From: an uncultured Acidobacteriota bacterium
Lineage (GTDB): Bacteria > Acidobacteriota > Terriglobia > JAJPHL01
Assembly: GCA_964601345.1 (NCBI GenBank)
Contig: CAZRND010000001.1
Span: forward strand, 1 to 50,420
Reading direction: 5' to 3'
Length of the DNA stretch: 50,420 nucleotides
Shown here: in pieces, positions 1 to 50,420 of the stretch
Layout: each line of letters opens with the position of its first letter
Numbering within the stretch: the first letter of the stretch is position 1
Notes under the pieces: generated by a model
Database searches by the model: none
Seen by the model: only the letters and a program-made list of their open reading frames with translations
What the model was told of the DNA's origin: nothing
Translations under genes and position numbers: made by a program

Positions 1-1002
1 CTGCTCGCGCGTGGCATCGCGCTGAAGAACATGGAGACGGGCGAGCCGCTCGAACGCATTCGCAAGCAGGTGCAAAGCGCCAACGTATACTTCGGCGCGC
101 GGCCGGTCGCGGATGCGCTGCGCCAAGGCGCCCAGATCGTCATCACAGGACGATGCACCGATACCGGCGTGGCGCTCGCGCCGATGATCCATGAATTCGG
201 CTGGGCGGAGAACGATTGGGACCGGCTCGCGGCGGGCACCATCGCGGGACACACCGTCGAGTGCGGCGCGCAATCGACCGGCGGCAACTGCATGGTCGAT
301 TGGGACACGATCCCCAACTACGCGGACATCGGATACCCCATCATCGAAGCTGAGCCGGACGGAACCTTCGTCATCACCAAGCACAGCGGCACCGGCGGGC
401 GCCTCACCGTTGCGTCGGTGAAGGCGCAGCTCGTTTAAGGAATGGGCGACCCGCACGAATACATCACGCCGGACTGCATCGCCGACTTCACGACGATTCA
501 TCTCGAACAGCAAGGTCCCGACCGCGTGCGCTTCTCGGGAATCCGCGGGCGTGCAGCAACAGACATGTACAAGGTATCAATTAGTTATTCGGCGGGCTTC
601 AAAGCCATCGGATCGCTGATTTACGCCTGGCCGGACGCGTATCGCAAGGCGCAGGCGGGCGATCGCATCCTGCGCGAGCGGCTCAACCGATTGGGTCTGC
701 GCTACGACGAAGTGCTCACGGAATTTGTCGGCGTCGGGGCGTGCCATGGCGCGCTCGCCGGTGCGCCGGCGGCGGATATCGCGGAAGTCGGCATGCGCAT
801 CGGCGTGCGGTCGAGCGACAAGGCGGCCGTCGAGCGCTTCACCAAGGAGATTGCGCCGCTCGTGCTCAATGGTCCGCCGACGGTGACGGGATTCGCGGGC
901 GGGCGTCCGAAAGTGGAAGAGATCGTGGCCTACTGGCCGGCGCTGATTCCGAAGAGCGCCGTGCAGCCGAAGATCGCGATCCGGGAGCCGGCGCATGCCT
1001 AA
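1..1002 (+). pseudogene. DUF1446 / AtuA-family protein (acyclic-terpene-utilisation-like); 5' end lies outside the window; split by an in-frame TAA at 436-438
   Basis: Frame 1 is open from nt 1. ORFs 31-438 and 442-1002 are in the same frame and read ...[25 protein letters not shown]. From memory, DUF1446 proteins carry a QLLYE(I/M)GDPxxYxxPD core here, so the stop sits where Tyr is expected. Confidence 0.6.
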
Positions 1003-1312
1003 GGTGAAGCTCATCGAGATCGCGCATGCCCGCTCCGGCGACAAGGGCGACACGGCGAACGTCGGGCTGATTGCGCGCGACGCGAAGCATTATCCGATAC
1101 TCGTCCAGCAGGTCACGGCGGCGCGCGTCAAGGAACACTTCGTGGGCATATGCCTCGGCGAGGTCGAGCGCTTCGAAATCCCGAACCTGGGCGCGCTGAA
1201 TTTCCTGCTGCATCGCAGCCTCGACGGCGGCGGCACCGTTTCGCTGAAGACCGACGCGCAGGGCAAGACCTACAGCTCCGCCCTGCTGCGCATGGAAGTC
1301 GAGATTCCATGA
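995..1312 (+). CDS. Small AtuA-associated protein, equivalent to the C-terminal ~100-aa domain of long AtuA proteins
   Basis: 105-aa ORF overlapping the DUF1446 ORF by 8 nt. The motif [18 protein letters not shown] is typical of the small partner or C-terminal domain of DUF1446 proteins (recollection, not searched). Confidence 0.55.
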
Positions 1313-1707
1313 CCGTCGACGCTATGGTGCGCGTGCGGTACGCCGAAACCGATCAGATGGGCGTGGCTTATTACGGAAACTACTTCACCTGGTTTGAAGT
1401 GGGGCGCGTCGAGTGGTGCAAGGCCGCGGGATTCAACTATCGCGACATGGAGCGCGAGGACGGCGCGCTGATGGTGGTGGCCGAAGCCACGTGCCGGTAC
1501 AAATCGCCCGCCCGCTTCGACGATGAGCTGACGATCCGCACTTCCATCCGCCGGGCGCGCAGCAAGCTGATCGTCTTCGGATACGAAGTGCGTCGAGACT
1601 CCGAGTTGCTGGCCACGGGCGAGACGACGCACCTGGTTACTGGCGCCGATCTCGCGCCGCGAGCCCTGCCGGAAAAGTATCGGGCGCTGATTTCCGCCGC
1701 GGTGTAA
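1309..1707 (+). CDS. Acyl-CoA thioesterase, 4HBT / YbgC-type hotdog fold
   Basis: ATG at 1309 overlaps the previous stop (ATGA). The N-terminus VRVRYAETDQMGVAYYGNYFTWFEVGR is a classic 4HBT thioesterase motif. The longer ORF from 1150 is an Arg-rich extension overlapping the upstream gene. Confidence 0.8.
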   Translation: MTVDAMVRVRYAETDQMGVAYYGNYFTWFEVGRVEWCKAAGFNYRDMEREDGALMVVAEATCRYKSPARFDDELTIRTSIRRARSKLIVFGYEVRRDSELLATGETTHLVTGADLAPRALPEKYRALISAAV

Positions 1708-1709
1708 CG

Positions 1710-3215
1710 ATGATCGAGCTTGACGGAAATTCCCTCTCCCTTGCGGCATTCGCCGACGTAGTGTCCCGCGGCGCCGAGGTGCGCCTCGGCGCCAAGGCCC
1801 GCGCGCGAATGGAAGAGTCGCGCGCCGCCGTACAGCGACTGGTCGAGTCGGGCGCGGTCGTCTACGGCGTCACCACCGGATTCGGGCTGCTCAGCGACCG
1901 CGCCGTCGGGCGCGATCAGCTTCGCGAACTGCAAATCAATCTGCTGCGGTCGCACGCCTGCGGCGTGGGAGCGCCGCTCTCGGAAACCGAGACGCGCGGA
2001 CTGCTGCTGCTGCGCGCCAACGTCCTGGCCAAAGGACTCTCGGGCGTCCGTCCCGCAGTCGCGGACTTGCTTTGCGCCATGCTGAAACGCGGCGTGCATC
2101 CCATAGTGCCGTCGCAAGGATCGGTGGGCGCGAGTGGCGATCTCGCGCCGCTCGCGCACCTCGCCCTGGTCGTGATCGGCGAAGGCGAAGCGATCTTCGA
2201 AGACCGGCGCATGCCGGGCGGCGAAGCGCTCTCGCGCTCGGGGCTGGCGAAGATCGAGCTCGAAGCCAAAGAAGGCCTGGGATTGCTGAACGGCACGCAG
2301 GCCATGCTTTCGCTCGGCCTGCTCGCCGTCGCGCAGGCGCAGGTGCTCGTCGATACCGCGGACGTCATCGGCAGCATGACGCTCGACGCGCTGAAGGGAA
2401 CGCCCAGCGCCTTCGACGAGCGGCTGCACGATTTGGCCCGCCCGCATGCGGGCCAGATCGAAAGCGCGCGGAACCTGCGGCGCCTCAACGCCGGCAGCGA
2501 AATCCGCGAATCGCACCGTACCGGCGATTCGCGCGTCCAGGATGCGTACAGTCTGCGCTGCATGCCGCAAGTGCACGGAGCGTCCAGAGGCGTCGTCAAG
2601 CATGTGCGCGACGTGCTTGAAGTCGAGATGAACAGCGCGACGGATAATCCGCTCGTCTTCGGCTCGGAAGTAATTTCGGGCGGCAACTTTCACGGCCAGC
2701 CGCTGGCCCTGGCGCTCGATTACCTGGCGCTCGGCCTGCAATCGATCGCCGGAATTTCCGAGCGACGAACGGAACGGCTCGTCAATCCATATCTCAACGA
2801 GGAGCTTCCCGCATTTCTCGCGCACCGGCCGGGAATCGATTCCGGCCTGATGAACGTCCAGGTCGCGGCGGCAGCCCTGGTCTCGGAGAACAAAGTGCTG
2901 GCGCATCCCGCCTCCGCGGATTCCATCCCCACCTCCGGCAACAAGGAGGATTTCGTGAGCATGGGTATGGGCGCGGCGCTCAAGCTGCGGCGGGTGATCG
3001 AGAACACCCGCGGCGTTTTGGCGATCGAAGCGATTTGCGCCGCTCAAGGCCTCGACGCCCGCCCGCAAAAGACTTCCCCGCTCTGCGACAAAGCCCGCGC
3101 GATAATTCGCTCGGCGTCGCCCGCGCTCGGGCCCGACCGCTCGCTCGCGCCTGATATCGCCGCCGTCTCGGAGCTGATCGCGGCGGGCCGCCTGGCCGCC
3201 GTGCTCGCGGAATGA
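1710..3215 (+). CDS. hutH: Histidine ammonia-lyase (HAL/PAL family, MIO prosthetic group)
   Basis: 501 aa. It has YGVTTGFG, NLLRSHACGVG (Ser-His pair as in HAL) and the MIO-forming GASGDLAPLAHL triad. Confidence 0.85.
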   Translation: MIELDGNSLSLAAFADVVSRGAEVRLGAKARARMEESRAAVQRLVESGAVVYGVTTGFGLLSDRAVGRDQLRELQINLLRSHACGVGAPLSETETRGLLLLRANVLAKGLSGVRPAVADLLCAMLKRGVHPIVPSQGSVGASGDLAPLAHLALVVIGEGEAIFEDRRMPGGEALSRSGLAKIELEAKEGLGLLNGTQAMLSLGLLAVAQAQVLVDTADVIGSMTLDALKGTPSAFDERLHDLARPHAGQIESARNLRRLNAGSEIRESHRTGDSRVQDAYSLRCMPQVHGASRGVVKHVRDVLEVEMNSATDNPLVFGSEVISGGNFHGQPLALALDYLALGLQSIAGISERRTERLVNPYLNEELPAFLAHRPGIDSGLMNVQVAAAALVSENKVLAHPASADSIPTSGNKEDFVSMGMGAALKLRRVIENTRGVLAIEAICAAQGLDARPQKTSPLCDKARAIIRSASPALGPDRSLAPDIAAVSELIAAGRLAAVLAE

Positions 3216-3940
3216 AAATCTCCGCCGCCATCATCACGCTCAACGAAGAACGCAACCTGCCCCGCCTGCTCGAATCACTCACCTGCGTCGACGAAATCGT
3301 TGTGGTGGACTCGGGCTCGACAGACCGGACAAAGGAAATCGCCGAACGTTATGGCGCGCGCGTCATCGCGCACGACTGGCCCGGCTATGCGGCGCAGAAA
3401 AACTTCGCCGCTGCGCAAGCAGCGAACGACTGGATATTGTCCCTCGACGCCGACGAAGCCCTCACGGAAAATCTGCAGGCCGAGATCCTGCAGCTCAAGG
3501 AAAAAGAGCCGCAGGTCGTCGGATTCCGCTTCCCGCGCCTTGCGCAGTATCTCGGACGCTGGATTTTTCACAGCGGCTGGTATCCCGACAGCAAGATTCG
3601 TCTCTACGATCGCCGCCGCGGCCGCTGGGTCGGAGATTACGTCCACGAGAGCGTCACAGTGGACGGCCCGGTGGCCGAGCTGGCCGGGCCCCTGAACCAT
3701 TTCACTTGCAACAGCCTGGACGAGCATCGCCGCACGCTCGAGCGTTACACGTCGCTTGCGGCGCAGGAGTTGCGCGCCCGCGGTGAACGCGCCGGAATCG
3801 CGCGACTCGTGCTCTCGCCGCCTGCGACGTTTCTTCGGAGTTATATCCTGAAGCTGGGATTTCTGGACGGCTATCCGGGATTCCTGATTGCCGTGATGGC
3901 GGCTCGGTACGTCTTCAAGAAGTACTCGAAAACGCGATGA
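3212..3940 (+). CDS. Family 2 glycosyltransferase
   Basis: 4-nt overlap with hutH. N-terminal ISAAIITLNEERNLPRLLESL...VVVDSGSTDRT...SLDADE (DxD) is typical GT2. Confidence 0.8.
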   Translation: MKISAAIITLNEERNLPRLLESLTCVDEIVVVDSGSTDRTKEIAERYGARVIAHDWPGYAAQKNFAAAQAANDWILSLDADEALTENLQAEILQLKEKEPQVVGFRFPRLAQYLGRWIFHSGWYPDSKIRLYDRRRGRWVGDYVHESVTVDGPVAELAGPLNHFTCNSLDEHRRTLERYTSLAAQELRARGERAGIARLVLSPPATFLRSYILKLGFLDGYPGFLIAVMAARYVFKKYSKTR

Positions 3941-4830
3941 ACATCCTGCACATCGACCTCGGGCGGGAAATGCGCGGCGGCCAGTATCAAGCGCTGATCC
4001 TGATGCAGGCGCTCGCGGAGCGAGGTCACCGCCAGTTGCTGCTCACGGCCAAAGGTTCGCCGTTGCTCGGCGCCGCGCGCGAGGCGGGGATCGAAGCCGC
4101 GCCGAAGGGCTGGCGGATGCCCGCGGAATTTGACTTGATCCACGTGCACGACGCCAAGGCACATTCGCTCGCCGCACTCCAGTCGGGCAAGACACCGGTG
4201 GTCGTTTCGCGGCGCGTCGCATTTCCGGTGAAGCGCGGAGTGGCGTCCCGATGGAAATACGGTCGCGCCGCGCACTATATCGCAGTGTCCGATTTCGTCC
4301 GCGGCCAGTTGGCGCGAGCCGGCGTTCCGTCTCGGAAGATCACGGTGATCTACGATGGCGTGCGGATGCCGAAGGCAATCCGAAAGCAGTCGCACGGTAA
4401 GTTCGTTGCCGGAGCGATCGCCGCGCCGTCGGAGAAGCCGGTGCGCATCTTTCTTGAGGCAGCGGCCGCCCGCCCGTCGATCGAAGGGCGCGTTGGCGAC
4501 GCCGCTGAAATCCAGAACTTTGACGTGCTCGTCTATCTTTCGAGCTCTGAAGGCCTGGGCTCGGGCATCCTCCTGGCGATGGCCCACGGGATTCCGGTGA
4601 TCGCCAGCAACGTCGGCGGCATCCCCGAGATCGTCGCTCACGAGAAGACCGGGCTGCTGGTCGAAAACACCGTGGATGCGGTCGGCCGCGCGCTCGATCG
4701 CCTCGCGGCCGATCGCGCTCTCTGCCGTACGATGGGAGCCGCGGGCCGCGATTGGGTGGCGTCGAACGCCACCGACGAGATCCTCGCCGCGCGTACCGAA
4801 GCCGTATACCGAAAGATACTGGGATCGTGA
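3937..4830 (+). CDS. GT-B glycosyltransferase (family 4/1-like), short form
   Basis: 4-nt overlap with the GT2 gene. C-terminal SSSEGLGSGILLAMAHGIPVIASNVGGIPEIV matches the E-x7-E region of GT4 enzymes. Confidence 0.7.
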   Translation: MNILHIDLGREMRGGQYQALILMQALAERGHRQLLLTAKGSPLLGAAREAGIEAAPKGWRMPAEFDLIHVHDAKAHSLAALQSGKTPVVVSRRVAFPVKRGVASRWKYGRAAHYIAVSDFVRGQLARAGVPSRKITVIYDGVRMPKAIRKQSHGKFVAGAIAAPSEKPVRIFLEAAAARPSIEGRVGDAAEIQNFDVLVYLSSSEGLGSGILLAMAHGIPVIASNVGGIPEIVAHEKTGLLVENTVDAVGRALDRLAADRALCRTMGAAGRDWVASNATDEILAARTEAVYRKILGS

Positions 4831-4834
4831 AGAA

Positions 4835-5761
4835 TTGTTTTATTCTGAGTGGGTGCCCGCCATCGCTGCCTTCCTCCTGGGCTTGATCATCGGCAGTTTT
4901 CAGAACGTTTGCATCTGCCGCCTCCCGAAGGACGAGTCCGTGGTGACGCCGCGCTCGCGCTGCCCGAAGTGCGGCCACTGGATCGCGTGGTATGAAAACA
5001 TTCCGCTGTTGAGTTATCTCGTCCTAAGAGGAAAGTGCAGCGGCTGCGGCGTCCGCATCTCGCCGCAGTATTTCTTTATCGAGCTCCTCTGCGGGCTGCT
5101 CTTCGCCTTCATCGCCGTGGAATTCGCGAGTCCGGCGATGCAGATCAAGTTCATGCTGATGGTCACGCTGCTCCTGCCGCTGGCGATCATCGACTTCGTC
5201 CATCGCATCCTGCCCGACGAGCTGACGCTGACCGGCTTCGTCATGGGCCTCGTCTTCAGCCTGCTCGTTCCGGTGGATGACGGCAGCGCCTGGCTCATCA
5301 CTCACGGCTGGCTTTCCTTGCCCGTCCCCGTCTTATCTCTGCTCGACGCGCTGCTCGGCGCGGCTTTCGGCGCGGGACTTCTTTACGGCATCGGCGAGCT
5401 GTGGCTGGCGTGGCGCGGGATTCACGCCATGGGCTTCGGCGACGTGAAGCTGATGGCGTTCGTCGGCGCATTTCTCGGGACCAAGCTTACGCTGCTGACA
5501 ATCTTTCTCGGGTCGCTGGGAGGCAGCGTCCTGAGTTTGCCGCTGTGGATCTACTTCCTCTTGCGAAGGGTTGGGCACGAAGCGCGCAGCAAGAGGACGC
5601 GGACCAGCCGCGAAAGATTCGAGCGCATTATTCCGGGCACGTTTCGGTTTACTATGTCCGCGTTCCGGTTGCAGTTCGGTACGGTGCTTTCCGTCACCGC
5701 GCTCGTCGCCGGAATCTGGGGGAAGGAGATGCTCGGTTGGTACTTGGGCTTATTGTACTGA
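4835..5761 (+). CDS. Prepilin peptidase (A24 family; type IV pilin / pseudopilin leader peptidase-methylase)
   Basis: Cys box CRLP...CPKCGHWIAWYENIPLLSYLVLRGKCSGCG, catalytic Asp regions IDFVHRILPDE and GFGDVKLMAFVG, polytopic membrane protein. The start is uncertain: TTG 4835 or GTG 4853. The track ORF from 4676 overlaps the GT gene. Confidence 0.8.
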   Translation: MFYSEWVPAIAAFLLGLIIGSFQNVCICRLPKDESVVTPRSRCPKCGHWIAWYENIPLLSYLVLRGKCSGCGVRISPQYFFIELLCGLLFAFIAVEFASPAMQIKFMLMVTLLLPLAIIDFVHRILPDELTLTGFVMGLVFSLLVPVDDGSAWLITHGWLSLPVPVLSLLDALLGAAFGAGLLYGIGELWLAWRGIHAMGFGDVKLMAFVGAFLGTKLTLLTIFLGSLGGSVLSLPLWIYFLLRRVGHEARSKRTRTSRERFERIIPGTFRFTMSAFRLQFGTVLSVTALVAGIWGKEMLGWYLGLLY

Positions 5762-5814
5762 TTCAACTTTCGCAGAAGGCCGCCGAGGACATCGCCCCGA
5801 CGTTCTACAAGGCC

Positions 5815-7110
5815 ATGGGGCTGCTGACCCTTCTGCTTTTCATCCTTGTGGGTGGAATTTTCCTGATCTATCGAACGTTTCGACAGGCGGCTCGCGACGC
5901 CGGCGGTCTGAAGGAGAAAGTTCCGCGCACCGATAATCCTGCCTTCGTGATGGCCACGTTTCAGGGAGTCATCAAGCAGATGCGCGAGCAGGAGAAGGAA
6001 CTCGAACGCCTGCACCAGCTCGAGCGGCAGCGCGCCGAGGAGAGCCAGCAGCTCGCGGCCACCATCATGAGGAACATGGCCACGGGACTGGTCATGCTGA
6101 ATTCCCGCGGCATCATTACCGAGTGCAATCCGGCCGCCAAGATCGTGCTGGGACATCAACTACTCGTGGGACGCAGCTATCGCGAGACGTTTTGGCCCGA
6201 TTACCACGCGGGCGGAACCGAGCCACCTCCCCCGGGCATGCTGAGCTTGGAAGATTGCCTGAAAACGGGCAGCACGGTGCGCCGCATGCAGATGACGTAT
6301 CGCGCCCCCAACTCCCAGAACATGGTCCTGGGAATCGGCTTCTCGCCCATCCGCGCGGCCGACGGGACCATTGGAGGCGCCATCCTCTTGCTGACCGACC
6401 TCACGGAAATCACCGCGCTCCAGCAGGAAGTGCGCCTCAAGGAACACATGGCGGCGCTCGGCGAGATGGCCGCCGGCATCGCTCACGAGTTCAAGAACTC
6501 GCTCGCGACCATCTCGGGCTACAGCCAGTTGCTCGAAAGCGCCACGCTCGAAGAGACGCATGTCTTCGCGGCGAAGATCGTCAGCGAGACGCAGTTCCTG
6601 GCCAAGATCGTCAACGAGTTTTTGAATTTCTCGCGGCCTCTGAGCCTGGTGGCCGCGCAGGTGGACACCCGCCGGCTCGTGGAAGACAGCTTCGCGGAGA
6701 TCCACGACCGCGGAAAATTCCCCGGCGTGACGCTCGAGATGACCGGCGAGTTCCCCACCATCCAGGCCGACGCCACCCTGCTGCGCCAAGCCTTTTCAAA
6801 CCTGCTGCGCAACGGATGCGAAGCCATCGGCGACAAGAAGGCGGGCCGCCTGCTCGTGCAGTCGCACCTCGAACAGGAAGACGGCCGGCAGATGGTGAAA
6901 ATGAATTTTCAGGACGAGGGCGGAGGAATCGAGGCGGGCAATCTCGACAAGGTTTTCATCCCGTTCTTTACGACGAAGAACTCCGGAACCGGCCTGGGGC
7001 TGCCGCTGGTCCACAAGATCGTGGTCAATCACAATGGAAAGATCGCCGTGGAGAATGTTCCAGGAATGGGCGCGAGTTTCACGGTGACGCTGCCGCTTAC
7101 GACCGGCTGA
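5815..7110 (+). CDS. Membrane-anchored PAS sensor histidine kinase (NtrB/AtoS-like H-box)
   Basis: ATG 5815 precedes the TM helix MGLLTLLLFILVGGIFLIY. It has a PAS-like segment (MATGLVMLNSRGIITECNPAA), H-box HEFKNSLATISGYSQLL and ATPase G-boxes (DEGGGI, GTGLGLPLV). Confidence 0.8.
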   Translation: MGLLTLLLFILVGGIFLIYRTFRQAARDAGGLKEKVPRTDNPAFVMATFQGVIKQMREQEKELERLHQLERQRAEESQQLAATIMRNMATGLVMLNSRGIITECNPAAKIVLGHQLLVGRSYRETFWPDYHAGGTEPPPPGMLSLEDCLKTGSTVRRMQMTYRAPNSQNMVLGIGFSPIRAADGTIGGAILLLTDLTEITALQQEVRLKEHMAALGEMAAGIAHEFKNSLATISGYSQLLESATLEETHVFAAKIVSETQFLAKIVNEFLNFSRPLSLVAAQVDTRRLVEDSFAEIHDRGKFPGVTLEMTGEFPTIQADATLLRQAFSNLLRNGCEAIGDKKAGRLLVQSHLEQEDGRQMVKMNFQDEGGGIEAGNLDKVFIPFFTTKNSGTGLGLPLVHKIVVNHNGKIAVENVPGMGASFTVTLPLTTG

Positions 7111-8194
7111 GCACCCTCGCCGCCGTCAAGGCATAGGCGGCCGCGCAATCGGCGATATTTTTCACCGGAACAAACTCATTCGGCCCGTGCGAAACGGACA
7201 GCAGTCCCGGCCCATAGGCCAGCGCCGGAATACCCTGCCCGGCGTAGAAACGCGTCTCGAGTAGCCCTGGACACATCGCCAGCTCCGGACGCTTCCCGCT
7301 GACGGCCTTTACCGATTCCTGAAGCGCCATCGCGAGAGGATCTTCGGGCGCAGTTCCCGAAGCGCGTCCTTCCTGCAGGATCTCGACCTTGAGGCCGCGC
7401 AGAATCTCCATCAGCTTTGCTCTTTCAGCGGCCAGGTCTTCGCCGGGATTCGTGCGCCGATCGATGGTGAAGGAAAACTCGGCGGGAACGGCGTTGAAGC
7501 TGGTGCCGCCCTCGGCGCGACCGCCGAGCATCAGGATCGACCCGCGCGCTTCCACTTCGCGCTTCAGGTTGAGCAGAGCGCCTGCCACTGGAATCATTTT
7601 CTCGAAGGCGTTGATGCCGAGGTGCTGAAGTCCGACGTGCGCGGTCTTGCCGGGCACGGTGACGCGGAGGGAGATCGCGCCGCGGCTGGCGTTCCAAATG
7701 ACGCCGCCGGTCGGTTCGGCGGTGAGCATGCCGATGCCGCCGCGCCCGAGCACGCCGGCGCGCAACAGAGCTTCCGAACCTCGCCGCCCGCCGGTCTCCT
7801 CGTCGGGAACAAAGCACAATCCGATCCGACCGTCGAGCTCGACACGCGATTTCTCGATGGCCTTCACCGCGCCGATCATGGCCGCGAGGCCCGACTTCAT
7901 GTCCGATGATCCACGACCGAAGAGGTTCTGTCCCTTGACCGTCGGACGGAATTGACTCGGCGACTGCGCAGGCACCACGTCGTAATGACCGTGGAAGTAG
8001 AGCGTCCGCTTGCCGCGACCATGGAATGCCAGGAGGCACTCGCCGTGCCGCTCGCTCTTGAGTCCAAGGCGCCGGAGGCGGCGTTCCAGTTCGGCGCGGC
8101 AAGGTTTCTCGTCCGGGATAGCGACGAGCCGGCGCGTGATCTCGATCATCTCGCGGCGCAGCGATGCCACCGCCGCGAGAATGCGCTCGTTCAT
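7097..8194 (-). CDS. M20 family metallopeptidase (ArgE/DapE-like deacylase)
   Basis: HGHYDVVPA, FGRGSSDMKSGLAAMI and VPDEETGG motifs. The 3' end overlaps the convergent kinase gene by 14 nt. Confidence 0.8.
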   Translation of the reverse strand: MNERILAAVASLRREMIEITRRLVAIPDEKPCRAELERRLRRLGLKSERHGECLLAFHGRGKRTLYFHGHYDVVPAQSPSQFRPTVKGQNLFGRGSSDMKSGLAAMIGAVKAIEKSRVELDGRIGLCFVPDEETGGRRGSEALLRAGVLGRGGIGMLTAEPTGGVIWNASRGAISLRVTVPGKTAHVGLQHLGINAFEKMIPVAGALLNLKREVEARGSILMLGGRAEGGTSFNAVPAEFSFTIDRRTNPGEDLAAERAKLMEILRGLKVEILQEGRASGTAPEDPLAMALQESVKAVSGKRPELAMCPGLLETRFYAGQGIPALAYGPGLLSVSHGPNEFVPVKNIADCAAAYALTAARVLSRS

Positions 8195-8688
8195 GCCCGA
8201 AGTTTTTGCCGGAGCGCCGCGATTTGCTGCAGGTGGTTGACGTCGTGCCCGGCGCAGGTCTCAAGCGTCTCGCCGAGTCCCACCTCTCCGCGCTCGAGAT
8301 GCCGGCCGGTGCGGGCCAGGTCGGCCTTCGGAAGCGTCTTGGCAAAGCGTAGCTCCGCCTCGCGCAGGACGCGAAAGCGCTCGAGCGTCTGAGCAAACGA
8401 TTCTTTTTCGCGCACGCGGCCGCTCGCCCACTTATCCTGATCGAAGGGAACCAGCGTGGGATGGTCCTCGAACGCGATCCACCGGCAGCGCACCGAGAAG
8501 ACCAATTCGCAATCCGCCAGGTGCGCGACGATTTCCTGGATCGACCACTTGCCCGGAGCCGGCGATTTCGCAAGCTGCCGGGGCGTCAGGCCCTTCACCA
8601 ACTTGGTGATCGACGCATAAGTAGCGCTCATGATTTTGACTGCGTCCTTGCCTTCCAAGAACTTCGCATATGGATTCATGTCCAGCAT
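8191..8688 (-). CDS. DinB-superfamily protein
   Basis: 165 aa with WSIQEIVAHLADCELVF and C-terminal CAGHDVNHLQQI His motifs, typical of DinB_2 four-helix bundles. ATGA overlap with the M20 gene. Confidence 0.7.
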   Translation of the reverse strand: MLDMNPYAKFLEGKDAVKIMSATYASITKLVKGLTPRQLAKSPAPGKWSIQEIVAHLADCELVFSVRCRWIAFEDHPTLVPFDQDKWASGRVREKESFAQTLERFRVLREAELRFAKTLPKADLARTGRHLERGEVGLGETLETCAGHDVNHLQQIAALRQKLRA

Positions 8689-8751
8689 GGTAACACTTCA
8701 TACACGCCGCCTCCGTAGGGCGCTTCACGGTTCGCTGATATAATTTGCGGA

Positions 8752-9360
8752 TTGGCTAAAGGAAGCTCCCGCGGAAAAATTCTTGCCGGCCTGGCGGTTC
8801 TGCTCGCGCTGTTCGCGGGCTACGCCTTTCACCGCCCGTTGCTCACCGCTCTCGGCGGGATGCTGGTGGAGGACGACCCGCTTCAAAAATGCGACGCCGC
8901 CGTGGTGCTCAGCGGCGAGCCCGGAGACGGCCTTCGCACGCGGGCCGCGGTGAAGCTCTACAAAGAGGGCTGGGTCCGGAAGATCGTGCTCAGCGGAGCG
9001 CGCGGCTCCTTCAACCATCACGAGAGCGATTTTTCACAGCCGCTCGCGATCTCTCTCGGCGTTCCACGCGACGATACCATCGCCGTCCCCCACTCCGCGC
9101 TCTCGACGCTCGAAGAAGTACAGACCCTGGCGCCGCAGATCGAACAAAAAGGGCTGCGCTCGATCATCGTCGTGACTTCGAACTACCACACCCGGCGCGC
9201 CGCGCGCTACTTCCGGCGCGTGTCGCGGGGGCGTCTCGAAGTCCGCGCCGCGGCCGCCACCGACAACTGGTTCTTCGTCGATTCGTGGTGGCACACCCGC
9301 GAAGGACTGAAAACCTTCTTCTACGAGTTCACCAAGCAGTTCGATTCCGTGCTGGAATAG
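8752..9360 (+). CDS. DUF218 / YdcF (ElyC)-family protein with N-terminal membrane anchor
   Basis: TTG start. TM segment ILAGLAVLLALFAGYAF, then AAVVLSGEPGDG...IVVTSNYHTRRAARYF, characteristic of DUF218. Confidence 0.7.
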   Translation: MAKGSSRGKILAGLAVLLALFAGYAFHRPLLTALGGMLVEDDPLQKCDAAVVLSGEPGDGLRTRAAVKLYKEGWVRKIVLSGARGSFNHHESDFSQPLAISLGVPRDDTIAVPHSALSTLEEVQTLAPQIEQKGLRSIIVVTSNYHTRRAARYFRRVSRGRLEVRAAAATDNWFFVDSWWHTREGLKTFFYEFTKQFDSVLE

Positions 9361-9367
9361 ATTGCGC

Positions 9368-9396
9368 TTGACAAGGCCCACACCCGTGTTTACACT
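9368..9396 (+). promoter_or_regulatory. Putative sigma-70 promoter of the TonB-dependent receptor gene
   Basis: TTGACA (9368-9373), exactly 17 nt, then TACACT (9391-9396). It lies ~37 nt upstream of ATG 9433, which is preceded by GGGGGTGGG. Confidence 0.4.
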
Positions 9397-9432
9397 TCCT
9401 TTAGCGCTAAAATAACTCTTGGGGGTGGGACC

Positions 9433-12400
9433 ATGACTTGCATCCGTTTTGCTTTTGTGTGCCTTCTTCTGGCTGCTGTTTCCGCCGGCGCGCAGACATC
9501 GGCGGGCGAAGTGAACGGCACCGTTTCCGATCCCAGCAAATCGGCGGTCGCCGGCGCACAGGTGACGCTCGTGAACACGGTCACCAGGCTGGAGAATCGC
9601 GCCACGACCAATGCCGACGGCTATTACGTCTTTGTGAACGTCGCGCCCGGCGCCTATTCCCTGAAGATCGAGAACACCGGATTCAAAGGCGCCCAGCTTC
9701 CCACGTTCACGGTCGGCGTCAACCAGACCGTCACGCAGGATGTCTCGCTCCAACTCGGCCAGGTCTCGGAAACCGTGAACGTCAGCGCCGAAGCGGAGCT
9801 GATCCAGAAATCTTCGGCCGAGCTTGGCACCGTGATCCAGGAGAAAGCCGTCGAAGATCTGCCGCTCAACGGACGCAATTTCACCCAACTCCTCAGCCTC
9901 ACGCCGGGCGCCACTCCTGTCAACACGGCTCAGGGCGGAGGCGTGTCGTTTCAGGACGCCGGGCCGAGCGGCATTCCGGGATCGAACATCACCAAGCCCT
10001 CGATCCATGGACAGCAAAATCGCTCGCTGCTTTATTTCATGGACGGATTCATCAACACCGACCTGCGCGGGCCGATCTACGGCATCCTGCCGATCGTCGA
10101 CTCCATCCAGGAATTCAAGGTGCAAGGACACAATGACAAGGCCGAGTATGGCGGCGTGACCGGAGGCATCGTCAACGTCGTGTCTCGGTCGGGCGGTAAC
10201 GATTACCACGGATCGGGCTGGCAGTATCTGCGCAACAATTTCTTCGATGCTCGCAATCCGTTTGTGGATATCACTCCGGGACTTGGACCGGCGGCGTTCC
10301 GTCAGAACCAGTACGGCGCCACCATCGGCGGCCCGATCAAGCATCAGAAGACTTTCTGGTTCGGCGCCTGGGAAGGATGGCGCTACACCAAGCCGACGCA
10401 GACGCTCGACCTGGTGGCCACGCCCGCGGAGTTGAACGGCGACTTCACGAATTCCGTGTCCAAGAATCAGATTTACAACCCATACTCCACGCGGAAAAAT
10501 CCGGCGAACACCGCGCAGATCATTCGCGATCCCTTTGTGTGCGATCCGAGCGGAAATCCGGTGACGCCGCTGGCGGACGGAACGCAGGTCGGCGGGACGG
10601 CTTGCAACAAGATCCCGACGTCGTTGATCTCGGCGCCCATGCAGTCTCTGCTCAAGACCTATTTCGCGCCGTCGAACTTCCCGCTGACCGCCTCGCAGAA
10701 TTACATCGAGAACCGGCCCACCATCGACAACGCCAATAGCTGGCAGGTGAAGGTAGACCACCGCTTCAACGATTCCAACAACGTCTTCTTCCGCTTCAGC
10801 CAGATTCTCGACCATCACCTCGACACCCTGGCCGCTACGCTCGCGGACCGCCCGTCGGACTATCACGGCAACAACTACGGCGGCGGATGGACGCGCGTCA
10901 TGGGCGCGCATCTCATCCTCGACGTCCGCGCCGGCATTTTGCAAAAGCCCTACGTCTTCAACCAGACGCACAGCGCGAAGGGCATCGAGCCGTTGAAATC
11001 CGCCGGATTCCAGAACATCGACAAGTACGGCGGATTAAACGTCACCGTCGGAAGCCCCTGGACCGGGAACGAGCTCGGCAATCGCGGCGACTCGATCCGC
11101 AGAAATCCGGACTGGAGCGGCTCGGCGAACCTGAACTGGATCCACGGCCGCCACAATTTCCGCATGGGCTATCAGTACATTTACGTCGGGCGCGATCAGA
11201 TCAATACGTTCCAGCTCTTCGGATACAACGGAACGATCACCAACAATCCGGTGTCCACGGCGAATACGGGCCTCTCGCTGGCCTCGGCGCTGCTCGGATT
11301 CCCGGCGTCATCTTCCGGCGAGCTTCCCGACGGCGGCGAGGTGAATTTCCATCTCGGAACGTGGTCCATCTACGGTCAGGACGAATGGAAAGTCAGCCGC
11401 AAGGTCACGTTGAACCTGGGCCTGCGGTGGGACGTGCTGACGCAGCCGCACGTGAATAATTCGCGGCTCTTCAACGCGCTCGATCTTTTCGCCGGCAAGT
11501 GGATCATCGGAGCGAGCGCGTCCGAAATTCCGGCGTGCAACACGTCGAACACGAACCCATGTTTCCCCGGCGCGGGACTCTCCTCGGTCCCCTTTAACGA
11601 TCACATTGTTTTCGCCGGCAGCCGCGCGTTCAATCCGCCACCGGTCTACGACAACATCGGCCCGCGCTTCGGACTCGCCTGGGAAGCGACGCACAACACG
11701 GTGGTACGCATCGGCTACGGCTTGTACTACGACGCGCTGCCCGCTCGCAGCCAGTATGCCCAGAACGATCTCGAAGCCGGGCAGTGGCCGTGGGTGCGCG
11801 CATTCTCCGGCAGTCCCAACAGCGTGGTGGGCGCGGCCCTGGTGCCGATCACCGCCGTAGCGGGACAACTCTCGCAAGGCGTCCCGGCCAGCCCGTGGAA
11901 CAGCCTGCAATCGACTTTCTTCGACGATCCGCACTACAAGGACGGATGGTCACAGCAATATTCAGTCGAGATCCAGCGGCAGATGTCGTCGAGCACGGTC
12001 TTCTCCGTCGCCTACGTGGGCAGCGTCAATGGACGCCTGCCTTACACCGGACGGGCCAACGGCGCGAACAAGCCCTTTGCGCAAGGGACGCCGGCCACCA
12101 CCGTCGACACGCTGCGGGCCATGCCCTTCATGACCTCGGCCTTCAAATACACGCAGAACATCGGCGAGGGAAACTACAACTCCTTCCAGACGAAGTTGCA
12201 GCGCCGCTTCAACCGCGGGCTGATGACTTTGATTTCCTACACGTGGTCGAAGTCGCTGGACAATAGCAGCGGCTACTTCGACGTGGAGAATGGCGCGGGC
12301 CAGGGCGGCGCGACCGTGTCCGACTACTTCAACCCCGGCTTGAACCGCGGCCCGTCGGGCTACGACATCCCGCACTTCTTCTCCTGGTACACCGTCTACC

Positions 12401-12942
12401 ATCTGCCGTTCGGAAAAGGCGAGCGCTGGCTGACGAGCGGTCCGGCGGCGTGGGTGCTCGGCAACTGGCAGGCGAACTTTATTTTCCAGGCTCGCTCCGG
12501 CCAGCCCTTCAACATCAACGTCGGCGGCGATCCCGCGAATATCGGCGGCAGCATCGGCGGATTCACCGGCTACTCGCGGCCCGACGTGGTGGGCAATCCG
12601 ATCCCAGCGACGCAGACGGCGCAGTTGTGGTTCGATCCGAACGCCTTTGCCGTGCCCTCCGGCCACTTCGGAAATTATGGGCGCAACTCGCTGCGTACTT
12701 CGCACGTTGTCAACCAGGATTTCTCGATGTTCAAGACCATCAAAATCGGCGAGCGCCGCGAGCTGCAGCTTCGCTTCGAGGGCTTCAACGTTCTGAACAT
12801 CCAGAACCTCGGCGTGCCGGCGACGACCACGATCCAGTCCACGGCGGCTGGGAACCTTTCCTCCGGCGTCGGCCGGATCACGAGCCTCGCCGGCGGCACG
12901 AATCCGCGGCAAATTCAGTTCGGAGCGCGCTTCCGGTTCTGA
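9433..12942 (+). CDS. TonB-dependent outer-membrane receptor with N-terminal carboxypeptidase-regulatory-like domain
   Basis: 1169 aa. Signal peptide ending AGAQ, CarboxypepD_reg-like segment (GTVSDPSKSAVAGAQVTLVN...DGYYVFVNVAPGAYSLKIE), plug-like region (LPLNGRNFTQLL), long beta-barrel, terminal ...QFGARFRF. Confidence 0.85.
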   Translation: MTCIRFAFVCLLLAAVSAGAQTSAGEVNGTVSDPSKSAVAGAQVTLVNTVTRLENRATTNADGYYVFVNVAPGAYSLKIENTGFKGAQLPTFTVGVNQTVTQDVSLQLGQVSETVNVSAEAELIQKSSAELGTVIQEKAVEDLPLNGRNFTQLLSLTPGATPVNTAQGGGVSFQDAGPSGIPGSNITKPSIHGQQNRSLLYFMDGFINTDLRGPIYGILPIVDSIQEFKVQGHNDKAEYGGVTGGIVNVVSRSGGNDYHGSGWQYLRNNFFDARNPFVDITPGLGPAAFRQNQYGATIGGPIKHQKTFWFGAWEGWRYTKPTQTLDLVATPAELNGDFTNSVSKNQIYNPYSTRKNPANTAQIIRDPFVCDPSGNPVTPLADGTQVGGTACNKIPTSLISAPMQSLLKTYFAPSNFPLTASQNYIENRPTIDNANSWQVKVDHRFNDSNNVFFRFSQILDHHLDTLAATLADRPSDYHGNNYGGGWTRVMGAHLILDVRAGILQKPYVFNQTHSAKGIEPLKSAGFQNIDKYGGLNVTVGSPWTGNELGNRGDSIRRNPDWSGSANLNWIHGRHNFRMGYQYIYVGRDQINTFQLFGYNGTITNNPVSTANTGLSLASALLGFPASSSGELPDGGEVNFHLGTWSIYGQDEWKVSRKVTLNLGLRWDVLTQPHVNNSRLFNALDLFAGKWIIGASASEIPACNTSNTNPCFPGAGLSSVPFNDHIVFAGSRAFNPPPVYDNIGPRFGLAWEATHNTVVRIGYGLYYDALPARSQYAQNDLEAGQWPWVRAFSGSPNSVVGAALVPITAVAGQLSQGVPASPWNSLQSTFFDDPHYKDGWSQQYSVEIQRQMSSSTVFSVAYVGSVNGRLPYTGRANGANKPFAQGTPATTVDTLRAMPFMTSAFKYTQNIGEGNYNSFQTKLQRRFNRGLMTLISYTWSKSLDNSSGYFDVENGAGQGGATVSDYFNPGLNRGPSGYDIPHFFSWYTVYHLPFGKGERWLTSGPAAWVLGNWQANFIFQARSGQPFNINVGGDPANIGGSIGGFTGYSRPDVVGNPIPATQTAQLWFDPNAFAVPSGHFGNYGRNSLRTSHVVNQDFSMFKTIKIGERRELQLRFEGFNVLNIQNLGVPATTTIQSTAAGNLSSGVGRITSLAGGTNPRQIQFGARFRF

Positions 12943-13154
12943 TGCGCAGCGCGCCGGAGTCGACGCCAAAATCGACTCGTTCCATCGGTCCCCGGTCGGA
13001 GTCCCGATTGAAAGGCTGCGCGCGATGGAGTATATGAGCAATCACGGACCCGGCGGTCTGCATGCCGGGGGAAGGACGGCGCCGTCCGCTGAGGGGCATC
13101 AGGGAAGCGGCGCCGGCCGTTATTGCCGGTCTAGGAATCCATTGCCCCGGCAAA

Positions 13155-13748
13155 CTATAAGGTCGCCGTCTTAATCACTGCTCCGTCGGGACCGTAGATT
13201 GTCACGGTGTGAGTGGTCGTCGTGGTTCTCGTGCTACCGCTTACCGTGGTGGTCGTTTGTACTGTGTCAACGTAGAGCAAATCTTTCCCGTTGACGGTCT
13301 TCACTTGAATATTTTCGTAACCGCTCGCCGGCGTGGAACGCACCTCGGCGCCCGTGGCGGCGCTGAGCCAGAGAATCGCCGAAGTGTGTGTCGCCGTTGC
13401 GCCGGATCCACTCGTGACGGTCTGAAAGACGTATAACGAGCTCGCCCCGGCAAGCACCGGACCGATGGAGCCGGTCAAGTGCATCTTCCAAGTGACGGCC
13501 GGCGACGCCGCGGTGTTGAGCGCCACGATCTCCGTGCCCGCGGGCTGGTTATTGCCGGATGTGGAGTCGGGGATCAGAACGTAGAGCGTTCCGTCCGGAC
13601 CGACCAACATCGAGCCGAAGCTAACCGTCGGGCCGCTGCCGAAACCGAACGTAGGCGCGCTTGGAAATCCGCAGGTATTCTGCGCGGAAAGAGATCCGGC
13701 CCCAAACAAAACTACAACCAGCATGCTAACGATTCGAATCTTGCTCAT
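13155..13748 (-). CDS. Secreted beta-rich hypothetical protein
   Basis: Signal peptide MSKIRIVSMLVVVLFGAGSLSAQ, GGAG SD 8 nt upstream. Repeated xLYV strands and a Thr-rich tail. No family recognised. Confidence 0.6.
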   Translation of the reverse strand: MSKIRIVSMLVVVLFGAGSLSAQNTCGFPSAPTFGFGSGPTVSFGSMLVGPDGTLYVLIPDSTSGNNQPAGTEIVALNTAASPAVTWKMHLTGSIGPVLAGASSLYVFQTVTSGSGATATHTSAILWLSAATGAEVRSTPASGYENIQVKTVNGKDLLYVDTVQTTTTVSGSTRTTTTTHTVTIYGPDGAVIKTATL

Positions 13749-13805
13749 CGCTTTCTCCTCTTGAATGGATTTGAAGAGAAGAAAGTGAAGCCCACCGTAC
13801 CGTAC

Positions 13806-14615
13806 TCAATCGCGGCCCGGTCTGCGCGGAGAAGGCGGCGCGGTTACCGGTGTTGCGCCGCGGCCGCCGGATTGCGCCGGCGCGGCGGGCGGTTGCGTAA
13901 CCATCCCTGTGGCGCTGGTGGCGCTGCCCTTGGACTGTCCGCTTCCCGTCACCGATCCAAAGGGCGTAGTAACCGCGCCCGTTCCCCGGTTTCCGGATCC
14001 TGTCTGACCGTTTCCGGCGAAGCGGCCGGTTGGCGCGATCGGATCCGTGGTTCGCTGCGGCGGAGCGGGAGATTGCCCGTGCCGGACAATGGTCTGGAAG
14101 CCGGGCCCCAAGACCACGGCTTGCTCCGCCTGCAACAAGCTCGCCACGCTGACCAGTCCTTCTTCCACCGCCACCTGCGTGGTCGCCTCCTGATCCACGC
14201 GGATGTCGAACGTCGTTCCGCGCACGGCGATGATTGCCGCAGGCGTGGTCACGGACTTGTTATTGGGGCGTCCGGATAGTTTCTCCACATGGATCTTGAC
14301 CGTTCCCAGGAGCACCTCCAGAAAGCTCCTCCACGTGGAATGACCCTGATCTTGCACCATCAGATGCGTCCCCGGATAGACTTCCACCGTGCTGCCGTCA
14401 TCCAATTGGAGCAAGAGCGCGGAACCGCCGCCGGTCGAAACCGCCTCGCCGGGACGAACCTTGTCCTTCAGTTTCACCGCGGAAACCGGCTTGCCCGGCG
14501 ACGTCAATGTCGCCGGACCGCTTACTGCCGCCACGCGCAATGTCTGCGCGGCCGCGGCCAGGGAGATCCCTGCCGCCGCGACCACCGACATGCGCCAGAA
14601 AAGAGTGGGCTTCAC
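13806..14615 (-). CDS. FecR-domain protein (periplasmic, signal peptide)
   Basis: FecR-type core (ALLLQLDDGSTVEVYPGTHL...AIIAVRGTTFDIRVD). Probable GTG start at 14615 gives signal peptide KPTLFWRMSVVAAAGISLAAAAQ; ATG 14591 is an alternative. The track ORF to 14723 overlaps the regulator gene. Confidence 0.7.
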   Translation of the reverse strand: MKPTLFWRMSVVAAAGISLAAAAQTLRVAAVSGPATLTSPGKPVSAVKLKDKVRPGEAVSTGGGSALLLQLDDGSTVEVYPGTHLMVQDQGHSTWRSFLEVLLGTVKIHVEKLSGRPNNKSVTTPAAIIAVRGTTFDIRVDQEATTQVAVEEGLVSVASLLQAEQAVVLGPGFQTIVRHGQSPAPPQRTTDPIAPTGRFAGNGQTGSGNRGTGAVTTPFGSVTGSGQSKGSATSATGMVTQPPAAPAQSGGRGATPVTAPPSPRRPGRD

Positions 14616-14636
14616 TTTCTTCCTCGGCCCCTCCCC

Positions 14637-14654
14637 ATGCACGCGCTTTGCCAA
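14637..14654 (-). promoter_or_regulatory. Putative sigma-54 (-24/-12) promoter in front of the FecR-like gene
   Basis: The minus strand reads TTGGCAAAGCGCGTGCAT, with GG-N10-GC spacing as in the consensus TGGCAC-N5-TTGCW. It lies in the 61-nt gap between the NtrC-type regulator stop (14677) and GTG 14615. Confidence 0.4.
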
Positions 14655-14676
14655 ATTGCGCGAGAAGAAAAACAAG

Positions 14677-16104
14677 CTACTTAGGCGAGGAATCGCCAGG
14701 CTCCGGATGAGCCTTGGGCACACTGTGCCCCGGCTCGGAATCCTCGCCGCTCCCGCTCGACCATTTTTCCAGCTTCTTGTAAAGCGTTCGCCGATGAAGT
14801 CCCAAGCGCGCGGCGGCCGCTGTCATGTTGCCGCCGCTCAGATGGATCGCCTCGATCACTTGCCGGCGCTCCAGCCCCGCGTCCGCATCATCAGATTCCG
14901 CAGCGTCACCCGCGCGCGGCGGCGTTCGGCTCCCCATGGCTTGGCGAACATCCCGCTCTGACGCCTCGGGGGATCGCGTGGCCGCGACGATTCGTTCCAT
15001 CGTGTTGGCCAGCTCGCGCACATTGCCGGGCCAAGGCGCGCTTTCGAGCGCGGCGTATGCCGCTTCCTGCAAGTGCACCTGCTTGCCCTGCCGCTCATTG
15101 GCTTGCTTCAGAAAACGGCGGGCCAACTGTGGAATATCGCTCCGGCGCTCGCGGAGCGGCGGCACGTGAATGCGCAGGACATTCAAGCGATGATAGAGGT
15201 CCTCGCGAAAAGCGCCCTGGCGGACCATGTCGTCCAGGTTGCGGTTGGTGGCCGCGAGCATGCGAACGTTCGCGCGCACCGCCACCGCGGCGCCCACCGG
15301 ACGAAACTCCCGGGCCTCCAGCAGGCGCAGCAGTTTGCTCTGAAACGAGAGCGGGATCTCGCCGATTTCATCGAGCAGGACAGTGCCGCCCTCGCCTTGC
15401 CGAAGTACGCCGGGGCGGTCGCGGTCCGCGCCGGTAAATGCGCCTTTCATCGCGCCAAACAACTCGCTTTCCCAAAGGTTCTCGGCGATCGCCGCGCAAT
15501 CCACGGGAACAAACGGGGAGGAGGCGCGCCGGCTATAGCGATGAACGGCCCGGGCCACTCGCTCTTTGCCCGCTCCGGTCTCGCCGAGGATCAACGTGGT
15601 GGAGTCGGAACGCGCCGCGGCGGCGATGTTCTTGTAGAGCTCGATCATGGCCGGAGAGCTCCCCAGCATTTCCTCCGCCATTTCGACGCTGCCGTCCGCC
15701 GCGTCCTCGGGAGCGGTCCGGTTCGCCCCCGCCGCGCGGACAGCGCGTTCGACCACGGAAAGGAGTTGGGCCAGAGCGACGGGCTTGGCCAAGTACTCGA
15801 AGACGCCGTCTGTTTCGGCCTCCACTGCGGTTCCCAGCGATCCCCGCGCGGTCATCAGCACCACGGCGCAGCGCGGATTGCCCGCGCGCGCGGCCCGCAG
15901 CACGTCGAGTCCGGTGACACGGTCCACATAGATGTCGGAGACGATAATCGGGAAAGCCGCCGTAGCGACTTTCTGCAGAGCCTCGGACCCGTCGTTCAAG
16001 GCGGTCACCGGATAGCCCTTGCTCTCGAGAAAATTTCCCAGCGCAATGGTGATCGCTTCGTCGTCGTCAATCAGCAGGATGGGCGGCTTGCTCATAGTTT
16101 TCAC
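14677..16104 (-). CDS. Sigma-54-dependent response regulator (NtrC family: REC + AAA+ + Fis-type HTH)
   Basis: REC (PILLIDDDEAI...VSDIYV), Walker A GETGAGKE, GAFTGA and ESELFG sigma-54 contact motifs, C-terminal HTH GGNMTAAAARLGLHRRTLYKKL. Confidence 0.9.
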   Translation of the reverse strand: MKTMSKPPILLIDDDEAITIALGNFLESKGYPVTALNDGSEALQKVATAAFPIIVSDIYVDRVTGLDVLRAARAGNPRCAVVLMTARGSLGTAVEAETDGVFEYLAKPVALAQLLSVVERAVRAAGANRTAPEDAADGSVEMAEEMLGSSPAMIELYKNIAAAARSDSTTLILGETGAGKERVARAVHRYSRRASSPFVPVDCAAIAENLWESELFGAMKGAFTGADRDRPGVLRQGEGGTVLLDEIGEIPLSFQSKLLRLLEAREFRPVGAAVAVRANVRMLAATNRNLDDMVRQGAFREDLYHRLNVLRIHVPPLRERRSDIPQLARRFLKQANERQGKQVHLQEAAYAALESAPWPGNVRELANTMERIVAATRSPEASERDVRQAMGSRTPPRAGDAAESDDADAGLERRQVIEAIHLSGGNMTAAAARLGLHRRTLYKKLEKWSSGSGEDSEPGHSVPKAHPEPGDSSPK

Positions 16105-17851
16105 GCTCCGGGAAGCGACTCTCTGGAAACTCGAGACTGAATTGCGAGCCGCGTCCGGGTTTGCTCTCCACTTCGATGTCCCCGCCGTGTTGCGCCACGA
16201 TCTCCTTCACCAGCGCCAGTCCGATTCCCGATCCCGGCGGTCCGGCCGTGGAGTGTTTCGGTTGGCGGTAGAAGCGCTCGAAGATTCGCGAGCGCTCCTC
16301 CGGCTCGATGCCCGATCCTTCGTCACCCACCGTGATCCGCGGCTTCCCGTCCGGCGTGGAAACGGTGACGGCTACCATGCTTCCGCCCGGACTGTACTTG
16401 AGCGCATTCGTCAACAGGTTGTAGACCGCAAAACCAAGCAACTCGGCGTCTCCGCAAATCGGAGCGGGGCGCAGATCTTCACGGATGACAATGTGTTTGC
16501 GGAGAGCCAGCAGGTTGGCGCGCGCGATGGCTTCGCGCGCCACCGCGGCGAGGTCCACCGGACCACGCTTCAGTTGCAACATACCGGCGGAGATCCGTTC
16601 GACATCCAGGAAAGCTCCGACCACGCGGGAGAGACGCTCGGACTCTCGGTGGATCAGCGACGCCACCGCGGCCTTGCGCTCGGCCGGCATGGTTGCGTCA
16701 GCGATCATTTCGCTGGACGCGGAGATCGCCGTCAGCGGCGTTTTGATCTCGTGGGCGATGGCTTGCAACCGCAAGGCATATTCGGCCCGTCCAGCGCCCG
16801 CTTCGCGCACCGCCGCGAGCGTGCCGGCAAACCCCGCCGCCCCGTAAGCATAGGACCATGACGCCAGAGGCACGATCCATCCCGCCAGGAGCGCCAGGTA
16901 CGAAGCTGCGGGAATCGCCAGAAAGCCGGCGGCAGCCAGGCGGCCATGTCGTCTTCGCCCTGCGAAGGCGGCCAGCAGTTGCGTGCCCAGCAACAGGACG
17001 ACGACGCTGAGGGGAGAGAGCGGGCGCAAACCGTCTTCGTCCAACAGCGTGCGCATGGCGTGGGCGTGGATCTCGATGCCGGGGATGTCGGATCCGCTGG
17101 AGACGGGAGTGAATCGGCGGTCACCCGCGCCCTGGGCGCTGACTCCCAGCAGAACGATCTTTCCAGCGAACTGCCGATCGTCCACCTGGCCTTGCAGTAC
17201 GTCGTCGAAAGGGACGGTGCGGAACGCGCCGACACGCGCGTAACGAATCCAGAGGACGCCGTCGCCGGTTTTCGGCAACGTCCGTTGCCCGGCCGTCCGC
17301 GCCGCCTCGAGGCTGAGCGCCCAGAGTCCCTGATCGCGCCCGGCGCTGACGACGCCGGATTTGGCCAGCATGATCGAGCGCACCACGCCGTCCGGGTCCG
17401 GATTGGCATGGACGTGTCCGACCGCATCGCGCGGGAACAAAGCGAGCGGGAGAATCCAACGGGGATCGATCCGGTCCGCTTCGAGGGCCGCGGCCAGCAC
17501 GACTTTGGGGAACAGTTGTAGCACGCTCGCGAGCGCCTCATCGGCTGCCGAGGCGCTCGGTTCGGAAAGAAGTAAGTCTACAACCAAAGTCTGAGGGTGC
17601 GCGGCGGCCAGCCGCCGGAGTCCACGGGCAACGATGTCTCGCTTCAAGGGCAGCGGACCCCAGCGGTTTACGGTCCGGTCATCGATAGCCAGCAAAACAA
17701 TTTGCTCGAGGCAGGGCGAGCGTCGGGCAGGAGCCAATCTCGCTAAAACGTCATTGGAGGAGTCGTTCCAGCTTTGAACGATGCCGTTCCATGCCAGCAA
17801 AGGAATCAACCCAACGAGGAGAATCCCATGCCCCCAGCGCGTTGCGTTCAT
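16067..17851 (-). CDS. CHASE2-domain sensor histidine kinase
   Basis: N-terminal TM plus extracytoplasmic CHASE2-like region (IVLLAIDDRTVNRWGPLPLKRD...LVVDLLLSEP), three TM helices, H-box HEIKTPLTAISASSEMI, ATPase GSGIGLALVKEIV. It overlaps the regulator gene by 38 nt. Confidence 0.85.
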   Translation of the reverse strand: MNATRWGHGILLVGLIPLLAWNGIVQSWNDSSNDVLARLAPARRSPCLEQIVLLAIDDRTVNRWGPLPLKRDIVARGLRRLAAAHPQTLVVDLLLSEPSASAADEALASVLQLFPKVVLAAALEADRIDPRWILPLALFPRDAVGHVHANPDPDGVVRSIMLAKSGVVSAGRDQGLWALSLEAARTAGQRTLPKTGDGVLWIRYARVGAFRTVPFDDVLQGQVDDRQFAGKIVLLGVSAQGAGDRRFTPVSSGSDIPGIEIHAHAMRTLLDEDGLRPLSPLSVVVLLLGTQLLAAFAGRRRHGRLAAAGFLAIPAASYLALLAGWIVPLASWSYAYGAAGFAGTLAAVREAGAGRAEYALRLQAIAHEIKTPLTAISASSEMIADATMPAERKAAVASLIHRESERLSRVVGAFLDVERISAGMLQLKRGPVDLAAVAREAIARANLLALRKHIVIREDLRPAPICGDAELLGFAVYNLLTNALKYSPGGSMVAVTVSTPDGKPRITVGDEGSGIEPEERSRIFERFYRQPKHSTAGPPGSGIGLALVKEIVAQHGGDIEVESKPGRGSQFSLEFPESRFPERENYEQAAHPAD

Positions 17852-18029
17852 TGTGCGACATTATGACGCCTCCAGCGCCTGCGGTAATGTCGGCCGCCCT
17901 ACACTCCCGCGTCGGATCCCGATTTCATAGGGCAATTATTCACCAAGCTCAAGGGGCGCCGACTACGGGCGGCGGTAAGAGCTGAGCACAAATGGCCTTG
18001 AACCAGTTGTACTTTGTAATGTAAAGTAC

Positions 18030-19361
18030 TTGCTGGGAGGGCCTCTTACGAACGAACATCGCAAACGACTGCCGGTGTGGCGCCTGCTGTTCCTCGCCCC
18101 CGTGGGACTGGCGATCATCATTCCGGCGACTTGGGTCCTCGTCAGTTGGACGGCGAAGCCTCTTTTTCCAAAGCCGGAGGACGTGCCGACCGCCATGCAT
18201 TCGGCGCCTCCCGCCCCGTGGGCCGGAACGGTGGACCAGGCGCGGCAGATCGTCCGCGCGAGTGTCGCCGGGAAAAATCTGCCGGGCCTTTCGGTGGCGG
18301 TCGGTATCAACGGGAATATTGTTTGGGCAGAAGGCTTCGGGCTCGCGGATCTCCCCTCCAACGTGACGGTCACGCCGGATCACCGGTTCAGGACCGGAAC
18401 CGCTTCCACGGTGCTCACTTCGGCGGCGGCCGGCCTGCTGCTGCAGCAGGGCCGGCTGAAACTCGGCGACGAAATTCAAACCTACGTGCCCGCGTTTCCC
18501 AAGAAGCAGTGGCCTGTAACGCTGCGCGACGTGATGGGGCATACGTCCGGTGTCGTCGGCTACGACCGCGACCGCGGACCGATTTTCAACCAGCACTGCG
18601 AGCGGTTGGCGGATGCGCTCCAGTACTTCGCGGGAGACGCTCTGGTGTCCAAGCCCGGCACGCAATTTCGCTTTTCCAGCTCCAACTGGATTTTGGTGAG
18701 CGCGGCGGTCGAAGCCGCCGCGGGCCAGCCGTTCCTGACGTTCATGCGGGAGAAGATCTTCGAGCCATTGGGCATGCGCGACACCGTCCCCGAGCCCGCG
18801 CCGAACCGCGAGGGAGAAGACTTCCCGGGCTTCATTGCTATCCGCGAGCTGATCTACGATCCGGGGGCGATTCGCGGCAGCGGCGAGGACACCACGCGGA
18901 AGCCCGGGCCGGACCAGGCCTCGCCCTACTTCACGAGATTCAGATCGAATCCGACGTACGGCTGGCACACGGCGCGCCTGCTCGACAATACCTGCTACGG
19001 CGGAGCGAGCGTATTCCTCTCCACGCCGTCTGATTTGGTGCGCTTCGCGATGGCGATGAATAGCGGCAAGCTGCTCGAGCCCGCGACCGTCGCCTTGCTG
19101 CAGACTTCGCAGCGGCTGGCATCCGGAGAGGATACCGGCTACGGTCTTGGCTGGAAAGTGAAGACGGTTTCGCTGGCCGGAAAACCCACGCGCATGGTCG
19201 GCCACGACGGCGATTCACTGGGTGGAATGGTGGCGTCGCTGATGACCTTTCCAGATTACGCGATGGCGGTGGCAGTCACGTCGAATATCTCTTTTGCGGA
19301 TACAGCTTCGATTGCGGAGCGAGTCGCGCAAACGTTCGCCGCGCAGGCGAGGGGGAGATAG
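18030..19361 (+). CDS. Beta-lactamase-fold (class C / serine hydrolase family) protein with degenerate catalytic motifs
   Basis: Family hallmarks: LPGLSVAVGINGNIVWAEGFG, MGHTSGV, YGLGW and GHDGDSLGG. However, the expected SxxK reads TAST/STVL and the expected YxN reads SSN. Start uncertain (TTG 18030 or GTG 18075). Confidence 0.7.
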   Translation: MLGGPLTNEHRKRLPVWRLLFLAPVGLAIIIPATWVLVSWTAKPLFPKPEDVPTAMHSAPPAPWAGTVDQARQIVRASVAGKNLPGLSVAVGINGNIVWAEGFGLADLPSNVTVTPDHRFRTGTASTVLTSAAAGLLLQQGRLKLGDEIQTYVPAFPKKQWPVTLRDVMGHTSGVVGYDRDRGPIFNQHCERLADALQYFAGDALVSKPGTQFRFSSSNWILVSAAVEAAAGQPFLTFMREKIFEPLGMRDTVPEPAPNREGEDFPGFIAIRELIYDPGAIRGSGEDTTRKPGPDQASPYFTRFRSNPTYGWHTARLLDNTCYGGASVFLSTPSDLVRFAMAMNSGKLLEPATVALLQTSQRLASGEDTGYGLGWKVKTVSLAGKPTRMVGHDGDSLGGMVASLMTFPDYAMAVAVTSNISFADTASIAERVAQTFAAQARGR

Positions 19362-19873
19362 GTGCTTTGCGATGAACGCAGTCCTGCTGTAGACTTCTAG
19401 AGTGGATGCTGAGGGCTCTGGATGCTTCCTATGGCTACAATTTCGACTACTGCGAGTGCGGTCGGTTTTTGCCCAGAACGCTAGGAGCGTGGTAGGTGGC
19501 AGACTTTATCTACATCGACAACTCCAACCTATTCATAGAGGGCAAGAGAGTCAGCGCAGTCGTCCGCGGTCTCGCCATGAACATCTACGAGGCTATGAAC
19601 AACCGCATAATCGACCATGACTACAAATTGAGCTTCGGTCGCTTACATGAGTTCATCGCCGGTAGTGTCAAGTCCCAAATTGCGAGAGCGGTCTTGTTCG
19701 GCTCACGTCCTCCTCCGGACGATAGTATCTGGACTTTCGCCAAACGCGCAGGATTCGAGCTGGTGCTTGAAGACCGTAACGTTGCGAATAAAGAAAAAAA
19801 GATCGACACGGGTATAGTCGCAGCCATGACGAGGGATGCTTACAAGAAGGCCGATCCCGCGAACGATACGATG

Positions 19874-19878
19874 GTACT
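19874..19878. repeat. Target-site duplication GTACT (left copy)
   Basis: An identical pentamer directly abuts both IS ends. Confidence 0.7.
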
Positions 19879-19905
19879 TGTAGTGCACCCCTCTAAAACT
19901 GGACA
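19879..19905 (+). repeat. IS left inverted repeat
   Basis: TGTAGTGCACCCCTCTAAAACTGGACA, against the reverse complement of the right end TGTAGTGCACCCCGTTAAACTAGACA. Confidence 0.8.
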
Positions 19906-19946
19906 GTTCATTCTAGTATGATCGGGGCCTCCAAACAGGAGGCAGG

Positions 19947-20231
19947 ATGAGCAGGAAAGCAGCGCTTCAGAGAAGTCCGGAACTGAAACTACAGATCGTA
20001 ATGGAAGGGTTGCGGAGCGGCAACATCGCGGAGACTTGCCGCAAGCACGAGATCGCAGCGAATCTCTATTACCGCTGGAAGGACGAGGTGGAGAAGGGCG
20101 CGCTGGAAGCCTTGGGCGGCAAGCGTGGCGTCGCCGATTCCGAAAAGGATCAGCGGATTAGACAGTTGGAGCGCACGCTAGGCCGCAAGAGTCTGGAGAT
20201 CGAGATCCTAAAAAACGTTCTGGGGGACTGA
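19947..20231 (+). CDS. IS3-family transposase OrfA (HTH_Tnp_1-like)
   Basis: 94 aa. ...IAETCRKHEIAANLYYRWKDE... followed by a leucine-zipper-like tail LERTLGRKSLEIEILKNVL. GGAGG SD upstream. Confidence 0.85.
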   Translation: MSRKAALQRSPELKLQIVMEGLRSGNIAETCRKHEIAANLYYRWKDEVEKGALEALGGKRGVADSEKDQRIRQLERTLGRKSLEIEILKNVLGD

Positions 20232-20252
20232 GCTGTGGCGCAACTCACTCCC
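20210..20252 (+). promoter_or_regulatory. Programmed -1 ribosomal frameshift signal of the IS (slippery A AAA AAC plus downstream stem-loop)
   Basis: Heptamer A AAA AAC lies at 20210-20216 in the orfA frame (cta aaa aac). The -1 frame is open from here into orfB. After a 7-nt spacer there is a stem GGGACTGAG (20224-20232) / CTCACTCCC (20244-20252), 8 of 9 bp, enclosing the orfA stop. Confidence 0.55.
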
Positions 20253-20326
20253 AAGCTCGTGCGCTGGTCGAAAACGGCTATCGACCTACCGTCGTCGCCG
20301 AAGCTCTGCAGATCAGCCGCTCCAGC

Positions 20327-21103
20327 TTGTATTACCGCAAGCAGGAGCGCAGCAGTCGCGCCGATCGATCCTTCGATGACCGCATCATCGAGGCCTGCGG
20401 CGAGAAACCGGCTTACGGCTATCGCCGCGTTCAATGGTGGCTGGAACATCACCGTGGTTTGCGGCTCAATCGCAAACGTGTTCTCCGCGTCATGCAGGAA
20501 CGCGGCTTGCTCGTTCACAGCCGAAGATTGCGCGCGCGACGCCGCAAGGAATGGAGCAAAGTGATCGTCACTACGCCCAATCAAGTCTGGCAATCCGACC
20601 TGACCAAGATCTGGGCTGGCCCCAACTCCGGCTGGGCTTACCTGGTGTCGATCATCGACTGCTTCACCCGCGAGATCGTCGGCTGGGATCTTTCTTCCCG
20701 CTGCCGAACCGACGATGCCCTCAACGCTTTGAACCAGGCTGTCATCGAGCAGTTGCCTTTCGGATCGCGCGGAACTGGGCTGACCTTGACCACCGACAAC
20801 GGCACGCAGTTCACTTCTTCCCGTTTCATGGAAGTAGTTTCTTCTCTTGGCATTTTCCATCGCCGCACCGCGTTTCATCACCCGGAAGGCAATGGCTACA
20901 TCGAACGTTTTCACCGCAGCTTGAAAGAAGAGGAGGTCTGGATCAACGAATACCAAAACCTGGATGAAGCCCGCCGTTCCATCGCCCGCTACATCCAGGA
21001 GTACAATAACGACCGGCCCCATCGGGGGCTGGGCGATCGTACGCCTCACGAGGCTCGTCAGGCGTTTACCATTGACCTAAAATCCGAGGCCCTGAATGTC
21101 TAG
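20327..21103 (+). CDS. IS3-family transposase OrfB (DDE integrase core), presumably expressed as an OrfAB fusion
   Basis: The frame is -1 relative to orfA. DDE triad candidates are WQSDLT, LTTDNGTQF and HPEGNGYIERFH, followed by YNNDRPHRGLG. The stop TAG lies inside the right inverted repeat. Confidence 0.9.
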   Translation: MYYRKQERSSRADRSFDDRIIEACGEKPAYGYRRVQWWLEHHRGLRLNRKRVLRVMQERGLLVHSRRLRARRRKEWSKVIVTTPNQVWQSDLTKIWAGPNSGWAYLVSIIDCFTREIVGWDLSSRCRTDDALNALNQAVIEQLPFGSRGTGLTLTTDNGTQFTSSRFMEVVSSLGIFHRRTAFHHPEGNGYIERFHRSLKEEEVWINEYQNLDEARRSIARYIQEYNNDRPHRGLGDRTPHEARQAFTIDLKSEALNV

Positions 21104-21122
21104 TTTAACGGGGTGCACTACA
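21097..21122 (-). repeat. IS right inverted repeat
   Basis: See the left inverted repeat. 13 of 13 outer nt are identical; the inner part is imperfect with one indel. Confidence 0.8.
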
Positions 21123-21127
21123 GTACT
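21123..21127. repeat. Target-site duplication GTACT (right copy)
   Basis: Identical to 19874-19878. Confidence 0.7.
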
Positions 21128-21446
21128 CGTCGCTGGCGATGGCGACTTCGTTCCCGCTGTCCGTCAGATCGTCGAGGACGGCTACAAGGTTGAAGTCGTC
21201 TTCTGGAATCATGCATCGAAGGAACTCAAGGAACTTAGGGGGTTAGCCAAGTTCATCTCGCTAGACGAACACCTAGAGTATCTTCGTCTCAAATAAAAAG
21301 TACGCCCGACCCAACGCGTAGGTCCTAGCGGCTCTGGCCCGTGAGCATGGATGCAGGCGGTGCATTTGAGGCTAAGCCTTCGTAGTGCCGGACTCCCCGC
21401 TAGACAGAGAGGAGAGGCGGCTATTCTTTTCTGGAAGAGAATCGGG

Positions 21447-21551
21447 GTCGGCCTGGTCTGATCCATGGTTCGAACGAACGTCATTCATACGACTGCAACG
21501 TGCCGAACCGACCGTCACCTTCAGAACATAAGGAGGGTGGGGACAGATCAG
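21447..21551. repeat. Island repeat, copy A (~105 nt, imperfect internal dyad)
   Basis: It aligns along its whole length with 23693-23798. Shared blocks: GTC.GCCTGG.CTG, GTTCG, CGTCATTCAT, CGAACCG.CC, GAACAT, AGGAGGGTGGGGACA, ATCAG. The outer arms CTGATC / GATCAG and inner arms ATG(G)TTC / GAACAT can pair. Confidence 0.75.
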
Positions 21552-21739
21552 TCGTGACGCGTTTTTTTCGATGGCACACCACTCTCATTTCGGCCGCCGA
21601 AGACCATTCGGGCGAGTTCGTCGCCCAACCGGCCGGCGACCTCCGGATCACGCTCGTTCCGGAAGCGCTTGGCTAGGGTAAGGAACTGCTGCTGCTTTCG
21701 CTTCTCCGCGGCGATTTCCTTCTTGCTCACGCCCTTCAT
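21548..21739 (-). CDS. Small basic hypothetical protein (63 aa)
   Basis: MKGVSKKEIAAEKRKQQQFLTLAKRFRNERDPEVAGRLGDELARMVFGGRNESGVPSKKTRHD. It looks helical and charged, has no SD, and its stop codon is the conserved CTGAT edge of repeat A. The GTG-extended 115-aa version looks non-coding. Confidence 0.4.
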   Translation of the reverse strand: MKGVSKKEIAAEKRKQQQFLTLAKRFRNERDPEVAGRLGDELARMVFGGRNESGVPSKKTRHD

Positions 21740-21745
21740 AGCGCG

Positions 21746-21751
21746 ATTATG
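21746..21751 (-). promoter_or_regulatory. -10-like hexamer CATAAT exactly 6 nt upstream of the small-ORF ATG (possible leaderless transcript)
   Basis: The minus strand reads CATAAT CGCGCT ATG. There is no SD, and only a weak -35 (TTCGCC at 17 nt). Confidence 0.25.
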
Positions 21752-21814
21752 CACCGGAACAATTCGAAGGCGAATTAGAAAAAAGGAATCGATTCTCTGG
21801 CAGCGGAGCTGCTT

Positions 21815-21843
21815 CTCTAAGGTGCCACTTTGGCACCTTAGAG
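21815..21843. repeat. Perfect 13-bp inverted repeat / hairpin with 3-nt loop
   Basis: CTCTAAGGTGCCA ctt TGGCACCTTAGAG. It lies in the 316-nt spacer between the 516-aa gene and the small ORF. No adjacent U-tract on either strand. Confidence 0.7.
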
Positions 21844-22055
21844 GAGTGCAGAGGCCAGTAGAGAACTGTCGAGGAAGCCATGCGTCAGAGCGCACTGCGC
21901 TTATTCAGGACCTGCCGCACGTTAATGAAACCGCTCTGGTTCGGCTGTCGGATCACCAAGAGCTAGAATTGAATAATGCGCTCCGACACCCGCTAGCCCC
22001 TGCAATGCAAACGAGGAACCCCATAGCAGGACCGGGCTACTGCTTCTTTCTAGGA

Positions 22056-23606
22056 TTAATGGCTCCTCGGTTCCTGTTCCTGCAAATGGCTCAACCGCCA
22101 ATTGCGGCTCTTGAGCAGCCGCATGAAATAGGCGTCGCAAAACAGCTTCATGAATGAGGCTTCTTTGAGCGTCACCACGGCACCTTCGACGTTCTTTGAT
22201 TCGAAGCGCCCGCAGAGATCGGCAAACTGATCACGTTCGTCCATCTTGGGAAACATCTCGTCAAGGAAACGTAACATTGAATCCCGGAAACTCATGCCTT
22301 CCTTCCAATCGCCGTTCTCGGCCATTAGCGCTCTTAGGCATTCGAAGAAGTTTCCAAATACCATGCTTTCGCACTGCCAGTGAATATCGTTCAACGACAG
22401 CAACGTAAGCCCGCCAGCGTAATAGTTGAACGCTGTGTGCTGGTCGCTCTTATCCGGACCCGGCAGCGCTGCGAAGCACGCAGCGACACGGTTGAGGTCT
22501 TCCGCCGTTAGCACGCGGTTCTCGCCCCAGTCAACTTTGAGGACAGGAATTCGATCCAAGACGAGACCCATGCCTTTTTCAAGATCATGGAGGCTGTCGT
22601 AGTAGCGACTGATTTGCTCAGGCATTCGCCACCACCAAAAGCCCATCGTTCCGATATTTAGCGCGACGACGAAGTGGCGGGCGAGGCCCCAGCCGAAGTT
22701 CCAGAGCCCCTCGACAGGAACGTTGTCCTTAAGAATAAGTTCGACGATAAGTTCGTTCTTCTTCGCAACCTTCAGTCCGATCCCTTTGACGCTCATGTTC
22801 CACTGCGTAAGTTCTTTTCCTCGCAAGGAATGAGATGCGCTGATGATCCGTATGCGCAGCCGCCATTTCTCACTCTTGCCTTCAGTTGGGAGGTTGCGAC
22901 TCCTGCGCAGTTCCGCTTCGGCGGCGGTGCGGGATTCGGCGTCCGCATTGTCGAACTGCTGTCTCAGCCACGTTACCCACGCCGTTGAGCTGTGCAGTTC
23001 AGCAAGCTTGGCCATCGAGCCCCCAGAGAAGATCATCCGTCTTTTTTCCGGGTCTTCGGTTGACCTAAGAAACCAGCTTTGTAGGTCGACTTCCTTCTCC
23101 GGAATTTGATCGCGGAGCTTCTGGGCCTCCGCCATACCTAGGCGCATTGCGGCTAGTTCGATCAGTTTGCTGCACTGCTCCGCTGTGATGGCCTCCTCGG
23201 GAATGGTCAGACCGTCTTCGTCATTCTGGACATAAAGACCCGCCAGCCTCGTCGAATGAATGGACGTCGCCATGCCTGTGAGTTCCTCAAGGGCTTGTCC
23301 TGTCAAGGGCTGATAACCGAAAATCCCGCCAAAGAAACACCAGAAAAGTTTCTTAATGTGATCTTGTGTATGCTTGGCGGGCCATGCCGGCCCGTCGGGG
23401 CGCTTCGAGGCGAGACACTGGACTGCAATCAACTCCCGGCGCCCAATCTCTTCGAGCGCGAGCGCAGCAAGATGATATGCCACATTCGGGTGATTAGCGG
23501 CCTGAACCGCGCGCGCGGAATCCAACAAAGCGTGGGCATGGTCGATGCAGGCCTTCATCGCCGCAATCGTATTGTCGTCAATCCGGCGCTCTCCATTCGT
23601 AGCCAT
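22056..23606 (-). CDS. 516-aa protein: N-terminal AbiV-like (HEPN-superfamily) domain fused to an unassigned C-terminal half
   Basis: This is a long ORF in the lower-GC region. The N-terminus ...CIDHAHALLDSARAVQAANHPNVAYHLAALALEEIGRRE..., then KHTQDHIKKL and STRLAGLYVQ, resembles the AbiV family pattern (helix pair, EE(I/L)GK, H..K, R..LYV) as I recall it. Residues ~245-516 matched nothing I recognise. Confidence 0.5.
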   Translation of the reverse strand: MATNGERRIDDNTIAAMKACIDHAHALLDSARAVQAANHPNVAYHLAALALEEIGRRELIAVQCLASKRPDGPAWPAKHTQDHIKKLFWCFFGGIFGYQPLTGQALEELTGMATSIHSTRLAGLYVQNDEDGLTIPEEAITAEQCSKLIELAAMRLGMAEAQKLRDQIPEKEVDLQSWFLRSTEDPEKRRMIFSGGSMAKLAELHSSTAWVTWLRQQFDNADAESRTAAEAELRRSRNLPTEGKSEKWRLRIRIISASHSLRGKELTQWNMSVKGIGLKVAKKNELIVELILKDNVPVEGLWNFGWGLARHFVVALNIGTMGFWWWRMPEQISRYYDSLHDLEKGMGLVLDRIPVLKVDWGENRVLTAEDLNRVAACFAALPGPDKSDQHTAFNYYAGGLTLLSLNDIHWQCESMVFGNFFECLRALMAENGDWKEGMSFRDSMLRFLDEMFPKMDERDQFADLCGRFESKNVEGAVVTLKEASFMKLFCDAYFMRLLKSRNWRLSHLQEQEPRSH

Positions 23607-23612
23607 GGTCGT

Positions 23613-23618
23613 AATCTA
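23613..23618 (-). promoter_or_regulatory. -10-like hexamer TAGATT exactly 6 nt upstream of the 516-aa gene ATG (possible leaderless transcript)
   Basis: The minus strand reads TAGATT ACGACC ATG. There is no SD and no convincing -35. Confidence 0.2.
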
Positions 23619-23692
23619 CCATTGGGGAATACGCAACCGGAACAGGCAACCCGGTTCAGCCTGACCTCGCCCTAGCTTCCTAGAAACTCGGT

Positions 23693-23798
23693 GTCAGCCT
23701 GGCCTGTCCCCCTTGTTCGGACGGGCGTCATTCATGCCGTTTGGCGAACCGGCCCGCTAGCTTAGCTTCCGAACATCCAGGAGGGTGGGGACAATCAG
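23693..23798. repeat. Island repeat, copy B (~106 nt, imperfect internal dyad)
   Basis: Same orientation as copy A. The arms CCTG..CTGTCCCC.TTGTTCGGA and TTCCGAACA...GGGGACA..CAGG can pair. It begins (minus sense) at the stop codon of the 448-aa gene and fills much of the gap to the 516-aa gene. Confidence 0.75.
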
Positions 23799-25141
23799 GC
23801 TGGCCCTTGTTTCCCTTGTTCCTTGCTTGCCGTTTCAGCTTCTGGTGGAGGACCCGTTAGAAGCGGAATACGGTGGTACCGGTAACGATCCATGTCTTTC
23901 AGCGCGGCGCGAACCCGATCCCTCGTTTTCGCCGAACGCCAGAGGCGAGACACCGTTGACCCAAACATCACGAGCCCTCCCATGATGCTGGCGGCGGTAC
24001 CCACCACATTGGCCCCTGGCGCGAGACTGGACAGGACTATCCCAAAGCAAGCTGCTGCGAAGCCAACACTTGTCGCTAGCTTCTCGATGCAGGCGACCAT
24101 TGCTCGCGGGCTCTTCGGGTTAGCGGCGGCGAATCCGTCCAGCGACGCCGTCCACGCCTCGACGAGCTTGGCATCGTCGACTGTCTCTTCGTTGGCTATC
24201 CTTGACCGAACCGCCGCAATCACAGTGCCGACACCCTTGCACAAGACGATCTTGCCGATTTTCCTAGTTCCAAGTGGGGTCCACAAGCCCGGAGGTTCCT
24301 CGTCGCTTGTTTCGCGAAGTGGAGGCTCGGGCAAGAAGGGGGTGAACACTCCCTCTGCCCGCTCAGCGTCACTGTAAACAGCTGCAAACACCGACTGCGC
24401 CAGTTTGCGAACCTCTCCCTCAATTGCCCCAAATTTCTTTGTTTGCGCCAATTGGTACACGCGCGACCGAGGTGACTCAATCGACCCAATGATCTTTTTG
24501 CCTTCATCCCGTATGGATGCGGCCGCCTTCTCGGGGTCGGCAGCCAGTTCGCTAAATTCCACAAGTAGGCCGGGGCTGCTGAAGTCAAAGTCGTTCGCGG
24601 ATTGCGTGCTCGCACATATGTGGCACGCTTCCAGAAATTCCTTGGCGAACAACTGTGGAATTTGGGCAGACCAAGCTTGTTCTCGTCGGGCCACAGAGTT
24701 TCTGTCCAGGAGTTCGTCGAGTTTCTTATGAAACGTCAGGAAAGGCTCTGTGTCTGGATCAAAAGGTCGTCCCTGATAGCTGCTTTGCCTCTTCACGTGC
24801 AAGGCCCGGGCTCGGATCGGCTGCTTACGCGACTTCTCGCCCAATTCGTTGTCCGGGTAGTTCTCGGGGCGCTGAGTATTGATCCTGACACCGCCAGTGG
24901 AGCAGATTTCCTCCAGTAGATCGAACCAGTGCGGATTCCTTAGCAACGCCTTCGCGAGGGGACGATTTACTGCGATGTGCTGGTCGGGTATCAGAACTTC
25001 CTTGTATCTCATCGACGCTGCAATAAGCTGAATTAATATGACCTCAGCGGGCAAAGCCTCATAAACTTGCGGATCCCAGTGAGTAAGGACGACCTTGCGC
25101 CGTCCGGATCCAGCTGAAGAACTTGTCGGTCTTGTGTCCAT
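23795..25141 (-). CDS. 448-aa hypothetical protein with a C-terminal two-helix, Gly/Ala-rich membrane hairpin
   Basis: Long ORF, with GAGG ~10 nt upstream of the ATG. Residues ~355-396 (nt 23954-24079) read LATSVGFAAACFGIVLSSLAPGANVVGTAASIMGGLVMFGSTV, followed by a basic tail. No family recognised for the ~350-aa N-terminal part. Confidence 0.6.
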   Translation of the reverse strand: MDTRPTSSSAGSGRRKVVLTHWDPQVYEALPAEVILIQLIAASMRYKEVLIPDQHIAVNRPLAKALLRNPHWFDLLEEICSTGGVRINTQRPENYPDNELGEKSRKQPIRARALHVKRQSSYQGRPFDPDTEPFLTFHKKLDELLDRNSVARREQAWSAQIPQLFAKEFLEACHICASTQSANDFDFSSPGLLVEFSELAADPEKAAASIRDEGKKIIGSIESPRSRVYQLAQTKKFGAIEGEVRKLAQSVFAAVYSDAERAEGVFTPFLPEPPLRETSDEEPPGLWTPLGTRKIGKIVLCKGVGTVIAAVRSRIANEETVDDAKLVEAWTASLDGFAAANPKSPRAMVACIEKLATSVGFAAACFGIVLSSLAPGANVVGTAASIMGGLVMFGSTVSRLWRSAKTRDRVRAALKDMDRYRYHRIPLLTGPPPEAETASKEQGKQGPA

Positions 25142-25163
25142 TTGTTCAGAACCTCTACCGAGA

Positions 25164-25192
25164 AATATTAAGCCCTTCTGTTGAATTGTCTA
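25164..25192 (-). promoter_or_regulatory. Possible sigma-70 promoter of the 448-aa gene
   Basis: The minus strand reads TAGACA, 17 nt, AATATT. It lies ~22 nt upstream of the ATG at 25141. Confidence 0.3.
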
Positions 25193-25267
25193 CACTGAGT
25201 TTTAGGAGCGCTTGGATAGAATGTGATTTGCGAGAAACAGTTGCCGGGCTGACTAACCCTCGCCGGA

Positions 25268-26338
25268 CTACGGTTTCTTCTCTTCCGGAGTGTCGAACGT
25301 GATCTTGGATTCGGCGCTGAACTTGCGATAGAGGCGGAACTCGATTTCGTTTTTCGTCGTCAGGCGGCCTTCGGCCATCAGCACCGTCGCTCGCTTCGGC
25401 AGCAGAAAAATGATCCCGGATATGTCCACGAACTCGTACTCCAGCGTCGTGTCCGCCATGTTCACCGGGAAATCGCGCGGGATGTCGATCGCCGTCATCG
25501 TCAGCTTCAGCACCTGCGCGGACTCGCGGTCCACCCACACGCGCCCCCGGTAGGCCGGGATGATCGTTTCCTTCTTGTTGTAGGTGATGTGCCACTGCGA
25601 GTGAATCTGCTGCACGCCGTACACGTAAACTTCCGCCGCGCGACCGTTGATCGCCGCCTGCTTCGACCACGCAAACTTCGTTTCCGTGGCCGGCTCGAAA
25701 ATCCCGAGCAGCAACGACCCGAACTCGCCCGTGCTCACCGCTCCGTTCAGCGCGTCGTAGCTCTTATCCACAAGCTGGTTGTTGACGGTGTTGATCTGGT
25801 AGCTCTCGCCCTTGCCGCGCTCATAACTCAGCCGCGCCTGGATCGTGTCGAGAAGACGCCACGAGCCTCGTCCAGTCGGATCGGCATGACGCTTGGTCTG
25901 CTGCACGCAAATGAAGCTCGGCAGATTCGCGGTGTAGGACAGCGCGCGGTTGCGGGCGCGCTCGAGCAACTCGTCCTGACCCGCCACATTGAGCGGCGGC
26001 GGCAGCGGGATCTGCTTCTCCGGCTCCGGAATCGACGTGGCCGCGGCCAGCGACGGCGGCGCCTTCTGACGCGTCTCGGACGCCTTGGCGAGCGCCGCGA
26101 GCACGCCATCGGTGGCGCCTGCTTTCTTGAACGAGCGGCGCAGCGGTTCGGTCAGCCGGAAATCGACGCCGCGCTTCTGCACCTGTTCGATGATGTTCGC
26201 TTCCCCGATCGTCTGGATGTAGCGCAGTTGCAGGTAGAGCTGGTCTTCGGTGAACGGAGGACCAACGGTCTCCTTCGGCAGTTCCTGCGCCAGCAGAGAC
26301 AACGCCGCCACCGCAGCGAGCAGGGTAAGGAACCTCAT
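25268..26338 (-). CDS. Secreted hypothetical protein (356 aa)
   Basis: Signal peptide MRFLTLLAAVAALSLLAQ. High-GC codon usage like the flanking core genes. No family recognised. Confidence 0.6.
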   Translation of the reverse strand: MRFLTLLAAVAALSLLAQELPKETVGPPFTEDQLYLQLRYIQTIGEANIIEQVQKRGVDFRLTEPLRRSFKKAGATDGVLAALAKASETRQKAPPSLAAATSIPEPEKQIPLPPPLNVAGQDELLERARNRALSYTANLPSFICVQQTKRHADPTGRGSWRLLDTIQARLSYERGKGESYQINTVNNQLVDKSYDALNGAVSTGEFGSLLLGIFEPATETKFAWSKQAAINGRAAEVYVYGVQQIHSQWHITYNKKETIIPAYRGRVWVDRESAQVLKLTMTAIDIPRDFPVNMADTTLEYEFVDISGIIFLLPKRATVLMAEGRLTTKNEIEFRLYRKFSAESKITFDTPEEKKP

Positions 26339-26383
26339 TCTCTCTATTCTAACACCCCTGTATAATAAGAGTTTCCCCGAGCC

Positions 26384-28144
26384 ATGAACTTCCTGCTCAA
26401 ACTGCGGCCGCTAAAGCCCTATCTCAAGCGCTATCGGGGCAACTTCGCGCTCGGATTCGCCGTGCTCGCCGCGAACAACCTCATCTACGTGACCATCCCG
26501 CTGGTGATGCGCGCCGCCGTCGACACGCTGACGCACTCGCTCACGCGCGAACGCATCGTCTTCTACGCGCTGACGCTGATCGGCGTGGCCCTGGCCAAGG
26601 GATTCTGCCAGTTCTGGACGCGCTCGATTCTCATCGGTATCTCCCGCGACATCGAGTACGACCTGCGGAACGACCTGTTCCGCCACCTGACGGCGCTCTC
26701 GCTCGGATACTACCAGCGTACGCGCACCGGCGACATCATGGCCCGCGCCACGAACGACCTGAACGCCGTGCGCAACCTGCTCGGACCCGGCATCATGTAC
26801 ACCGCCAACACCGTGATGGTGATGAGCCTGGCGATGGCCATCATGCTGCACTTGAGTTGGCGGCTCAGCGCGCTGGTGCTGCTGCCGATCCCGGTCGTCT
26901 CGTTCGCCGTGTATCACTTCGGGCAGCAAATCCACGCGCACTTCGAAAAGATCCAGGCCATGTTCAGCGAGCTGAGCGCCAAGGTGCAGGAGAATCTCTC
27001 GGGGATGCGCGTGGTGCGCGCCTACGCGCAGGAAGAGGCCGAGCTGCGGCAGTTCCGCGAGATGAACGTCGAGTACGTGGAGCGCAACCGCAAGCTGATC
27101 CGCGTGTGGGGACTCTTCTATCCCGCGCTCGAAGTGCTCATCGGGCTGACCTTCGTCATCATCGTGTGGGCCGGAGGCCGCGAGGTGCTGCAAGGACGCA
27201 TCACCGTCGGCTCGTACGTGGCGTTCAACGCCTACATGGTGCAACTCACGTGGCCCATGATCGCGCTCGGATGGGTCGTGAACCTCGGCCAGCGCGGCGT
27301 GGCGTCGCTCGGACGGCTCTTTCAGATTTTCGACGAGAAGCCGGAGATCGCCGAGCCGGCCGATCCGGCCGCGGTGCAGGACGTCGAGGGCGAGATCGAG
27401 TTTCGCGATCTAACTTTTGCTTATGGCAGCAACGGGCAACGCCCGGTGCTGCGCAACATCAACCTGCGCATCCCCGCGGGAAAGACCGTGGCGATCGTCG
27501 GGCACACGGGTTCGGGAAAATCCACGCTCGTCAATTTGATCCCGCGATTGCATGAGGCGCCGCCGGGTACGGTCTTCATCGACGGCGTGGATATCCGCCG
27601 CTTCCCGCTGGCAACATTGCGGCGGTCCATTGGGTTTGTTCCGCAGGAGACATTCCTGTTCAGCGAGACGCTGCGCGAGAACATCTGCTTCGGGCTCGAG
27701 CAACCGGCCGGCGACGAGCAGGTGACTGCCGCCGCGGTGAACGCCGGCCTGCAATCCGACATCGCGGACTTCCCCGCCCAGTACGAGACCATCGTCGGCG
27801 AGCGCGGCATCACGCTCTCCGGAGGGCAGAAGCAGCGGACGGCGATTGCTCGCGCGCTGGTGCGCGATCCGCGCATTCTGGTGCTCGACGACGCGCTCTC
27901 GAGCGTCGATACCTACACGGAAGAGAAAATCCTGCGGCGGCTGAACGAGGTGATGAAGGGACGATCTGCGATCCTTATCTCGCACCGCGTCTCCACCGTG
28001 CAAGGCGCCGACCTGATCGTGGTGCTCGAGAACGGTGAGATTGTCGAGCGCGGCACGCACGCGGAGCTGGTGGAACAGGGCGGCTACTACGCCGGGCTCT
28101 ACCACAAGCAGTTGCTCGAAGAGGAAATCGAAAGAGACGAATGA
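26384..28144 (+). CDS. ABC exporter, fused permease-ATPase (heterodimer half 1, MdlA/MsbA-like)
   Basis: Six-TM ABC_membrane region, Walker A GHTGSGKST, signature LSGGQKQR, Walker B ILVLDDALS. Confidence 0.85.
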   Translation: MNFLLKLRPLKPYLKRYRGNFALGFAVLAANNLIYVTIPLVMRAAVDTLTHSLTRERIVFYALTLIGVALAKGFCQFWTRSILIGISRDIEYDLRNDLFRHLTALSLGYYQRTRTGDIMARATNDLNAVRNLLGPGIMYTANTVMVMSLAMAIMLHLSWRLSALVLLPIPVVSFAVYHFGQQIHAHFEKIQAMFSELSAKVQENLSGMRVVRAYAQEEAELRQFREMNVEYVERNRKLIRVWGLFYPALEVLIGLTFVIIVWAGGREVLQGRITVGSYVAFNAYMVQLTWPMIALGWVVNLGQRGVASLGRLFQIFDEKPEIAEPADPAAVQDVEGEIEFRDLTFAYGSNGQRPVLRNINLRIPAGKTVAIVGHTGSGKSTLVNLIPRLHEAPPGTVFIDGVDIRRFPLATLRRSIGFVPQETFLFSETLRENICFGLEQPAGDEQVTAAAVNAGLQSDIADFPAQYETIVGERGITLSGGQKQRTAIARALVRDPRILVLDDALSSVDTYTEEKILRRLNEVMKGRSAILISHRVSTVQGADLIVVLENGEIVERGTHAELVEQGGYYAGLYHKQLLEEEIERDE

Positions 28145-29994
28145 GCGATCACCACGAGGAAGAAGTACTCGGCAAGGCCTACGACGCGCGCTTGATGAAG
28201 CGCCTGATGGGCTACTTGCGTCCTTACCGGACCATGGTGGTCTTCTCGCTCATCAGCATCTTTCTCTATTCCGGCCTGGCCACGCTCGGACCGTTCTTCA
28301 CCAAGGTCGCGGTGGACAAGTATTTGAAGCACACCACCGAGCACCCGACATTCATCGATCCCTATCTGAGCGCCGACCCGTTCACCGGCCTCTCGCAGTT
28401 GGGCGCGCTTTACTTGCTGGCGCTGCTGCTCGGCTTCTTTCTGCAATACGCGCAGACCTACGTGATGCAGGTGACGGGACAAAAGGTGATGTTCGACCTG
28501 CGCATGGAGATTTTCGGCCACTTGCAGCGGCTGCACATGTCGTTCTTCGATCGCAATCCGGTTGGCCGCCTGGTGACACGCGTCACCACCGACGTGAACG
28601 TGCTTAACGAGACGTTCACGGCGGGAGTTGTGACCATCTTCGGCGACGTGCTCACGCTGGTCTTCATCGTCATCGTGATGTTGAAGCTGAACGCCGGGCT
28701 GGCGCTGGTGAGTTTTGCCGTGCTGCCTCTGATTGCGCTGGTGACTCGCTGGTTCTGCACGCGCGTGCGAGCTTCGTATCGGAAAGTGCGGGCGGCGATC
28801 GCACGGATCAACGCCTACCTGCAGGAGCACGTGACGGGCATGACCGTGCTGCAGCTCTTCAACCGCGAGCGCAAGAGCTACGACGAGTTCGAGTCCGTCA
28901 ATCGCCGGCACATGGAGGCGTTCAAAGACGCGATCTTCGCCCACGCGCTCTTCTATCCGCTGATCGAGATTTTGAGCTCCACCGCCGTGGCGCTCATCCT
29001 CTGGTACGGCGGATGGCGCATTCTCGCAGGCGCCACCACGCTCGGCGTCGTGCTGGCCTTCATCCAATATGCGCAGCGATTCTACCGGCCGATCATGGAC
29101 CTCAGCGAAAAGTACAACGTGTTGCAGGAAGCCATGGCCAGTTCCGAGCGCATCTTCAAGCTGCTCGATACGCCGATCGAAGTGCTCACGCCCGCCGCGC
29201 CGGTCGCGGCTGAATCAGCACCGGGCCGGATCGAATTCCGCAACGTCTGGTTCGCTTACAAAGACCCGGAGTGGGTGCTGCAGGACGTGAGCTTCACCGT
29301 CGAGCCGGGCCAGACTATCGCCATCGTCGGACACACCGGCGCGGGCAAGACCACCGTCATCAGCTTGCTGCTGCGTTTCTATGATGTGCAGCGCGGCGAG
29401 ATTCTACTCGACGGCATCGACATCCGGCAAATGGATTTGACCGCGCTGCGCCGTCGCTTCGGAGTCGTGCTGCAGGATCCCTTCCTGTTCTCGGGCACGA
29501 TCGCGAGCAACATCCGGCTGGGAAGCGCGCATGTGGATATGCAGCAGGTGGAAGAGGCCGCCGAAGAGGTCAACCTGGCTGACTTCGTGCGCTCGCTGCC
29601 GGGGCAATTCAAAGAGGAAGTGCGCGAGCGCGGCGCAACGCTCTCCACGGGACAAAAACAGCTCATCAGCTTCGCGCGGGCGCTCGCGCACCAGCCGCAG
29701 ATCCTGGTGCTCGACGAAGCCACGTCGAGCGTCGACACCGAGACCGAGCACCGCGTGCGCGACGCTCTGAGCAAGATGGTCGAGAGCCGCACGTCGGTGG
29801 TGATCGCGCACCGCCTCAGCACGATCCAGAGCGCCGACCGTATCCTGGTATTCCACAAGGGCCGTCTCCGCGAGTCGGGGACGCACCAGGAGCTGCTCGC
29901 GGTCCGCGGGATCTATTGGAAGCTGTACCAGCTTCAGTACAAGGACCAGGAAACCGGCTACGCCACCAGCGCGCCCGTCTCCGACGTGTCATAA
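28141..29994 (+). CDS. ABC exporter, fused permease-ATPase (heterodimer half 2, MdlB-like)
   Basis: ATGA overlap with the previous gene. Walker A GHTGAGKTT, signature LSTGQKQL, Walker B ILVLDEATS. Confidence 0.85.
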   Translation: MSDHHEEEVLGKAYDARLMKRLMGYLRPYRTMVVFSLISIFLYSGLATLGPFFTKVAVDKYLKHTTEHPTFIDPYLSADPFTGLSQLGALYLLALLLGFFLQYAQTYVMQVTGQKVMFDLRMEIFGHLQRLHMSFFDRNPVGRLVTRVTTDVNVLNETFTAGVVTIFGDVLTLVFIVIVMLKLNAGLALVSFAVLPLIALVTRWFCTRVRASYRKVRAAIARINAYLQEHVTGMTVLQLFNRERKSYDEFESVNRRHMEAFKDAIFAHALFYPLIEILSSTAVALILWYGGWRILAGATTLGVVLAFIQYAQRFYRPIMDLSEKYNVLQEAMASSERIFKLLDTPIEVLTPAAPVAAESAPGRIEFRNVWFAYKDPEWVLQDVSFTVEPGQTIAIVGHTGAGKTTVISLLLRFYDVQRGEILLDGIDIRQMDLTALRRRFGVVLQDPFLFSGTIASNIRLGSAHVDMQQVEEAAEEVNLADFVRSLPGQFKEEVRERGATLSTGQKQLISFARALAHQPQILVLDEATSSVDTETEHRVRDALSKMVESRTSVVIAHRLSTIQSADRILVFHKGRLRESGTHQELLAVRGIYWKLYQLQYKDQETGYATSAPVSDVS

Positions 29995-31079
29995 CCTGCC
30001 AGGATTTCGAGCTTCCGCCGCAGCGTCGACCGTTGCAGCACATCCAGAAAACTTTTCACCGCGGGGAGATCTGCGGTGCGGCGGCGCATCACCAGATCAT
30101 AGCGTTCGGTGTTCAGCGGGATGAAGTCGAGTCCAAAGGCCTGCGCGGCGGAACGGGTCGCGAGGCAAACGTCCGCTTGCCGGGCGACGACGCAATAGGC
30201 CGCGGCCAGATGGCCGTGGGCCACGCGATCGTAGCCGCGGACTTTTCGCGGATCGATCCCGGCGCGTCCCAACAATTTGTCGAGCAGCGCGCGGCTGCCC
30301 GAGCCCGGCTCGCGATTCGCGATCGTCACGTTCTTGCGCGCGAGATGCTCGACCTTGCGGATGCTCTTCGGATTCCCCGGCGCGACGACCAGGCCCTCTT
30401 CCCATCGCGCGAAAGTCACGACGGTGACGTCACCGTCGGGAAATTCCTTGCGGATGTAAGGAAGATTGAATTCGCCGGTCTGCGAATCTTCGAGATGCGA
30501 GCCGGCGATGTGCACCTTCCCTTCCTTGAGCCAGGCCAGCGCCAGCTTGCTCGACGCCGCCGCGGAAACGATCTCGACTCCGGTGGCACGCTCGACCATG
30601 CGGGCCAGCAGCCCGGTTGCGGGATCGCATCCGGCCAGGACCAGCCGCTTCTGCGCGGCGTCTTCTTTGGCTACCACGAGCAGGTCCGCGCGTCCGGCGG
30701 TGCGCGCCGCGCGTTTCACCACGCCGTCGGCTTCCGGCATGTAGTAGGGCGAGGCGCTGACCGGCGCGCTCACCCAGCGCGATCCGATCTGGCAGATGCG
30801 CACCGGCTGGCCCGGGGGAGGCGGCGTGGCGCTTAGCACCTCCGCGGCGAGGGACTCGGCGGCGGATTGCGACTTTCGGCGGAGGGCAAACAGGTCGTCC
30901 ACTGCAACTTCGAGCTCGCGCGCCAGCCGCAGGGCGACCTCGGTGTTCGGGACGTAGGCGCCCGACTCCATGGCGTAGATCGTCTGGCGGCTCACGCCGA
31001 TGCGCCGCGCCAATTCCGACGCGCCGATGCCGCGGTTCTTGCGAATCTCAGCGAGCCGGCTCTCGACTTGTGTCTTCAT
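29958..31079 (-). CDS. XRE-family HTH regulator fused to a periplasmic-binding-protein-like (PBP_like, molybdate/tungstate-type) domain
   Basis: N-terminal LAEIRKNRGIGASELARRIGVSRQTIYAMESG. The C-terminal ~230 aa have the PBP-like pattern (LVLAGCDPA...AWLKEGKVHIAGSH...ANREPGSGSR). Confidence 0.65.
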   Translation of the reverse strand: MKTQVESRLAEIRKNRGIGASELARRIGVSRQTIYAMESGAYVPNTEVALRLARELEVAVDDLFALRRKSQSAAESLAAEVLSATPPPPGQPVRICQIGSRWVSAPVSASPYYMPEADGVVKRAARTAGRADLLVVAKEDAAQKRLVLAGCDPATGLLARMVERATGVEIVSAAASSKLALAWLKEGKVHIAGSHLEDSQTGEFNLPYIRKEFPDGDVTVVTFARWEEGLVVAPGNPKSIRKVEHLARKNVTIANREPGSGSRALLDKLLGRAGIDPRKVRGYDRVAHGHLAAAYCVVARQADVCLATRSAAQAFGLDFIPLNTERYDLVMRRRTADLPAVKSFLDVLQRSTLRRKLEILAGYDTSETGALVA

Positions 31080-34000
31080 CAGAAATGAATCTTGGCCACG
31101 AACTCAAAGTCGCGCGGGTTGCCGGCGCTGGCGATCGATCCGAAGGCTGCGTTGCCGAAACTGCCGTTCGGATCGGCGAGCGGAGGCGTGTTCGAAACGT
31201 TGAACGCTTCGGCGCGAAATTCGAGCTTCAGCCGCTCGGTGATGCGGAAGGTCTTGCCGATCATCAGGTCGGCATTCTGCAATCCGGGCCCGCGCACGGG
31301 ATTGCGGCTGCTGTTGCCGATTACAAACTGTGGCGCGGCAGAAAATGCGGCGGTATTGAAATATCGCGCCACGCTACGCGTCGCTAGGTCGTTCGGATTG
31401 GCGATGCGGGTGGGCCGCTGGATTGCATAGCCGAGGCTCGAGTTGTTGTTCGTAGCCTGCGTCACGGCTACGGCGTCTCCGGTCTGCACGCGCACGAGGC
31501 CCGCGATTTGCCATCCTGAAATCTTCCAGACACGCGGGATATCGTATACCCAGCCGAGCGCAAACACCCGCGGTATATCTCCACTTGACACGTCTTTTTC
31601 AAGATGGCGGTTATAAGCGTCGGCGGCGCCGGTGTTGTTCAACACCGGCCCGGTGAAGATGGTCTGCGAGAAGACGCTCGAGGCGTCGTCGAGTAATTTC
31701 GAATACGTGAACGAAGCGTTGACCGTAAGTCCGTGCGAGAGGCGGCGCTCGAGCTTCGCGGCGAGGGCGTTGTAGCCCGAGTTCCCGACGTTGTCGCGGA
31801 ACAGCGCCACGGTGGTGAAGCGCGGATACGGCCGCAGCAATTGCTGCTGCGCGATGGTGGCTGCGCCCAGCGACGACGACGCCGGGATCTGGCCGAGGTA
31901 AGGATTTGCGACACGCGTCAGAAGCGCCGATCCCATCGACAGGTATTGCGAGGGAAGCTGGTTGCTGTTCCAGTCGGGAATGCCGAGCCGCGTGTTCTTC
32001 GATCCCAGGTACGCCAGCTCGACGTTCCAGTTCCTGCCCCAAGTCTTTTGCACGGTGAGATTCCGCTGCTGCGAGTATCCGGAACCGTTGTGGCGGTCGA
32101 CGCCGAAGACTCCTTGCCCGAGGCCCGAGTTCGGATTCGGAGCGGTCACCTGCACGGTGGGACCTTGGGAGAGCACGAAGGCCGCGTTGACGTTGTCGGG
32201 CGACTGCTGGCCCACGGTCTGCACGAACGGGAATTGCGGGATCGTGTACGGCGTGGTGATTCCCGACTGCTCGAAAAAGATCATCCCGTAGCCGGCACGG
32301 ATCACCCAGCGCTCGCCGACGCGATAGGCCACGCCCACGCGCGGTCCAAAGTCGCAGCATTCGAGGTCGCGCGCGGTGTGCGGAAAGTCGAGCACCTGCG
32401 TCGCCAGGTTGAAGACCGCGCCCTGGTTGTTGAGCTCGGTGGAGGGAAAGTTCAGCGTATAGCGCGTGCCGATGTTCACCGTCAGGCGTGGCGATATTTT
32501 CCAGTCGTCGCCGGCGAACCCTTCGACGATTTGCGCGCGCGACTGGATTACGTTGCGCTGGATGTCGATGGAAAACGCATTCACCTGGCCGAGCAGCAGC
32601 GAGGCGAGCGCGTTTCCGCTTCCCGCGACGCTCGCGCTGTTCGAGCCGGTCGTCGAGAAACCGAACGCGCCGGTCGGATTCGGAGGATTCAGCACGTCGA
32701 GCGCTTCCCGCCTGAAGTCCACGCCGAACTTGAGCGTGTGCCGGCCGCGCACCAGCGTGAACGTGTCCGCCAGCTCGAGGATCGAAGTTGTGAACGCCGA
32801 GTTCGACGCCGTCGTGGGGCCGATCTGCTGGAATCCCACAACGGTGAAGATCGGCGACACCGAGCTGAACGAATTCGCCGGCAGGCCTGGAGCGGCGACG
32901 CCTCCAGATTGGAGCGACGACTGATTCAAGTCGCGGCGGGAATAGCCGGCGCGAAGCTGGTTCAGAGCGTTCGCGGAGAGCGTCCAGTTGTAGTCGCCGG
33001 CGAAAGCGTCGCCTCGCGTGATGGCGTGGCCGATCACGCCCGCGGTGAGGCTTCCGCTGCCGTCGGGCAGCGGAGTCACCGGCGTGTCGTCGTCGTGGAA
33101 GACGGAGTACCGGGCAAAGATGCGGCGCCGGTCGCCGAAGTTGCGATCGATACGGAAATCGGCCTGGTCCTGATCGTCGGGCTCGGTGGCCGTGCGTACG
33201 TAATTGTTCGCCCCGGCGGCGTTGGGAACCGGATAGAGCGCCAGCACCTTTGCCCCGACCGAATCGAAGCGCGTCGCGGGAATCGTATTGCCCGCGAAAG
33301 CTGTCCGCGGCGAGGTCAGCGGATCAAAGATGGTCTGCGTGAAGATGCCTTGCCGCTGGTTCAGCGTCGGTACGACGCTGAAACGCGTGATACCCGTGCG
33401 CAGGCGCGTCCCCTGCCAGTCGACGAAGAAGAATGTTTTGTTCTTTTGGATCGGGCCGCCCAAGGTCAGTCCATATTGGCTGCGCCGGAATTGAGGGTTC
33501 GGCCCCGGCTGGGCGAATAGGTTCCGGGCGTTCAGCGCTTCGTTGCGGAAGAATTCGAAGAGGTCGCCGTGAAGATCGTTCCCGCCGGACTTCCCAATAA
33601 CCAGCACAGTTCCCCCATTTGACCGGCCGTACTCCGGCGAGTAGGCGTTGATGTTCAGCTTGAACTCCGCCATCCCGTCGACGATCGGGTAGTAGACCAC
33701 TTGGCCGGGTTCCGGCTGCAGCACGCTCATGCCGTCGTAGATGTACTCGTTCGTGCGCGGGCGCGACCCGTTGATCCGCGGCAGAAACTGTCCGCTTGGC
33801 AGAGCCACCCCGGGAGCCAGGGTCACGAGCGGAATGAAGTTGCGTCCGTCGAGGGGCAGCGCGGAGATTTTCTTCTCCTCCACATTCAAGCTCACCTCGG
33901 AACTGGCAGTCTGCAGCAAGGGCGCGGCGGCAGTGACCTTTACCGACTCCGTGGCCCGGCCAATCGCCAGAGTGAAATCCAACGACACGCGATCGCCCAG

Positions 34001-34276
34001 GCGCAGCACGATTCCCGACTGGCGGTGAGTCTGAAAGCCGTCTTTTTCCACGGTGATCACGTACTGACCGGCCGGCAACCCGAGCAAATGATATTCGCCC
34101 TGATCGTCGGAGAAGGCGGATGTGCGCGACTGGGTGGCCTGGTCCTGCGCCTCGATCTTGGCTCGGACCACTCGGGCGCGAGAAGGGTCTTCGATGGCGC
34201 CGAAGAGCTCCGCGCGGCCGGCCTGGCCCAGAGAGAGGAGCGGCGCAAGCAACAAGAGGAGTAGTTGCCTATACAC
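31079..34276 (-). CDS. TonB-dependent outer-membrane receptor with carboxypeptidase-regulatory-like N-domain
   Basis: 1065 aa. Signal peptide, IEAQDQATQSRTSAFSDDQGEYHLLGLPAGQYVITVEKDGF, LPLDGRNFIPLV plug region, terminal ...EFVAKIHF. Confidence 0.85.
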   Translation of the reverse strand: MYRQLLLLLLAPLLSLGQAGRAELFGAIEDPSRARVVRAKIEAQDQATQSRTSAFSDDQGEYHLLGLPAGQYVITVEKDGFQTHRQSGIVLRLGDRVSLDFTLAIGRATESVKVTAAAPLLQTASSEVSLNVEEKKISALPLDGRNFIPLVTLAPGVALPSGQFLPRINGSRPRTNEYIYDGMSVLQPEPGQVVYYPIVDGMAEFKLNINAYSPEYGRSNGGTVLVIGKSGGNDLHGDLFEFFRNEALNARNLFAQPGPNPQFRRSQYGLTLGGPIQKNKTFFFVDWQGTRLRTGITRFSVVPTLNQRQGIFTQTIFDPLTSPRTAFAGNTIPATRFDSVGAKVLALYPVPNAAGANNYVRTATEPDDQDQADFRIDRNFGDRRRIFARYSVFHDDDTPVTPLPDGSGSLTAGVIGHAITRGDAFAGDYNWTLSANALNQLRAGYSRRDLNQSSLQSGGVAAPGLPANSFSSVSPIFTVVGFQQIGPTTASNSAFTTSILELADTFTLVRGRHTLKFGVDFRREALDVLNPPNPTGAFGFSTTGSNSASVAGSGNALASLLLGQVNAFSIDIQRNVIQSRAQIVEGFAGDDWKISPRLTVNIGTRYTLNFPSTELNNQGAVFNLATQVLDFPHTARDLECCDFGPRVGVAYRVGERWVIRAGYGMIFFEQSGITTPYTIPQFPFVQTVGQQSPDNVNAAFVLSQGPTVQVTAPNPNSGLGQGVFGVDRHNGSGYSQQRNLTVQKTWGRNWNVELAYLGSKNTRLGIPDWNSNQLPSQYLSMGSALLTRVANPYLGQIPASSSLGAATIAQQQLLRPYPRFTTVALFRDNVGNSGYNALAAKLERRLSHGLTVNASFTYSKLLDDASSVFSQTIFTGPVLNNTGAADAYNRHLEKDVSSGDIPRVFALGWVYDIPRVWKISGWQIAGLVRVQTGDAVAVTQATNNNSSLGYAIQRPTRIANPNDLATRSVARYFNTAAFSAAPQFVIGNSSRNPVRGPGLQNADLMIGKTFRITERLKLEFRAEAFNVSNTPPLADPNGSFGNAAFGSIASAGNPRDFEFVAKIHF

Positions 34277-34327
34277 GACTCTGTCACTTTAGCACGTCAT
34301 GGCTCCTTGGTCCAGAGCAGCGATATA

Positions 34328-35458
34328 ATGCTGCCAGTGCCCCAAATCCTCATCTCGGCGGGCGAAGCATCCGGGGACAGGTACGCCGCGTGGCTCGTGG
34401 AAAAAATCCGCGCGCGCGCGCCCGAGACTCGATTCTTCGGGTGCGCCGGCGAGCATCTCCGCGACGCGGGATGCGAAGGCGTGGTCCGCGCCGAGGACCT
34501 CGCCACGGTGGGACTCCGCGAAGTGATCGGCGATATCCCGCGGATCTATGGTGAATTTCGGCGATTGCTGGCCGAGGCCGCGCGGCGCAAGCCCGATCTG
34601 GCCGTGCTTGTAGACGCGCCGGACTTCAACTTGCGCGTCGCCGGACGCTTGAAGAAACTCGGCGTGCCGGTCCTGTATCTCGTTGCGCCGCAGGCCTGGG
34701 CCTGGCGGCCCTGGCGCACGCGCCAGATCGCGCGCCTCGTCGAGCGGCTCTTCTGCATTTTTCCCTTCGAGGAGCGCTGGTTTCGCGAGCGCGGGGTGAA
34801 TGCCGAATACATTGGACATCCGCTGGCCGGGCGCGTGCGGCCGAGCCTGACGCGCGCCGAGTTCATCGATCGCTGGAAGCTTCCGCAAGGGCGGCCGCTG
34901 GTGGCCCTGCTGCCCGGCAGCCGGCGCCGTGAAATTGCGTTAAATCTTCCCCCGATGCTCGAAGCGGCGAGAAAACTCGACGCCCAGTGTTATATTGTTT
35001 CTCAGACGGAAGGATTGGCCGCAGCCACTGAGGTCCCGACGGTAACGGGCGATACATGGAATGCATTGGCCCACGCCGACTCGGCCATCGTGGCCAGCGG
35101 AACCGTCACGGTGGAAGCGGCGCTGCTGGGCACGCCGATGGTGGTTGTTTATCGTGTAACGGAACCTACTTGGCGGCTGGGCCGTCTGTTAGTGAGAACG
35201 CCGTTCTATAGCATGGTGAACCTGGTAGCGGGCCGGATGGTGGTTCCTGAGCTGATCCAAGACGATTTTGTGCCCGCCCGGGTGGTGGAAGAGACGCGCC
35301 GGTTGCTCGGATCCCCAGCCGACCGATCGGCAGTGCGCGAGGGACTCAGCGAAGTGGCCGATAAACTTCGAACCCAAAACGATCCGCTCGATCGCGCCGC
35401 CGCAAGAGTCGTTGAGAGATTGGCGACCCCCAGCGCCATGGCAAGGATTTCCGCATGA
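34328..35458 (+). CDS. lpxB: Lipid-A-disaccharide synthase
   Basis: ATG 34328 gives MLPVPQILISAGEASGDRYAAWL.... It also has PDFNLRVAGRLKKLGVPVLYLVAPQAWAWRPWR and IFPFEERWF, which are LpxB hallmarks. The track start 34265 would overlap the divergent receptor gene. Confidence 0.85.
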   Translation: MLPVPQILISAGEASGDRYAAWLVEKIRARAPETRFFGCAGEHLRDAGCEGVVRAEDLATVGLREVIGDIPRIYGEFRRLLAEAARRKPDLAVLVDAPDFNLRVAGRLKKLGVPVLYLVAPQAWAWRPWRTRQIARLVERLFCIFPFEERWFRERGVNAEYIGHPLAGRVRPSLTRAEFIDRWKLPQGRPLVALLPGSRRREIALNLPPMLEAARKLDAQCYIVSQTEGLAAATEVPTVTGDTWNALAHADSAIVASGTVTVEAALLGTPMVVVYRVTEPTWRLGRLLVRTPFYSMVNLVAGRMVVPELIQDDFVPARVVEETRRLLGSPADRSAVREGLSEVADKLRTQNDPLDRAAARVVERLATPSAMARISA

Positions 35459-37509
35459 CTCTGCTGCTCGCGGCGCTACTCATTTCGGCCCCGGCATTCG
35501 CTCAGGAAGGGCGCGCCATCGCGCGCTTCACGCGCATCCACGTGAGCTCGTACACGCTCGATGTGGAGCTCGTCCCGGCCACACACCACTTGCGCGGCAA
35601 GGCTCTGGTCAAGTTTGTTCCCGAGGAAGAAGCGCTCTCGATCAGCTTCGAGCTCAACAACAATCTGAAGCCGTCGAAGGTGGTCGACTCCGCGGGACGG
35701 CAATGCTCCGTCGACCGCATCTCGAACGACAACGCCATTCGCGTGAATTTCGATCGGCCCATTCCAAAAGGACAACCGTCCACCGTCACCTTCGAATATG
35801 ACGGCGCGCTCGCGAGCGGAGACAATCAACCGGTCGAGGGACTGAAGCTTGCGTACGTGGGCGATCCGGTGAGCTATCTTCTTTATCCCGGCCGCTGGTT
35901 CCCCGTTTCGGGATATCAGGTGGACCGCTTCACGGCGGAATTGCATATCACCGTCCCGACAGGCTATCGCGTAGTCGCGCCCGGACGGAGCCTCGGAGCG
36001 CCGAAGCCTTATGTCGAGCCTGTCGCGACTCCCGCGCCCGCTCCGGCAGGACGGGGCGCGGCACGACAGCCGGCGGCAACTCCTCCACCCGCCACCGCTG
36101 CGTCGGGCAACCGGATGACGTTCAACTTCACCGCCGACCGTGCTTCGTTCCCTGGCAGCATCGCGGTGATGAAGGAAGAGGCAGCGCACATCACATCCGG
36201 CGGGGCCCTCGTGGACGTCTATTTCCGCGATGCCGAGAAGGCGCAGTCGGAAACGTACGGCGAAGCCGCGGGAAAGATTCTGGCCTACTTCACGACGCGC
36301 TTCGGACCATCGCCCGCGACATCGCTGTCGCTCGTGGAAATCGAAGCCGGATCGGTGAACGGCTACTCAGCGCCGGGAATCATCTTCCTCTCGCCCGCGG
36401 GCATCGGCGGCAAGTTGAATCATCGCTTGCTCGCCCACGAGATCGCCCACCAGTGGTGGCGGAACGTGGTGAGTCCCGAGGCGCGATCGAGCCTTTGGCT
36501 CGATGAGGGAGTCGCCGCCTACGGCGAGTTGCTCTATACCGAAGAGCTGGTCGGCAAAGCGGCGGCGGAAGAGCTGGCTCGCGACTTGGCCGTCTCCGTT
36601 ATGGCCAACGACTCGACGCCGATTTCGCGGTCCGGCAGCCTGGAAGAATTTTCGCCCGAGTACGATGCCGTGGTCATCAAGAAGGGCGCCCTGGTGATGC
36701 ACATGCTCCGCTGGGTCATCGGCGACGACCCATTTTTCAAGACGCTTCGCGAGTTCCCATCGCAGGTGGCGACGAAGCCGGCCACTACCGACCAGTTCCG
36801 CCAGGCCTTCGAACGCAACTCGGGCCAGAAGCTCGACGGATTCTTCCTGCAGTGGACCGAAGCGACCGGCGCGCCGGAGTTCAAATCCGAATTCCAGGTC
36901 TTCCGCACCAAGAAGGGCTTCAAGATTGTGGGCAAAATCCGCCAGGACCTCGATACCTTCCGAATGCCGGTTGAGATTCGCGTGGAGACGGACGGAAATC
37001 CCGAGGTGCAGAAGATCGATGTGGTCGGCACCGCGTCGGACTTCAGCGTCGACACTTTTGGGCGCCCGCGCAAGGTGACCATCGATCCGGACAACCATGT
37101 TCTCAAGAGCTCGCCGTCCATGAAGGTGAAGGTGGCCATCGCTCGCGGCCTGCAATTCTCCGAGGCCGGCGAATATGAGAGTGCGCTGAAGGAATATCAG
37201 AAGGCCCTCGATCTGAACAAGAACAGCTCGCTGGCGCATTTCCGCATCGGCGAAGTGTTCTTCAATCAGGGTAACTACCAGTCGGCCGCGAACGCTTTCC
37301 GCGAATCGCTCAACGGCGACCGCGATCCTTCGTGGACCGAGGTTTGGGATCACATCAACCTGGGCAAGATCTACGACGTCACCGGACAGCGGGAACGGGC
37401 CGTCAACGAGTACACCATGGCCTCGCGTGCGCGCGATAACACGCAGGGCGCGCAGGACGAAGCGCAGAAGTATCTGAAAGAGCCGTATCGCCGCGAGAAA
37501 AAGGACTAG
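35455..37509 (+). CDS. Secreted M1-family zinc metallopeptidase with C-terminal TPR repeats
   Basis: Signal peptide ...SAPAFAQ. HEIAHQWW plus E 18 residues later (WLDEGVAAY) gives HExxH-x18-E. TPR-like tail (ALKEYQKALDLNKNSSLAHFRIGEVFFNQGNYQSA). Confidence 0.8.
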   Translation: MTLLLAALLISAPAFAQEGRAIARFTRIHVSSYTLDVELVPATHHLRGKALVKFVPEEEALSISFELNNNLKPSKVVDSAGRQCSVDRISNDNAIRVNFDRPIPKGQPSTVTFEYDGALASGDNQPVEGLKLAYVGDPVSYLLYPGRWFPVSGYQVDRFTAELHITVPTGYRVVAPGRSLGAPKPYVEPVATPAPAPAGRGAARQPAATPPPATAASGNRMTFNFTADRASFPGSIAVMKEEAAHITSGGALVDVYFRDAEKAQSETYGEAAGKILAYFTTRFGPSPATSLSLVEIEAGSVNGYSAPGIIFLSPAGIGGKLNHRLLAHEIAHQWWRNVVSPEARSSLWLDEGVAAYGELLYTEELVGKAAAEELARDLAVSVMANDSTPISRSGSLEEFSPEYDAVVIKKGALVMHMLRWVIGDDPFFKTLREFPSQVATKPATTDQFRQAFERNSGQKLDGFFLQWTEATGAPEFKSEFQVFRTKKGFKIVGKIRQDLDTFRMPVEIRVETDGNPEVQKIDVVGTASDFSVDTFGRPRKVTIDPDNHVLKSSPSMKVKVAIARGLQFSEAGEYESALKEYQKALDLNKNSSLAHFRIGEVFFNQGNYQSAANAFRESLNGDRDPSWTEVWDHINLGKIYDVTGQRERAVNEYTMASRARDNTQGAQDEAQKYLKEPYRREKKD

Positions 37510-38381
37510 AGGCGGCGCATCTCCAGCACCCGCATCGTTTCTCCGATCCCAAAAAGCAGGTCTTTAAGCAGCGGAGCGTCGCTCTGGAAGGGCGCGAAGT
37601 GGTCCTGCTCTCCGAGACGCATCAGGTAACGTCCTTGCGTTTCGAAGCGCGTCTCTACGAGACCCGCTTCCCTGCCCGCCGCGGCCAGCAGATCGAAATC
37701 CACGTGCGCGGTGATGTCGCGCTCGCCGGGTTCGGCAAAGACGTCCGCAGAGGCGGTGTGGCGGCGATAGGTCATCAGCGTTCCGCTCGGGAACCGCTCG
37801 ATCTCGCGTCCGCGGTATCCGTAATCCACGGTCACGACGTAGCCGCGATCGAGCGCGTCGCCGAATCGCCGCATCCACTGTGCCGCGTCCGGGCAGTGCT
37901 CCTTCACCGGCGCGCCACCCGACCAGCCGAGTTCTCCTGACTTCTCGCCGACGAAGATCTCGCCGTCCTTGCCGAAGACAGAGACGGGCAGCGCGTCGAA
38001 GAATTCGTTCGAGAAAATGCAGCCGGTAAATTTCGCAATGGGAAACGGGTCGCCGTACTCAACGGCAACATAGCGCAGGCGGGGCGCCGCCGCCTGGAGC
38101 GCTCGTCCAAAGTCGCCACGCCCCGGACCCATCTCGAGGACGGTGAAATCCTCGACGCCAAGTTCCCGGCGCATCTCGTCGAAGCGACGCGCCAGCAGGC
38201 GGGCCAAGAGCGATCCTAGTTGCGAGCTCGTGTAGTAGTCGCCTTCGCGGCCGAAACGGTTCTTTCCGGAAGTGTAGTAGCCCCATTGCGGATGATAGAG
38301 GCAGAGCTCCATGTAGCGCCGGAACGGCATGGGACCGCGGGCGCGAATCTCGCCGAGGATTTCATCCAACAGGCGAGGCAT
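37506..38381 (-). CDS. MidA / NDUFAF7-like class I SAM-dependent methyltransferase (DUF185)
   Basis: MPRLLDEILGEIRARGPMPFRRYMELCLYHPQWGYYT...FGREGDYYTSSQL and LEMGPGRGDF. The start ATG 38381 shares one nt with the upstream stop (TGATG). Confidence 0.75.
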   Translation of the reverse strand: MPRLLDEILGEIRARGPMPFRRYMELCLYHPQWGYYTSGKNRFGREGDYYTSSQLGSLLARLLARRFDEMRRELGVEDFTVLEMGPGRGDFGRALQAAAPRLRYVAVEYGDPFPIAKFTGCIFSNEFFDALPVSVFGKDGEIFVGEKSGELGWSGGAPVKEHCPDAAQWMRRFGDALDRGYVVTVDYGYRGREIERFPSGTLMTYRRHTASADVFAEPGERDITAHVDFDLLAAAGREAGLVETRFETQGRYLMRLGEQDHFAPFQSDAPLLKDLLFGIGETMRVLEMRRL

Positions 38382-38659
38382 CACCCGATTCTCTGCGGAT
38401 TCTTGGTGAACATCTCGATGATGTAGTCGTGCAGGCAGTCGTAGAGCTGGCGCTGGAAGGTCCACGTAAATTGAGGATGGTCGAGGTCGCGCGGATGCAT
38501 CTGGTAATAGTAGGTGTGCAGGCCGAGCGTCTTGTTCTGAAAGTCGATGATGATCTCAACGCCCTCCGCGCCGAAGGGCCGGGCATCGAAGGTGAAGAGC
38601 GGGTGCTCGTAGCGAGCCAGCTCTTCCTTCACTTTACGGACGTTTTCTGATGAGTTCAT
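38381..38659 (-). CDS. Small hypothetical protein (92 aa)
   Basis: ORF overlapping the macro-domain gene by 26 nt and coupled to the MidA gene. No family recognised. Confidence 0.45.
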   Translation of the reverse strand: MNSSENVRKVKEELARYEHPLFTFDARPFGAEGVEIIIDFQNKTLGLHTYYYQMHPRDLDHPQFTWTFQRQLYDCLHDYIIEMFTKNPQRIG

Positions 38660-39149
38660 GCCAGGCGCTTTCGAAGATCCTCTGGGCGGACTCTTCGTAA
38701 AGGACGAAGATCACCCGCTCGAGCGAAGTCTGCTCGTGCATGTGCTCGTGCACCGCGGCCAGCATGGCCGAAGCGCACTCCTCCATGTCGAGGCCGCCGA
38801 ATCCGCTGCCGATCGCGGGAAAGGCGACGCTCGTCAGTCCCTTTTCGCGCGCCAGCTTCAGCGAGTTCTTCGTGGCGTGGTGGCAGTTGTCGCGGCTGAC
38901 TCCGCCGCCCATGTGCATGCCCGCGGCGTGGATGACGAAACGGGCCGGCAGATTGCCGCCGCCGGAAATTGTCGCGTGGCCGAGCCGGATGGGTCCCAGA
39001 TGGTCGCACTCCTCCTGAATCGACGGGCCGCCGACGCGGCGGATGGCTCCTGCGACTCCCGCTCCCAGCAGCAAGTCGGTGTTCGCGGCGTTCACGATCG
39101 CATCCACCTGCGCGCGGGTTATGTCGCCGGTCTCGAACGTGACTTGCAT
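38634..39149 (-). CDS. Macro-domain protein (ADP-ribose / O-acetyl-ADP-ribose hydrolase-like)
   Basis: GDITRAQVDAIVNAANTDLLLGAGVAGAI...FVIHAAGMH...SVAFPAIGSGFGG are canonical macro-domain motifs. Confidence 0.85.
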   Translation of the reverse strand: MQVTFETGDITRAQVDAIVNAANTDLLLGAGVAGAIRRVGGPSIQEECDHLGPIRLGHATISGGGNLPARFVIHAAGMHMGGGVSRDNCHHATKNSLKLAREKGLTSVAFPAIGSGFGGLDMEECASAMLAAVHEHMHEQTSLERVIFVLYEESAQRIFESAWHELIRKRP

Positions 39150-39158
39150 TCTATGAGG

Positions 39159-40190
39159 CTAACACAGGCAGGCAACGACACCGAATACCAGGAAGAAACC
39201 TCCATATCCGGAGTACTCGAGGTCGAGCGCGCGGCTCTGAAGACTCGAGAGCATGATCCCGGTCACGACGAAGAACGCCTGCACGACCGCGCACGAGGCA
39301 AAGAGGGCGACTCTCCGCCACGCCAGCACGATGCTCAACAGCGCTCCGAGTCCGGCCAGGACAAATCCTGCGTAGGGAATGATGTCGTTAAACCGGCTGA
39401 GACGGTTAGCGCCCTCGAGCGGCGCAAATCCGGCCGGATCGTAGAAGTAAAACGGCAACGTGACGGCCAGGAATACCGCGGTTGACACTCCCAGATCGCG
39501 AATCGCCCGTCGCATTCCAAAGTGTTGCTGCAAGTAGCCGAACGCTAGAGGCGCAAGCAGCAGGAAATTGGGCCTGGATGACAGCGCCAGTCCGAACAAA
39601 ATCGCGCCGCCGATTCCATTGCGCGTCATCCACCACAGCGCGATGAATACGTAGATCCCGTTTACGAGGGCATCAGCGCCGGTGACGACCTGTTGCATCA
39701 CCATCGGGCAAAGAATGCCCACGGCCCAAAGAGCAGGAAGCCCGCGACGGTATCCAAAGGTTTTTCCGAAGACCAAAAAGAACAGCCCGATCCAGAACAA
39801 GCCCTGGTACGCGCTGTTTCCGAGCAGCACGAAGGGCGTGGCCAGGAACAGCGAGCCCGGCAATGCATGCATCAGATTTCCGAGGTAGGTCTTCGCGTAA
39901 TAAGGATAGCGGCCGTGCAGCATTTCGCGCACCGCCGCGTTGTAGGCATCGTCGGCGTCGCTGCCCGCGCCGAGCGCCCCGGACTTGGCGAGAGGATAGA
40001 GAATCGCGAAGGCCAGCACGACGAGGGCAAAAGTGCAGAGCGTCAGATAGCGGGCATCTTCCTCCGCCGGTTCCCACTCGCGAGCCAGGAACAGGACCGC
40101 CGGAACAGCCGCTGCGTACACGACCAACCCGACGATCCCGAAATACTTTTGCACCTGCGCCAGGGACGGAACGACGAGGCAAACGGCCAT
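39159..40190 (-). CDS. Polytopic membrane protein, possibly a GT-C-type glycosyltransferase
   Basis: About 9-10 hydrophobic helices, with an acidic loop GSDADDAYN after TM2. Start taken at ATG 40190, because the track ORF to 40496 overlaps the amidohydrolase gene in another frame. Confidence 0.5.
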   Translation of the reverse strand: MAVCLVVPSLAQVQKYFGIVGLVVYAAAVPAVLFLAREWEPAEEDARYLTLCTFALVVLAFAILYPLAKSGALGAGSDADDAYNAAVREMLHGRYPYYAKTYLGNLMHALPGSLFLATPFVLLGNSAYQGLFWIGLFFLVFGKTFGYRRGLPALWAVGILCPMVMQQVVTGADALVNGIYVFIALWWMTRNGIGGAILFGLALSSRPNFLLLAPLAFGYLQQHFGMRRAIRDLGVSTAVFLAVTLPFYFYDPAGFAPLEGANRLSRFNDIIPYAGFVLAGLGALLSIVLAWRRVALFASCAVVQAFFVVTGIMLSSLQSRALDLEYSGYGGFFLVFGVVACLC

Positions 40191-40219
40191 GCCCAGCCGC
40201 GCCCAGGGAGATGAAAACC

Positions 40220-41089
40220 TCAGCGGTCCTCCGACTCTCCCCACTGCACGCGAAGGGCGGTGGTCCGCAGCATCTTTCGCTTGGCGCCGTCGCTCAAGGG
40301 CAGCGTCAGGAAATCGCGCAGATTCTGGCCCATCCCCGGGACCAGAGGGCCGGGCCAGTCGGAACCGAACATGGTCTTGTCGGCCATTTCCTCGAGGCGC
40401 GGGAAATAGGAGAGCAGGCTCTTCGGAGGGATGCTCGATACTTCCAAGAAGACGTTCGGGTGACGACGCACGATGAAGACGGCGTTGTTCATCCACAGCG
40501 GACGCCCGCCGTGCGCCACGATGATCTTCATCTTCGGAAAATCTACCGCTACGTCGTCGAGAAAGAGCGGATCACCGTAGCGATTCCTCGCGCCTTCGAA
40601 GATCGATGTTCCGGTGTGGAACATGACCGGAGTGCCGGTCTCTTCCGCCACGCGGTAGATATCGGCCAGGCCGGTCAGCCCATCCTGGTAGGCGTGGGGA
40701 AACATGAGTTGGTGCGGCGGATGAATCTTGATGAGCCGGATGCCCATGTCGATGATGCGACGCGTGTCGCCGGCGGGATCCTTCGAGCGGCGCGGATCGA
40801 CCGATCCGCACGGAAGCAGACGCTTGGGCGCGTGCCGCGTGTACTGGATCACCCACTCGTTGACGTCCTCGGTGAAGCCGATGATGTCGGGCGCGACGTA
40901 GTTGATCGCCGTGAGGCGCTCGATGCCCTCCGCGTCCATGTGTTTCAGCAACGCAGCGGGCGAGTCCATGAGCTCGAGCAGAAAATCGAATTCCGGCCGG
41001 CGGCGGCGCATCACCTGCAGCGTCTTCGGATTCATCATCCGGATCGGCGCGATGTGCACGTGGCAGTCGATGACTCCGTAATCAGGCAT
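40220..41089 (-). CDS. Amidohydrolase_2-family metal-dependent hydrolase/decarboxylase (TIM barrel)
   Basis: MPDYGVIDCHVHIAP..., IKIHPPHQ, VMFHTG, IIVAHGG and FGSDWP match the amidohydrolase-2 His/Asp pattern. Confidence 0.75.
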   Translation of the reverse strand: MPDYGVIDCHVHIAPIRMMNPKTLQVMRRRRPEFDFLLELMDSPAALLKHMDAEGIERLTAINYVAPDIIGFTEDVNEWVIQYTRHAPKRLLPCGSVDPRRSKDPAGDTRRIIDMGIRLIKIHPPHQLMFPHAYQDGLTGLADIYRVAEETGTPVMFHTGTSIFEGARNRYGDPLFLDDVAVDFPKMKIIVAHGGRPLWMNNAVFIVRRHPNVFLEVSSIPPKSLLSYFPRLEEMADKTMFGSDWPGPLVPGMGQNLRDFLTLPLSDGAKRKMLRTTALRVQWGESEDR

Positions 41090-42068
41090 GCGAGTTCCAG
41101 GCTTTCCGCACCGCACGCTTCACAAAGACGCGGGCAATGTCCCGGCGATAGTCCGGCGTGGAAGACGAGGTCGTCAGCGGCTTCATGGCGCGCCCGGCCA
41201 GATCGGCGAGTTCTTCCAACAGATCATCGCGCAACTTTACGCCTTCGAGAGCCTTCGCCGCTCCGGGCACGAGCAGCGGACGCGGATTGAGCGCCGTGAT
41301 CGCCACGTCGCCGCGCTGGCAGACGCCGTCCGGCGTGATTTCAAGCGCCACGGCAACTCCCGCCAGCGGATAATCGATCGAATCGCGCAACCGGAACTTC
41401 AGGTACGCGCCGGACATCCCGGTCGAGGCGGTCGGAACAAAGACGCGCGTCAGCATCTCATCGCCGGCGATGTTGAGGGCCGCCATGCCGTCGCCGGTGT
41501 AGAGCTGCGCGAGCGGAATGCGGCGGGCTCCGCGCGGCGAGAGAATCTCGACCTCCGCGCCGAGCACCAGTAGGGCCGGCGCCGTGTCACCCGAGAAGAC
41601 CGCCCAACAGCGTTTGCCGCCGGGCGCGACGTGGCAGACTTGGCCGTCCTTCTTCAGACACCCGCCGCAGGATCGCCGCCAGAACTGCGACTGGTTGTAC
41701 CAGAGGCATCGCGTGTCGAGGCACAGGTTGCCGCCGAGCGTGCCCATCGTGCGCAGGACGGGACTGGCGATCGTTCCTGCCGCCTCAGCCAATACCGGGA
41801 ACTTCCGCCGCACGAGATCCGATCCCGCGATGCCGGCCACCGTCGCGAGAGCTCCGATTTCAAGGCCCGCTCCGTTGCGGATTCCGTCGAGTCCCGCGAG
41901 CGCCTTCAGATCGAGAAGATAGCGCGGGGCGAACAGGCGCTGCCGCATGCTCGGAACAAGATCGGTGCCGCCGGCGATCATGCGAATCTCGCCGCGATAT
42001 TGATCGAGAAAACCCACGGCCTCCTCGAGCGATTGCGGCCGAAGGACTTGGAAATCCGGCAGCGTCAC
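41082..42068 (-). CDS. FAD-binding medium subunit of a xanthine-dehydrogenase-family molybdoenzyme, with a Cys-rich insertion
   Basis: FAD_binding_5 start (IRMIAGGTDLVPSMR). Six Cys lie at residues 116-154 (NLCLDTRCLWYNQSQFWRRSCGGCLKKDGQVCHVAPGGKRC). Confidence 0.8.
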   Translation of the reverse strand: MTLPDFQVLRPQSLEEAVGFLDQYRGEIRMIAGGTDLVPSMRQRLFAPRYLLDLKALAGLDGIRNGAGLEIGALATVAGIAGSDLVRRKFPVLAEAAGTIASPVLRTMGTLGGNLCLDTRCLWYNQSQFWRRSCGGCLKKDGQVCHVAPGGKRCWAVFSGDTAPALLVLGAEVEILSPRGARRIPLAQLYTGDGMAALNIAGDEMLTRVFVPTASTGMSGAYLKFRLRDSIDYPLAGVAVALEITPDGVCQRGDVAITALNPRPLLVPGAAKALEGVKLRDDLLEELADLAGRAMKPLTTSSSTPDYRRDIARVFVKRAVRKAWNSHA

Positions 42069-44350
42069 GACGGCTTCCCTCTTTGCCGGAGCGCGCGCAG
42101 GATTTTTTCAGGCGTCATCGGCAGCTCGGTGAGACGCACGCCCACCGCGTCGTAAATAGCGTTGGCGACAGCAGGGATTGCGGCGGCGAGCGATCCCTCG
42201 CTCGCCTCCTTTGCACCGAAGGGACCTTCGGGATCGATGCTCTCGACCACGATGGGGATAATCTCGGGCGACGCCGTGTCGACGGAACTCGGCGAGCGAT
42301 ATTCAAGCAGTCCCGGATTCATCAGCCGCCCGTCGCGCCACATCATTTCTTCTTGCATCGCCTGACCGAGGCCCATGGAGACCGAGCCGATGATCTGGCC
42401 TTCCACCGTCAGCGGATTCAGCGCTCGCCCGCAATCGTGCGCGGCCCAAATCTTGTGGACGCGGACCTGGCCCGTGTCCTCATCCACACTCACCTCGGCG
42501 ACTTGCGCGCTATAGCTGTACGCGGGCGACGGGCCGACGCCCGCGCCCTTGAACTTGCCGCCGCGCGCTTCACTCGGAGGGGCGTAACTACCTTGCGCGG
42601 TCAGCGCGCCATGCATCTCGATGGCCGCGTTCAGCGCATCGGTAAAGCTCATGGACTTGCCGTTCGCGCTCAGGCGTTCGTTTCGGCACTCGATTTCCTC
42701 CACCGGAACGGACATCCGCACGGCGACCGCCGCCACGATCTGCCGTTTCAGATCGCGCGCGGCGTTCAGCGCGGCGTTGCCGCACATGAACGTCACGCGG
42801 CTCGAGTAGCTGCCGAGATCGACGGGCGTCGTTCCGGTATCGGCGGTCACGAGCCGCACGCGGTTGATGCTCACCGAGAGTTCTTCGGCCACGATCTGCA
42901 CCTGGACGATGTCCGACCCTTGCCCGATGTCCGACGCGCCGGAGTAAATTGTGATGGCGCCGTCGCGATCGGCCTTCAGCGTCACCGAGGAATGCGGCAT
43001 GTCTGACCGGTTGATGGGATTCGCTGCGCCGCTCACGTAATGGCTCCCGGCCATGCCCAAGCCGCGCCCGCGCGGCATCTTGCCTTTGCGCTCGCGCCAC
43101 TTCGATGCGGCGATCACTTTTTCGATGCACTCGGGATATCCATAGCTCGTGACGCGCAGGCCGTTCACCGTCACGCACGGCGCTGTGAGCTTGTTGCGGA
43201 GACGCAACTCGGCCGGATCGATCGCCAGGACGCGCGCAATCATGTCCATTTGCGACTCGAAGGCGAAGCGCATGTTCACCGTGCCGTGCCCGCGCATCGC
43301 GCCGCAGGAGGGCTTGTTGGTCAGCACACGGTATCCGTCGTAGCGCATGTTCGGGATGTCGTACATCGCGCCGAGAAGATTGCCGGAGTAAAGAATCGTC
43401 GCCGGACCGTATCCGCAAAATGCGCCGCCGTCCTGAATCGTGCGCGCCTCAACGGCCAAAATCTTGCCGTCGCGCGTGAAGCCGGTCTTCAGATCGATCA
43501 ACTGCAGCGGGCGTCCGCGATGGGTGAAGAATACTTCCTCCCGCGTGTAGATGATCCTCACTGGCAGTCCGGCCTTCTTCGCCAGCATCGCGGCGATCAC
43601 TTCCTGCGGCGTGACTTCGCTCTTGGCGCCAAATCCTCCGCCGAGCGCCGGCTTGATCACGCGGATGGCGCTCTCCGGCATCTCGAGAACCTTGGCCAGC
43701 GTGCGCTGCAGGTAATACGGCACCTGCGTCGACGACCACACGGTCATGCCGCCATCGATTTGCGGGACGGCCAGCGTGGCGTGCGGCTCCATCGCCGCGT
43801 GCGTTACTTCGGGGCAACGGAAGCGATCCTGTCGCACCAGATCGCACGCCGCGAATGCTGAATCGACGTCGCCGAAGTTGTGCTGATAATGCTTTTCGAT
43901 GTTGTTCGGACGCTCCTCGTGGATCCAGTCCGTCTGCGCCGTCATCGACGCCTCAGGATCGGTGTAGCTGGGGAGCGCGTCGTACTCCACTTCGATCAGA
44001 TCGAGGGCCTGCTCGGCGATAGCTTCCGTATCGGCGGCGACAGCGGCCACGTTGTCTCCTACGTAGCGGACCTTGCCCACGGCCAGCGCGTTTTCATCGT
44101 GCCCCACCGGCAGGATGCCGTAGCGATTCGGAAAGTCCGCGCCCACGGCGACGGCGCGCACGCCGGGCAGCGCCGCGGCGCGCGCCGTATCGAGCCGCCG
44201 GATGCGCGCGTGCGGCACGGTGCTGTGCAGCACCTTGCCGTAGAGCATGCCCGGCGCAACCATGTCGGCCGTGTATTGCGCGACGCCCGAGACGCGCGCC
44301 TTGCCGTCGAACATCGGAGTGCGTTTGCCGATGGCCGTAAATTCAGGCAT
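42065..44350 (-). CDS. Molybdopterin-binding large subunit (xanthine dehydrogenase / aldehyde oxidoreductase / 4-hydroxybenzoyl-CoA-reductase family)
   Basis: 761 aa. GKVRYVGDNVAAVAA, GGGFGAK and GAMRGHGT motifs. It lacks the VAYRCSFR-type CO-dehydrogenase signature. Confidence 0.85.
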   Translation of the reverse strand: MPEFTAIGKRTPMFDGKARVSGVAQYTADMVAPGMLYGKVLHSTVPHARIRRLDTARAAALPGVRAVAVGADFPNRYGILPVGHDENALAVGKVRYVGDNVAAVAADTEAIAEQALDLIEVEYDALPSYTDPEASMTAQTDWIHEERPNNIEKHYQHNFGDVDSAFAACDLVRQDRFRCPEVTHAAMEPHATLAVPQIDGGMTVWSSTQVPYYLQRTLAKVLEMPESAIRVIKPALGGGFGAKSEVTPQEVIAAMLAKKAGLPVRIIYTREEVFFTHRGRPLQLIDLKTGFTRDGKILAVEARTIQDGGAFCGYGPATILYSGNLLGAMYDIPNMRYDGYRVLTNKPSCGAMRGHGTVNMRFAFESQMDMIARVLAIDPAELRLRNKLTAPCVTVNGLRVTSYGYPECIEKVIAASKWRERKGKMPRGRGLGMAGSHYVSGAANPINRSDMPHSSVTLKADRDGAITIYSGASDIGQGSDIVQVQIVAEELSVSINRVRLVTADTGTTPVDLGSYSSRVTFMCGNAALNAARDLKRQIVAAVAVRMSVPVEEIECRNERLSANGKSMSFTDALNAAIEMHGALTAQGSYAPPSEARGGKFKGAGVGPSPAYSYSAQVAEVSVDEDTGQVRVHKIWAAHDCGRALNPLTVEGQIIGSVSMGLGQAMQEEMMWRDGRLMNPGLLEYRSPSSVDTASPEIIPIVVESIDPEGPFGAKEASEGSLAAAIPAVANAIYDAVGVRLTELPMTPEKILRALRQRGKPS

Positions 44351-44885
44351 GCGCGACCTCCCGCACGGCGATGGCGGCGCGCTTCACGGCGCGGCAAATC
44401 TGCATGTAGCCCGTGCACCGGCAGATGTTTCCGGAAATCGATTCACGAACCTGCGCGTCGGTCGGTTCTTCTTGCACCGCCAGCAGTGCGCGAAGCGACA
44501 GGATCATGCCCGGCGTGCAGAATCCGCACTGCGCGCCGCCTTCCTCGACGAAAGCGCGCTGCAAGGCGTCGAGCTCTCCTTGCGTCGCCAGGCTCTCGAT
44601 GGTCTCGATCTTGGCTTGCCGGCAGCTCACCGGCAGAAGCACGCAGGAGAGCATCGGCACGCCGTCGACGAGCACGGTGCAGGAGCCGCAACTGGAATCG
44701 TCGCAACTGCACTTGGTTCCGGTAAGGCGCAGGTCTTCGCGCAGCACTTCGAGCAGCGTTCGATTGGGATACACGGCCAGGGCGTGCGCGCGGCCGTTCA
44801 AATGCCGCTGGCAAAGTTCCTTCTTCTTGAATCGGCACCATTCTCTCACACTGCGTTGTTCTGGGTATGGTAGGCTTTTCGCCAT
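44343..44885 (-). CDS. [2Fe-2S]-binding small subunit of the molybdoenzyme
   Basis: LNGRAHALAVYPNRTLLEVLREDLRLTGTKCSCDDSSCGSCTV...CVLL and GAQCGFCTPGM...GNICRCTGY. Start is ATG 44885 or GTG 44849. Confidence 0.8.
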   Translation of the reverse strand: MAKSLPYPEQRSVREWCRFKKKELCQRHLNGRAHALAVYPNRTLLEVLREDLRLTGTKCSCDDSSCGSCTVLVDGVPMLSCVLLPVSCRQAKIETIESLATQGELDALQRAFVEEGGAQCGFCTPGMILSLRALLAVQEEPTDAQVRESISGNICRCTGYMQICRAVKRAAIAVREVAHA

Positions 44886-46287
44886 GCGCCGAATCCTTTT
44901 TCTGCTTTGCTTTTGTCTCCCGTCTCTCTTTGCCGCCGACAAGTACACGGTCGACTGGAAGTCGCTCGAAGCCGAGATTCTGGAGCACTACTCGAATCTC
45001 ATTCGTCTCGACACCAGCAATCCGCCGGGCAACGAGACCAAGGCGGCGGAGTACCTCAAGAAGGTGCTCGACCGCGAAGGCATCCCCGCGCAGATCTACG
45101 AAATGGAACCGGGACGCGGCAATGTGCTGGCGCGCCTCAAGGGCAACGGCTCGAAGAAGCCGATCCTGCTCATGGGACACCTCGACGTCGTCGGCGTGCA
45201 GAAAGAAAAGTGGACGGTCGATCCGTTCGCCGCCGTGCGCAAAGACGGCTTCGTCTACGGCCGTGGCTCGATCGACGACAAGGACAAGGTCACCAGCGTC
45301 CTGATGGTCGCGCTGCTGCTGAAGCGGATGAAGATTCCGCTCGACCGCGACGTCATCATCCTCGGCGAGGCGGGCGAGGAGGGAACGTCGAGCGTGGGCA
45401 TCGGATTCATGGTCGCCCAGCACTGGGACGAAATCGCCTGCGAGTACGCCGTCACCGAGGGCGGCGGGATGTCGTCGCGCGACGGCAAGGTACGAACAGT
45501 GGAGATCGCCACGACGGAAAAAGTTCCTCGTGGCATGCGGCTCGTTGCGCACGGGATGGCCGGACATGGCTCGCGCCCGCGCCTCGACAACGCCATTGCG
45601 CATCTCTCGCGCGCCATCTGGAAAGTCGCCGCGAACCAACCTCCCATGCGTCTGAACGACACGACTCGCGCTTACTTCGAACGCTTGGCGACGATCAGCG
45701 CTCCTGAAGACGCGACTCGCTACAACCACCTGACCGACCCCAAGTTCTCGCAATCCGTGCAGGACTACATGCTCGAGCACGAGGCCTCGCACTATTCGAT
45801 GCTACGGACGTCCGTGGTTCCCACCATCATCAAGGGCGGCTTCCGCTCGAACGTGATTCCGTCCGAGGCCGAAGCGACGCTCGACGTCCGCGCATTGCCG
45901 GACGAGAACATACCGAAGCTGATCGAGTGGATGAAGAACCTCATCGACGACCCGGCGGTCGAGATCGTTCAGACGCGATCGGGCGGCCGCGAGCCCGGCG
46001 CGCCGTCGCGGATCGACAGCGAAATGTTCAAGTCCTTCGAAGCGACGCAAAAGGAGATGTTCCCAGGAGCGGTCACACTGCCCGCGATGCTCACCGGCGC
46101 GACCGACAACGCGCAGCTTCGCGCCAAAGGCGTGCAAGCCTACGGATTCGGTCCGATCGTGGATGAAAAAGACACTGTGGCCGGAGGCGGCGCGCACGGC
46201 GACGACGAACGGCTGCGGGAAACCTCGCTCTACAAGGAAGTGGAGTTTCTGTGGCGCAGCATCATCCGCGTGGTGGCGCCCAACTAA
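44884..46287 (+). CDS. Secreted M20-family metallopeptidase
   Basis: ATG 44884 gives signal peptide MRRILFLLCFCLPSLFAADK. It also has LLMGHLDVVGV, YGRGSIDDKD and GEAGEEG. The track ORF from 44413 is an antisense-overlap artefact. Confidence 0.8.
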   Translation: MRRILFLLCFCLPSLFAADKYTVDWKSLEAEILEHYSNLIRLDTSNPPGNETKAAEYLKKVLDREGIPAQIYEMEPGRGNVLARLKGNGSKKPILLMGHLDVVGVQKEKWTVDPFAAVRKDGFVYGRGSIDDKDKVTSVLMVALLLKRMKIPLDRDVIILGEAGEEGTSSVGIGFMVAQHWDEIACEYAVTEGGGMSSRDGKVRTVEIATTEKVPRGMRLVAHGMAGHGSRPRLDNAIAHLSRAIWKVAANQPPMRLNDTTRAYFERLATISAPEDATRYNHLTDPKFSQSVQDYMLEHEASHYSMLRTSVVPTIIKGGFRSNVIPSEAEATLDVRALPDENIPKLIEWMKNLIDDPAVEIVQTRSGGREPGAPSRIDSEMFKSFEATQKEMFPGAVTLPAMLTGATDNAQLRAKGVQAYGFGPIVDEKDTVAGGGAHGDDERLRETSLYKEVEFLWRSIIRVVAPN

Positions 46288-47105
46288 TGATGCCCGTGAT
46301 ACTTTTCGCCCGCGTCGATGCGCACTGTTAACTGATTTTCTTTCGGAGGCAGCGGGCACGTTGCGTAAGGCGTGAAGGCGCACGGCGGATTGTAGGCCTT
46401 GTTGAAGTCGAGAACCACGTGCCCGTCCTTGGGCATCTCGGAATAAAGGAAGCGGCCCGCCGGATAAGTTTCCTTGCCGCTCGTCCCGTCCTTGATGATG
46501 TAGAAAAGCTCCTTGGCGTCCGGTTCTTCGAGAATCGGAACCAGCTTGTACTCCTTGCCGGCCAGAGTGAAAACGGCGTAGCCGGGACTGGGACTGTTTT
46601 CGATCTCGCCTAAGACGTTCGGCACCGGCACGATTTTCTGGTGAGACACGAATTTCGCAGTGACGCGAAATTCTTCTTTCACCGGATACCAGTCGAGGCC
46701 CTTGAAATCCTTGCGGTACTGGCTCTCTTTGTCCTTTGCGCGGATGGCGTAACGTTTGCCGCGCTTGATGACCATCATGGCGATCCGCCCGTAACGCAGG
46801 ACCTCGGCGGGGCCGGATTCATCCGACTTCAGCTCGCGTCCGTCGAGCCGCGTCACGCCGTGATGGAACTCGAAGACGCCCGCGTGCGCCGCGATCGATC
46901 CCGCGGGGAGAACGATGTCGTTCGATGGATCGGAGCCGAAAGTGTTAGGCCCTTCCTTGAGCCAGAAGAGTCCGGCCAGCGTCAGCCACCCTTCGTCTTT
47001 CTGCAGGCCTTTTTCCATCTGCTGGCGCCAGGCCTGCACGGAAGCGACGTAGTCGCCGCTTCCCGCCGCGAGCGCGGCCAGGCACAAGACCCAGTCGAAG
47101 AGCAT
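46284..47105 (-). CDS. DUF1684-domain protein
   Basis: C-terminal FNKAYNPPCAFTPYATCPLPPKENQLTVRIDAGEK is the DUF1684 signature. Confidence 0.75.
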   Translation of the reverse strand: MLFDWVLCLAALAAGSGDYVASVQAWRQQMEKGLQKDEGWLTLAGLFWLKEGPNTFGSDPSNDIVLPAGSIAAHAGVFEFHHGVTRLDGRELKSDESGPAEVLRYGRIAMMVIKRGKRYAIRAKDKESQYRKDFKGLDWYPVKEEFRVTAKFVSHQKIVPVPNVLGEIENSPSPGYAVFTLAGKEYKLVPILEEPDAKELFYIIKDGTSGKETYPAGRFLYSEMPKDGHVVLDFNKAYNPPCAFTPYATCPLPPKENQLTVRIDAGEKYHGHH

Positions 47106-47127
47106 GAAGCGATTCTACCCTAAAGAT

Positions 47128-47670
47128 TCAGTTGATGAATCGCGTGGCCAGAGGCGTGGCCAGGAACTTCGCCGCCTCGAGCCCAGTGCGGAGCCTTTCC
47201 AGGCAGCGATCGGGCTCCGCTTTCGCGCCCACGGTCTTGAGCACCTGCGCGCAGGAAATCGCCTGGCGCGCGGTGAAGAGCATTTCAACGACCCGCCGGC
47301 AGCGAGGCGGAAGGTTAAGCACCGCGGTGTTCAGGGCTCGCCGGCGGTTCCAATCAGCCAGCGCCTCTCGCAGAATCTCGTCCGCCGCGTTTTGAAACCA
47401 GCGGCTTTCTTCCTGCCCTGCCGGGCCCACGTGTCGCTGGATCCGGCCCAGGCTCTTGTCTCTCGCCGAATTCAGGAGCCAATGCGGCAGAACCTCGGGA
47501 TCGTCGCGACACGGCTGAAGTGCCGCCCAGTCCAGAAACACTTCCCCGAAGACCGCCGACGCTTCCTCGCGGGACAAACCAAACAACACCGGGACCGAAT
47601 AGACCAGGTCCTGATACTTTTCTAGAATCGCCAGCCAGATGGTTTGTTCGGATTCCTGATTCGCGCTCAT
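47128..47670 (-). CDS. ECF-type sigma-70 family factor
   Basis: ATG 47670 is preceded by GAGGAGAGG. Region 2-like ILEKYQDLVYSVPVLFGLSREEASAVFGEVFL, region 4-like LNLPPRCRRVVEMLFTARQAISCAQVLKTVG. Confidence 0.7.
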   Translation of the reverse strand: MSANQESEQTIWLAILEKYQDLVYSVPVLFGLSREEASAVFGEVFLDWAALQPCRDDPEVLPHWLLNSARDKSLGRIQRHVGPAGQEESRWFQNAADEILREALADWNRRRALNTAVLNLPPRCRRVVEMLFTARQAISCAQVLKTVGAKAEPDRCLERLRTGLEAAKFLATPLATRFIN

Positions 47671-47687
47671 TGAAGCCTCTCCTCGAT

Positions 47688-49010
47688 TCACTGGTTGCCC
47701 GACGCCAGCCACGCGCTGATGGCCTGATAGATATCCAAGCGGCCATGTCCCGCGCCCGGCGCGATCGCCTGCGCATTGGCGACGGCCTGCGCCGCGTTCG
47801 ATTCGTTCACGCTTCCGCCCAATCCAGAGAGCAGCGCGACGGTGCCCGAGACAAAGGGCGCGCTAAAGGACGTGCCCCAGGTTGCCGCCCAAGCTCCCCA
47901 CGGATACGTAGTGATGATGCCCTCGCCCGGCGCGCCAACCCACGCCACGTTGGGACCGTAGTTGGAGAAGGAAGAAAGCTGGTCGAAGTTTGACGTGGAT
48001 GCGACGCCCATCACGGCGCTCTGGTAAGCGGCCGGGTATACGAGCGTGTTCTGGCCGTTGTTGCCCGCCGAAGCCACGCATACCACTCCTTGCCGGCCGG
48101 CATTGGTGACGGCGGCGCTCAGTTCCCGGGAATCGTGCGCGATGCTGAAGCTCATGTTGATGACCGTCGCTCCGTTGTGCGTCGCGTAGTGGATGGCTCG
48201 GAGCACGTCGGAGAGGTAACCGCTGCCGTCGGCCTTGAAGGCCTTGAGCGGCATGATCGAGGCGGCCGGCGCCACCAGGTGAATTACGCCCGCAACCATC
48301 GTCCCATGTCCGAAAGCGGCGTACTCGGGGCGATTCAAATAGGCGGCCGTGGACTGATCGAGCACGGCGGCCGTCGATTGGTTGACAAAGGCCGGCTGCT
48401 GGCCGTCGAGCACCGCGGCGGTGGACTGGGCGAGGTCGGCCTTTTCGTCGGCGCCGCCTCCCTGATTGCGCGTGAAATCGTAGCCGGGCACGAGTACCGG
48501 CTGCAGCACAGGCTGGCTGGCGTCCACGCCCGTGTCAATCACGGCCACCACACCCGCGCCCTGGGCGTTGAATCCATTTTGTGCATCGGCCAGGCGCACG
48601 ATTTGCGCCGCCGGCTGCGCCACGTATCCATGAATCACGGAAGCCCCGAAGTAGTTCACGAGCGCGTTGTCGTAGAGAGCGGGCGGCGGCCCCGAGGCAG
48701 CGGCCGACTGGCTGACCTTGCCGAGTTGGTCGAGCTCGGCATTCAGGACACCCGGTACCATCCTCAGCAGCGCCAAGTACAGGTTGGGATCGACCGCGAC
48801 GGACGTCGTCACCAGGAAGAGCTGGCCCGCTGCTCCGTCCAGCCCTACCTGGACGGAGCAGCCGAGGAACGCGCACACGCTCTGTAGCGCATCCGCGCCG
48901 AACTGGTCCCGCACAATGAACCGGTTGTCGGCATGACCTTCGAGCGGGGCAAACGCCATCCAGGCGAGGAGGAACATCAAGCATGCGGGATGAGGGGGGC
49001 GCAGCTTCAT
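47688..49010 (-). CDS. Secreted S8 (subtilisin-family) serine peptidase
   Basis: Signal peptide, catalytic triad contexts VAVIDTGVD, HGTMVAGV and GTSFSAPFVSG. Confidence 0.85.
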   Translation of the reverse strand: MKLRPPHPACLMFLLAWMAFAPLEGHADNRFIVRDQFGADALQSVCAFLGCSVQVGLDGAAGQLFLVTTSVAVDPNLYLALLRMVPGVLNAELDQLGKVSQSAAASGPPPALYDNALVNYFGASVIHGYVAQPAAQIVRLADAQNGFNAQGAGVVAVIDTGVDASQPVLQPVLVPGYDFTRNQGGGADEKADLAQSTAAVLDGQQPAFVNQSTAAVLDQSTAAYLNRPEYAAFGHGTMVAGVIHLVAPAASIMPLKAFKADGSGYLSDVLRAIHYATHNGATVINMSFSIAHDSRELSAAVTNAGRQGVVCVASAGNNGQNTLVYPAAYQSAVMGVASTSNFDQLSSFSNYGPNVAWVGAPGEGIITTYPWGAWAATWGTSFSAPFVSGTVALLSGLGGSVNESNAAQAVANAQAIAPGAGHGRLDIYQAISAWLASGNQ

Positions 49011-49642
49011 GCTTCCTCCACGCCGGCGGCGTCGGGTAGGTTGAGACAGATCGTCTCATCCGGCCCCAAGCGAAACGACATCATCAGATCACGGGCCTGG
49101 CCGGACTGGATGTCCAGCCGGAATTCCCCGAGCGGATTCGTCATAGTTCCGCGCAGCACCTGCGCTCGTTTGCCCAGCAACACGGGGAGGGCTCCTACCG
49201 GAACGCCGGACCCGCAGAGAATCTGGCCGGTCAAATGGATCGGCGCGGCGACGTCGATCCTCTCCAGGCAAATGTCCACCACGTGCGGGGAAGCGTCATA
49301 GAGAAGTTGTCGCACGTTGGTTGGGGTCCACAGGCCGCGGAAGCCGGCGGCGTGGCGCTGGATGGCGCTGTCGAACGTCAAACGGGCGAAGACGGCGTTA
49401 TCGAAAGGAACCTCGTTGCCGGCAATCGCCGCAAGCGTCGATTTCACCAGGCACACCGCGCCTTCGGGCGGACGGAACAGCACGCTGTTGCGGGCAATCG
49501 TCCAGACCTGTCGCAAGAACGCCTCCGACTGTGAACAGGGCTCGCATCCGAACCGCAGATGGTCCGCCATTTCGGCGCCGCGTTCGGCAGGGATCAGGCC
49601 CCGCGCGTAATCGGTCCATTCTTCAAGAGGATAATGGTCCAC
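49007..49642 (-). CDS. Anti-sigma-like protein (zf-HC2-type H-x4-C-x2-C) with a C-terminal carboxypeptidase-regulatory-like beta domain
   Basis: GTG 49642 is preceded by AAGGGGGA. EEWTDYARGLIPAERGAEMADHLRFGCEPC resembles zf-HC2 anti-sigma N-termini. The C-terminus reads LTGQILCGSGVPVGALPVLL...TNPLGEFRL. No TM helix is seen. ATGA-type overlap with the S8 gene. Confidence 0.5.
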   Translation of the reverse strand: MDHYPLEEWTDYARGLIPAERGAEMADHLRFGCEPCSQSEAFLRQVWTIARNSVLFRPPEGAVCLVKSTLAAIAGNEVPFDNAVFARLTFDSAIQRHAAGFRGLWTPTNVRQLLYDASPHVVDICLERIDVAAPIHLTGQILCGSGVPVGALPVLLGKRAQVLRGTMTNPLGEFRLDIQSGQARDLMMSFRLGPDETICLNLPDAAGVEEA

Positions 49643-49823
49643 GGCTTCCCCCTTGTACTTCGACGGCCCAGGAAGCACGTCGGATGCCACGAGACATCGA
49701 GAGAAACCAGAGCTAACCAAAACAAATCATTGGTGGTTGCAGATCAGGCCCGTGGCGGATTCGCGCAACGTCTTGCGCGCGTGCATTCTTCTGCGCGCAA
49801 GACGTTGGCGTTTCGAATTTACC

Positions 49824-50420
49824 CTATCCGACCTTCTGCTTGATGATCGCCGCGATTCCGCGCATCCGTTCCGCGTCGGACTGCGACTTCGCCCCGGCGG
49901 CATCCTTGCCGAGACTCGCGCCGAGCGCCTTGAGCTTGGCGGCTTCCTTCTTGTCGGAAGGCGTCGCTTCGACCTTGGTGATCGCCGCGTGGATCGCCGC
50001 AATCCGGTCGGCGGCGAGCGAGTTTCCTCGCGACAGTTGGTCGAGATACGCGCGAGCCACCACGTAGCTCGACGGCCAGGTGATCTTCGGCTGGTTCTGC
50101 ACGTTGAGCTCGTCGAAGTGCACGAGCTTGGCGGCATCAATTTCGTTTTGCGTAATGTATTTGTTCGGCACGAGCTTCAGCACGTCCACGCCGCGCGCAA
50201 TCTCCGAACCGTAGATGTAGCCGTTGTACCAATAGGTGGACCACTGGCCGCCCATGCCGCGCTTCGAATCGTCCACCGGCCCGCGATCGAAGAAGGCGAC
50301 CTCGACCGGATGCGACGCCTCGGTGAAATCGACAACCGAGATGCCCCCCTGATACCAGGACTGCACCATGATGTCGCGCCCGGGGATCGGGATCAGCGAC
50401 CCGTTGTGGGCCACGCAATT
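49824..50420 (-). CDS. C-terminal part of a beta-propeller (LVIVD-repeat-like) protein with a helical tail; 5' end lies outside the window
   Basis: The frame is open to the window edge. ...IMVQSWYQGGISVVDFTEASHPVEVAFFDRGP...WYNGYIYGSEIARGVDVLKL resembles LVIVD-repeat proteins (recollection). Confidence 0.4.
   Translation of the reverse strand, partial: NCVAHNGSLIPIPGRDIMVQSWYQGGISVVDFTEASHPVEVAFFDRGPVDDSKRGMGGQWSTYWYNGYIYGSEIARGVDVLKLVPNKYITQNEIDAAKLVHFDELNVQNQPKITWPSSYVVARAYLDQLSRGNSLAADRIAAIHAAITKVEATPSDKKEAAKLKALGASLGKDAAGAKSQSDAERMRGIAAIIKQKVG

Follow-up and report, generated by a model that had tools for sequence, protein, structure and literature searches.

A small low-G+C, probable defence islet with a long AbiV variant in an Acidobacteriota contig

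The lower-G+C segment of the window (the whole stretch of DNA analysed, 50,420 nucleotides) appears to be an ordinary small defence islet that carries a long AbiV variant. The islet is probably an acquired, defence-type set of independent single-gene modules rather than one system. The genes for the 516-aa AbiV protein (here AbiV-long) and its 448-aa neighbour do not co-occur in the other loci compared, neither has a conserved neighbour, and each has a promoter-like element of its own, which together argue for a mosaic of solo modules. The features are collected in Table 1.

Table 1. Coordinates of the islet, its borders and its features in the window
Feature	Position	Strand	Basis or remark
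Left border gene, beta-lactamase-fold	18030-19361	+	
Islet	19362-25267	.	Lower-GC accessory DNA; lowest-GC 5.9-kb window of the 50 kb
NYN-domain gene, 5' part, interrupted	19496-19878	+	Restored ORF after IS removal
IS target duplication GTACT, 5 bp	19874-19878 and 21123-21127		Junctions read directly
IS3-family IS, 1244 bp	19879-21122	+	Inverted repeats, domains, target duplication
IS inverted repeats, 19 nt	19879-19897 and 21104-21122		
IS orfA	19947-20231		
IS orfB	20327-21103		
NYN-domain gene, 3' part	21128-21296	+	NYN frame resumes beyond IS
Repeat copy A	21436-21551	.	Abuts and includes 63-aa ORF stop codon
63-aa basic ORF, orphan	21548-21739	-	Coding-like GC3 0.73, GC2 0.42
Perfect 13-bp stem, 3-nt loop	21812-21846	-	Between 516-aa gene and 63-aa ORF
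516-aa AbiV-long	22056-23606	-	AbiV-type HEPN at about residues 5-160, then about 350 unmatched residues
Extended -10-like element TGGTAGATT	23613-23621	-	Ends 6 nt 5' of AbiV-long ATG
Repeat copy B	23682-23798	.	Abuts and includes 448-aa stop codon; upstream of AbiV-long
448-aa protein, unnamed family	23795-25141	-	N-terminal domain, hairpin, C-terminal motif
Promoter-like TAGACA-16-TAATAT	25165-25192	-	Upstream of 448-aa gene; consensus scan
Right border gene, secreted 356-aa	25268-26338	-	

Composition and content of the islet

A sliding-window scan bore out the drop in composition that the first-pass annotation had reported. Mean G+C in 1-kb windows was 0.563 within the islet (range 0.532-0.598) against 0.633 (sd 0.018) outside, where no window came down to the inside mean, and the lowest-GC 5.9-kb window across the 50 kb starts at 19351. 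Without the IS, the islet has a G+C of 0.55, compared with 0.63 in each flank. The earlier counts on single 60-nt lines held inside (0.45, 0.48, 0.57 and 0.50); of the two outside lines, at 0.70 and 0.62, the first (line 18241) was slightly over the 62-68% that had been given. GC3 was likewise lower in the islet genes (0.61-0.66, and 0.73 for the 63-aa ORF) than in the flank genes (0.74-0.87). The description of the islet as a compositionally foreign accessory insert therefore stands on both G+C and GC3, and this composition suggests horizontal acquisition.

The spacers of the islet are long, as had been noted (134, 251, 316, 188 and 126 nt), while the flank genes abut or overlap. The 188-nt spacer would still allow the 448-aa and 516-aa genes to be transcribed together by read-through. 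Domain searches indicated that both flanks consist of housekeeping genes. The mobile element noted earlier in the islet is a real IS3-family element, and no transposase or integrase was seen among the 20 large flank ORFs scanned. Neither an integrase nor att sites for the islet are left, and a search for a close relative of the host genome found none. The islet has no metabolic content, as had been stated, and its gene types are those known from defence and toxin loci.

The IS orfs carry HTH_Tnp_1 and rve domains and matched the IS3-family transposase NF033516 at 9e-65. When the IS and one GTACT copy were taken out, a 183-aa NYN ORF with a GDGDF motif was obtained, which matched Pfam NYN (PF01936; 3.7e-17, 63.6 bits) over positions 16-136 of the 145 in the model. 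This agrees with the earlier assignment of an IS-inactivated NYN RNase-fold gene. The identical IS-NYN junction was present in two independent Logan assemblies (L028 and L029). The split gene is presumably dead and, as the IS is intact and its target duplication perfect, its loss is recent. The domain match and the acidic GDGDF motif liken the restored protein to the NYN/LabA-like, PIN-like RNase-fold proteins. Unlike in these, an IS interrupts the gene here, and the defence-associated PADLOC models gave weak, partial matches (NYN and HEC-09, about 1e-6).

In defence islands, anti-phage and toxin-antitoxin genes that are unrelated to one another cluster together with mobile elements. The islet resembles them in its low G+C relative to the host, its IS element, its nuclease-type single-gene modules, the hypothetical genes alongside and a content that varies between genomes. 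It differs in being very small (three or four genes), in having no restriction-modification or CRISPR anchor, integrase or tRNA, and in that AbiV alone matches a validated system.

The AbiV-long protein

The 516-aa protein had been described as AbiV/HEPN-like, and Pfam (HEPN_AbiV PF18728, 1.1e-16), TIGRFAM (TIGR04498, 3.1e-14), PDB profiles (9bj5 and 9bj7) and Foldseek (probability 1.00 to the AbiV crystal structures) all agreed on this; the PADLOC AbiV model also matched, at 3e-7. The idea that it had no match to a named family had to be given up. At least 241 full-length relatives were found, and the family is already named 'AbiV family abortive infection protein' at NCBI and JGI. The C-terminal part of about 350 residues had no Pfam match and no PDB match, and it is not a second HEPN domain. 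This region is confined to the long subfamily.

Lactococcal AbiV comprises the abiV1 protein (201 aa) and the abiV2 RNA (PDB 9bj5, 9bj6 and 9bj7). It is an RNase that works without metal ions and brings translation to a halt once the cell is infected (abortive infection). Mutation of its residues H97 and R91 abolishes rRNA cleavage (bioRxiv 10.1101/2024.05.05.592566). We observed that H83, R120 and E52/E53 were invariant in an alignment of 32 AbiV-long members, making them candidate active-site residues. H83 and K78 align with the lactococcal H97 and R91; position 78 was lysine in 25 and arginine in 6 of the 32. The long family thus shares with lactococcal AbiV the HEPN_AbiV domain (in its N-terminal 160 residues), the H97-equivalent histidine and the helix-3 arginine, and it too is a stand-alone chromosomal gene of patchy distribution. 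Unlike lactococcal AbiV, it is 2.5 times longer, has lysine at the R91 position in most members, lacks a detectable abiV2-like upstream element (its promoter abuts the start codon), and comes from soil Acidobacteriota and Alphaproteobacteria, not Firmicutes.

By analogy with lactococcal AbiV, the HEPN domain of AbiV-long is most likely a metal-independent RNase that would stop translation in infected cells. The comparison predicts RNase activity and a possible anti-phage effect; this activity is not assured, since a lysine stands where the lactococcal R-x5-H motif has arginine. The C-terminal region might act as a regulator or sensor that holds the RNase off until infection, a role that in Lactococcus belongs to the abiV2 RNA. 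That it is a sensor or autoinhibitor is a guess, as nothing of known function was detectably homologous to it.

The sequence TG(C/G)TAGATT precedes the ATG by 6-7 nt both in the window and in several homologues (L001, L002, L003, L005 and L008/L009). From this conserved TGnTAGATT, we infer that AbiV-long has its own promoter and a leaderless mRNA. The G+C of the AbiV-long gene was below that of the host in 10 of 12 loci.

The 448-aa protein family

The best lead in the islet is the family of the 448-aa protein. It had no match in Pfam, NCBIfam, PADLOC or PHROGs, and its fold had no Foldseek match in PDB or BFVD. An exhaustive phmmer search found about 99 distant relatives, mostly of 430-490 aa and at best 39% identical. 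The AlphaFold model (pLDDT 75, pTM 0.74) has a confident N-terminal alpha/beta domain at about residues 13-278, and the family alignment revealed a conserved C-terminal motif, R-[CY]-x-x-[VI]-P-L. Of the glycine-rich two-TM hairpin described earlier, the hydrophobic pair at residues 347-397 was seen by hydropathy; AlphaFold was not confident there, and the hairpin is absent or sub-threshold in some members. We suggest that the protein may be a cytoplasmic alpha/beta domain tethered to the membrane by this C-terminal hairpin. The promoter-like element upstream of the gene is a consensus match, and such sites were not more numerous than in shuffled sequence.

The gene had a lower G+C than its host in 7 of 8 loci of the family. 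Its neighbours included a TIR protein (PDC-S35/PycTIR-like), PIN/Phd and a ParB-methylase at locus L021, a TPR-HEPN_LA2681 protein at L022 and L032, a transposase, HepT/MNT, HicB and a resolvase at L031, and two HNH genes at L034. This defence context comes from about nine loci. It would fit a separately mobile solo gene, unrelated to AbiV-long, that recurs in toxin-antitoxin and defence neighbourhoods, and its product is probably a conflict or defence protein working at the membrane. Membrane-hairpin effectors of abortive infection, for example the SLATT-type two-TM effectors of CBASS and Pycsar, are similar in combining a soluble domain with a C-terminal hydrophobic helix pair and in occurring in defence-type neighbourhoods. 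Unlike them, the 448-aa protein matches SLATT neither in sequence nor in fold and has no cyclase or other signalling partner, and its hairpin is unevenly kept.

Independent modules and the alternative readings

The first-pass annotation had proposed a single RNase/membrane-protein locus, and had named beforehand a failure of the 448-aa and 516-aa homologues to co-occur as the outcome that would overturn it. In the loci compared, they did not co-occur. We compared AbiV-long loci at 12 other distinct full-length places (L001-L014, from Terriglobia, Bryobacterales, Alphaproteobacteria and Verrucomicrobia), and none of the 12 contained anything related to the 448-aa, 63-aa or NYN proteins, nor was any neighbour shared among them within 4 kb. 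Conversely, the 448-aa family was followed at nine further loci, none of which had an AbiV-long gene, and no neighbour was shared among them within 5 kb. It is therefore very improbable that the 448-aa protein, AbiV-long, the 63-aa ORF and formerly NYN work together as one integrated defence or toxin system, even though the first three lie side by side on one strand with a common low-GC signature. The TIR protein at L021 and the HEPN protein at L022/L032 (different from AbiV-long, at nearly the same size) could hint at a pairing of the 448-aa family with an exchangeable effector, but the neighbour is divergent in both L021 and L022. The long spacers, each with its own promoter-like element, and the orphan state of the 63-aa ORF also speak against integration. 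The islet might instead be in decay, as cargo that an old mobile element left behind, functionless now and with its genes heading for loss like NYN. One of the four islet genes is already inactivated, the spacers are long, integrase and att sites are gone, and the AbiV-long copies of L008, L009 and L013 are frameshifted. We consider decay unlikely, as both large ORFs (516 and 448 aa) have kept their full length, all family-invariant residues are kept in the window proteins (these being the reference sequences of the alignments), and the NYN loss is recent.

Two further readings concern the repeat. Its two copies are real, as had been claimed (69% identical across about 115 nt, with exact blocks of 15 and 10 nt, AGGAGGGTGGGGACA and CGTCATTCAT). 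The epithet 'structured' was not supported, because folding z-scores lay between -0.9 and +0.9 against shuffled sequence. We give a low probability to AbiV-long being restrained by an adjacent non-coding RNA, either the repeat, which has a copy on each side of the gene, or the 21812-21846 hairpin. Lactococcal AbiV does require the upstream abiV2 RNA, binding a small hairpin within it; here the 188 nt that precede AbiV-long contain copy B, and the hairpin downstream on the same strand is very stable (minimum free energy -28.7 kcal/mol, z = -4.1). Other AbiV-long genes, however, had no adjoining repeat or hairpin even at 77-79% protein identity, there was no Rfam match, and an upstream RNA would have to be a separate transcript, given the conserved promoter directly before the ATG. 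No abiV2-like partner was found, although one conserved in structure only could escape detection. That the islet is an integron-like cassette array without integrase, with the repeats as attC-like sites closing each cassette, is extremely improbable. Both repeats begin at a gene's stop codon in the same orientation, measure about 110 nt and resemble each other imperfectly, and their 2.25-kb spacing encloses the AbiV-long and 63-aa module; defence genes are known as integron cassette cargo (bioRxiv 10.1101/2024.07.02.601686). Yet, by inspection, the inner inverted repeat GTTCGGA...TCCGAAC is opposite in order to the attC R'' (RYYYAAC) and R' (GTTRRRY) boxes and off their consensus, the 50 kb holds no integrase and two copies only, and other family members have no copy beside them.

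With independent modules as the preferred reading, the 63-aa ORF, the strong hairpin and the two-copy repeat would be locus-specific. The 63-aa ORF had no match in Pfam, NCBIfam, PADLOC, PHROGs or plasmids, clustered as a singleton and was missing from the other AbiV-long loci. Its upstream extension, to 21895, was not coding-like, and a -10-like CATAAT ends 6 nt 5' of its ATG. The hairpin has no U-tract right after it and is a candidate terminator or operator.

Composition of the islet and its insertion sequence

We found the islet to be a mosaic of a long AbiV gene, an NYN gene freshly killed by an insertion sequence (IS), an unnamed solo family represented by the 448-aa gene, and locus-specific non-coding features. 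Its mean G+C was 0.563 (0.532-0.598 in 1-kb windows), as against 0.633 (sd 0.018) in the rest of the window, and the G+C minimum among all 5.9-kb windows of the 50 kb started at 19351. These values bear out the first-pass annotation, which had described lower-G+C accessory DNA, and the borders are sharp. With the IS left out, the islet had a G+C of 0.55, compared with 0.63 on either side. GC3 was 0.61-0.66 for the NYN, 516-aa and 448-aa genes and 0.74-0.87 for the flank genes. The long spacers reported at first pass (126-316 nt) were also confirmed by measurement (134, 251, 316, 188 and 126 nt), whereas the flank genes overlap or abut.

The flanks encode chromosomal functions: the beta-lactamase-fold protein, a CHASE2 histidine kinase, a sigma-54 activator, ABC transporters, LpxB, TonB-type outer-membrane barrels, an aromatic amino acid lyase and a molybdopterin oxidoreductase, among others. 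No tRNA gene or Rfam family was found in the 50-kb window. Genomic islands, including defence islands, are recognised by atypical composition, association with mobile elements and, in relatives, the lack of the insert at the matching site. The islet has an atypical composition and carries an IS; no syntenic relative turned up. The 356-aa flank protein had no relative in species-representative genomes and no exact copy on record, and the beta-lactamase-fold flank gene had its best relative, at 57% identity, in the Bryobacteraceae MAG L015, which showed no synteny with the window. Outside the islet, strong AT-skew excursions unaccompanied by a change in G+C were seen at 4501-6000 (-0.21 to -0.23) and 39001-40500 (+0.21 to +0.22), the second coinciding with a 475-aa ORF (39863-41290) that has no Pfam match.

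Features of the islet and its borders, and genes found around members of the 448-aa family in other loci
Feature	Location	Strand	Description
Beta-lactamase-fold gene	18030-19361	+	islet flank
Islet	19362-25267		
NYN gene, two halves	19496-19878, 21128-21296	+	split by the IS element
IS element	19879-21122		1244 bp; 19-nt terminal inverted repeats TGTAGTGCAC...GTGCACTACA; 5-bp direct duplication GTACT
Repeat copies	about 21436-21551, 23682-23798		each begins at the stop codon of a minus-strand gene
63-aa ORF	21548-21739	-	
Hairpin	21812-21846		between the AbiV-long stop codon and the 63-aa ORF; perfect 13-bp stem, 3-nt loop: CTCTAAGGTGCCA AAG TGGCACCTTAGAG
516-aa (AbiV-long) gene	22056-23606	-	
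TG(C/G)TAGATT motif	23613-23621		upstream of the AbiV-long ATG
448-aa gene	23795-25141	-	
Secreted 356-aa gene	25268-26338	-	islet flank
Locus L021	5095-13207		Dehalococcoidia MAG; ParB-N6 methyltransferase fusion, TIR protein, 448-family gene, PIN/Phd pair; compact islet, local G+C trough
Loci L022, L032			beside 448-family gene: 514-aa TPR-HEPN_LA2681 protein; weak NA-iREase1 match
Locus L031			beside 448-family gene: transposase, HepT/MNT, HicB, resolvase
Locus L034			beside 448-family gene: two HNH proteins
Locus L024			near 448-family gene: 1024-aa PDDEXK protein
Loci L026, L027			near 448-family gene: small hypothetical genes in runs, RadC gene

IS3-family elements carry an orfA with a helix-turn-helix and an orfB with a DDE/rve domain, have inverted repeats ending in TG...CA and generate a target duplication of 3-5 bp. 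In the element of the islet, a domain search identified an orfA with HTH_Tnp_1 and an orfB with rve/DDE, and orfB scored 219 bits against the NF033516 IS3-family transposase model (cut-off 160). All of the hallmarks tested were present, and the IS belongs to the IS3 family. The mobile element noted here at first pass was thus confirmed, and a scan of 20 large flank ORFs revealed no transposase or integrase (0/20).

When the IS and one copy of GTACT were deleted in silico, a 183-aa ORF with a GDGDF acidic motif was restored, and this ORF matched Pfam NYN (PF01936) at 3.7e-17 and 63.6 bits (cut-off 24.2), in agreement with the earlier description of an IS-inactivated NYN gene. The restored ORF also had weak matches to two PADLOC models. 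Being interrupted by the IS, the NYN gene is a pseudogene, and since the IS looks intact, its inactivation is recent. The junction of IS and NYN gene recurred in two public-run assemblies that are independent of each other (L028, L029).

The long AbiV protein

Residues 14-154 of the 516-aa protein matched PF18728 HEPN_AbiV at 61.8 bits (cut-off 27.1), and the protein matched TIGR04498 AbiV_defense at 53.5 bits (cut-off 27) and the PADLOC AbiV model at 3e-7. A sequence search with the profile of its family (AbiV-long) retrieved two solved AbiV structures, 9bj5 and 9bj7. The AlphaFold model of the protein (pLDDT 77.5) gave a Foldseek probability of 1.00 to the AbiV chains of 9bj5, 9bj6 and 9bj7, with target-normalised TM values of 0.45-0.55 to these chains, and it also resembled other HEPN domains (1wol, 2hsb, 3o10). 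Pfam, TIGRFAM and Foldseek thus all agreed with the AbiV/HEPN-like call of the first pass, and we conclude that the 516-aa protein is an AbiV family member with a predicted HEPN four-helix fold like that of the solved AbiV structures.

The protein does not stand alone as a fusion. At least 241 relatives were found; the 120 listed were 50-82% identical and nearly all about 500-540 aa long, with a few of 382-478 aa. Their hosts include Terriglobia, Bryobacterales, Bradyrhizobium, Mesorhizobium, Pseudolabrys, Pelagibius, Rhizomicrobium and one verrucomicrobium, and many of them are named 'AbiV family abortive infection protein' by NCBI and JGI. This long subfamily is abundant in soil bacteria and already automatically annotated as AbiV. 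AbiV-long is of a known kind, in a long architecture, and the newness that can be claimed for it and for the islet is modest. In three MAG contigs (L008 at about 9680, L009 at about 9280 and L013 at about 10630) the AbiV-long frame was split in two, by frameshift in a pseudogene or by assembly error.

We observed that E52, E53, H83 and R120 were invariant in 32/32 aligned members, while position 78 was K in 25/32, including the window protein, and R in 6/32. By the profile alignment, the counterpart of H83 in lactococcal AbiV is H97, with K78 at or beside R91; the catalytic residues of L. cremoris AbiV are R91-x5-H97. The lactococcal enzyme breaks down rRNA as an RNase that needs no metal, an activity that is removed by R91A and by R91A/H97A; neither R91 nor H97 is strictly conserved across the AbiV family (Zhu et al., bioRxiv 10.1101/2024.05.05.592566). 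An alternative conserved histidine in AbiV, to go with a basic residue, was noted by Anantharaman et al. (2013, PMC3710099).

The C-terminal 350 or so residues of AbiV-long have a beta-rich middle and a helical end, and matched nothing in Pfam, or in the PDB with Foldseek. A second HEPN domain in this part was considered and rejected (hhalign probability <2%), as was a domain common to the 516-aa and 448-aa proteins (again <2%).

We also evaluated the neighbourhood of AbiV-long genes in 12 distinct full-length places besides the window. No relative of the NYN, 63-aa or 448-aa proteins was found in these loci, and no neighbour ORF within 4 kb was common to any two distinct loci. These findings led us to conclude that the 516-aa gene is not part of a larger unit. 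Its neighbours ranged from housekeeping genes (L001) to conjugative-element genes (L002). The G+C of the AbiV-long gene was below that of the rest of the locus in 10/12, with a gap of up to 13 points in Alphaproteobacteria. AbiV-long was not found in IMG/VR (by pattern scan) or in PLSDB, and a PHROG search with the islet proteins gave no matches.

The only conserved non-coding feature found among AbiV-long loci was the motif TG(C/G)TAGATT, which ends 6-7 nt 5' of the ATG in the window and in L001, L002, L003, L005 and L008/L009. These loci span different orders, and no Shine-Dalgarno sequence is present. From its sequence and position, the motif may be an extended -10 element, in which case transcription would start at the start codon and give a leaderless mRNA.

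AbiV of Lactococcus forms a two-component system akin to type III toxin-antitoxin. It depends on an RNA encoded upstream, abiV2, which also inhibits the enzyme (bioRxiv 10.1101/2024.05.05.592566). On neither side of the gene did the AbiV-long loci show a conserved sequence or hairpin other than the -10-like motif, and there was no Rfam match; no counterpart of abiV2 is therefore visible. An RNA partner conserved in structure alone could have escaped these searches. If what we infer holds, AbiV-long would work as protein alone where the lactococcal system depends on an RNA partner, and the two would offer a natural comparison for the silencing of HEPN RNases. A stretch of 89 nt upstream of AbiV-long is 76% identical between L002 and L005 (each at about 9870-9960) and absent from the window; it includes 26 nt that form a core of 92% identity, and a small hairpin, CCGAG...CTCGG. 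This stretch may act locally as a regulatory or RNA element; identity to the window protein is 64-77% for the AbiV-long proteins of these two loci.

The 63-aa ORF, the hairpin and the repeats

The source annotation lists the 63-aa ORF among its genes. Its codon-position G+C was coding-like, unlike that of a possible upstream extension, and a -10-like CATAAT lies 6 nt 5' of its ATG. As a candidate conserved antitoxin it was rejected, since no homologue appeared in any search (Pfam, PADLOC, NCBIfam, PHROGs, plasmids and the fetched loci), and its sequence cluster has no other member.

The hairpin was far stabler than shuffled sequence (z = -4.1) and is without an adjacent U-tract; nothing like it was present near the other AbiV-long genes examined. 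It could be a terminator that does without a U-tract, or an operator.

The two repeat copies are 69% identical and have exact blocks of 15 nt and 10 nt. The first-pass annotation had called them a structured repeat in two copies; the two copies stand, but their folding was no better than that of shuffles. Neither the repeat nor the hairpin had an Rfam match at the gathering score or at E up to 1. A dispersed element was also rejected, as there was no third copy in the window or, by nhmmer, in 511 kb of fetched loci. Integron attC sites show R''-L''...L'-R' boxes in order and a foldable bottom strand, and occur with an integrase or in an array. In the repeats the box order and consensus were wrong by inspection, and there was no integrase among the ORFs scanned, on which points an attC reading fails; the fold, too, was no better than that of shuffles. 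A pattern scan of viral contigs gave no matches, while the same scan of 596 Gb of genomes gave one, in a Roizmanbacteria dnaG, within the part that encodes the CHC2 zinc finger. There (L030 4483-4551, encoding TPSF...QEGGD) both exact blocks occur at near-equal spacing. We judged this match to be due to chance, because there is no protein-level similarity to the repeats.

The 448-aa family

Profile and structure searches, suggested as a check at first pass, identified the NYN and AbiV proteins but left the 448-aa protein matchless. A word-indexed search, with the single sequence or with a profile, returned only the query. An exhaustive phmmer search of 1.84 billion cluster representatives (clusters at 50% identity) retrieved 99 relatives, the best at 39% identity and most of them 430-490 aa long. 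The conserved motifs are L-T-x-W-D near the N-terminus, P-I-x-A-R-A, Q-S-[VI]-F-A-A-x-Y, L-x-E-x-P and, near the C-terminus, R-[CY]-x-x-[VI]-P-L. Every member with a source name is a 'hypothetical protein'. There was no significant match in Pfam, NCBIfam, PADLOC or PHROGs, and an IspD-like match (13 bits over 32 residues) was noise.

The AlphaFold model built from the family alignment (pLDDT 75, pTM 0.74) has an alpha/beta domain that is confident over residues 13-278 or so, and is of low confidence at residues 344-416. Foldseek found nothing for it in the PDB (best E 0.5, TM <0.2) or in BFVD. The 2-TM hairpin proposed earlier was upheld in part: the window protein has two adjacent hydrophobic segments in residues 347-397 by hydropathy, and many relatives show a matching peak, but some do not. 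A SLATT or 2-TM abortive-infection effector was tried and rejected, as matches in Pfam, PADLOC and NCBIfam at E up to 0.1 were noise and no fold matched.

As can be seen from the table, members of the family were found near various toxin-antitoxin and defence genes; the TIR protein of L021 matches CAP12/Pycsar TIR and PADLOC PDC-S35/PycTIR. None of these loci had an AbiV-long gene, and no ORF within 5 kb of the 448-family gene was common to different loci. The G+C of the 448-family gene was below that of the rest of the locus in 7/8. The family was absent from IMG/VR (by pattern scan) and PLSDB. Together, the kinds of neighbour, the lack of AbiV-long, the lack of a common ORF and the mostly lower G+C suggest, over few loci, that the 448-family gene moves separately, as a solo gene, and tends to settle among toxin-antitoxin and defence genes.

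The first-pass annotation had proposed that the islet is one undescribed system of RNase and membrane proteins. What speaks for this is that these genes sit side by side in the same low-G+C DNA; the proposal fails because the 448-aa and 516-aa families never co-occur in the other loci fetched. Neighbours inside a low-G+C islet are tempting to over-read as a system, and the genes have to be judged singly. The roughly 99 known clusters of the 448-aa family are all 'hypothetical', and its alpha/beta domain is matchless in the PDB and viral structure libraries. We hold it possible, though rather doubtful, that it is an undescribed single-gene defence or toxin family that acts through its C-terminal hairpin and travels solo from one defence islet to another in Acidobacteriota, Dehalococcoidia and other bacteria of soil and sediment, and, separately, that AbiV-long carries a covalent 350-residue regulatory domain in place of an RNA antitoxin. 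Mechanisms beyond domain membership are here what we infer. If this is true, the 448-aa family would be a new fold among conflict proteins, and it is the part of the islet most worthy of experiment.

In one member, P0135 (L026 1485-3725; 746 aa), the N-terminus is extended by 300 residues that include a thrombospondin type 3 repeat match, the sole domain fusion seen in the family.

Follow-up and report, generated by a model that had tools for sequence, protein, structure and literature searches.

A two-copy direct repeat around an AbiV gene in an uncultured Acidobacteriota bacterium looks like an old insertion or duplication scar

Introduction

What kind of element leaves two imperfect direct repeats around a defence gene, each repeat meeting the stop codon of a minus-strand open reading frame? 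The question is raised by a locus of an uncultured Acidobacteriota bacterium (Terriglobia, JAJPHL01; assembly GCA_964601345.1, contig CAZRND010000001.1, positions 1 to 50,420), the whole 50,420-nucleotide stretch of which was analysed and is called the window here. A preliminary description, made from the sequence alone, had read the arrangement as cassette-like, with one or more ORFs plus a 3' element as the repeated unit. We conclude that the two copies, A and B, have the look of an old scar, left by an insertion or a duplication, and not that of an active gene-cassette system, and that the feature is an ordinary one. The features of the locus are collected in Table 1.

Table 1. Features in and around the bracketed segment (positions in the window)
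Feature	Position	Strand	Description and basis
NYN-domain gene	19496..21296	+	closes the islet on the left; Pfam NYN
IS3-family insertion sequence splitting the NYN gene	19879-21122		Pfam HTH_Tnp_1 and rve; inverted repeat TGTAGTGCACCCC
Repeat copy A	21436..21566	.	decayed copy; 70% identity to B, fold no better than shuffles
Relic of a conserved ~85-aa gene	21548..21748	-	homology only 21590-21748; blastn, homolog alignment
AbiV (HEPN) abortive-infection gene	22056..23621	-	Pfam HEPN_AbiV 1e-16; NCBIfam AbiV_defense 3e-14
Repeat copy B	23682..23812	.	well-preserved 131-nt foldback; alignment with A, fold z, arm complementarity
448-aa gene	23795..25141	-	real, unnamed protein family; phmmer homologs

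Results

The repeat pair

Gapped blastn aligned copies A and B in direct orientation over 135 columns, with an E value of 3e-12 within the window and of 1e-9 when the whole window was compared with itself. The two direct copies of the preliminary description are thus borne out and, at about 131 nt, are slightly longer than the 105 nt reported; given a 1-nt gap, the TGA stops of the two minus-strand ORFs (21548-50 and 23795-97) do occupy the same aligned place. The limits of the homology coincide, within about 10 nt, with the limits of the copy B palindrome. No reading frame was found to be open or similar in both copies, and a coding relic was rejected on this ground as the origin of the repeat.

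The strictly conserved blocks described earlier do not amount to a signal. A 15-mer, AGGAGGGTGGGGACA, is identical in both copies and has not a single match elsewhere in the window, and CGTCATTCA(T) and GAACAT are further blocks common to the two. With 99 of 142 aligned columns identical, however, column shuffles reached identical runs of 15 and 9 nt in 9-13% of trials; the 15-nt run, which is the longest, has a P of 0.13 and lies within chance. Since runs of this kind match what is expected by chance at 70% identity, the blocks are no evidence of constraint.

Within the window, nhmmer found no more copies, the 44 kb of flanking core DNA included, as had been observed before. A weaker third match proposed at 19474-19492 is not significant (local alignment p 0.13 against A and 0.56 against B); this sequence is the AGGAG ribosome-binding site and GTG start context of the NYN gene. 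Exact-block patterns gave no further copy in 596 Gb of genomes, JGI metagenomes and IMG/VR, in scans that were limited and of collections from which the source window itself is missing. The few matches were attributable to chance, namely 41 of the 15-mer in viral contigs (two other patterns gave 0 and 1), two in JGI metagenomes and two in GTDB genomes. Searches by blastn of PLSDB with both copies and of phage records with copy B were without a match. No other copy was seen in the window or in these limited scans of public collections; together with a similarity explained by local duplication, this is what the preliminary description itself had named as refuting its reading.

Folding of the two copies

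Each copy had been described as able to fold, which holds for copy B and fails for copy A. Copy B has a strong fold on either strand (-58 and -59 kcal/mol, z -3.7 and -3.5) and its arms are complementary at p 0.025, whereas the fold of copy A is no better than that of shuffles (z +0.4 and -1.0 on the two strands) and its arms give p 0.44. The structure of copy B consists of a closing stem of about 20 bp with A-rich and U-rich flanks and a branched interior of about 85 nt. Decay has been asymmetric: 26 of the 47 pairs of B are kept in A, about 19 are broken, and a single one shows a change on both sides, so that the arm differences do not look compensatory, the more so as 238 of 500 shuffles reached the observed value. 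The consensus fold obtained by RNAalifold has only 13 pairs at -12 kcal/mol, and between A and B we found neither a shared fold nor support from covariation.

Among 20 flanks of 131 nt tested at gene 3' ends in the window, copy B was the only strongly structured one (z -4.1), and it was accordingly rejected as a usual terminator of this genome. Rfam 15 gave no match at the gathering score anywhere in the window, and at E<=10 only three weak matches (E 0.7-4) between 21250 and 23900, all of them outside the repeat. No tRNA or tmRNA was found that could have been an att target.

The islet and the bracketed segment

Both copies lie inside an islet of 5.8 kb with a low GC3 of about 0.6, compared with about 0.8 in core genes, which is a small, decaying foreign (defence) islet. 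Copy A occupies the convergent gap between the end of the NYN gene (21296) and the gene relic. Beyond the NYN gene and the 448-aa gene lie a beta-lactamase-family gene (18030-19361) and a 356-aa gene (25268-26338), respectively. The IS3-family element within the NYN gene is flanked by a 5-bp target duplication, GTACT, read from the sequence; a link between this element and the repeat was considered and rejected, as the ends of the element are unrelated to the repeat.

The segment of 2.1 kb between the copies is a mosaic and not a clean cassette. It is composed of 60 nt, a self-promoted AbiV unit, 312 nt of unassigned DNA, the 159-nt gene relic and 23 nt. A segment is indeed bracketed, as had been stated, and its DNA is foreign, but one of the two genes said to lie in it is a relic. 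The '63-aa gene' (ORF 21548-21739) is a truncated pseudogene whose native TGA is now CGA and which reads on for 14 codons, as far as the TGA on the border of copy A, while its homologs (P0123-P0127) finish at ...MVFGG. Blastn gave 75-79% identity to homologous loci over 140-159 nt. At loci L059-L062 the ~85-aa gene is followed by an overlapping 81-aa gene, of which tblastn found no trace here; a relic of this partner was rejected for the same reason. As the relic is truncated at both ends and its partner is gone, deletions must have happened within the bracketed segment. The relic gene may be RelB/RHH-like; its RelB-like match (E 0.007) lies below the curated cut-off. The repeat is absent from the four loci that carry the small ~85-aa gene.

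The 448-aa protein has 99 representatives at E<=1e-3 by phmmer, with a best identity of 39%, and matched no Pfam, PADLOC or NCBIfam family. Its C-terminal tail is about 10 residues longer than those of its homologs and extends into copy B in the alignment, the right arm of which holds the final five codons and the TGA of the gene. Neither the exact protein of this gene nor those of both core neighbours were found on any other contig; the locus had no recorded relative, and no strain polymorphism or empty site came to light.

On the minus strand, copy B lies 60 nt upstream of the AbiV promoter, an extended -10 box (TGGTAGATT) at 23613-23621, and the AbiV start is probably leaderless. The box, TGnTAGATT, is invariant in eight AbiV loci, in which the sequence upstream of it is unrelated. 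DNA homology to the seven other loci is confined to 22061-23621 and thus stops at the gene edges, and none of the seven carries the repeat. That AbiV should generally have a long hairpin upstream was also rejected, since the folds there are inconsistent between loci. Altogether 241 AbiV homologs were found, often on conjugative-element-like DNA with ParB_N, ArdC-N, DUF2958 and Mob genes, which makes AbiV a plausible cargo.

Pfam searches identified no recombinase, and in particular no Phage_integrase (IntI-type) match, in the 38 of 45 window ORFs scanned, and no recombinase remnant in the stop-to-stop fragments (>=35 aa) of the non-coding parts of the islet between and beside the copies. Matches to the attC boxes RYYYAAC/GTTRRRY, sought by regular expression on both strands, amounted to two candidates in the window (39333-39393 being listed), neither of which overlaps 21300-21700 or 23600-23900.

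A parallel was found at another Terriglobia locus (L048), where an 82-nt direct repeat of unrelated sequence (84% identity) brackets AbiV and two further genes. A housekeeping gene stops 10 nt before one of its copies, and between the two no recombinase gene was called.

Discussion

An origin by recombination or insertion is the best reading of this arrangement. More specifically, we suggest, with a probability of roughly one in three (0.35), that the copies are attL/attR-like scars, the 3' end of the 448-aa gene having been duplicated with its hairpin flank around an AbiV-carrying insert, most of whose content has since been lost. The pair would then be an old, imperfect duplication of the last codons, stop and hairpin-forming 3' flank of the 448-aa gene, set as direct repeats around foreign DNA carrying AbiV. 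The incoming element may have brought its own diverged copy of this 3'-end region, and recombination between the element copy and the resident copy, in the manner of attP and attB, could have produced two hybrid sites. Copy B would have remained on the 448-aa gene, still giving it a stop codon and a stable foldback, which probably forms a hairpin at the 3' end and so insulates AbiV, a gene with its own promoter, while copy A would be the displaced orphan that has since decayed. Later deletions presumably took the recombinase and most of the element and may have left AbiV, non-coding filler and the gene relic with its two truncated ends. By now the repeats are inert, as the longest identical run of 15 nt is too short for efficient recombination by RecA.

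Several observations argue for such a scar. As in att-type sites, the repeat has two copies in direct orientation that bracket DNA of different origin, and one of them sits where the target gene ends; both lie within the islet and none in the flanking core DNA. The aligned region takes in the stop and last codons of the adjoining gene, as is expected if an insert targets a gene 3' end, and the copy on the intact gene has kept its fold while the orphan has lost it without compensation. The deletions inside the bracketed segment, AbiV as plausible cargo and the parallel at L048 point the same way. On the other side, there is no recombinase gene or recognisable fragment of one between or beside the copies, and the target gene itself belongs to the foreign islet and is not a conserved core gene. 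Typical att duplications are shorter and less diverged than this repeat of 130 nt with 70% identity, and the identical 15-mer cannot be taken for a crossover core (P 0.13). Long foldbacks are unusual 3' ends in this window, and a scan for the intrinsic-terminator consensus flagged neither copy. The coincidence of the homology limits with those of the copy B palindrome is predicted more naturally by a mobile foldback.

Phage 21 and e14 integrate in the 3' end of icd, which they replace by one of their own, and CIMEs (cis-mobilisable elements) are integrase-less remnants flanked by att. The window shares with these systems the imperfect direct repeats around foreign DNA, the extension of the repeat over the final codons and stop of the adjoining gene, one copy functional on the gene with the other orphaned, and a cargo of a defence gene and a toxin-antitoxin-like gene. 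It differs from them in having no recombinase, no known empty site or excision product and no conserved target gene, and in a repeat that is of lower identity (70%) and also spans the whole foldback.

The main rival of the scar is a MITE-like foldback origin, in which copy B, intact, and copy A, degenerate, would be two old insertions, at or in gene 3' ends, of a MITE-/ERIC-like, non-autonomous, once-mobile foldback of about 130 bp from the donor of the islet. We regard this as possible, though doubtful. It accounts for the agreement between unit and palindrome limits, and copy B does have imperfect terminal inverted repeats of about 17-28 nt (CAGCCTG..TGTCCCC; p 0.025, compared with 0.44 in A). 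Like MITE, ERIC and Correia repeats, the unit is a non-coding imperfect palindrome of fitting size with inverted ends, lies at gene 3' ends, where it can supply a stop codon to upstream frames that enter it and stop within, and has decaying copies; the truncated gene adjoining copy A is what is seen in transposon-adjacent deletions. Members of those families are, however, unlike a repeat with only two copies, 2.2 kb apart in one islet and in the same orientation, with none in 44 kb of flanks. Neither copy has a target-site duplication, judging from the flank bases read from the sequence, there is no partner IS with matching ends (those of the resident IS3-family element are different), and the scans of genomes, metagenomes, IMG/VR, PLSDB and phage records brought up no family member.

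Alternatively, a segmental duplication on the spot, or an illegitimate recombination, could have left the copies as a neutral relic, for which neither a site-specific mechanism nor a present function would be needed. The distribution of identity fits uniform decay, covariation and other copies are absent, and the neighbouring DNA is a patchwork of relics. We nevertheless consider this origin rather unlikely, because the 47-pair foldback of copy B (z about -3.6) is unexpected for 130 nt of neutrally drifting DNA, and because a tandem duplication would require an extra deletion ending exactly at the repeat boundary.

Could the repeat instead act as a structured RNA, be it a small RNA derived from a 3' UTR, an RNA antitoxin or a site of processing, or else as a group of operators to which a protein binds? 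The good fold of copy B, a C-rich, anti-Shine-Dalgarno-like CCCACCCUCCU directly after the stop codon in the minus-strand RNA, and three occurrences of the near-palindromic motif TCAGSCTGR around copy B would be in keeping with this. Yet the two strands of copy B fold equally well, which makes the palindrome a feature of the DNA itself; Rfam holds no family match for the repeat even at E<=10; A and B have no common structure and one compensatory pair; and the TCAGSCTGR repeats do not rise above chance, as one of 30 direct-repeat families (20 listed) with similar scores. The repeat lies next to no AbiV homolog, and its lack of conservation there, at seven AbiV loci with 76-83% gene identity, rules out an AbiV-specific RNA partner in the style of type III toxin-antitoxin systems. 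We judge a role as RNA or operator to be a long shot.

The least probable of these explanations is a cassette system other than an integron, in which the copies would be sites of active recombination, with a recombinase encoded elsewhere and ORF(s) plus 3' site as the cassette. The sites are directly oriented after stop codons and bracket a defence gene, and L048 also has a recombinase-less AbiV segment between imperfect direct repeats; integrons and CALINs, the integrase-less attC clusters, are similar in that their attC sites, 60-140 nt long, follow ORFs in direct orientation and form imperfect dyads around a variable centre, and in that their cassettes often encode defence or toxin-antitoxin genes. 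We take this to be very unlikely, and the cassette unit of the preliminary description cannot be upheld, as the ORF preceding copy A is a pseudogene that ends there by read-through, AbiV has its own promoter within a bracketed mosaic, the RYYYAAC...GTTRRRY end boxes of attC are lacking (the inner arms GTTC...GAAC have the opposite polarity), only one of the two copies folds, IntI and any other recombinase are missing from the ORFs scanned, the repeat is missing from seven other AbiV loci and four small-gene loci, and the L048 repeats are unrelated in sequence and have another geometry relative to AbiV.

As it stands, the finding matters little, the pair being a scar private to one defence islet that is itself decaying. 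It does illustrate that a stop codon common to two copies, together with a pseudogene that reads through, can pass for a cassette arrangement. A by-product useful for annotation is that AbiV travels as a minimal unit, an extended -10 promoter plus a probably leaderless ORF, constant over eight unrelated contexts. The parallel at L048 raises a further question: in soil Acidobacteriota, do small, recombinase-less AbiV modules insert beside the 3' ends of genes through a mechanism, acting in trans or as yet undescribed, that duplicates 80-130 bp of the local, hairpin-containing target? The chances of this are slim, but in that case the window and L048 would be two independent products, which would account for repeats that are specific to their locus and do not accompany AbiV. 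If it were true that long, locus-specific duplications regularly mark AbiV insertions, they would point towards an undescribed way to move single defence genes.

Sequence and folding of the repeat pair

When each repeat copy was used as a sensitive blastn query against the window, it matched the other over 135 columns at 70% identity (E 3e-12) and gave no third match, and the match was recovered at E 1e-9 in a whole-window self-comparison. The two copies of the preliminary description, A and B, are thus borne out, in direct orientation, and its remark that the 44 kb of flanking core DNA shows no further copies agrees with a profile built from the pair, which found no third one in the window. 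Both copies contain the 15-mer AGGAGGGTGGGGACA without mismatch, and it is absent from the rest of the window. The weak third match proposed at 19474-19492 was not significant (p 0.13 and 0.56), this stretch being where the NYN gene starts, in the context AGGAG-N8-GTG. Nor did the strictly conserved blocks hold up: 99 of 142 columns are identical, and column shuffles give identical runs of 15 and 9 in 9-13% of cases, so the blocks are compatible with uniform decay. The copies share no identical stretch longer than 15 nt, short of the roughly 20-30 nt that efficient RecA pairing requires, and recombination between them is therefore not readily possible.

Both copies had been described as able to fold. 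This is true of copy B (-58 kcal/mol, z -3.7, on one strand and -59 kcal/mol, z -3.5, on the other; arm-to-arm complementarity p 0.025), whereas copy A does not outperform shuffled sequence (z +0.4 and -1.0; p 0.44), so that only B is a dyad. Mapping B's fold onto the alignment retained 26 of 47 pairs in A, with one pair altered at both positions and about 19 disrupted, and a shuffle control equalled these figures in 238 of 500 trials; the supposedly compensatory arm differences are not upheld. An RNAalifold consensus of the two had 13 pairs at -12 kcal/mol. Copy B was the only strongly structured 3' flank among 20 tested, and its stability suggests that, placed between the 448-aa gene and AbiV, it has kept a role as a 3' hairpin. 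Neither copy matched a standard terminator or an Rfam family, and RNA or operator readings of the pair seem improbable.

Coordinates of features in the window and in AbiV loci from other genomes (L046-L048, L051, L053, L055, L057)
Feature	Sequence	Position	Remark
Copy A	window	21436-21566	
Copy B	window	23682-23812	
448-aa gene	window	23795-25141, minus strand	adjoins AbiV unit across copy B
TGnTAGATT	window	23613-23621	TGGTAGATT; AbiV ATG at 23606
TGnTAGATT	L046, L047, L048, L053, L057	about 7985-8003	
TGnTAGATT	L051	about 790-809	
TGnTAGATT	L055	about 3680-3699	
NYN gene	window	19496-19878 + 21128-21296	
IS3-family insertion sequence	window	19879-21122	HTH_Tnp_1 and rve ORFs; inverted repeats TGTAGTGCACCCC
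Islet border	window	18030-19361	beta-lactamase-family gene
Islet border	window	25268-26338	356-aa gene
~100-nt repeat family	L047	12796-12902, 16346-16457	
~100-nt repeat family	L057	9616-9733, 11985-12106	
~100-nt repeat family	L053	13952-14042, 15060-15163	
Second repeat family	L047	4238-4331, 7864-7957	
Second repeat family	L053	7903-7954, 12506-12556	
Second repeat family	L057	about 7890-7975	

The islet and the bracketed segment

Both copies lie in an islet of ~5.8 kb whose genes have a GC3 of ~0.6, against ~0.8 in the flanks. On the minus strand the order is 448-aa gene, copy B, 516-aa AbiV/HEPN gene, 63-aa ORF and copy A, followed by the convergent NYN gene. The wider region is ordinary chromosome, with TonB-type OMP_b-brl_4 genes that are typical of Acidobacteriota, and the closest named AbiV relatives are from Terriglobia. 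An IS3-family element with intact inverted repeats and a perfect 5-bp target duplication (GTACT) splits the NYN gene, which is otherwise intact; this marks the insertion as recent. Apart from the IS transposase, no recombinase was found by Pfam among the 38 of 45 window ORFs scanned. Elsewhere in the window, AtuA is spread over two adjacent ORFs (31-438 and 442-1002) that align to successive stretches of its Pfam model; a frameshift, a stop or a sequencing error accounts for the split.

Between the copies lie 2.1 kb of mosaic DNA, made up of 60 nt, then the AbiV unit with 312 nt of unattributed DNA beyond it, then a 159-nt relic and lastly 23 nt. In seven AbiV loci of other genomes, DNA similarity to the window runs over 22061-23621 only, and the window's repeat is absent from all seven. 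The motif TGnTAGATT stands 6-7 nt before the ATG in 8 of 8 AbiV contexts, with nothing conserved further upstream; it looks like an extended -10 promoter, and the AbiV start would be leaderless. Homology limited to the gene, together with a motif kept in eight contexts, argues that AbiV moves as a minimal unit of promoter and ORF. A perfect 13-bp palindrome, CTCTAAGGTGCCA-ctt-TGGCACCTTAGAG (21814-21846), lies in non-coding DNA that separates AbiV from the relic and could be an operator or terminator.

The relic is the 63-aa ORF, which had been taken for a gene. Its relatives are ~85-aa proteins ending in ...MVFGG. In the four loci of P0124, which is annotated there as 50 aa although the upstream frame gives the same RHH-like N-terminus, an overlapping 81-aa gene comes next. 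DNA homology spans 21590-21748 only; the native TGA has become CGA, and the frame continues for 14 codons until it meets the TGA bordering copy A. That an ORF stop falls where the element starts at copy A, described as the mark of a cassette unit, is therefore a read-through accident. Loss of the N-terminal half and of the 81-aa partner gene shows that deletions took place within the segment. A toxin-antitoxin label for the relic is our inference, its RelB-like match lying below the curated cut-off. The two-gene module itself (~85-aa RHH/RelB-like and overlapping 81-aa protein; L059 ~895-1404, also L060-L062) is conserved, the annotated 50-aa form of its first protein beginning at an internal start; it is toxin-antitoxin-like by organisation only, neither protein having a Pfam family.

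A word index returned no homologs of the 448-aa protein; a full phmmer scan returned 99 representatives (best 39% identity), which makes it a member of a genuine though unnamed family, mostly of ~440-460 aa. Its tail is ~10 residues longer than in relatives, and its last five codons and TGA lie within the right arm of copy B. By eye, a hydrophobic C-terminal segment resembles two membrane helices. The gene neighbours AbiV and is a possible defence or effector gene of an uncharacterised kind.

Repeats at other loci and in sequence collections

In collections from which the window itself is absent, the 15-mer alone had 41 matches in viral contigs, none extending past it, and two further patterns had 0 and 1 matches there; GAACAT-N0-3-AGGAGGGTGGGGAC in JGI metagenomes and GTCATTCAT-N30-60-AGGAGGGTGGGG in 596 Gb of genomes each gave 2 chance matches, although exact-block patterns overlook diverged copies, so this absence is not proof. 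Blastn gave no match in plasmids (both copies and a 4-kb islet segment) or in phages (copy B only). The same 448-aa, 356-aa or 443-aa proteins were found on no other contig.

L048, from a Terriglobia MAG, has an 82-nt direct repeat (84% identity; 7906-7987 and 10883-10964), unrelated to that of the window, which encloses AbiV with 195-aa and 72-aa genes and no recombinase gene. One copy lies 10 nt past the stop of an MR_MLE gene, and the end of the second coincides exactly with the -10 box of AbiV. A duplicative insertion mechanism common to L048 and the window is very improbable, because the geometry relative to AbiV differs and all compared loci are AbiV-centred, so that a repeat pair bracketing AbiV is not rare by chance.

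Repeats adjoin AbiV in L053 and L047 as well, but their families have additional members in conjugative-element-like loci. A conserved ~100-nt intergenic family (core TCAACGGCGCTGCCCGCTCC...CCCGTGTTGGCCGTTTCCCTCCGGTGA) occurs in such loci, each copy just upstream of a gene (a 77-aa gene before DUF2958, ArdC-N, 263-aa genes, a 79-aa gene), and may be a repeated promoter or single-strand promoter of the leading region. A second, hairpin-rich family (...GTCGGGCTCTACTCG...CACCGAGCC...GGTGACGATCCCTGGCGC) has one copy directly upstream of AbiV in three such loci.

Origin of the repeat pair

Our leading reading, held tentatively at a probability of about 0.35, is that the pair is a scar of insertion or duplication. 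Foreign DNA lies between two direct copies of a repeat that takes in the last codons and stop of the abutting gene; decay has affected the orphan, the copy joined to the gene being preserved; the bracketed content has suffered deletions; and AbiV is a typical cargo of conjugative-element-like DNA. A MITE-like foldback is the next candidate, and a doubtful one: the limits of homology coincide with those of the palindrome, but there is no target duplication, both copies have the same orientation, and just two exist, both within the islet. A functionless local duplication appears rather unlikely: uniform decay of the columns would suit it, but the stable hairpin of copy B would not be expected. 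An active system of cassettes made of ORF and 3' element, as had been proposed, is not supported and is highly improbable, the stop at copy A having arisen by read-through. Integron attC sites are excluded: the copies are without end boxes, only B folds, no IntI was found among the ORFs scanned, and the bracketed AbiV has its own promoter. A coding relic was judged unlikely. The repeat is real and its context ordinary, and it adds one more instance to a known class of scars or foldback repeats.

Follow-up and report, generated by a model that had tools for sequence, protein, structure and literature searches.

The gene analysed in this work encodes a protein in which an N-terminal AbiV-type HEPN domain is joined, through a helical linker, to a C-terminal module that matched no family in any of the sequence and structure libraries searched. 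We consider the chances about even that this gene codes for a single-polypeptide AbiV-type abortive-infection or toxin RNase, in which the C-terminal module exerts a controlling or sensing role. AbiV belongs to the classical abortive-infection systems. Recent work has shown it to be an HEPN rRNase that an RNA antitoxin keeps inactive (bioRxiv 10.1101/2024.05.05.592566). The C-terminal module of the long form may control the AbiV toxin from within the same polypeptide.

Gene Structure and Promoter

The open reading frame lies on the minus strand of the window, i.e., the whole stretch of 50,420 nucleotides that was analysed, from an uncultured Acidobacteriota bacterium. It is complete (22056..23606, 516 aa), with an ATG at 23606 and a TAA at 22056-22058, exactly as given in a first-pass annotation of the same DNA, and all the strings quoted in that annotation (ALALEEIGRRE, KHTQDHIKKL, STRLAGLYVQ, KWRLRIRIISASHSLRG, and GLWNFGWGLARHFVVALNIGTMGFWWWRMPEQ) were found in the protein. 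The annotation was also right in reporting no Shine-Dalgarno sequence and a -10-like box placed 6 nt before the ATG. Indeed, an extended -10 promoter box, TGGTAGATT (23613..23621, minus strand), can be read from the sequence, and a 6-nt spacer, ACGACC (23607-23612, minus strand), separates it from the start codon, the whole arrangement being TGGTAGATT-ACGACC-ATG at 23621..23604. The box is conserved across Acidobacteriota loci: TG(C/G)TAGATT, followed by 6-7 nt and by the ATG, is kept in all those examined (7/7). Moreover, the DNA similarity to the six closest loci runs from precisely 15 nt before the ATG to the stop codon.

On the basis of the position of the -10 box and of the absent Shine-Dalgarno sequence, the long-AbiV mRNA is predicted to be leaderless. 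The extended -10 box and the leaderless reading frame would make up a solitary, self-contained cassette with its own promoter, and the conservation of this arrangement suggests a compact and portable unit.

A Family of Long AbiV Proteins

The first-pass annotation regarded the long architecture as a departure from the classical AbiV proteins, which it correctly described as single-domain proteins of about 200 aa (201 aa in the lactococcal case; bioRxiv 10.1101/2024.05.05.592566). With its 516 aa, the protein does not fit that description; however, the additional ~315 aa are conserved family-wide, and the long form turned out to be a large, already databased family rather than an unusual one. 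The search for homologues of the whole protein retrieved 241 sequences (E<=1e-3), nearly all of 500-540 aa and aligning end to end, and a profile search with the C-terminal part retrieved 580 clusters at 50% identity, again nearly all of 500-540 aa and with the module at residues ~235-505. The module is, thus, almost obligatorily coupled to AbiV-HEPN. Stand-alone C-terminal proteins were looked for and discarded, the short C-terminal-only entries examined being either contig-end fragments (P0134 and probably P0240) or interrupted full-length genes (P0247 and P0207); the remaining short family entries begin all along the protein.

Long AbiV proteins were found in Acidobacteriota, Proteobacteria, and Verrucomicrobia. 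Databases label them only "AbiV family abortive infection protein", a name that hides both the long architecture and a module without known relatives, and a search for literature on long AbiV forms found none. Purifying selection acts over the whole length of the protein, with a dN/dS of 0.09-0.13 in the comparison with the three closest relatives and of 0.05-0.17 across all regions.

The N-Terminal AbiV-Type HEPN Domain

The initial recognition of an AbiV/HEPN-like N-terminal domain is borne out by curated profiles, solved AbiV structures, and Foldseek, which point to residues 14-154 (23145..23567, minus strand) as the profile-matched core of the domain. This stretch matched the Pfam profile PF18728 (HEPN_AbiV) with an E-value of 1.1e-16 and 61.8 bits (curated cutoff, 27.1 bits); the protein also matched the NCBIfam profile TIGR04498 (AbiV_defense) with E=3.1e-14 and 53.5 bits (curated cutoff, 27 bits) and the PADLOC AbiV profile with E=3e-7. 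Matches to the sequences of AbiV crystal structures were obtained for the PDB entries 9bj5 and 9bj7 (E=1.2e-4 to 7.6e-4), as well as for 9bj6. When the full-length model was submitted to Foldseek, the AbiV chains 9bj7, 9bj6, and 9bj5 were retrieved with a probability of 0.9-1.0 and a target TM of 0.45-0.57, together with the HEPN proteins 2hsb, 1wol, and 1ufb (probability 0.9-1.0); the weak E-values for these AbiV and HEPN structures (0.03-0.9) are explained by the use of the whole 516-aa model as the query and by the mixed pLDDT of its N-domain. The lactococcal AbiV structures and other HEPN domains are the only matches of the N-terminal domain, both by sequence and by fold. The similarity to AbiV and HEPN is significant, and the proposed identity of the domain stands; its proposed extent (residues ~10-215) was slightly generous, since the profile match stops at residue 154. 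By length, the lactococcal AbiV of 201 aa would extend to about residue 185-200 of the protein studied here, and residues 1 to ~200 correspond to a complete AbiV-type HEPN module of the size of the whole lactococcal protein.

Conservation was counted on 103 family representatives, whose median identity to the query is 32%, and the three AbiV motifs quoted at the outset hold the most strongly conserved N-terminal residues, E52/E53/G55, H83/K86, and R120/Y125. The first motif is EEIGR (E52 E53 I54 G55 R56; 23439..23453, minus strand), recognised by conservation and by its alignment to the IIEEVGK segment of 9bj5, and equivalent to E66-E67..K70 of the lactococcal AbiV. E52 is present in 102/103 sequences, E53 in 101/103, and G55 in 97%, while a basic residue (K or R) occupies position 56 in 102/103; in the lactococcal protein, E67 and K70 are residues of the dimer interface (bioRxiv 10.1101/2024.05.05.592566).

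The second motif, KHTQDH (K78-H83; 23358..23375, minus strand), lines up with the catalytic segment 91-RNHKSKH-97 of the lactococcal AbiV. H83, the equivalent of H97, is a histidine in 102/103 sequences. The preceding basic position is less constrained: residue 78 is K in 45/103 and R in 17/103 (basic in only ~60%), and in the alignments to AbiV structures the equivalent of R91 falls on the variable position 77, adjoining K78. The R91A and R91A/H97A variants of the lactococcal AbiV lost their rRNase activity, and in the AbiV family as a whole strict conservation holds for neither the R nor the H (bioRxiv 10.1101/2024.05.05.592566). Since the arginine equivalent to R91 is not conserved, some members of the long family may have an altered catalysis or none.

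The third motif, H117-x2-R120-x4-Y125 (IHSTRLAGLY; 23232..23258, minus strand), has H117 in 97/103, R120 in 102/103, and Y125 in all of the 103 representatives. The canonical HEPN motif position is taken by R120, a basic residue, which is followed by LAGLYV, with no downstream histidine; the canonical Rx4-6H motif at the end of helix 3 is absent. Judging from the sequence, R120 without a downstream histidine is consistent with the variant active site of the AbiV/AF0298 type described in PMC3710099. We suggest, on the basis of these alignments, that H83 and R120 are the equivalents of the AbiV active site, K/R78 being less conserved; long AbiV would keep, in this way, the dimer-interface motif E52/E53/G55/R56 and the active-site equivalents H83 and R120, plus H117 and Y125.

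These putative active-site residues sit in strings that the first-pass annotation had quoted as a family pattern and not in either of the two Rx4-6H-like strings that it had singled out as candidate HEPN sites. The former of the two, RAVQAANH (residues 32-39), is not conserved, R32 varying among K, R, and E and H39 being mostly L. As for RIISASH (residues 253-259), in both models it spans a beta-strand and the loop that comes after it, and not an HEPN helix. Though no HEPN motif, it is conserved (R253 is R or K in 96/103, H259 is H in 102/103) and probably functional.

The Linker and the C-Terminal Module

According to the secondary structure of the model, residues 166-240 (22887..23111, minus strand) form a helical linker with the invariant residues W178, W210, W213, and E232. 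Four independent natural interruptions detected in other loci (L017/L018, L022, L026-28, and L029) all fall within the linker and each of them leaves both halves as intact open reading frames, which argues for two separable modules, even though the pattern is partly affected by the way in which the interrupted cases were found.

The C-terminal half had been described as unassignable, and so it proved. Residues ~241-512 gave no match in Pfam (21 members searched, E<=5), NCBIfam, PADLOC, PHROGs, the PDB sequences (profiles A1 and A4, E<=10), or Foldseek (PDB, BFVD), and they correspond to no well-known enzyme domain. The AF2 model of the module reached a pLDDT of 81.9 and a pTM of 0.81, and two subdomains can be predicted. 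Subdomain C1 (residues 241-345; 22572..22886, minus strand) is predicted to fold in a ferredoxin-like manner, as beta-alpha-beta-beta-alpha-(beta); it contains a Trp-rich loop, GFWWW, and the near-invariant residues K247, W248, S258, H259, R262, N270, N317, G322, and D341. Subdomain C2 (residues 366-511; 22074..22511, minus strand), predicted to be all-helical, conserves Y396, D407, F420, K487, and D491 and is more variable than C1, with a mean pairwise identity of 24%. In the 103 representatives, K247, H259, N270, N317, G322, and D341 are conserved in at least 95% of the sequences, and S258, R262, D407, and D491 in 85-95%. The loop after strand beta1 carries the string SHSLR (S258-H259-x2-R262; 22821..22835, minus strand), which overlaps RIISASH and was recognised by conservation and in two models; position 258 carries S or T in 102/103 sequences, position 259 an H in 102/103, and position 262 R or K in 97/103.

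A second HEPN domain hidden in the C-terminal half was considered and rejected, given that the N-terminal HEPN profile, compared by hhalign with C1, with C2, and with the linker, gave a probability below 1%; no HEPN structure was found among the Foldseek matches of the C-terminal model. The reading of ISASHSLRGKE as an MNT-like nucleotidyltransferase was also discarded, being without profile support (no nucleotidyltransferase profile matched the module) and without acidic catalytic residues on the second strand. A kinase-like reading was dropped as well, its matches being low-ranked (TM 0.12-0.17, probability <=0.05) and accompanied by no profile.

C1 is strongly conserved, with many invariant polar residues and a low dN/dS, an observation that runs against a regulator or sensor reading of the module, because such a pattern resembles an enzyme or a binding site for a small ligand or RNA more than a fast-evolving sensor of phage proteins. 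It is conceivable, although we would lean away from it, that the module represents a second catalytic or RNA-binding domain, e.g., a ferredoxin-like/RRM-like fold that works as a nuclease, modifies RNA, or recognises it, and that the HEPN RNase and the C-terminal site act jointly on one RNA target. Residues 241-330 are conserved like the HEPN core (mean pairwise identity 38% vs 37%), the residues of the module counted above are strongly conserved in sequences of 32% median identity to the query, and purifying selection is strong; furthermore, the predicted topology places a conserved histidine just after beta1, and the few weak resemblances that Foldseek gave for the module were all to ferredoxin-like folds (IS200 TnpA, RRM, acylphosphatase-like). 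However, none of these matches in PDB and BFVD had an E-value below 0.2 and their probabilities were mostly below 0.3, no Cas6 structure was present among them, and the profile libraries mentioned above (Pfam, NCBIfam, PADLOC, PHROGs, and PDB) gave no match. The resemblance of C1 to RAMP/Cas6 or HUH enzymes is one that we take to be topological only.

Genomic Setting and Distribution

In the window, the long-AbiV gene is solitary and lies in a low-GC island with an adjoining IS3-family element. All-against-all clustering of the open reading frames of 25 loci revealed no shared neighbour gene, and in these loci no partner as in HEPN-MNT (type VII) or other two-gene HEPN toxin-antitoxin systems, either a nucleotidyltransferase or an antitoxin gene, is conserved. 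A search for an abiV2-like RNA revealed nothing conserved upstream beyond the 15 nt of the -10 box and spacer; the predicted structures of the upstream and downstream intergenic RNAs are not significant (z=-1.35 and +1.17, respectively), and the locus has no Rfam match. A lineage-specific, unconserved RNA partner may exist.

The distribution of the gene is patchy across phyla, and its neighbours differ even between copies sharing 75-80% identity. Elsewhere, they include integrases, transposases, a DRT reverse transcriptase-helicase, a GajB-like helicase, PD-T7-4, a methyl-directed restriction enzyme, HipA, and SIR2, whereas several loci sit among ordinary metabolic genes; on the whole, the gene is scattered through variable regions, often rich in mobile elements or defence genes, of distantly related bacteria. 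A tblastn search of sequenced plasmids and phages retrieved no copy of long AbiV.

We regard as unlikely the idea that the gene codes for an RNA-processing enzyme with a housekeeping or stress-related role in soil bacteria, sharing the AbiV HEPN fold and belonging to no defence or toxin system. The chromosomal location, the absence from the plasmid and phage collections, the metabolic genes flanking some loci, and the purifying selection over the full length would all fit it. Yet the patchy occurrence, the exchange of neighbours between close copies, the low-GC island beside an IS element, and the integrases, transposases, and defence genes adjoining several copies speak against it, and several independent interruptions are typical of dispensable, costly genes and not of housekeeping ones.

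The same data bear on a further model, according to which the gene would be a selfish fused toxin-antitoxin (addiction) cassette that stabilises its genomic islands, with no specific anti-phage role. XRE/HTH domains often occur in toxin-antitoxin loci, and one variant of the family has an N-terminal XRE/HTH_37 domain; this fusion, the solitary and compact cassette with its own promoter, the mobile contexts, and the presence of an HEPN toxin domain are in agreement with the model. Nevertheless, it seems improbable to us: a fused antitoxin, unless cleaved off, gives no post-segregational killing by differential stability, no copy was found on plasmids, the replicons on which addiction modules are commonest, and the only characterised relative is an anti-phage system.

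Proposed Mechanism and Significance

The lactococcal AbiV is a metal-independent rRNase that needs the upstream abiV2 RNA as an antitoxin (bioRxiv 10.1101/2024.05.05.592566). According to the reading that we prefer, i.e., a self-controlled AbiV-type toxin, the HEPN domains of a long-AbiV dimer would cut RNA, and the attached C-terminal module would keep the RNase off and free it upon a trigger, a task that in Lactococcus falls to the separate abiV2 RNA. An anti-phage function would follow the lactococcal precedent. The variant with an N-terminal XRE/HTH_37 domain and the mobile or defence-gene surroundings of several copies count in favour of this reading too; the metabolic genes around several other loci and the lack of copies on sequenced plasmids or phages count against it. 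The orientation of the domains in the full-length model is uncertain (pTM 0.55), so that no claim can be made that the C-terminal module physically covers the HEPN site.

A more specific version of this reading can be put forward only tentatively, as a possibility somewhat on the doubtful side. The module might be an undescribed domain, perhaps with a new combination of folds, working as a built-in AbiV switch that replaces the RNA antitoxin; a pocket formed by K247, H259, R262, N270, N317, and D341 might bind a conserved infection signal (RNA or a small molecule), and the split variants might represent a two-protein toxin/regulator pair. Long AbiV would then be, in a single protein, both sensor and effector of an immune system with a mechanism of its own, widespread in Gram-negative soil bacteria.

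If the module is a regulator or sensor, a second, protein-based mode of AbiV toxin control would be added to the RNA-based one, and the catalogue of immune sensors would gain a new domain.

Comparison with Known Systems

The closest term of comparison is the lactococcal AbiV (the abiV1 product, 201 aa; 9bj5/9bj6/9bj7). The two proteins share an HEPN_AbiV match above the cutoffs, the EExG[KR] motif, a fold probability of ~1.0, and the conservation of the H97 equivalent (H83 here) and of the arginine of R-x-x-x-LY (R120...Y125 here). However, the protein described here is 2.5 times longer, owing to the added linker and the C-terminal module of ~275 aa, the R91 equivalent is mostly Lys or not basic, and a further conserved residue, H117, is present. 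Moreover, there is no detectable upstream abiV2-like RNA, the promoter abuts the ATG, and the long form occurs in Gram-negative soil and aquatic phyla, with a sequence identity below 20%. The abortive-infection phenotype, the phage SaV-type trigger, and the metal-independent rRNA cleavage of the AbiV system have been reported for Lactococcus only.

The variant HEPN proteins of the AF0298/HEPN-T type (2hsb; Anantharaman et al. [quoted passage not shown] They differ in being small, stand-alone, and often paired with nucleotidyltransferases, a partner that long AbiV does not have.

Csm6/Csx1 (CARF-HEPN) and RNase L/Ire1 (kinase-KEN) are ligand-regulated HEPN RNases. The analogy with them (PMC3710099) would be functional only, in that long AbiV also joins an HEPN domain to a distinct and conserved one, which might bind a small ligand and thereby control the activity of the HEPN dimer. 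The domain order is reversed, the HEPN domain being N-terminal here. For CARF, SAVED, or kinase domains, neither a profile match nor a credible fold match was found in long AbiV, and its locus has no neighbouring gene producing a signal.

Fused toxin-antitoxin defence proteins such as CapRel(SJ46) (Zhang et al. 2022, cited in PMC13064643) offer a further analogy, again of function only. No sequence or fold relationship links long AbiV to CapRel(SJ46), and the C-terminal module of long AbiV is highly conserved instead of variable. The toxin of CapRel(SJ46) belongs to another class, that of the tRNA-pyrophosphorylating RelA/SpoT homologues, as against the putative HEPN RNase of long AbiV. The likeness would lie in the proposed logic only, that of an N-terminal toxin and a C-terminal restraining and sensing module encoded together by a solitary gene.

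An AbiV-Type HEPN Domain in a Long Protein

The ORF at 22056..23606 on the reverse strand (ATG start, TAA stop) encodes a 516-aa protein, whose translation contains every string quoted in the first-pass annotation and which, together with its full-length relatives, we refer to as long AbiV. At E<=1e-3, database searches retrieved 241 relatives. Of these, the top 120 share 48-82% identity with the query, are nearly all 500-540 aa long and can be aligned across 93-100% of it; dN/dS values against the three closest relatives were 0.09-0.13 overall and 0.05-0.17 per region (four regions). Judging from these relatives, their end-to-end alignment and the dN/dS values, this is a real gene.

The assignment of the N-terminal domain to the AbiV/HEPN group, previously proposed from sequence patterns, was borne out by all the approaches used. 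Residues 14-154 match Pfam HEPN_AbiV (PF18728) at E=1.1e-16 (61.8 bits; curated cutoff 27.1), and the domain is also recognized by NCBIfam TIGR04498 AbiV_defense (E=3.1e-14) and by PADLOC AbiV (E=3e-7). When the family profile was compared with all PDB sequences, the sole matches were the lactococcal AbiV entries 9bj5/9bj6/9bj7 (E 1.2e-4 to 7.6e-4), spanning profile positions 5-150 only, and Foldseek analysis of the full-length AlphaFold2 model (mean pLDDT 74.5) retrieved, at probability 0.9-1.0, chains of these AbiV structures as well as three HEPN proteins (2hsb, 1wol, and 1ufb).

The alignment of 103 diverse full-length representatives (median 32% identity to the query) revealed that the three strings on which the AbiV call had been based hold the most conserved N-terminal residues: E52 (102/103), E53 (101/103), G55, and K/R56 in the first; H83 (102/103) and K86 in the second; H117 (97/103), R120 (102/103), and Y125 (103/103) in the third. 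The same annotation had pointed to two Rx4-6H-like strings as possible HEPN sites; R32 and H39 of RAVQAANH are not conserved, and R253 and H259 of RIISASH are conserved yet fall outside the HEPN domain, and therefore neither represents the HEPN site.

The Linker and the C-Terminal Module

Residues ~166-240, which follow the AbiV-sized module, form a helical linker in which W178, W210, W213, and E232 are invariant. In a separate model of the C-terminal region (pLDDT 81.9, pTM 0.81), two subdomains can be distinguished: C1 (residues ~241-345), with a beta-alpha-beta-beta-alpha-(beta) order, whose topology we would read from the DSSP string as ferredoxin-like, and C2 (residues ~366-511), which is all-helical. 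A Trp-rich loop (GFWWW) of low model confidence follows the beta/alpha elements of C1. The C-terminal half had been described as impossible to assign, and so it proved: no match was found in Pfam for 21 family members even at E<=5, in NCBIfam, PADLOC, or PHROGs, or among PDB sequences at E<=10, and the best Foldseek hits of the C-terminal model had E=0.39 in PDB and 0.22 in BFVD, small ferredoxin-like folds of low probability being the only recurring resemblances. The idea of a diverged second HEPN domain was ruled out because the hhalign probability was below 1%.

The mean pairwise identity of C1 (241-330) is 38% vs. 37% for the HEPN core, and that of C2 is 24%. K247, W248, H259, N270, N317, G322, D341, Y396, F420, and K487 are conserved in at least 95% of the sequences, and S258, R262, D407, and D491 in 85-95%; this conservation argues that the C-terminal half is clearly functional. 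In the favoured reading, this module would control the HEPN domain, a putative toxin, acting as a built-in substitute for the RNA antitoxin and/or as an infection sensor. The main rival explanation is that the module is itself catalytic or RNA-binding, and the conservation pattern is indeed more like that of an active site or ligand pocket than that of a fast-evolving sensor of phage proteins.

An exhaustive search of 1.84 billion cluster representatives with a profile of the C-terminal module yielded 580 clusters at E<=1e-3 (282 at E<=1e-30). Nearly all of them are 500-540 aa long with the module at ~235-505, and therefore the module is essentially always joined to an AbiV HEPN domain. Two rare variants carry a third, N-terminal domain before the other two, i.e., an XRE-type HTH_37 (E=3.8e-16) in P0124 (630 aa) and an alpha/beta-hydrolase (Hydrolase_4, E=4.5e-17) in P0192 (765 aa).

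Family members have been interrupted four times independently, on each occasion within the linker (residues ~200-230). L017/L018 carry a 4-nt tandem duplication (~6600-6616), L022 (~6630-6650) and L029 (3940-4003) have frameshifts, and L026-L028 have an in-frame TGA, the same in three samples (~position 50-115). All four leave an intact ~200-230-aa HEPN ORF and a ~300-aa C-terminal ORF; in L029, a 215-aa AbiV-HEPN ORF (PF18728, E=1.3e-5) lies directly upstream of a 311-aa C-terminal one. These might be natural two-gene forms, in which the two modules may be able to function as separate polypeptides. They may also be coincidental pseudogenes, produced by chance plus ascertainment: two of the four came to light because they are listed as proteins with the C-terminal half alone, and the starts of other short entries in the databases are spread all along the protein.

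Genomic Context and Expression Signals

The gene occupies part of a ~6 kb island of the window (~19200-25400) with a GC content of 53-58%, flanked by DNA of ~64% GC and bordered by a beta-lactamase-like gene and a histidine kinase on one side and by ABC transporter genes on the other; the island was probably acquired horizontally. Besides long AbiV, it embeds an IS-disrupted NYN gene, a small ORF, and a 448-aa ORF. The halves of the NYN-domain gene (19496-19878 and 21123-21296, forward strand; C-terminal piece matching PF01936, E=2.3e-8) are separated by an IS3-family element (19879-21122) with orfA (19947-20231, HTH_Tnp_1), orfB (20327-21103, rve), 19-nt terminal inverted repeats (TGTAGTGCACC.../...GGTGCACTACA), and what looks like a 5-bp target duplication, GTACT; removal of the element and of one GTACT copy restores '...DTMVLVAGDGDF...'. 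The 448-aa ORF (23795-25141, reverse strand), directly upstream of long AbiV and on the same strand, matches no entry of Pfam, NCBIfam, PADLOC, or PHROGs, and its hydrophobic C-terminus (…VGFAAACFGIVLSSLAPGANVVGTAASIMGGLVMFGSTV…) suggests membrane segments. The downstream small ORF (21548-21895, reverse strand) has no family match, and the last ~63 aa of its translation (MKGVSKKEIAAEKRKQQQFLTLAKRFRNERDPEVAGRLGDELARMVFGG...) have the appearance of a real, small, charged protein. Neither ORF is kept beside AbiV in other loci.

Indeed, clustering of all the ORFs of 25 loci disclosed nothing in common except the long-AbiV gene. A plain listing of its neighbours in other loci gives a heterogeneous picture, with genes of mobile elements (integrases, DDE transposases, small terminases, a resolvase, and ParB/ArdC-type conjugative-element genes), defence genes (DRT reverse transcriptase-helicase, GajB-like helicase, PD-T7-4, methyl-directed restriction enzyme, QatC, mad8, HipA, and SIR2), and plain metabolic genes. 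No copy was found in plasmid and phage collections. Carriers among species-representative genomes include members of Terriglobia, Bryobacterales, Rhodospirillales, Mesorhizobium, Bradyrhizobium, Pseudolabrys, Pelagibius, Rhizomicrobium, Caulobacteraceae, and Burkholderiales, as well as a gammaproteobacterium and a verrucomicrobium. A housekeeping role is unlikely because the distribution is patchy, the neighbourhoods change, and inactivation is repeated.

Even between copies whose DNA is 76-80% identical, similarity runs from 15 nt 5' of the ATG to the stop codon and no further. These 15 nt correspond to an extended -10 box and a 6-nt spacer (TGGTAGATT-ACGACC-ATG in the window), and TG(C/G)TAGATT followed by 6-7 nt and ATG occurs in 7/7 Acidobacteriota loci. 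The earlier remark on a -10-like box near the ATG and no Shine-Dalgarno sequence was correct, and with such an arrangement the mRNA is predicted to be leaderless. Lactococcal AbiV has as its antitoxin an upstream RNA, abiV2 (bioRxiv 10.1101/2024.05.05.592566). The intergenic RNAs flanking long AbiV showed no significant structure and no Rfam or tRNA match, and therefore no equivalent of abiV2 was seen. Separately, L001 and L003 have ~60 nt in common upstream of the AbiV start (~7880-7975; CCGTCGGGCTCTAC.CGC ... TCG.CC.TCCGGT.ACGATCCCTGGCGC.GGAG). This stretch, absent from the window and L002, might serve in regulation or mark the border of a mobile element common to both loci.

Comparison with Known AbiV Systems

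There is firm support for an AbiV-family HEPN module joined to a module of unknown type that is conserved and specific to the family, and for long AbiV as a cassette that stands alone, moves horizontally, and is probably leaderless. The assignment to AbiV is in itself nothing new, since databases already list the family under the name of its N-terminal domain ('AbiV family abortive infection protein' or 'hypothetical protein', where names are given). A literature search found no paper on the long form; what has gone undescribed is that the long architecture forms a widespread branch of its own, that its C-terminal module has no detectable relatives, that neither an RNA nor a protein partner accompanies the gene, and that the predicted leaderless promoter is conserved. 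We infer that the system protects against phages.

By analogy with lactococcal AbiV, the HEPN module would be an RNase toxin. The lactococcal protein (201 aa) is an RNase that breaks down rRNA independently of metals; rRNase activity is lost when its motif 91-RNHKSKH-97 is changed by R91A or R91A/H97A, and within its dimer interface conservation is highest at E67 and K70 (bioRxiv 10.1101/2024.05.05.592566). In HMMER alignments, H97 corresponds to H83 and E67/K70 to E53/R56 of long AbiV; R91 falls on a variable position adjoining K78, itself basic in only ~60% of the family. According to Anantharaman et al. (PMC3710099), AbiV is a HEPN variant in which the canonical motif position still has its basic residue but the His after it is missing, an alternative His being supplied by the helix-2/3 insert; R120 and H83 of long AbiV fit this layout.
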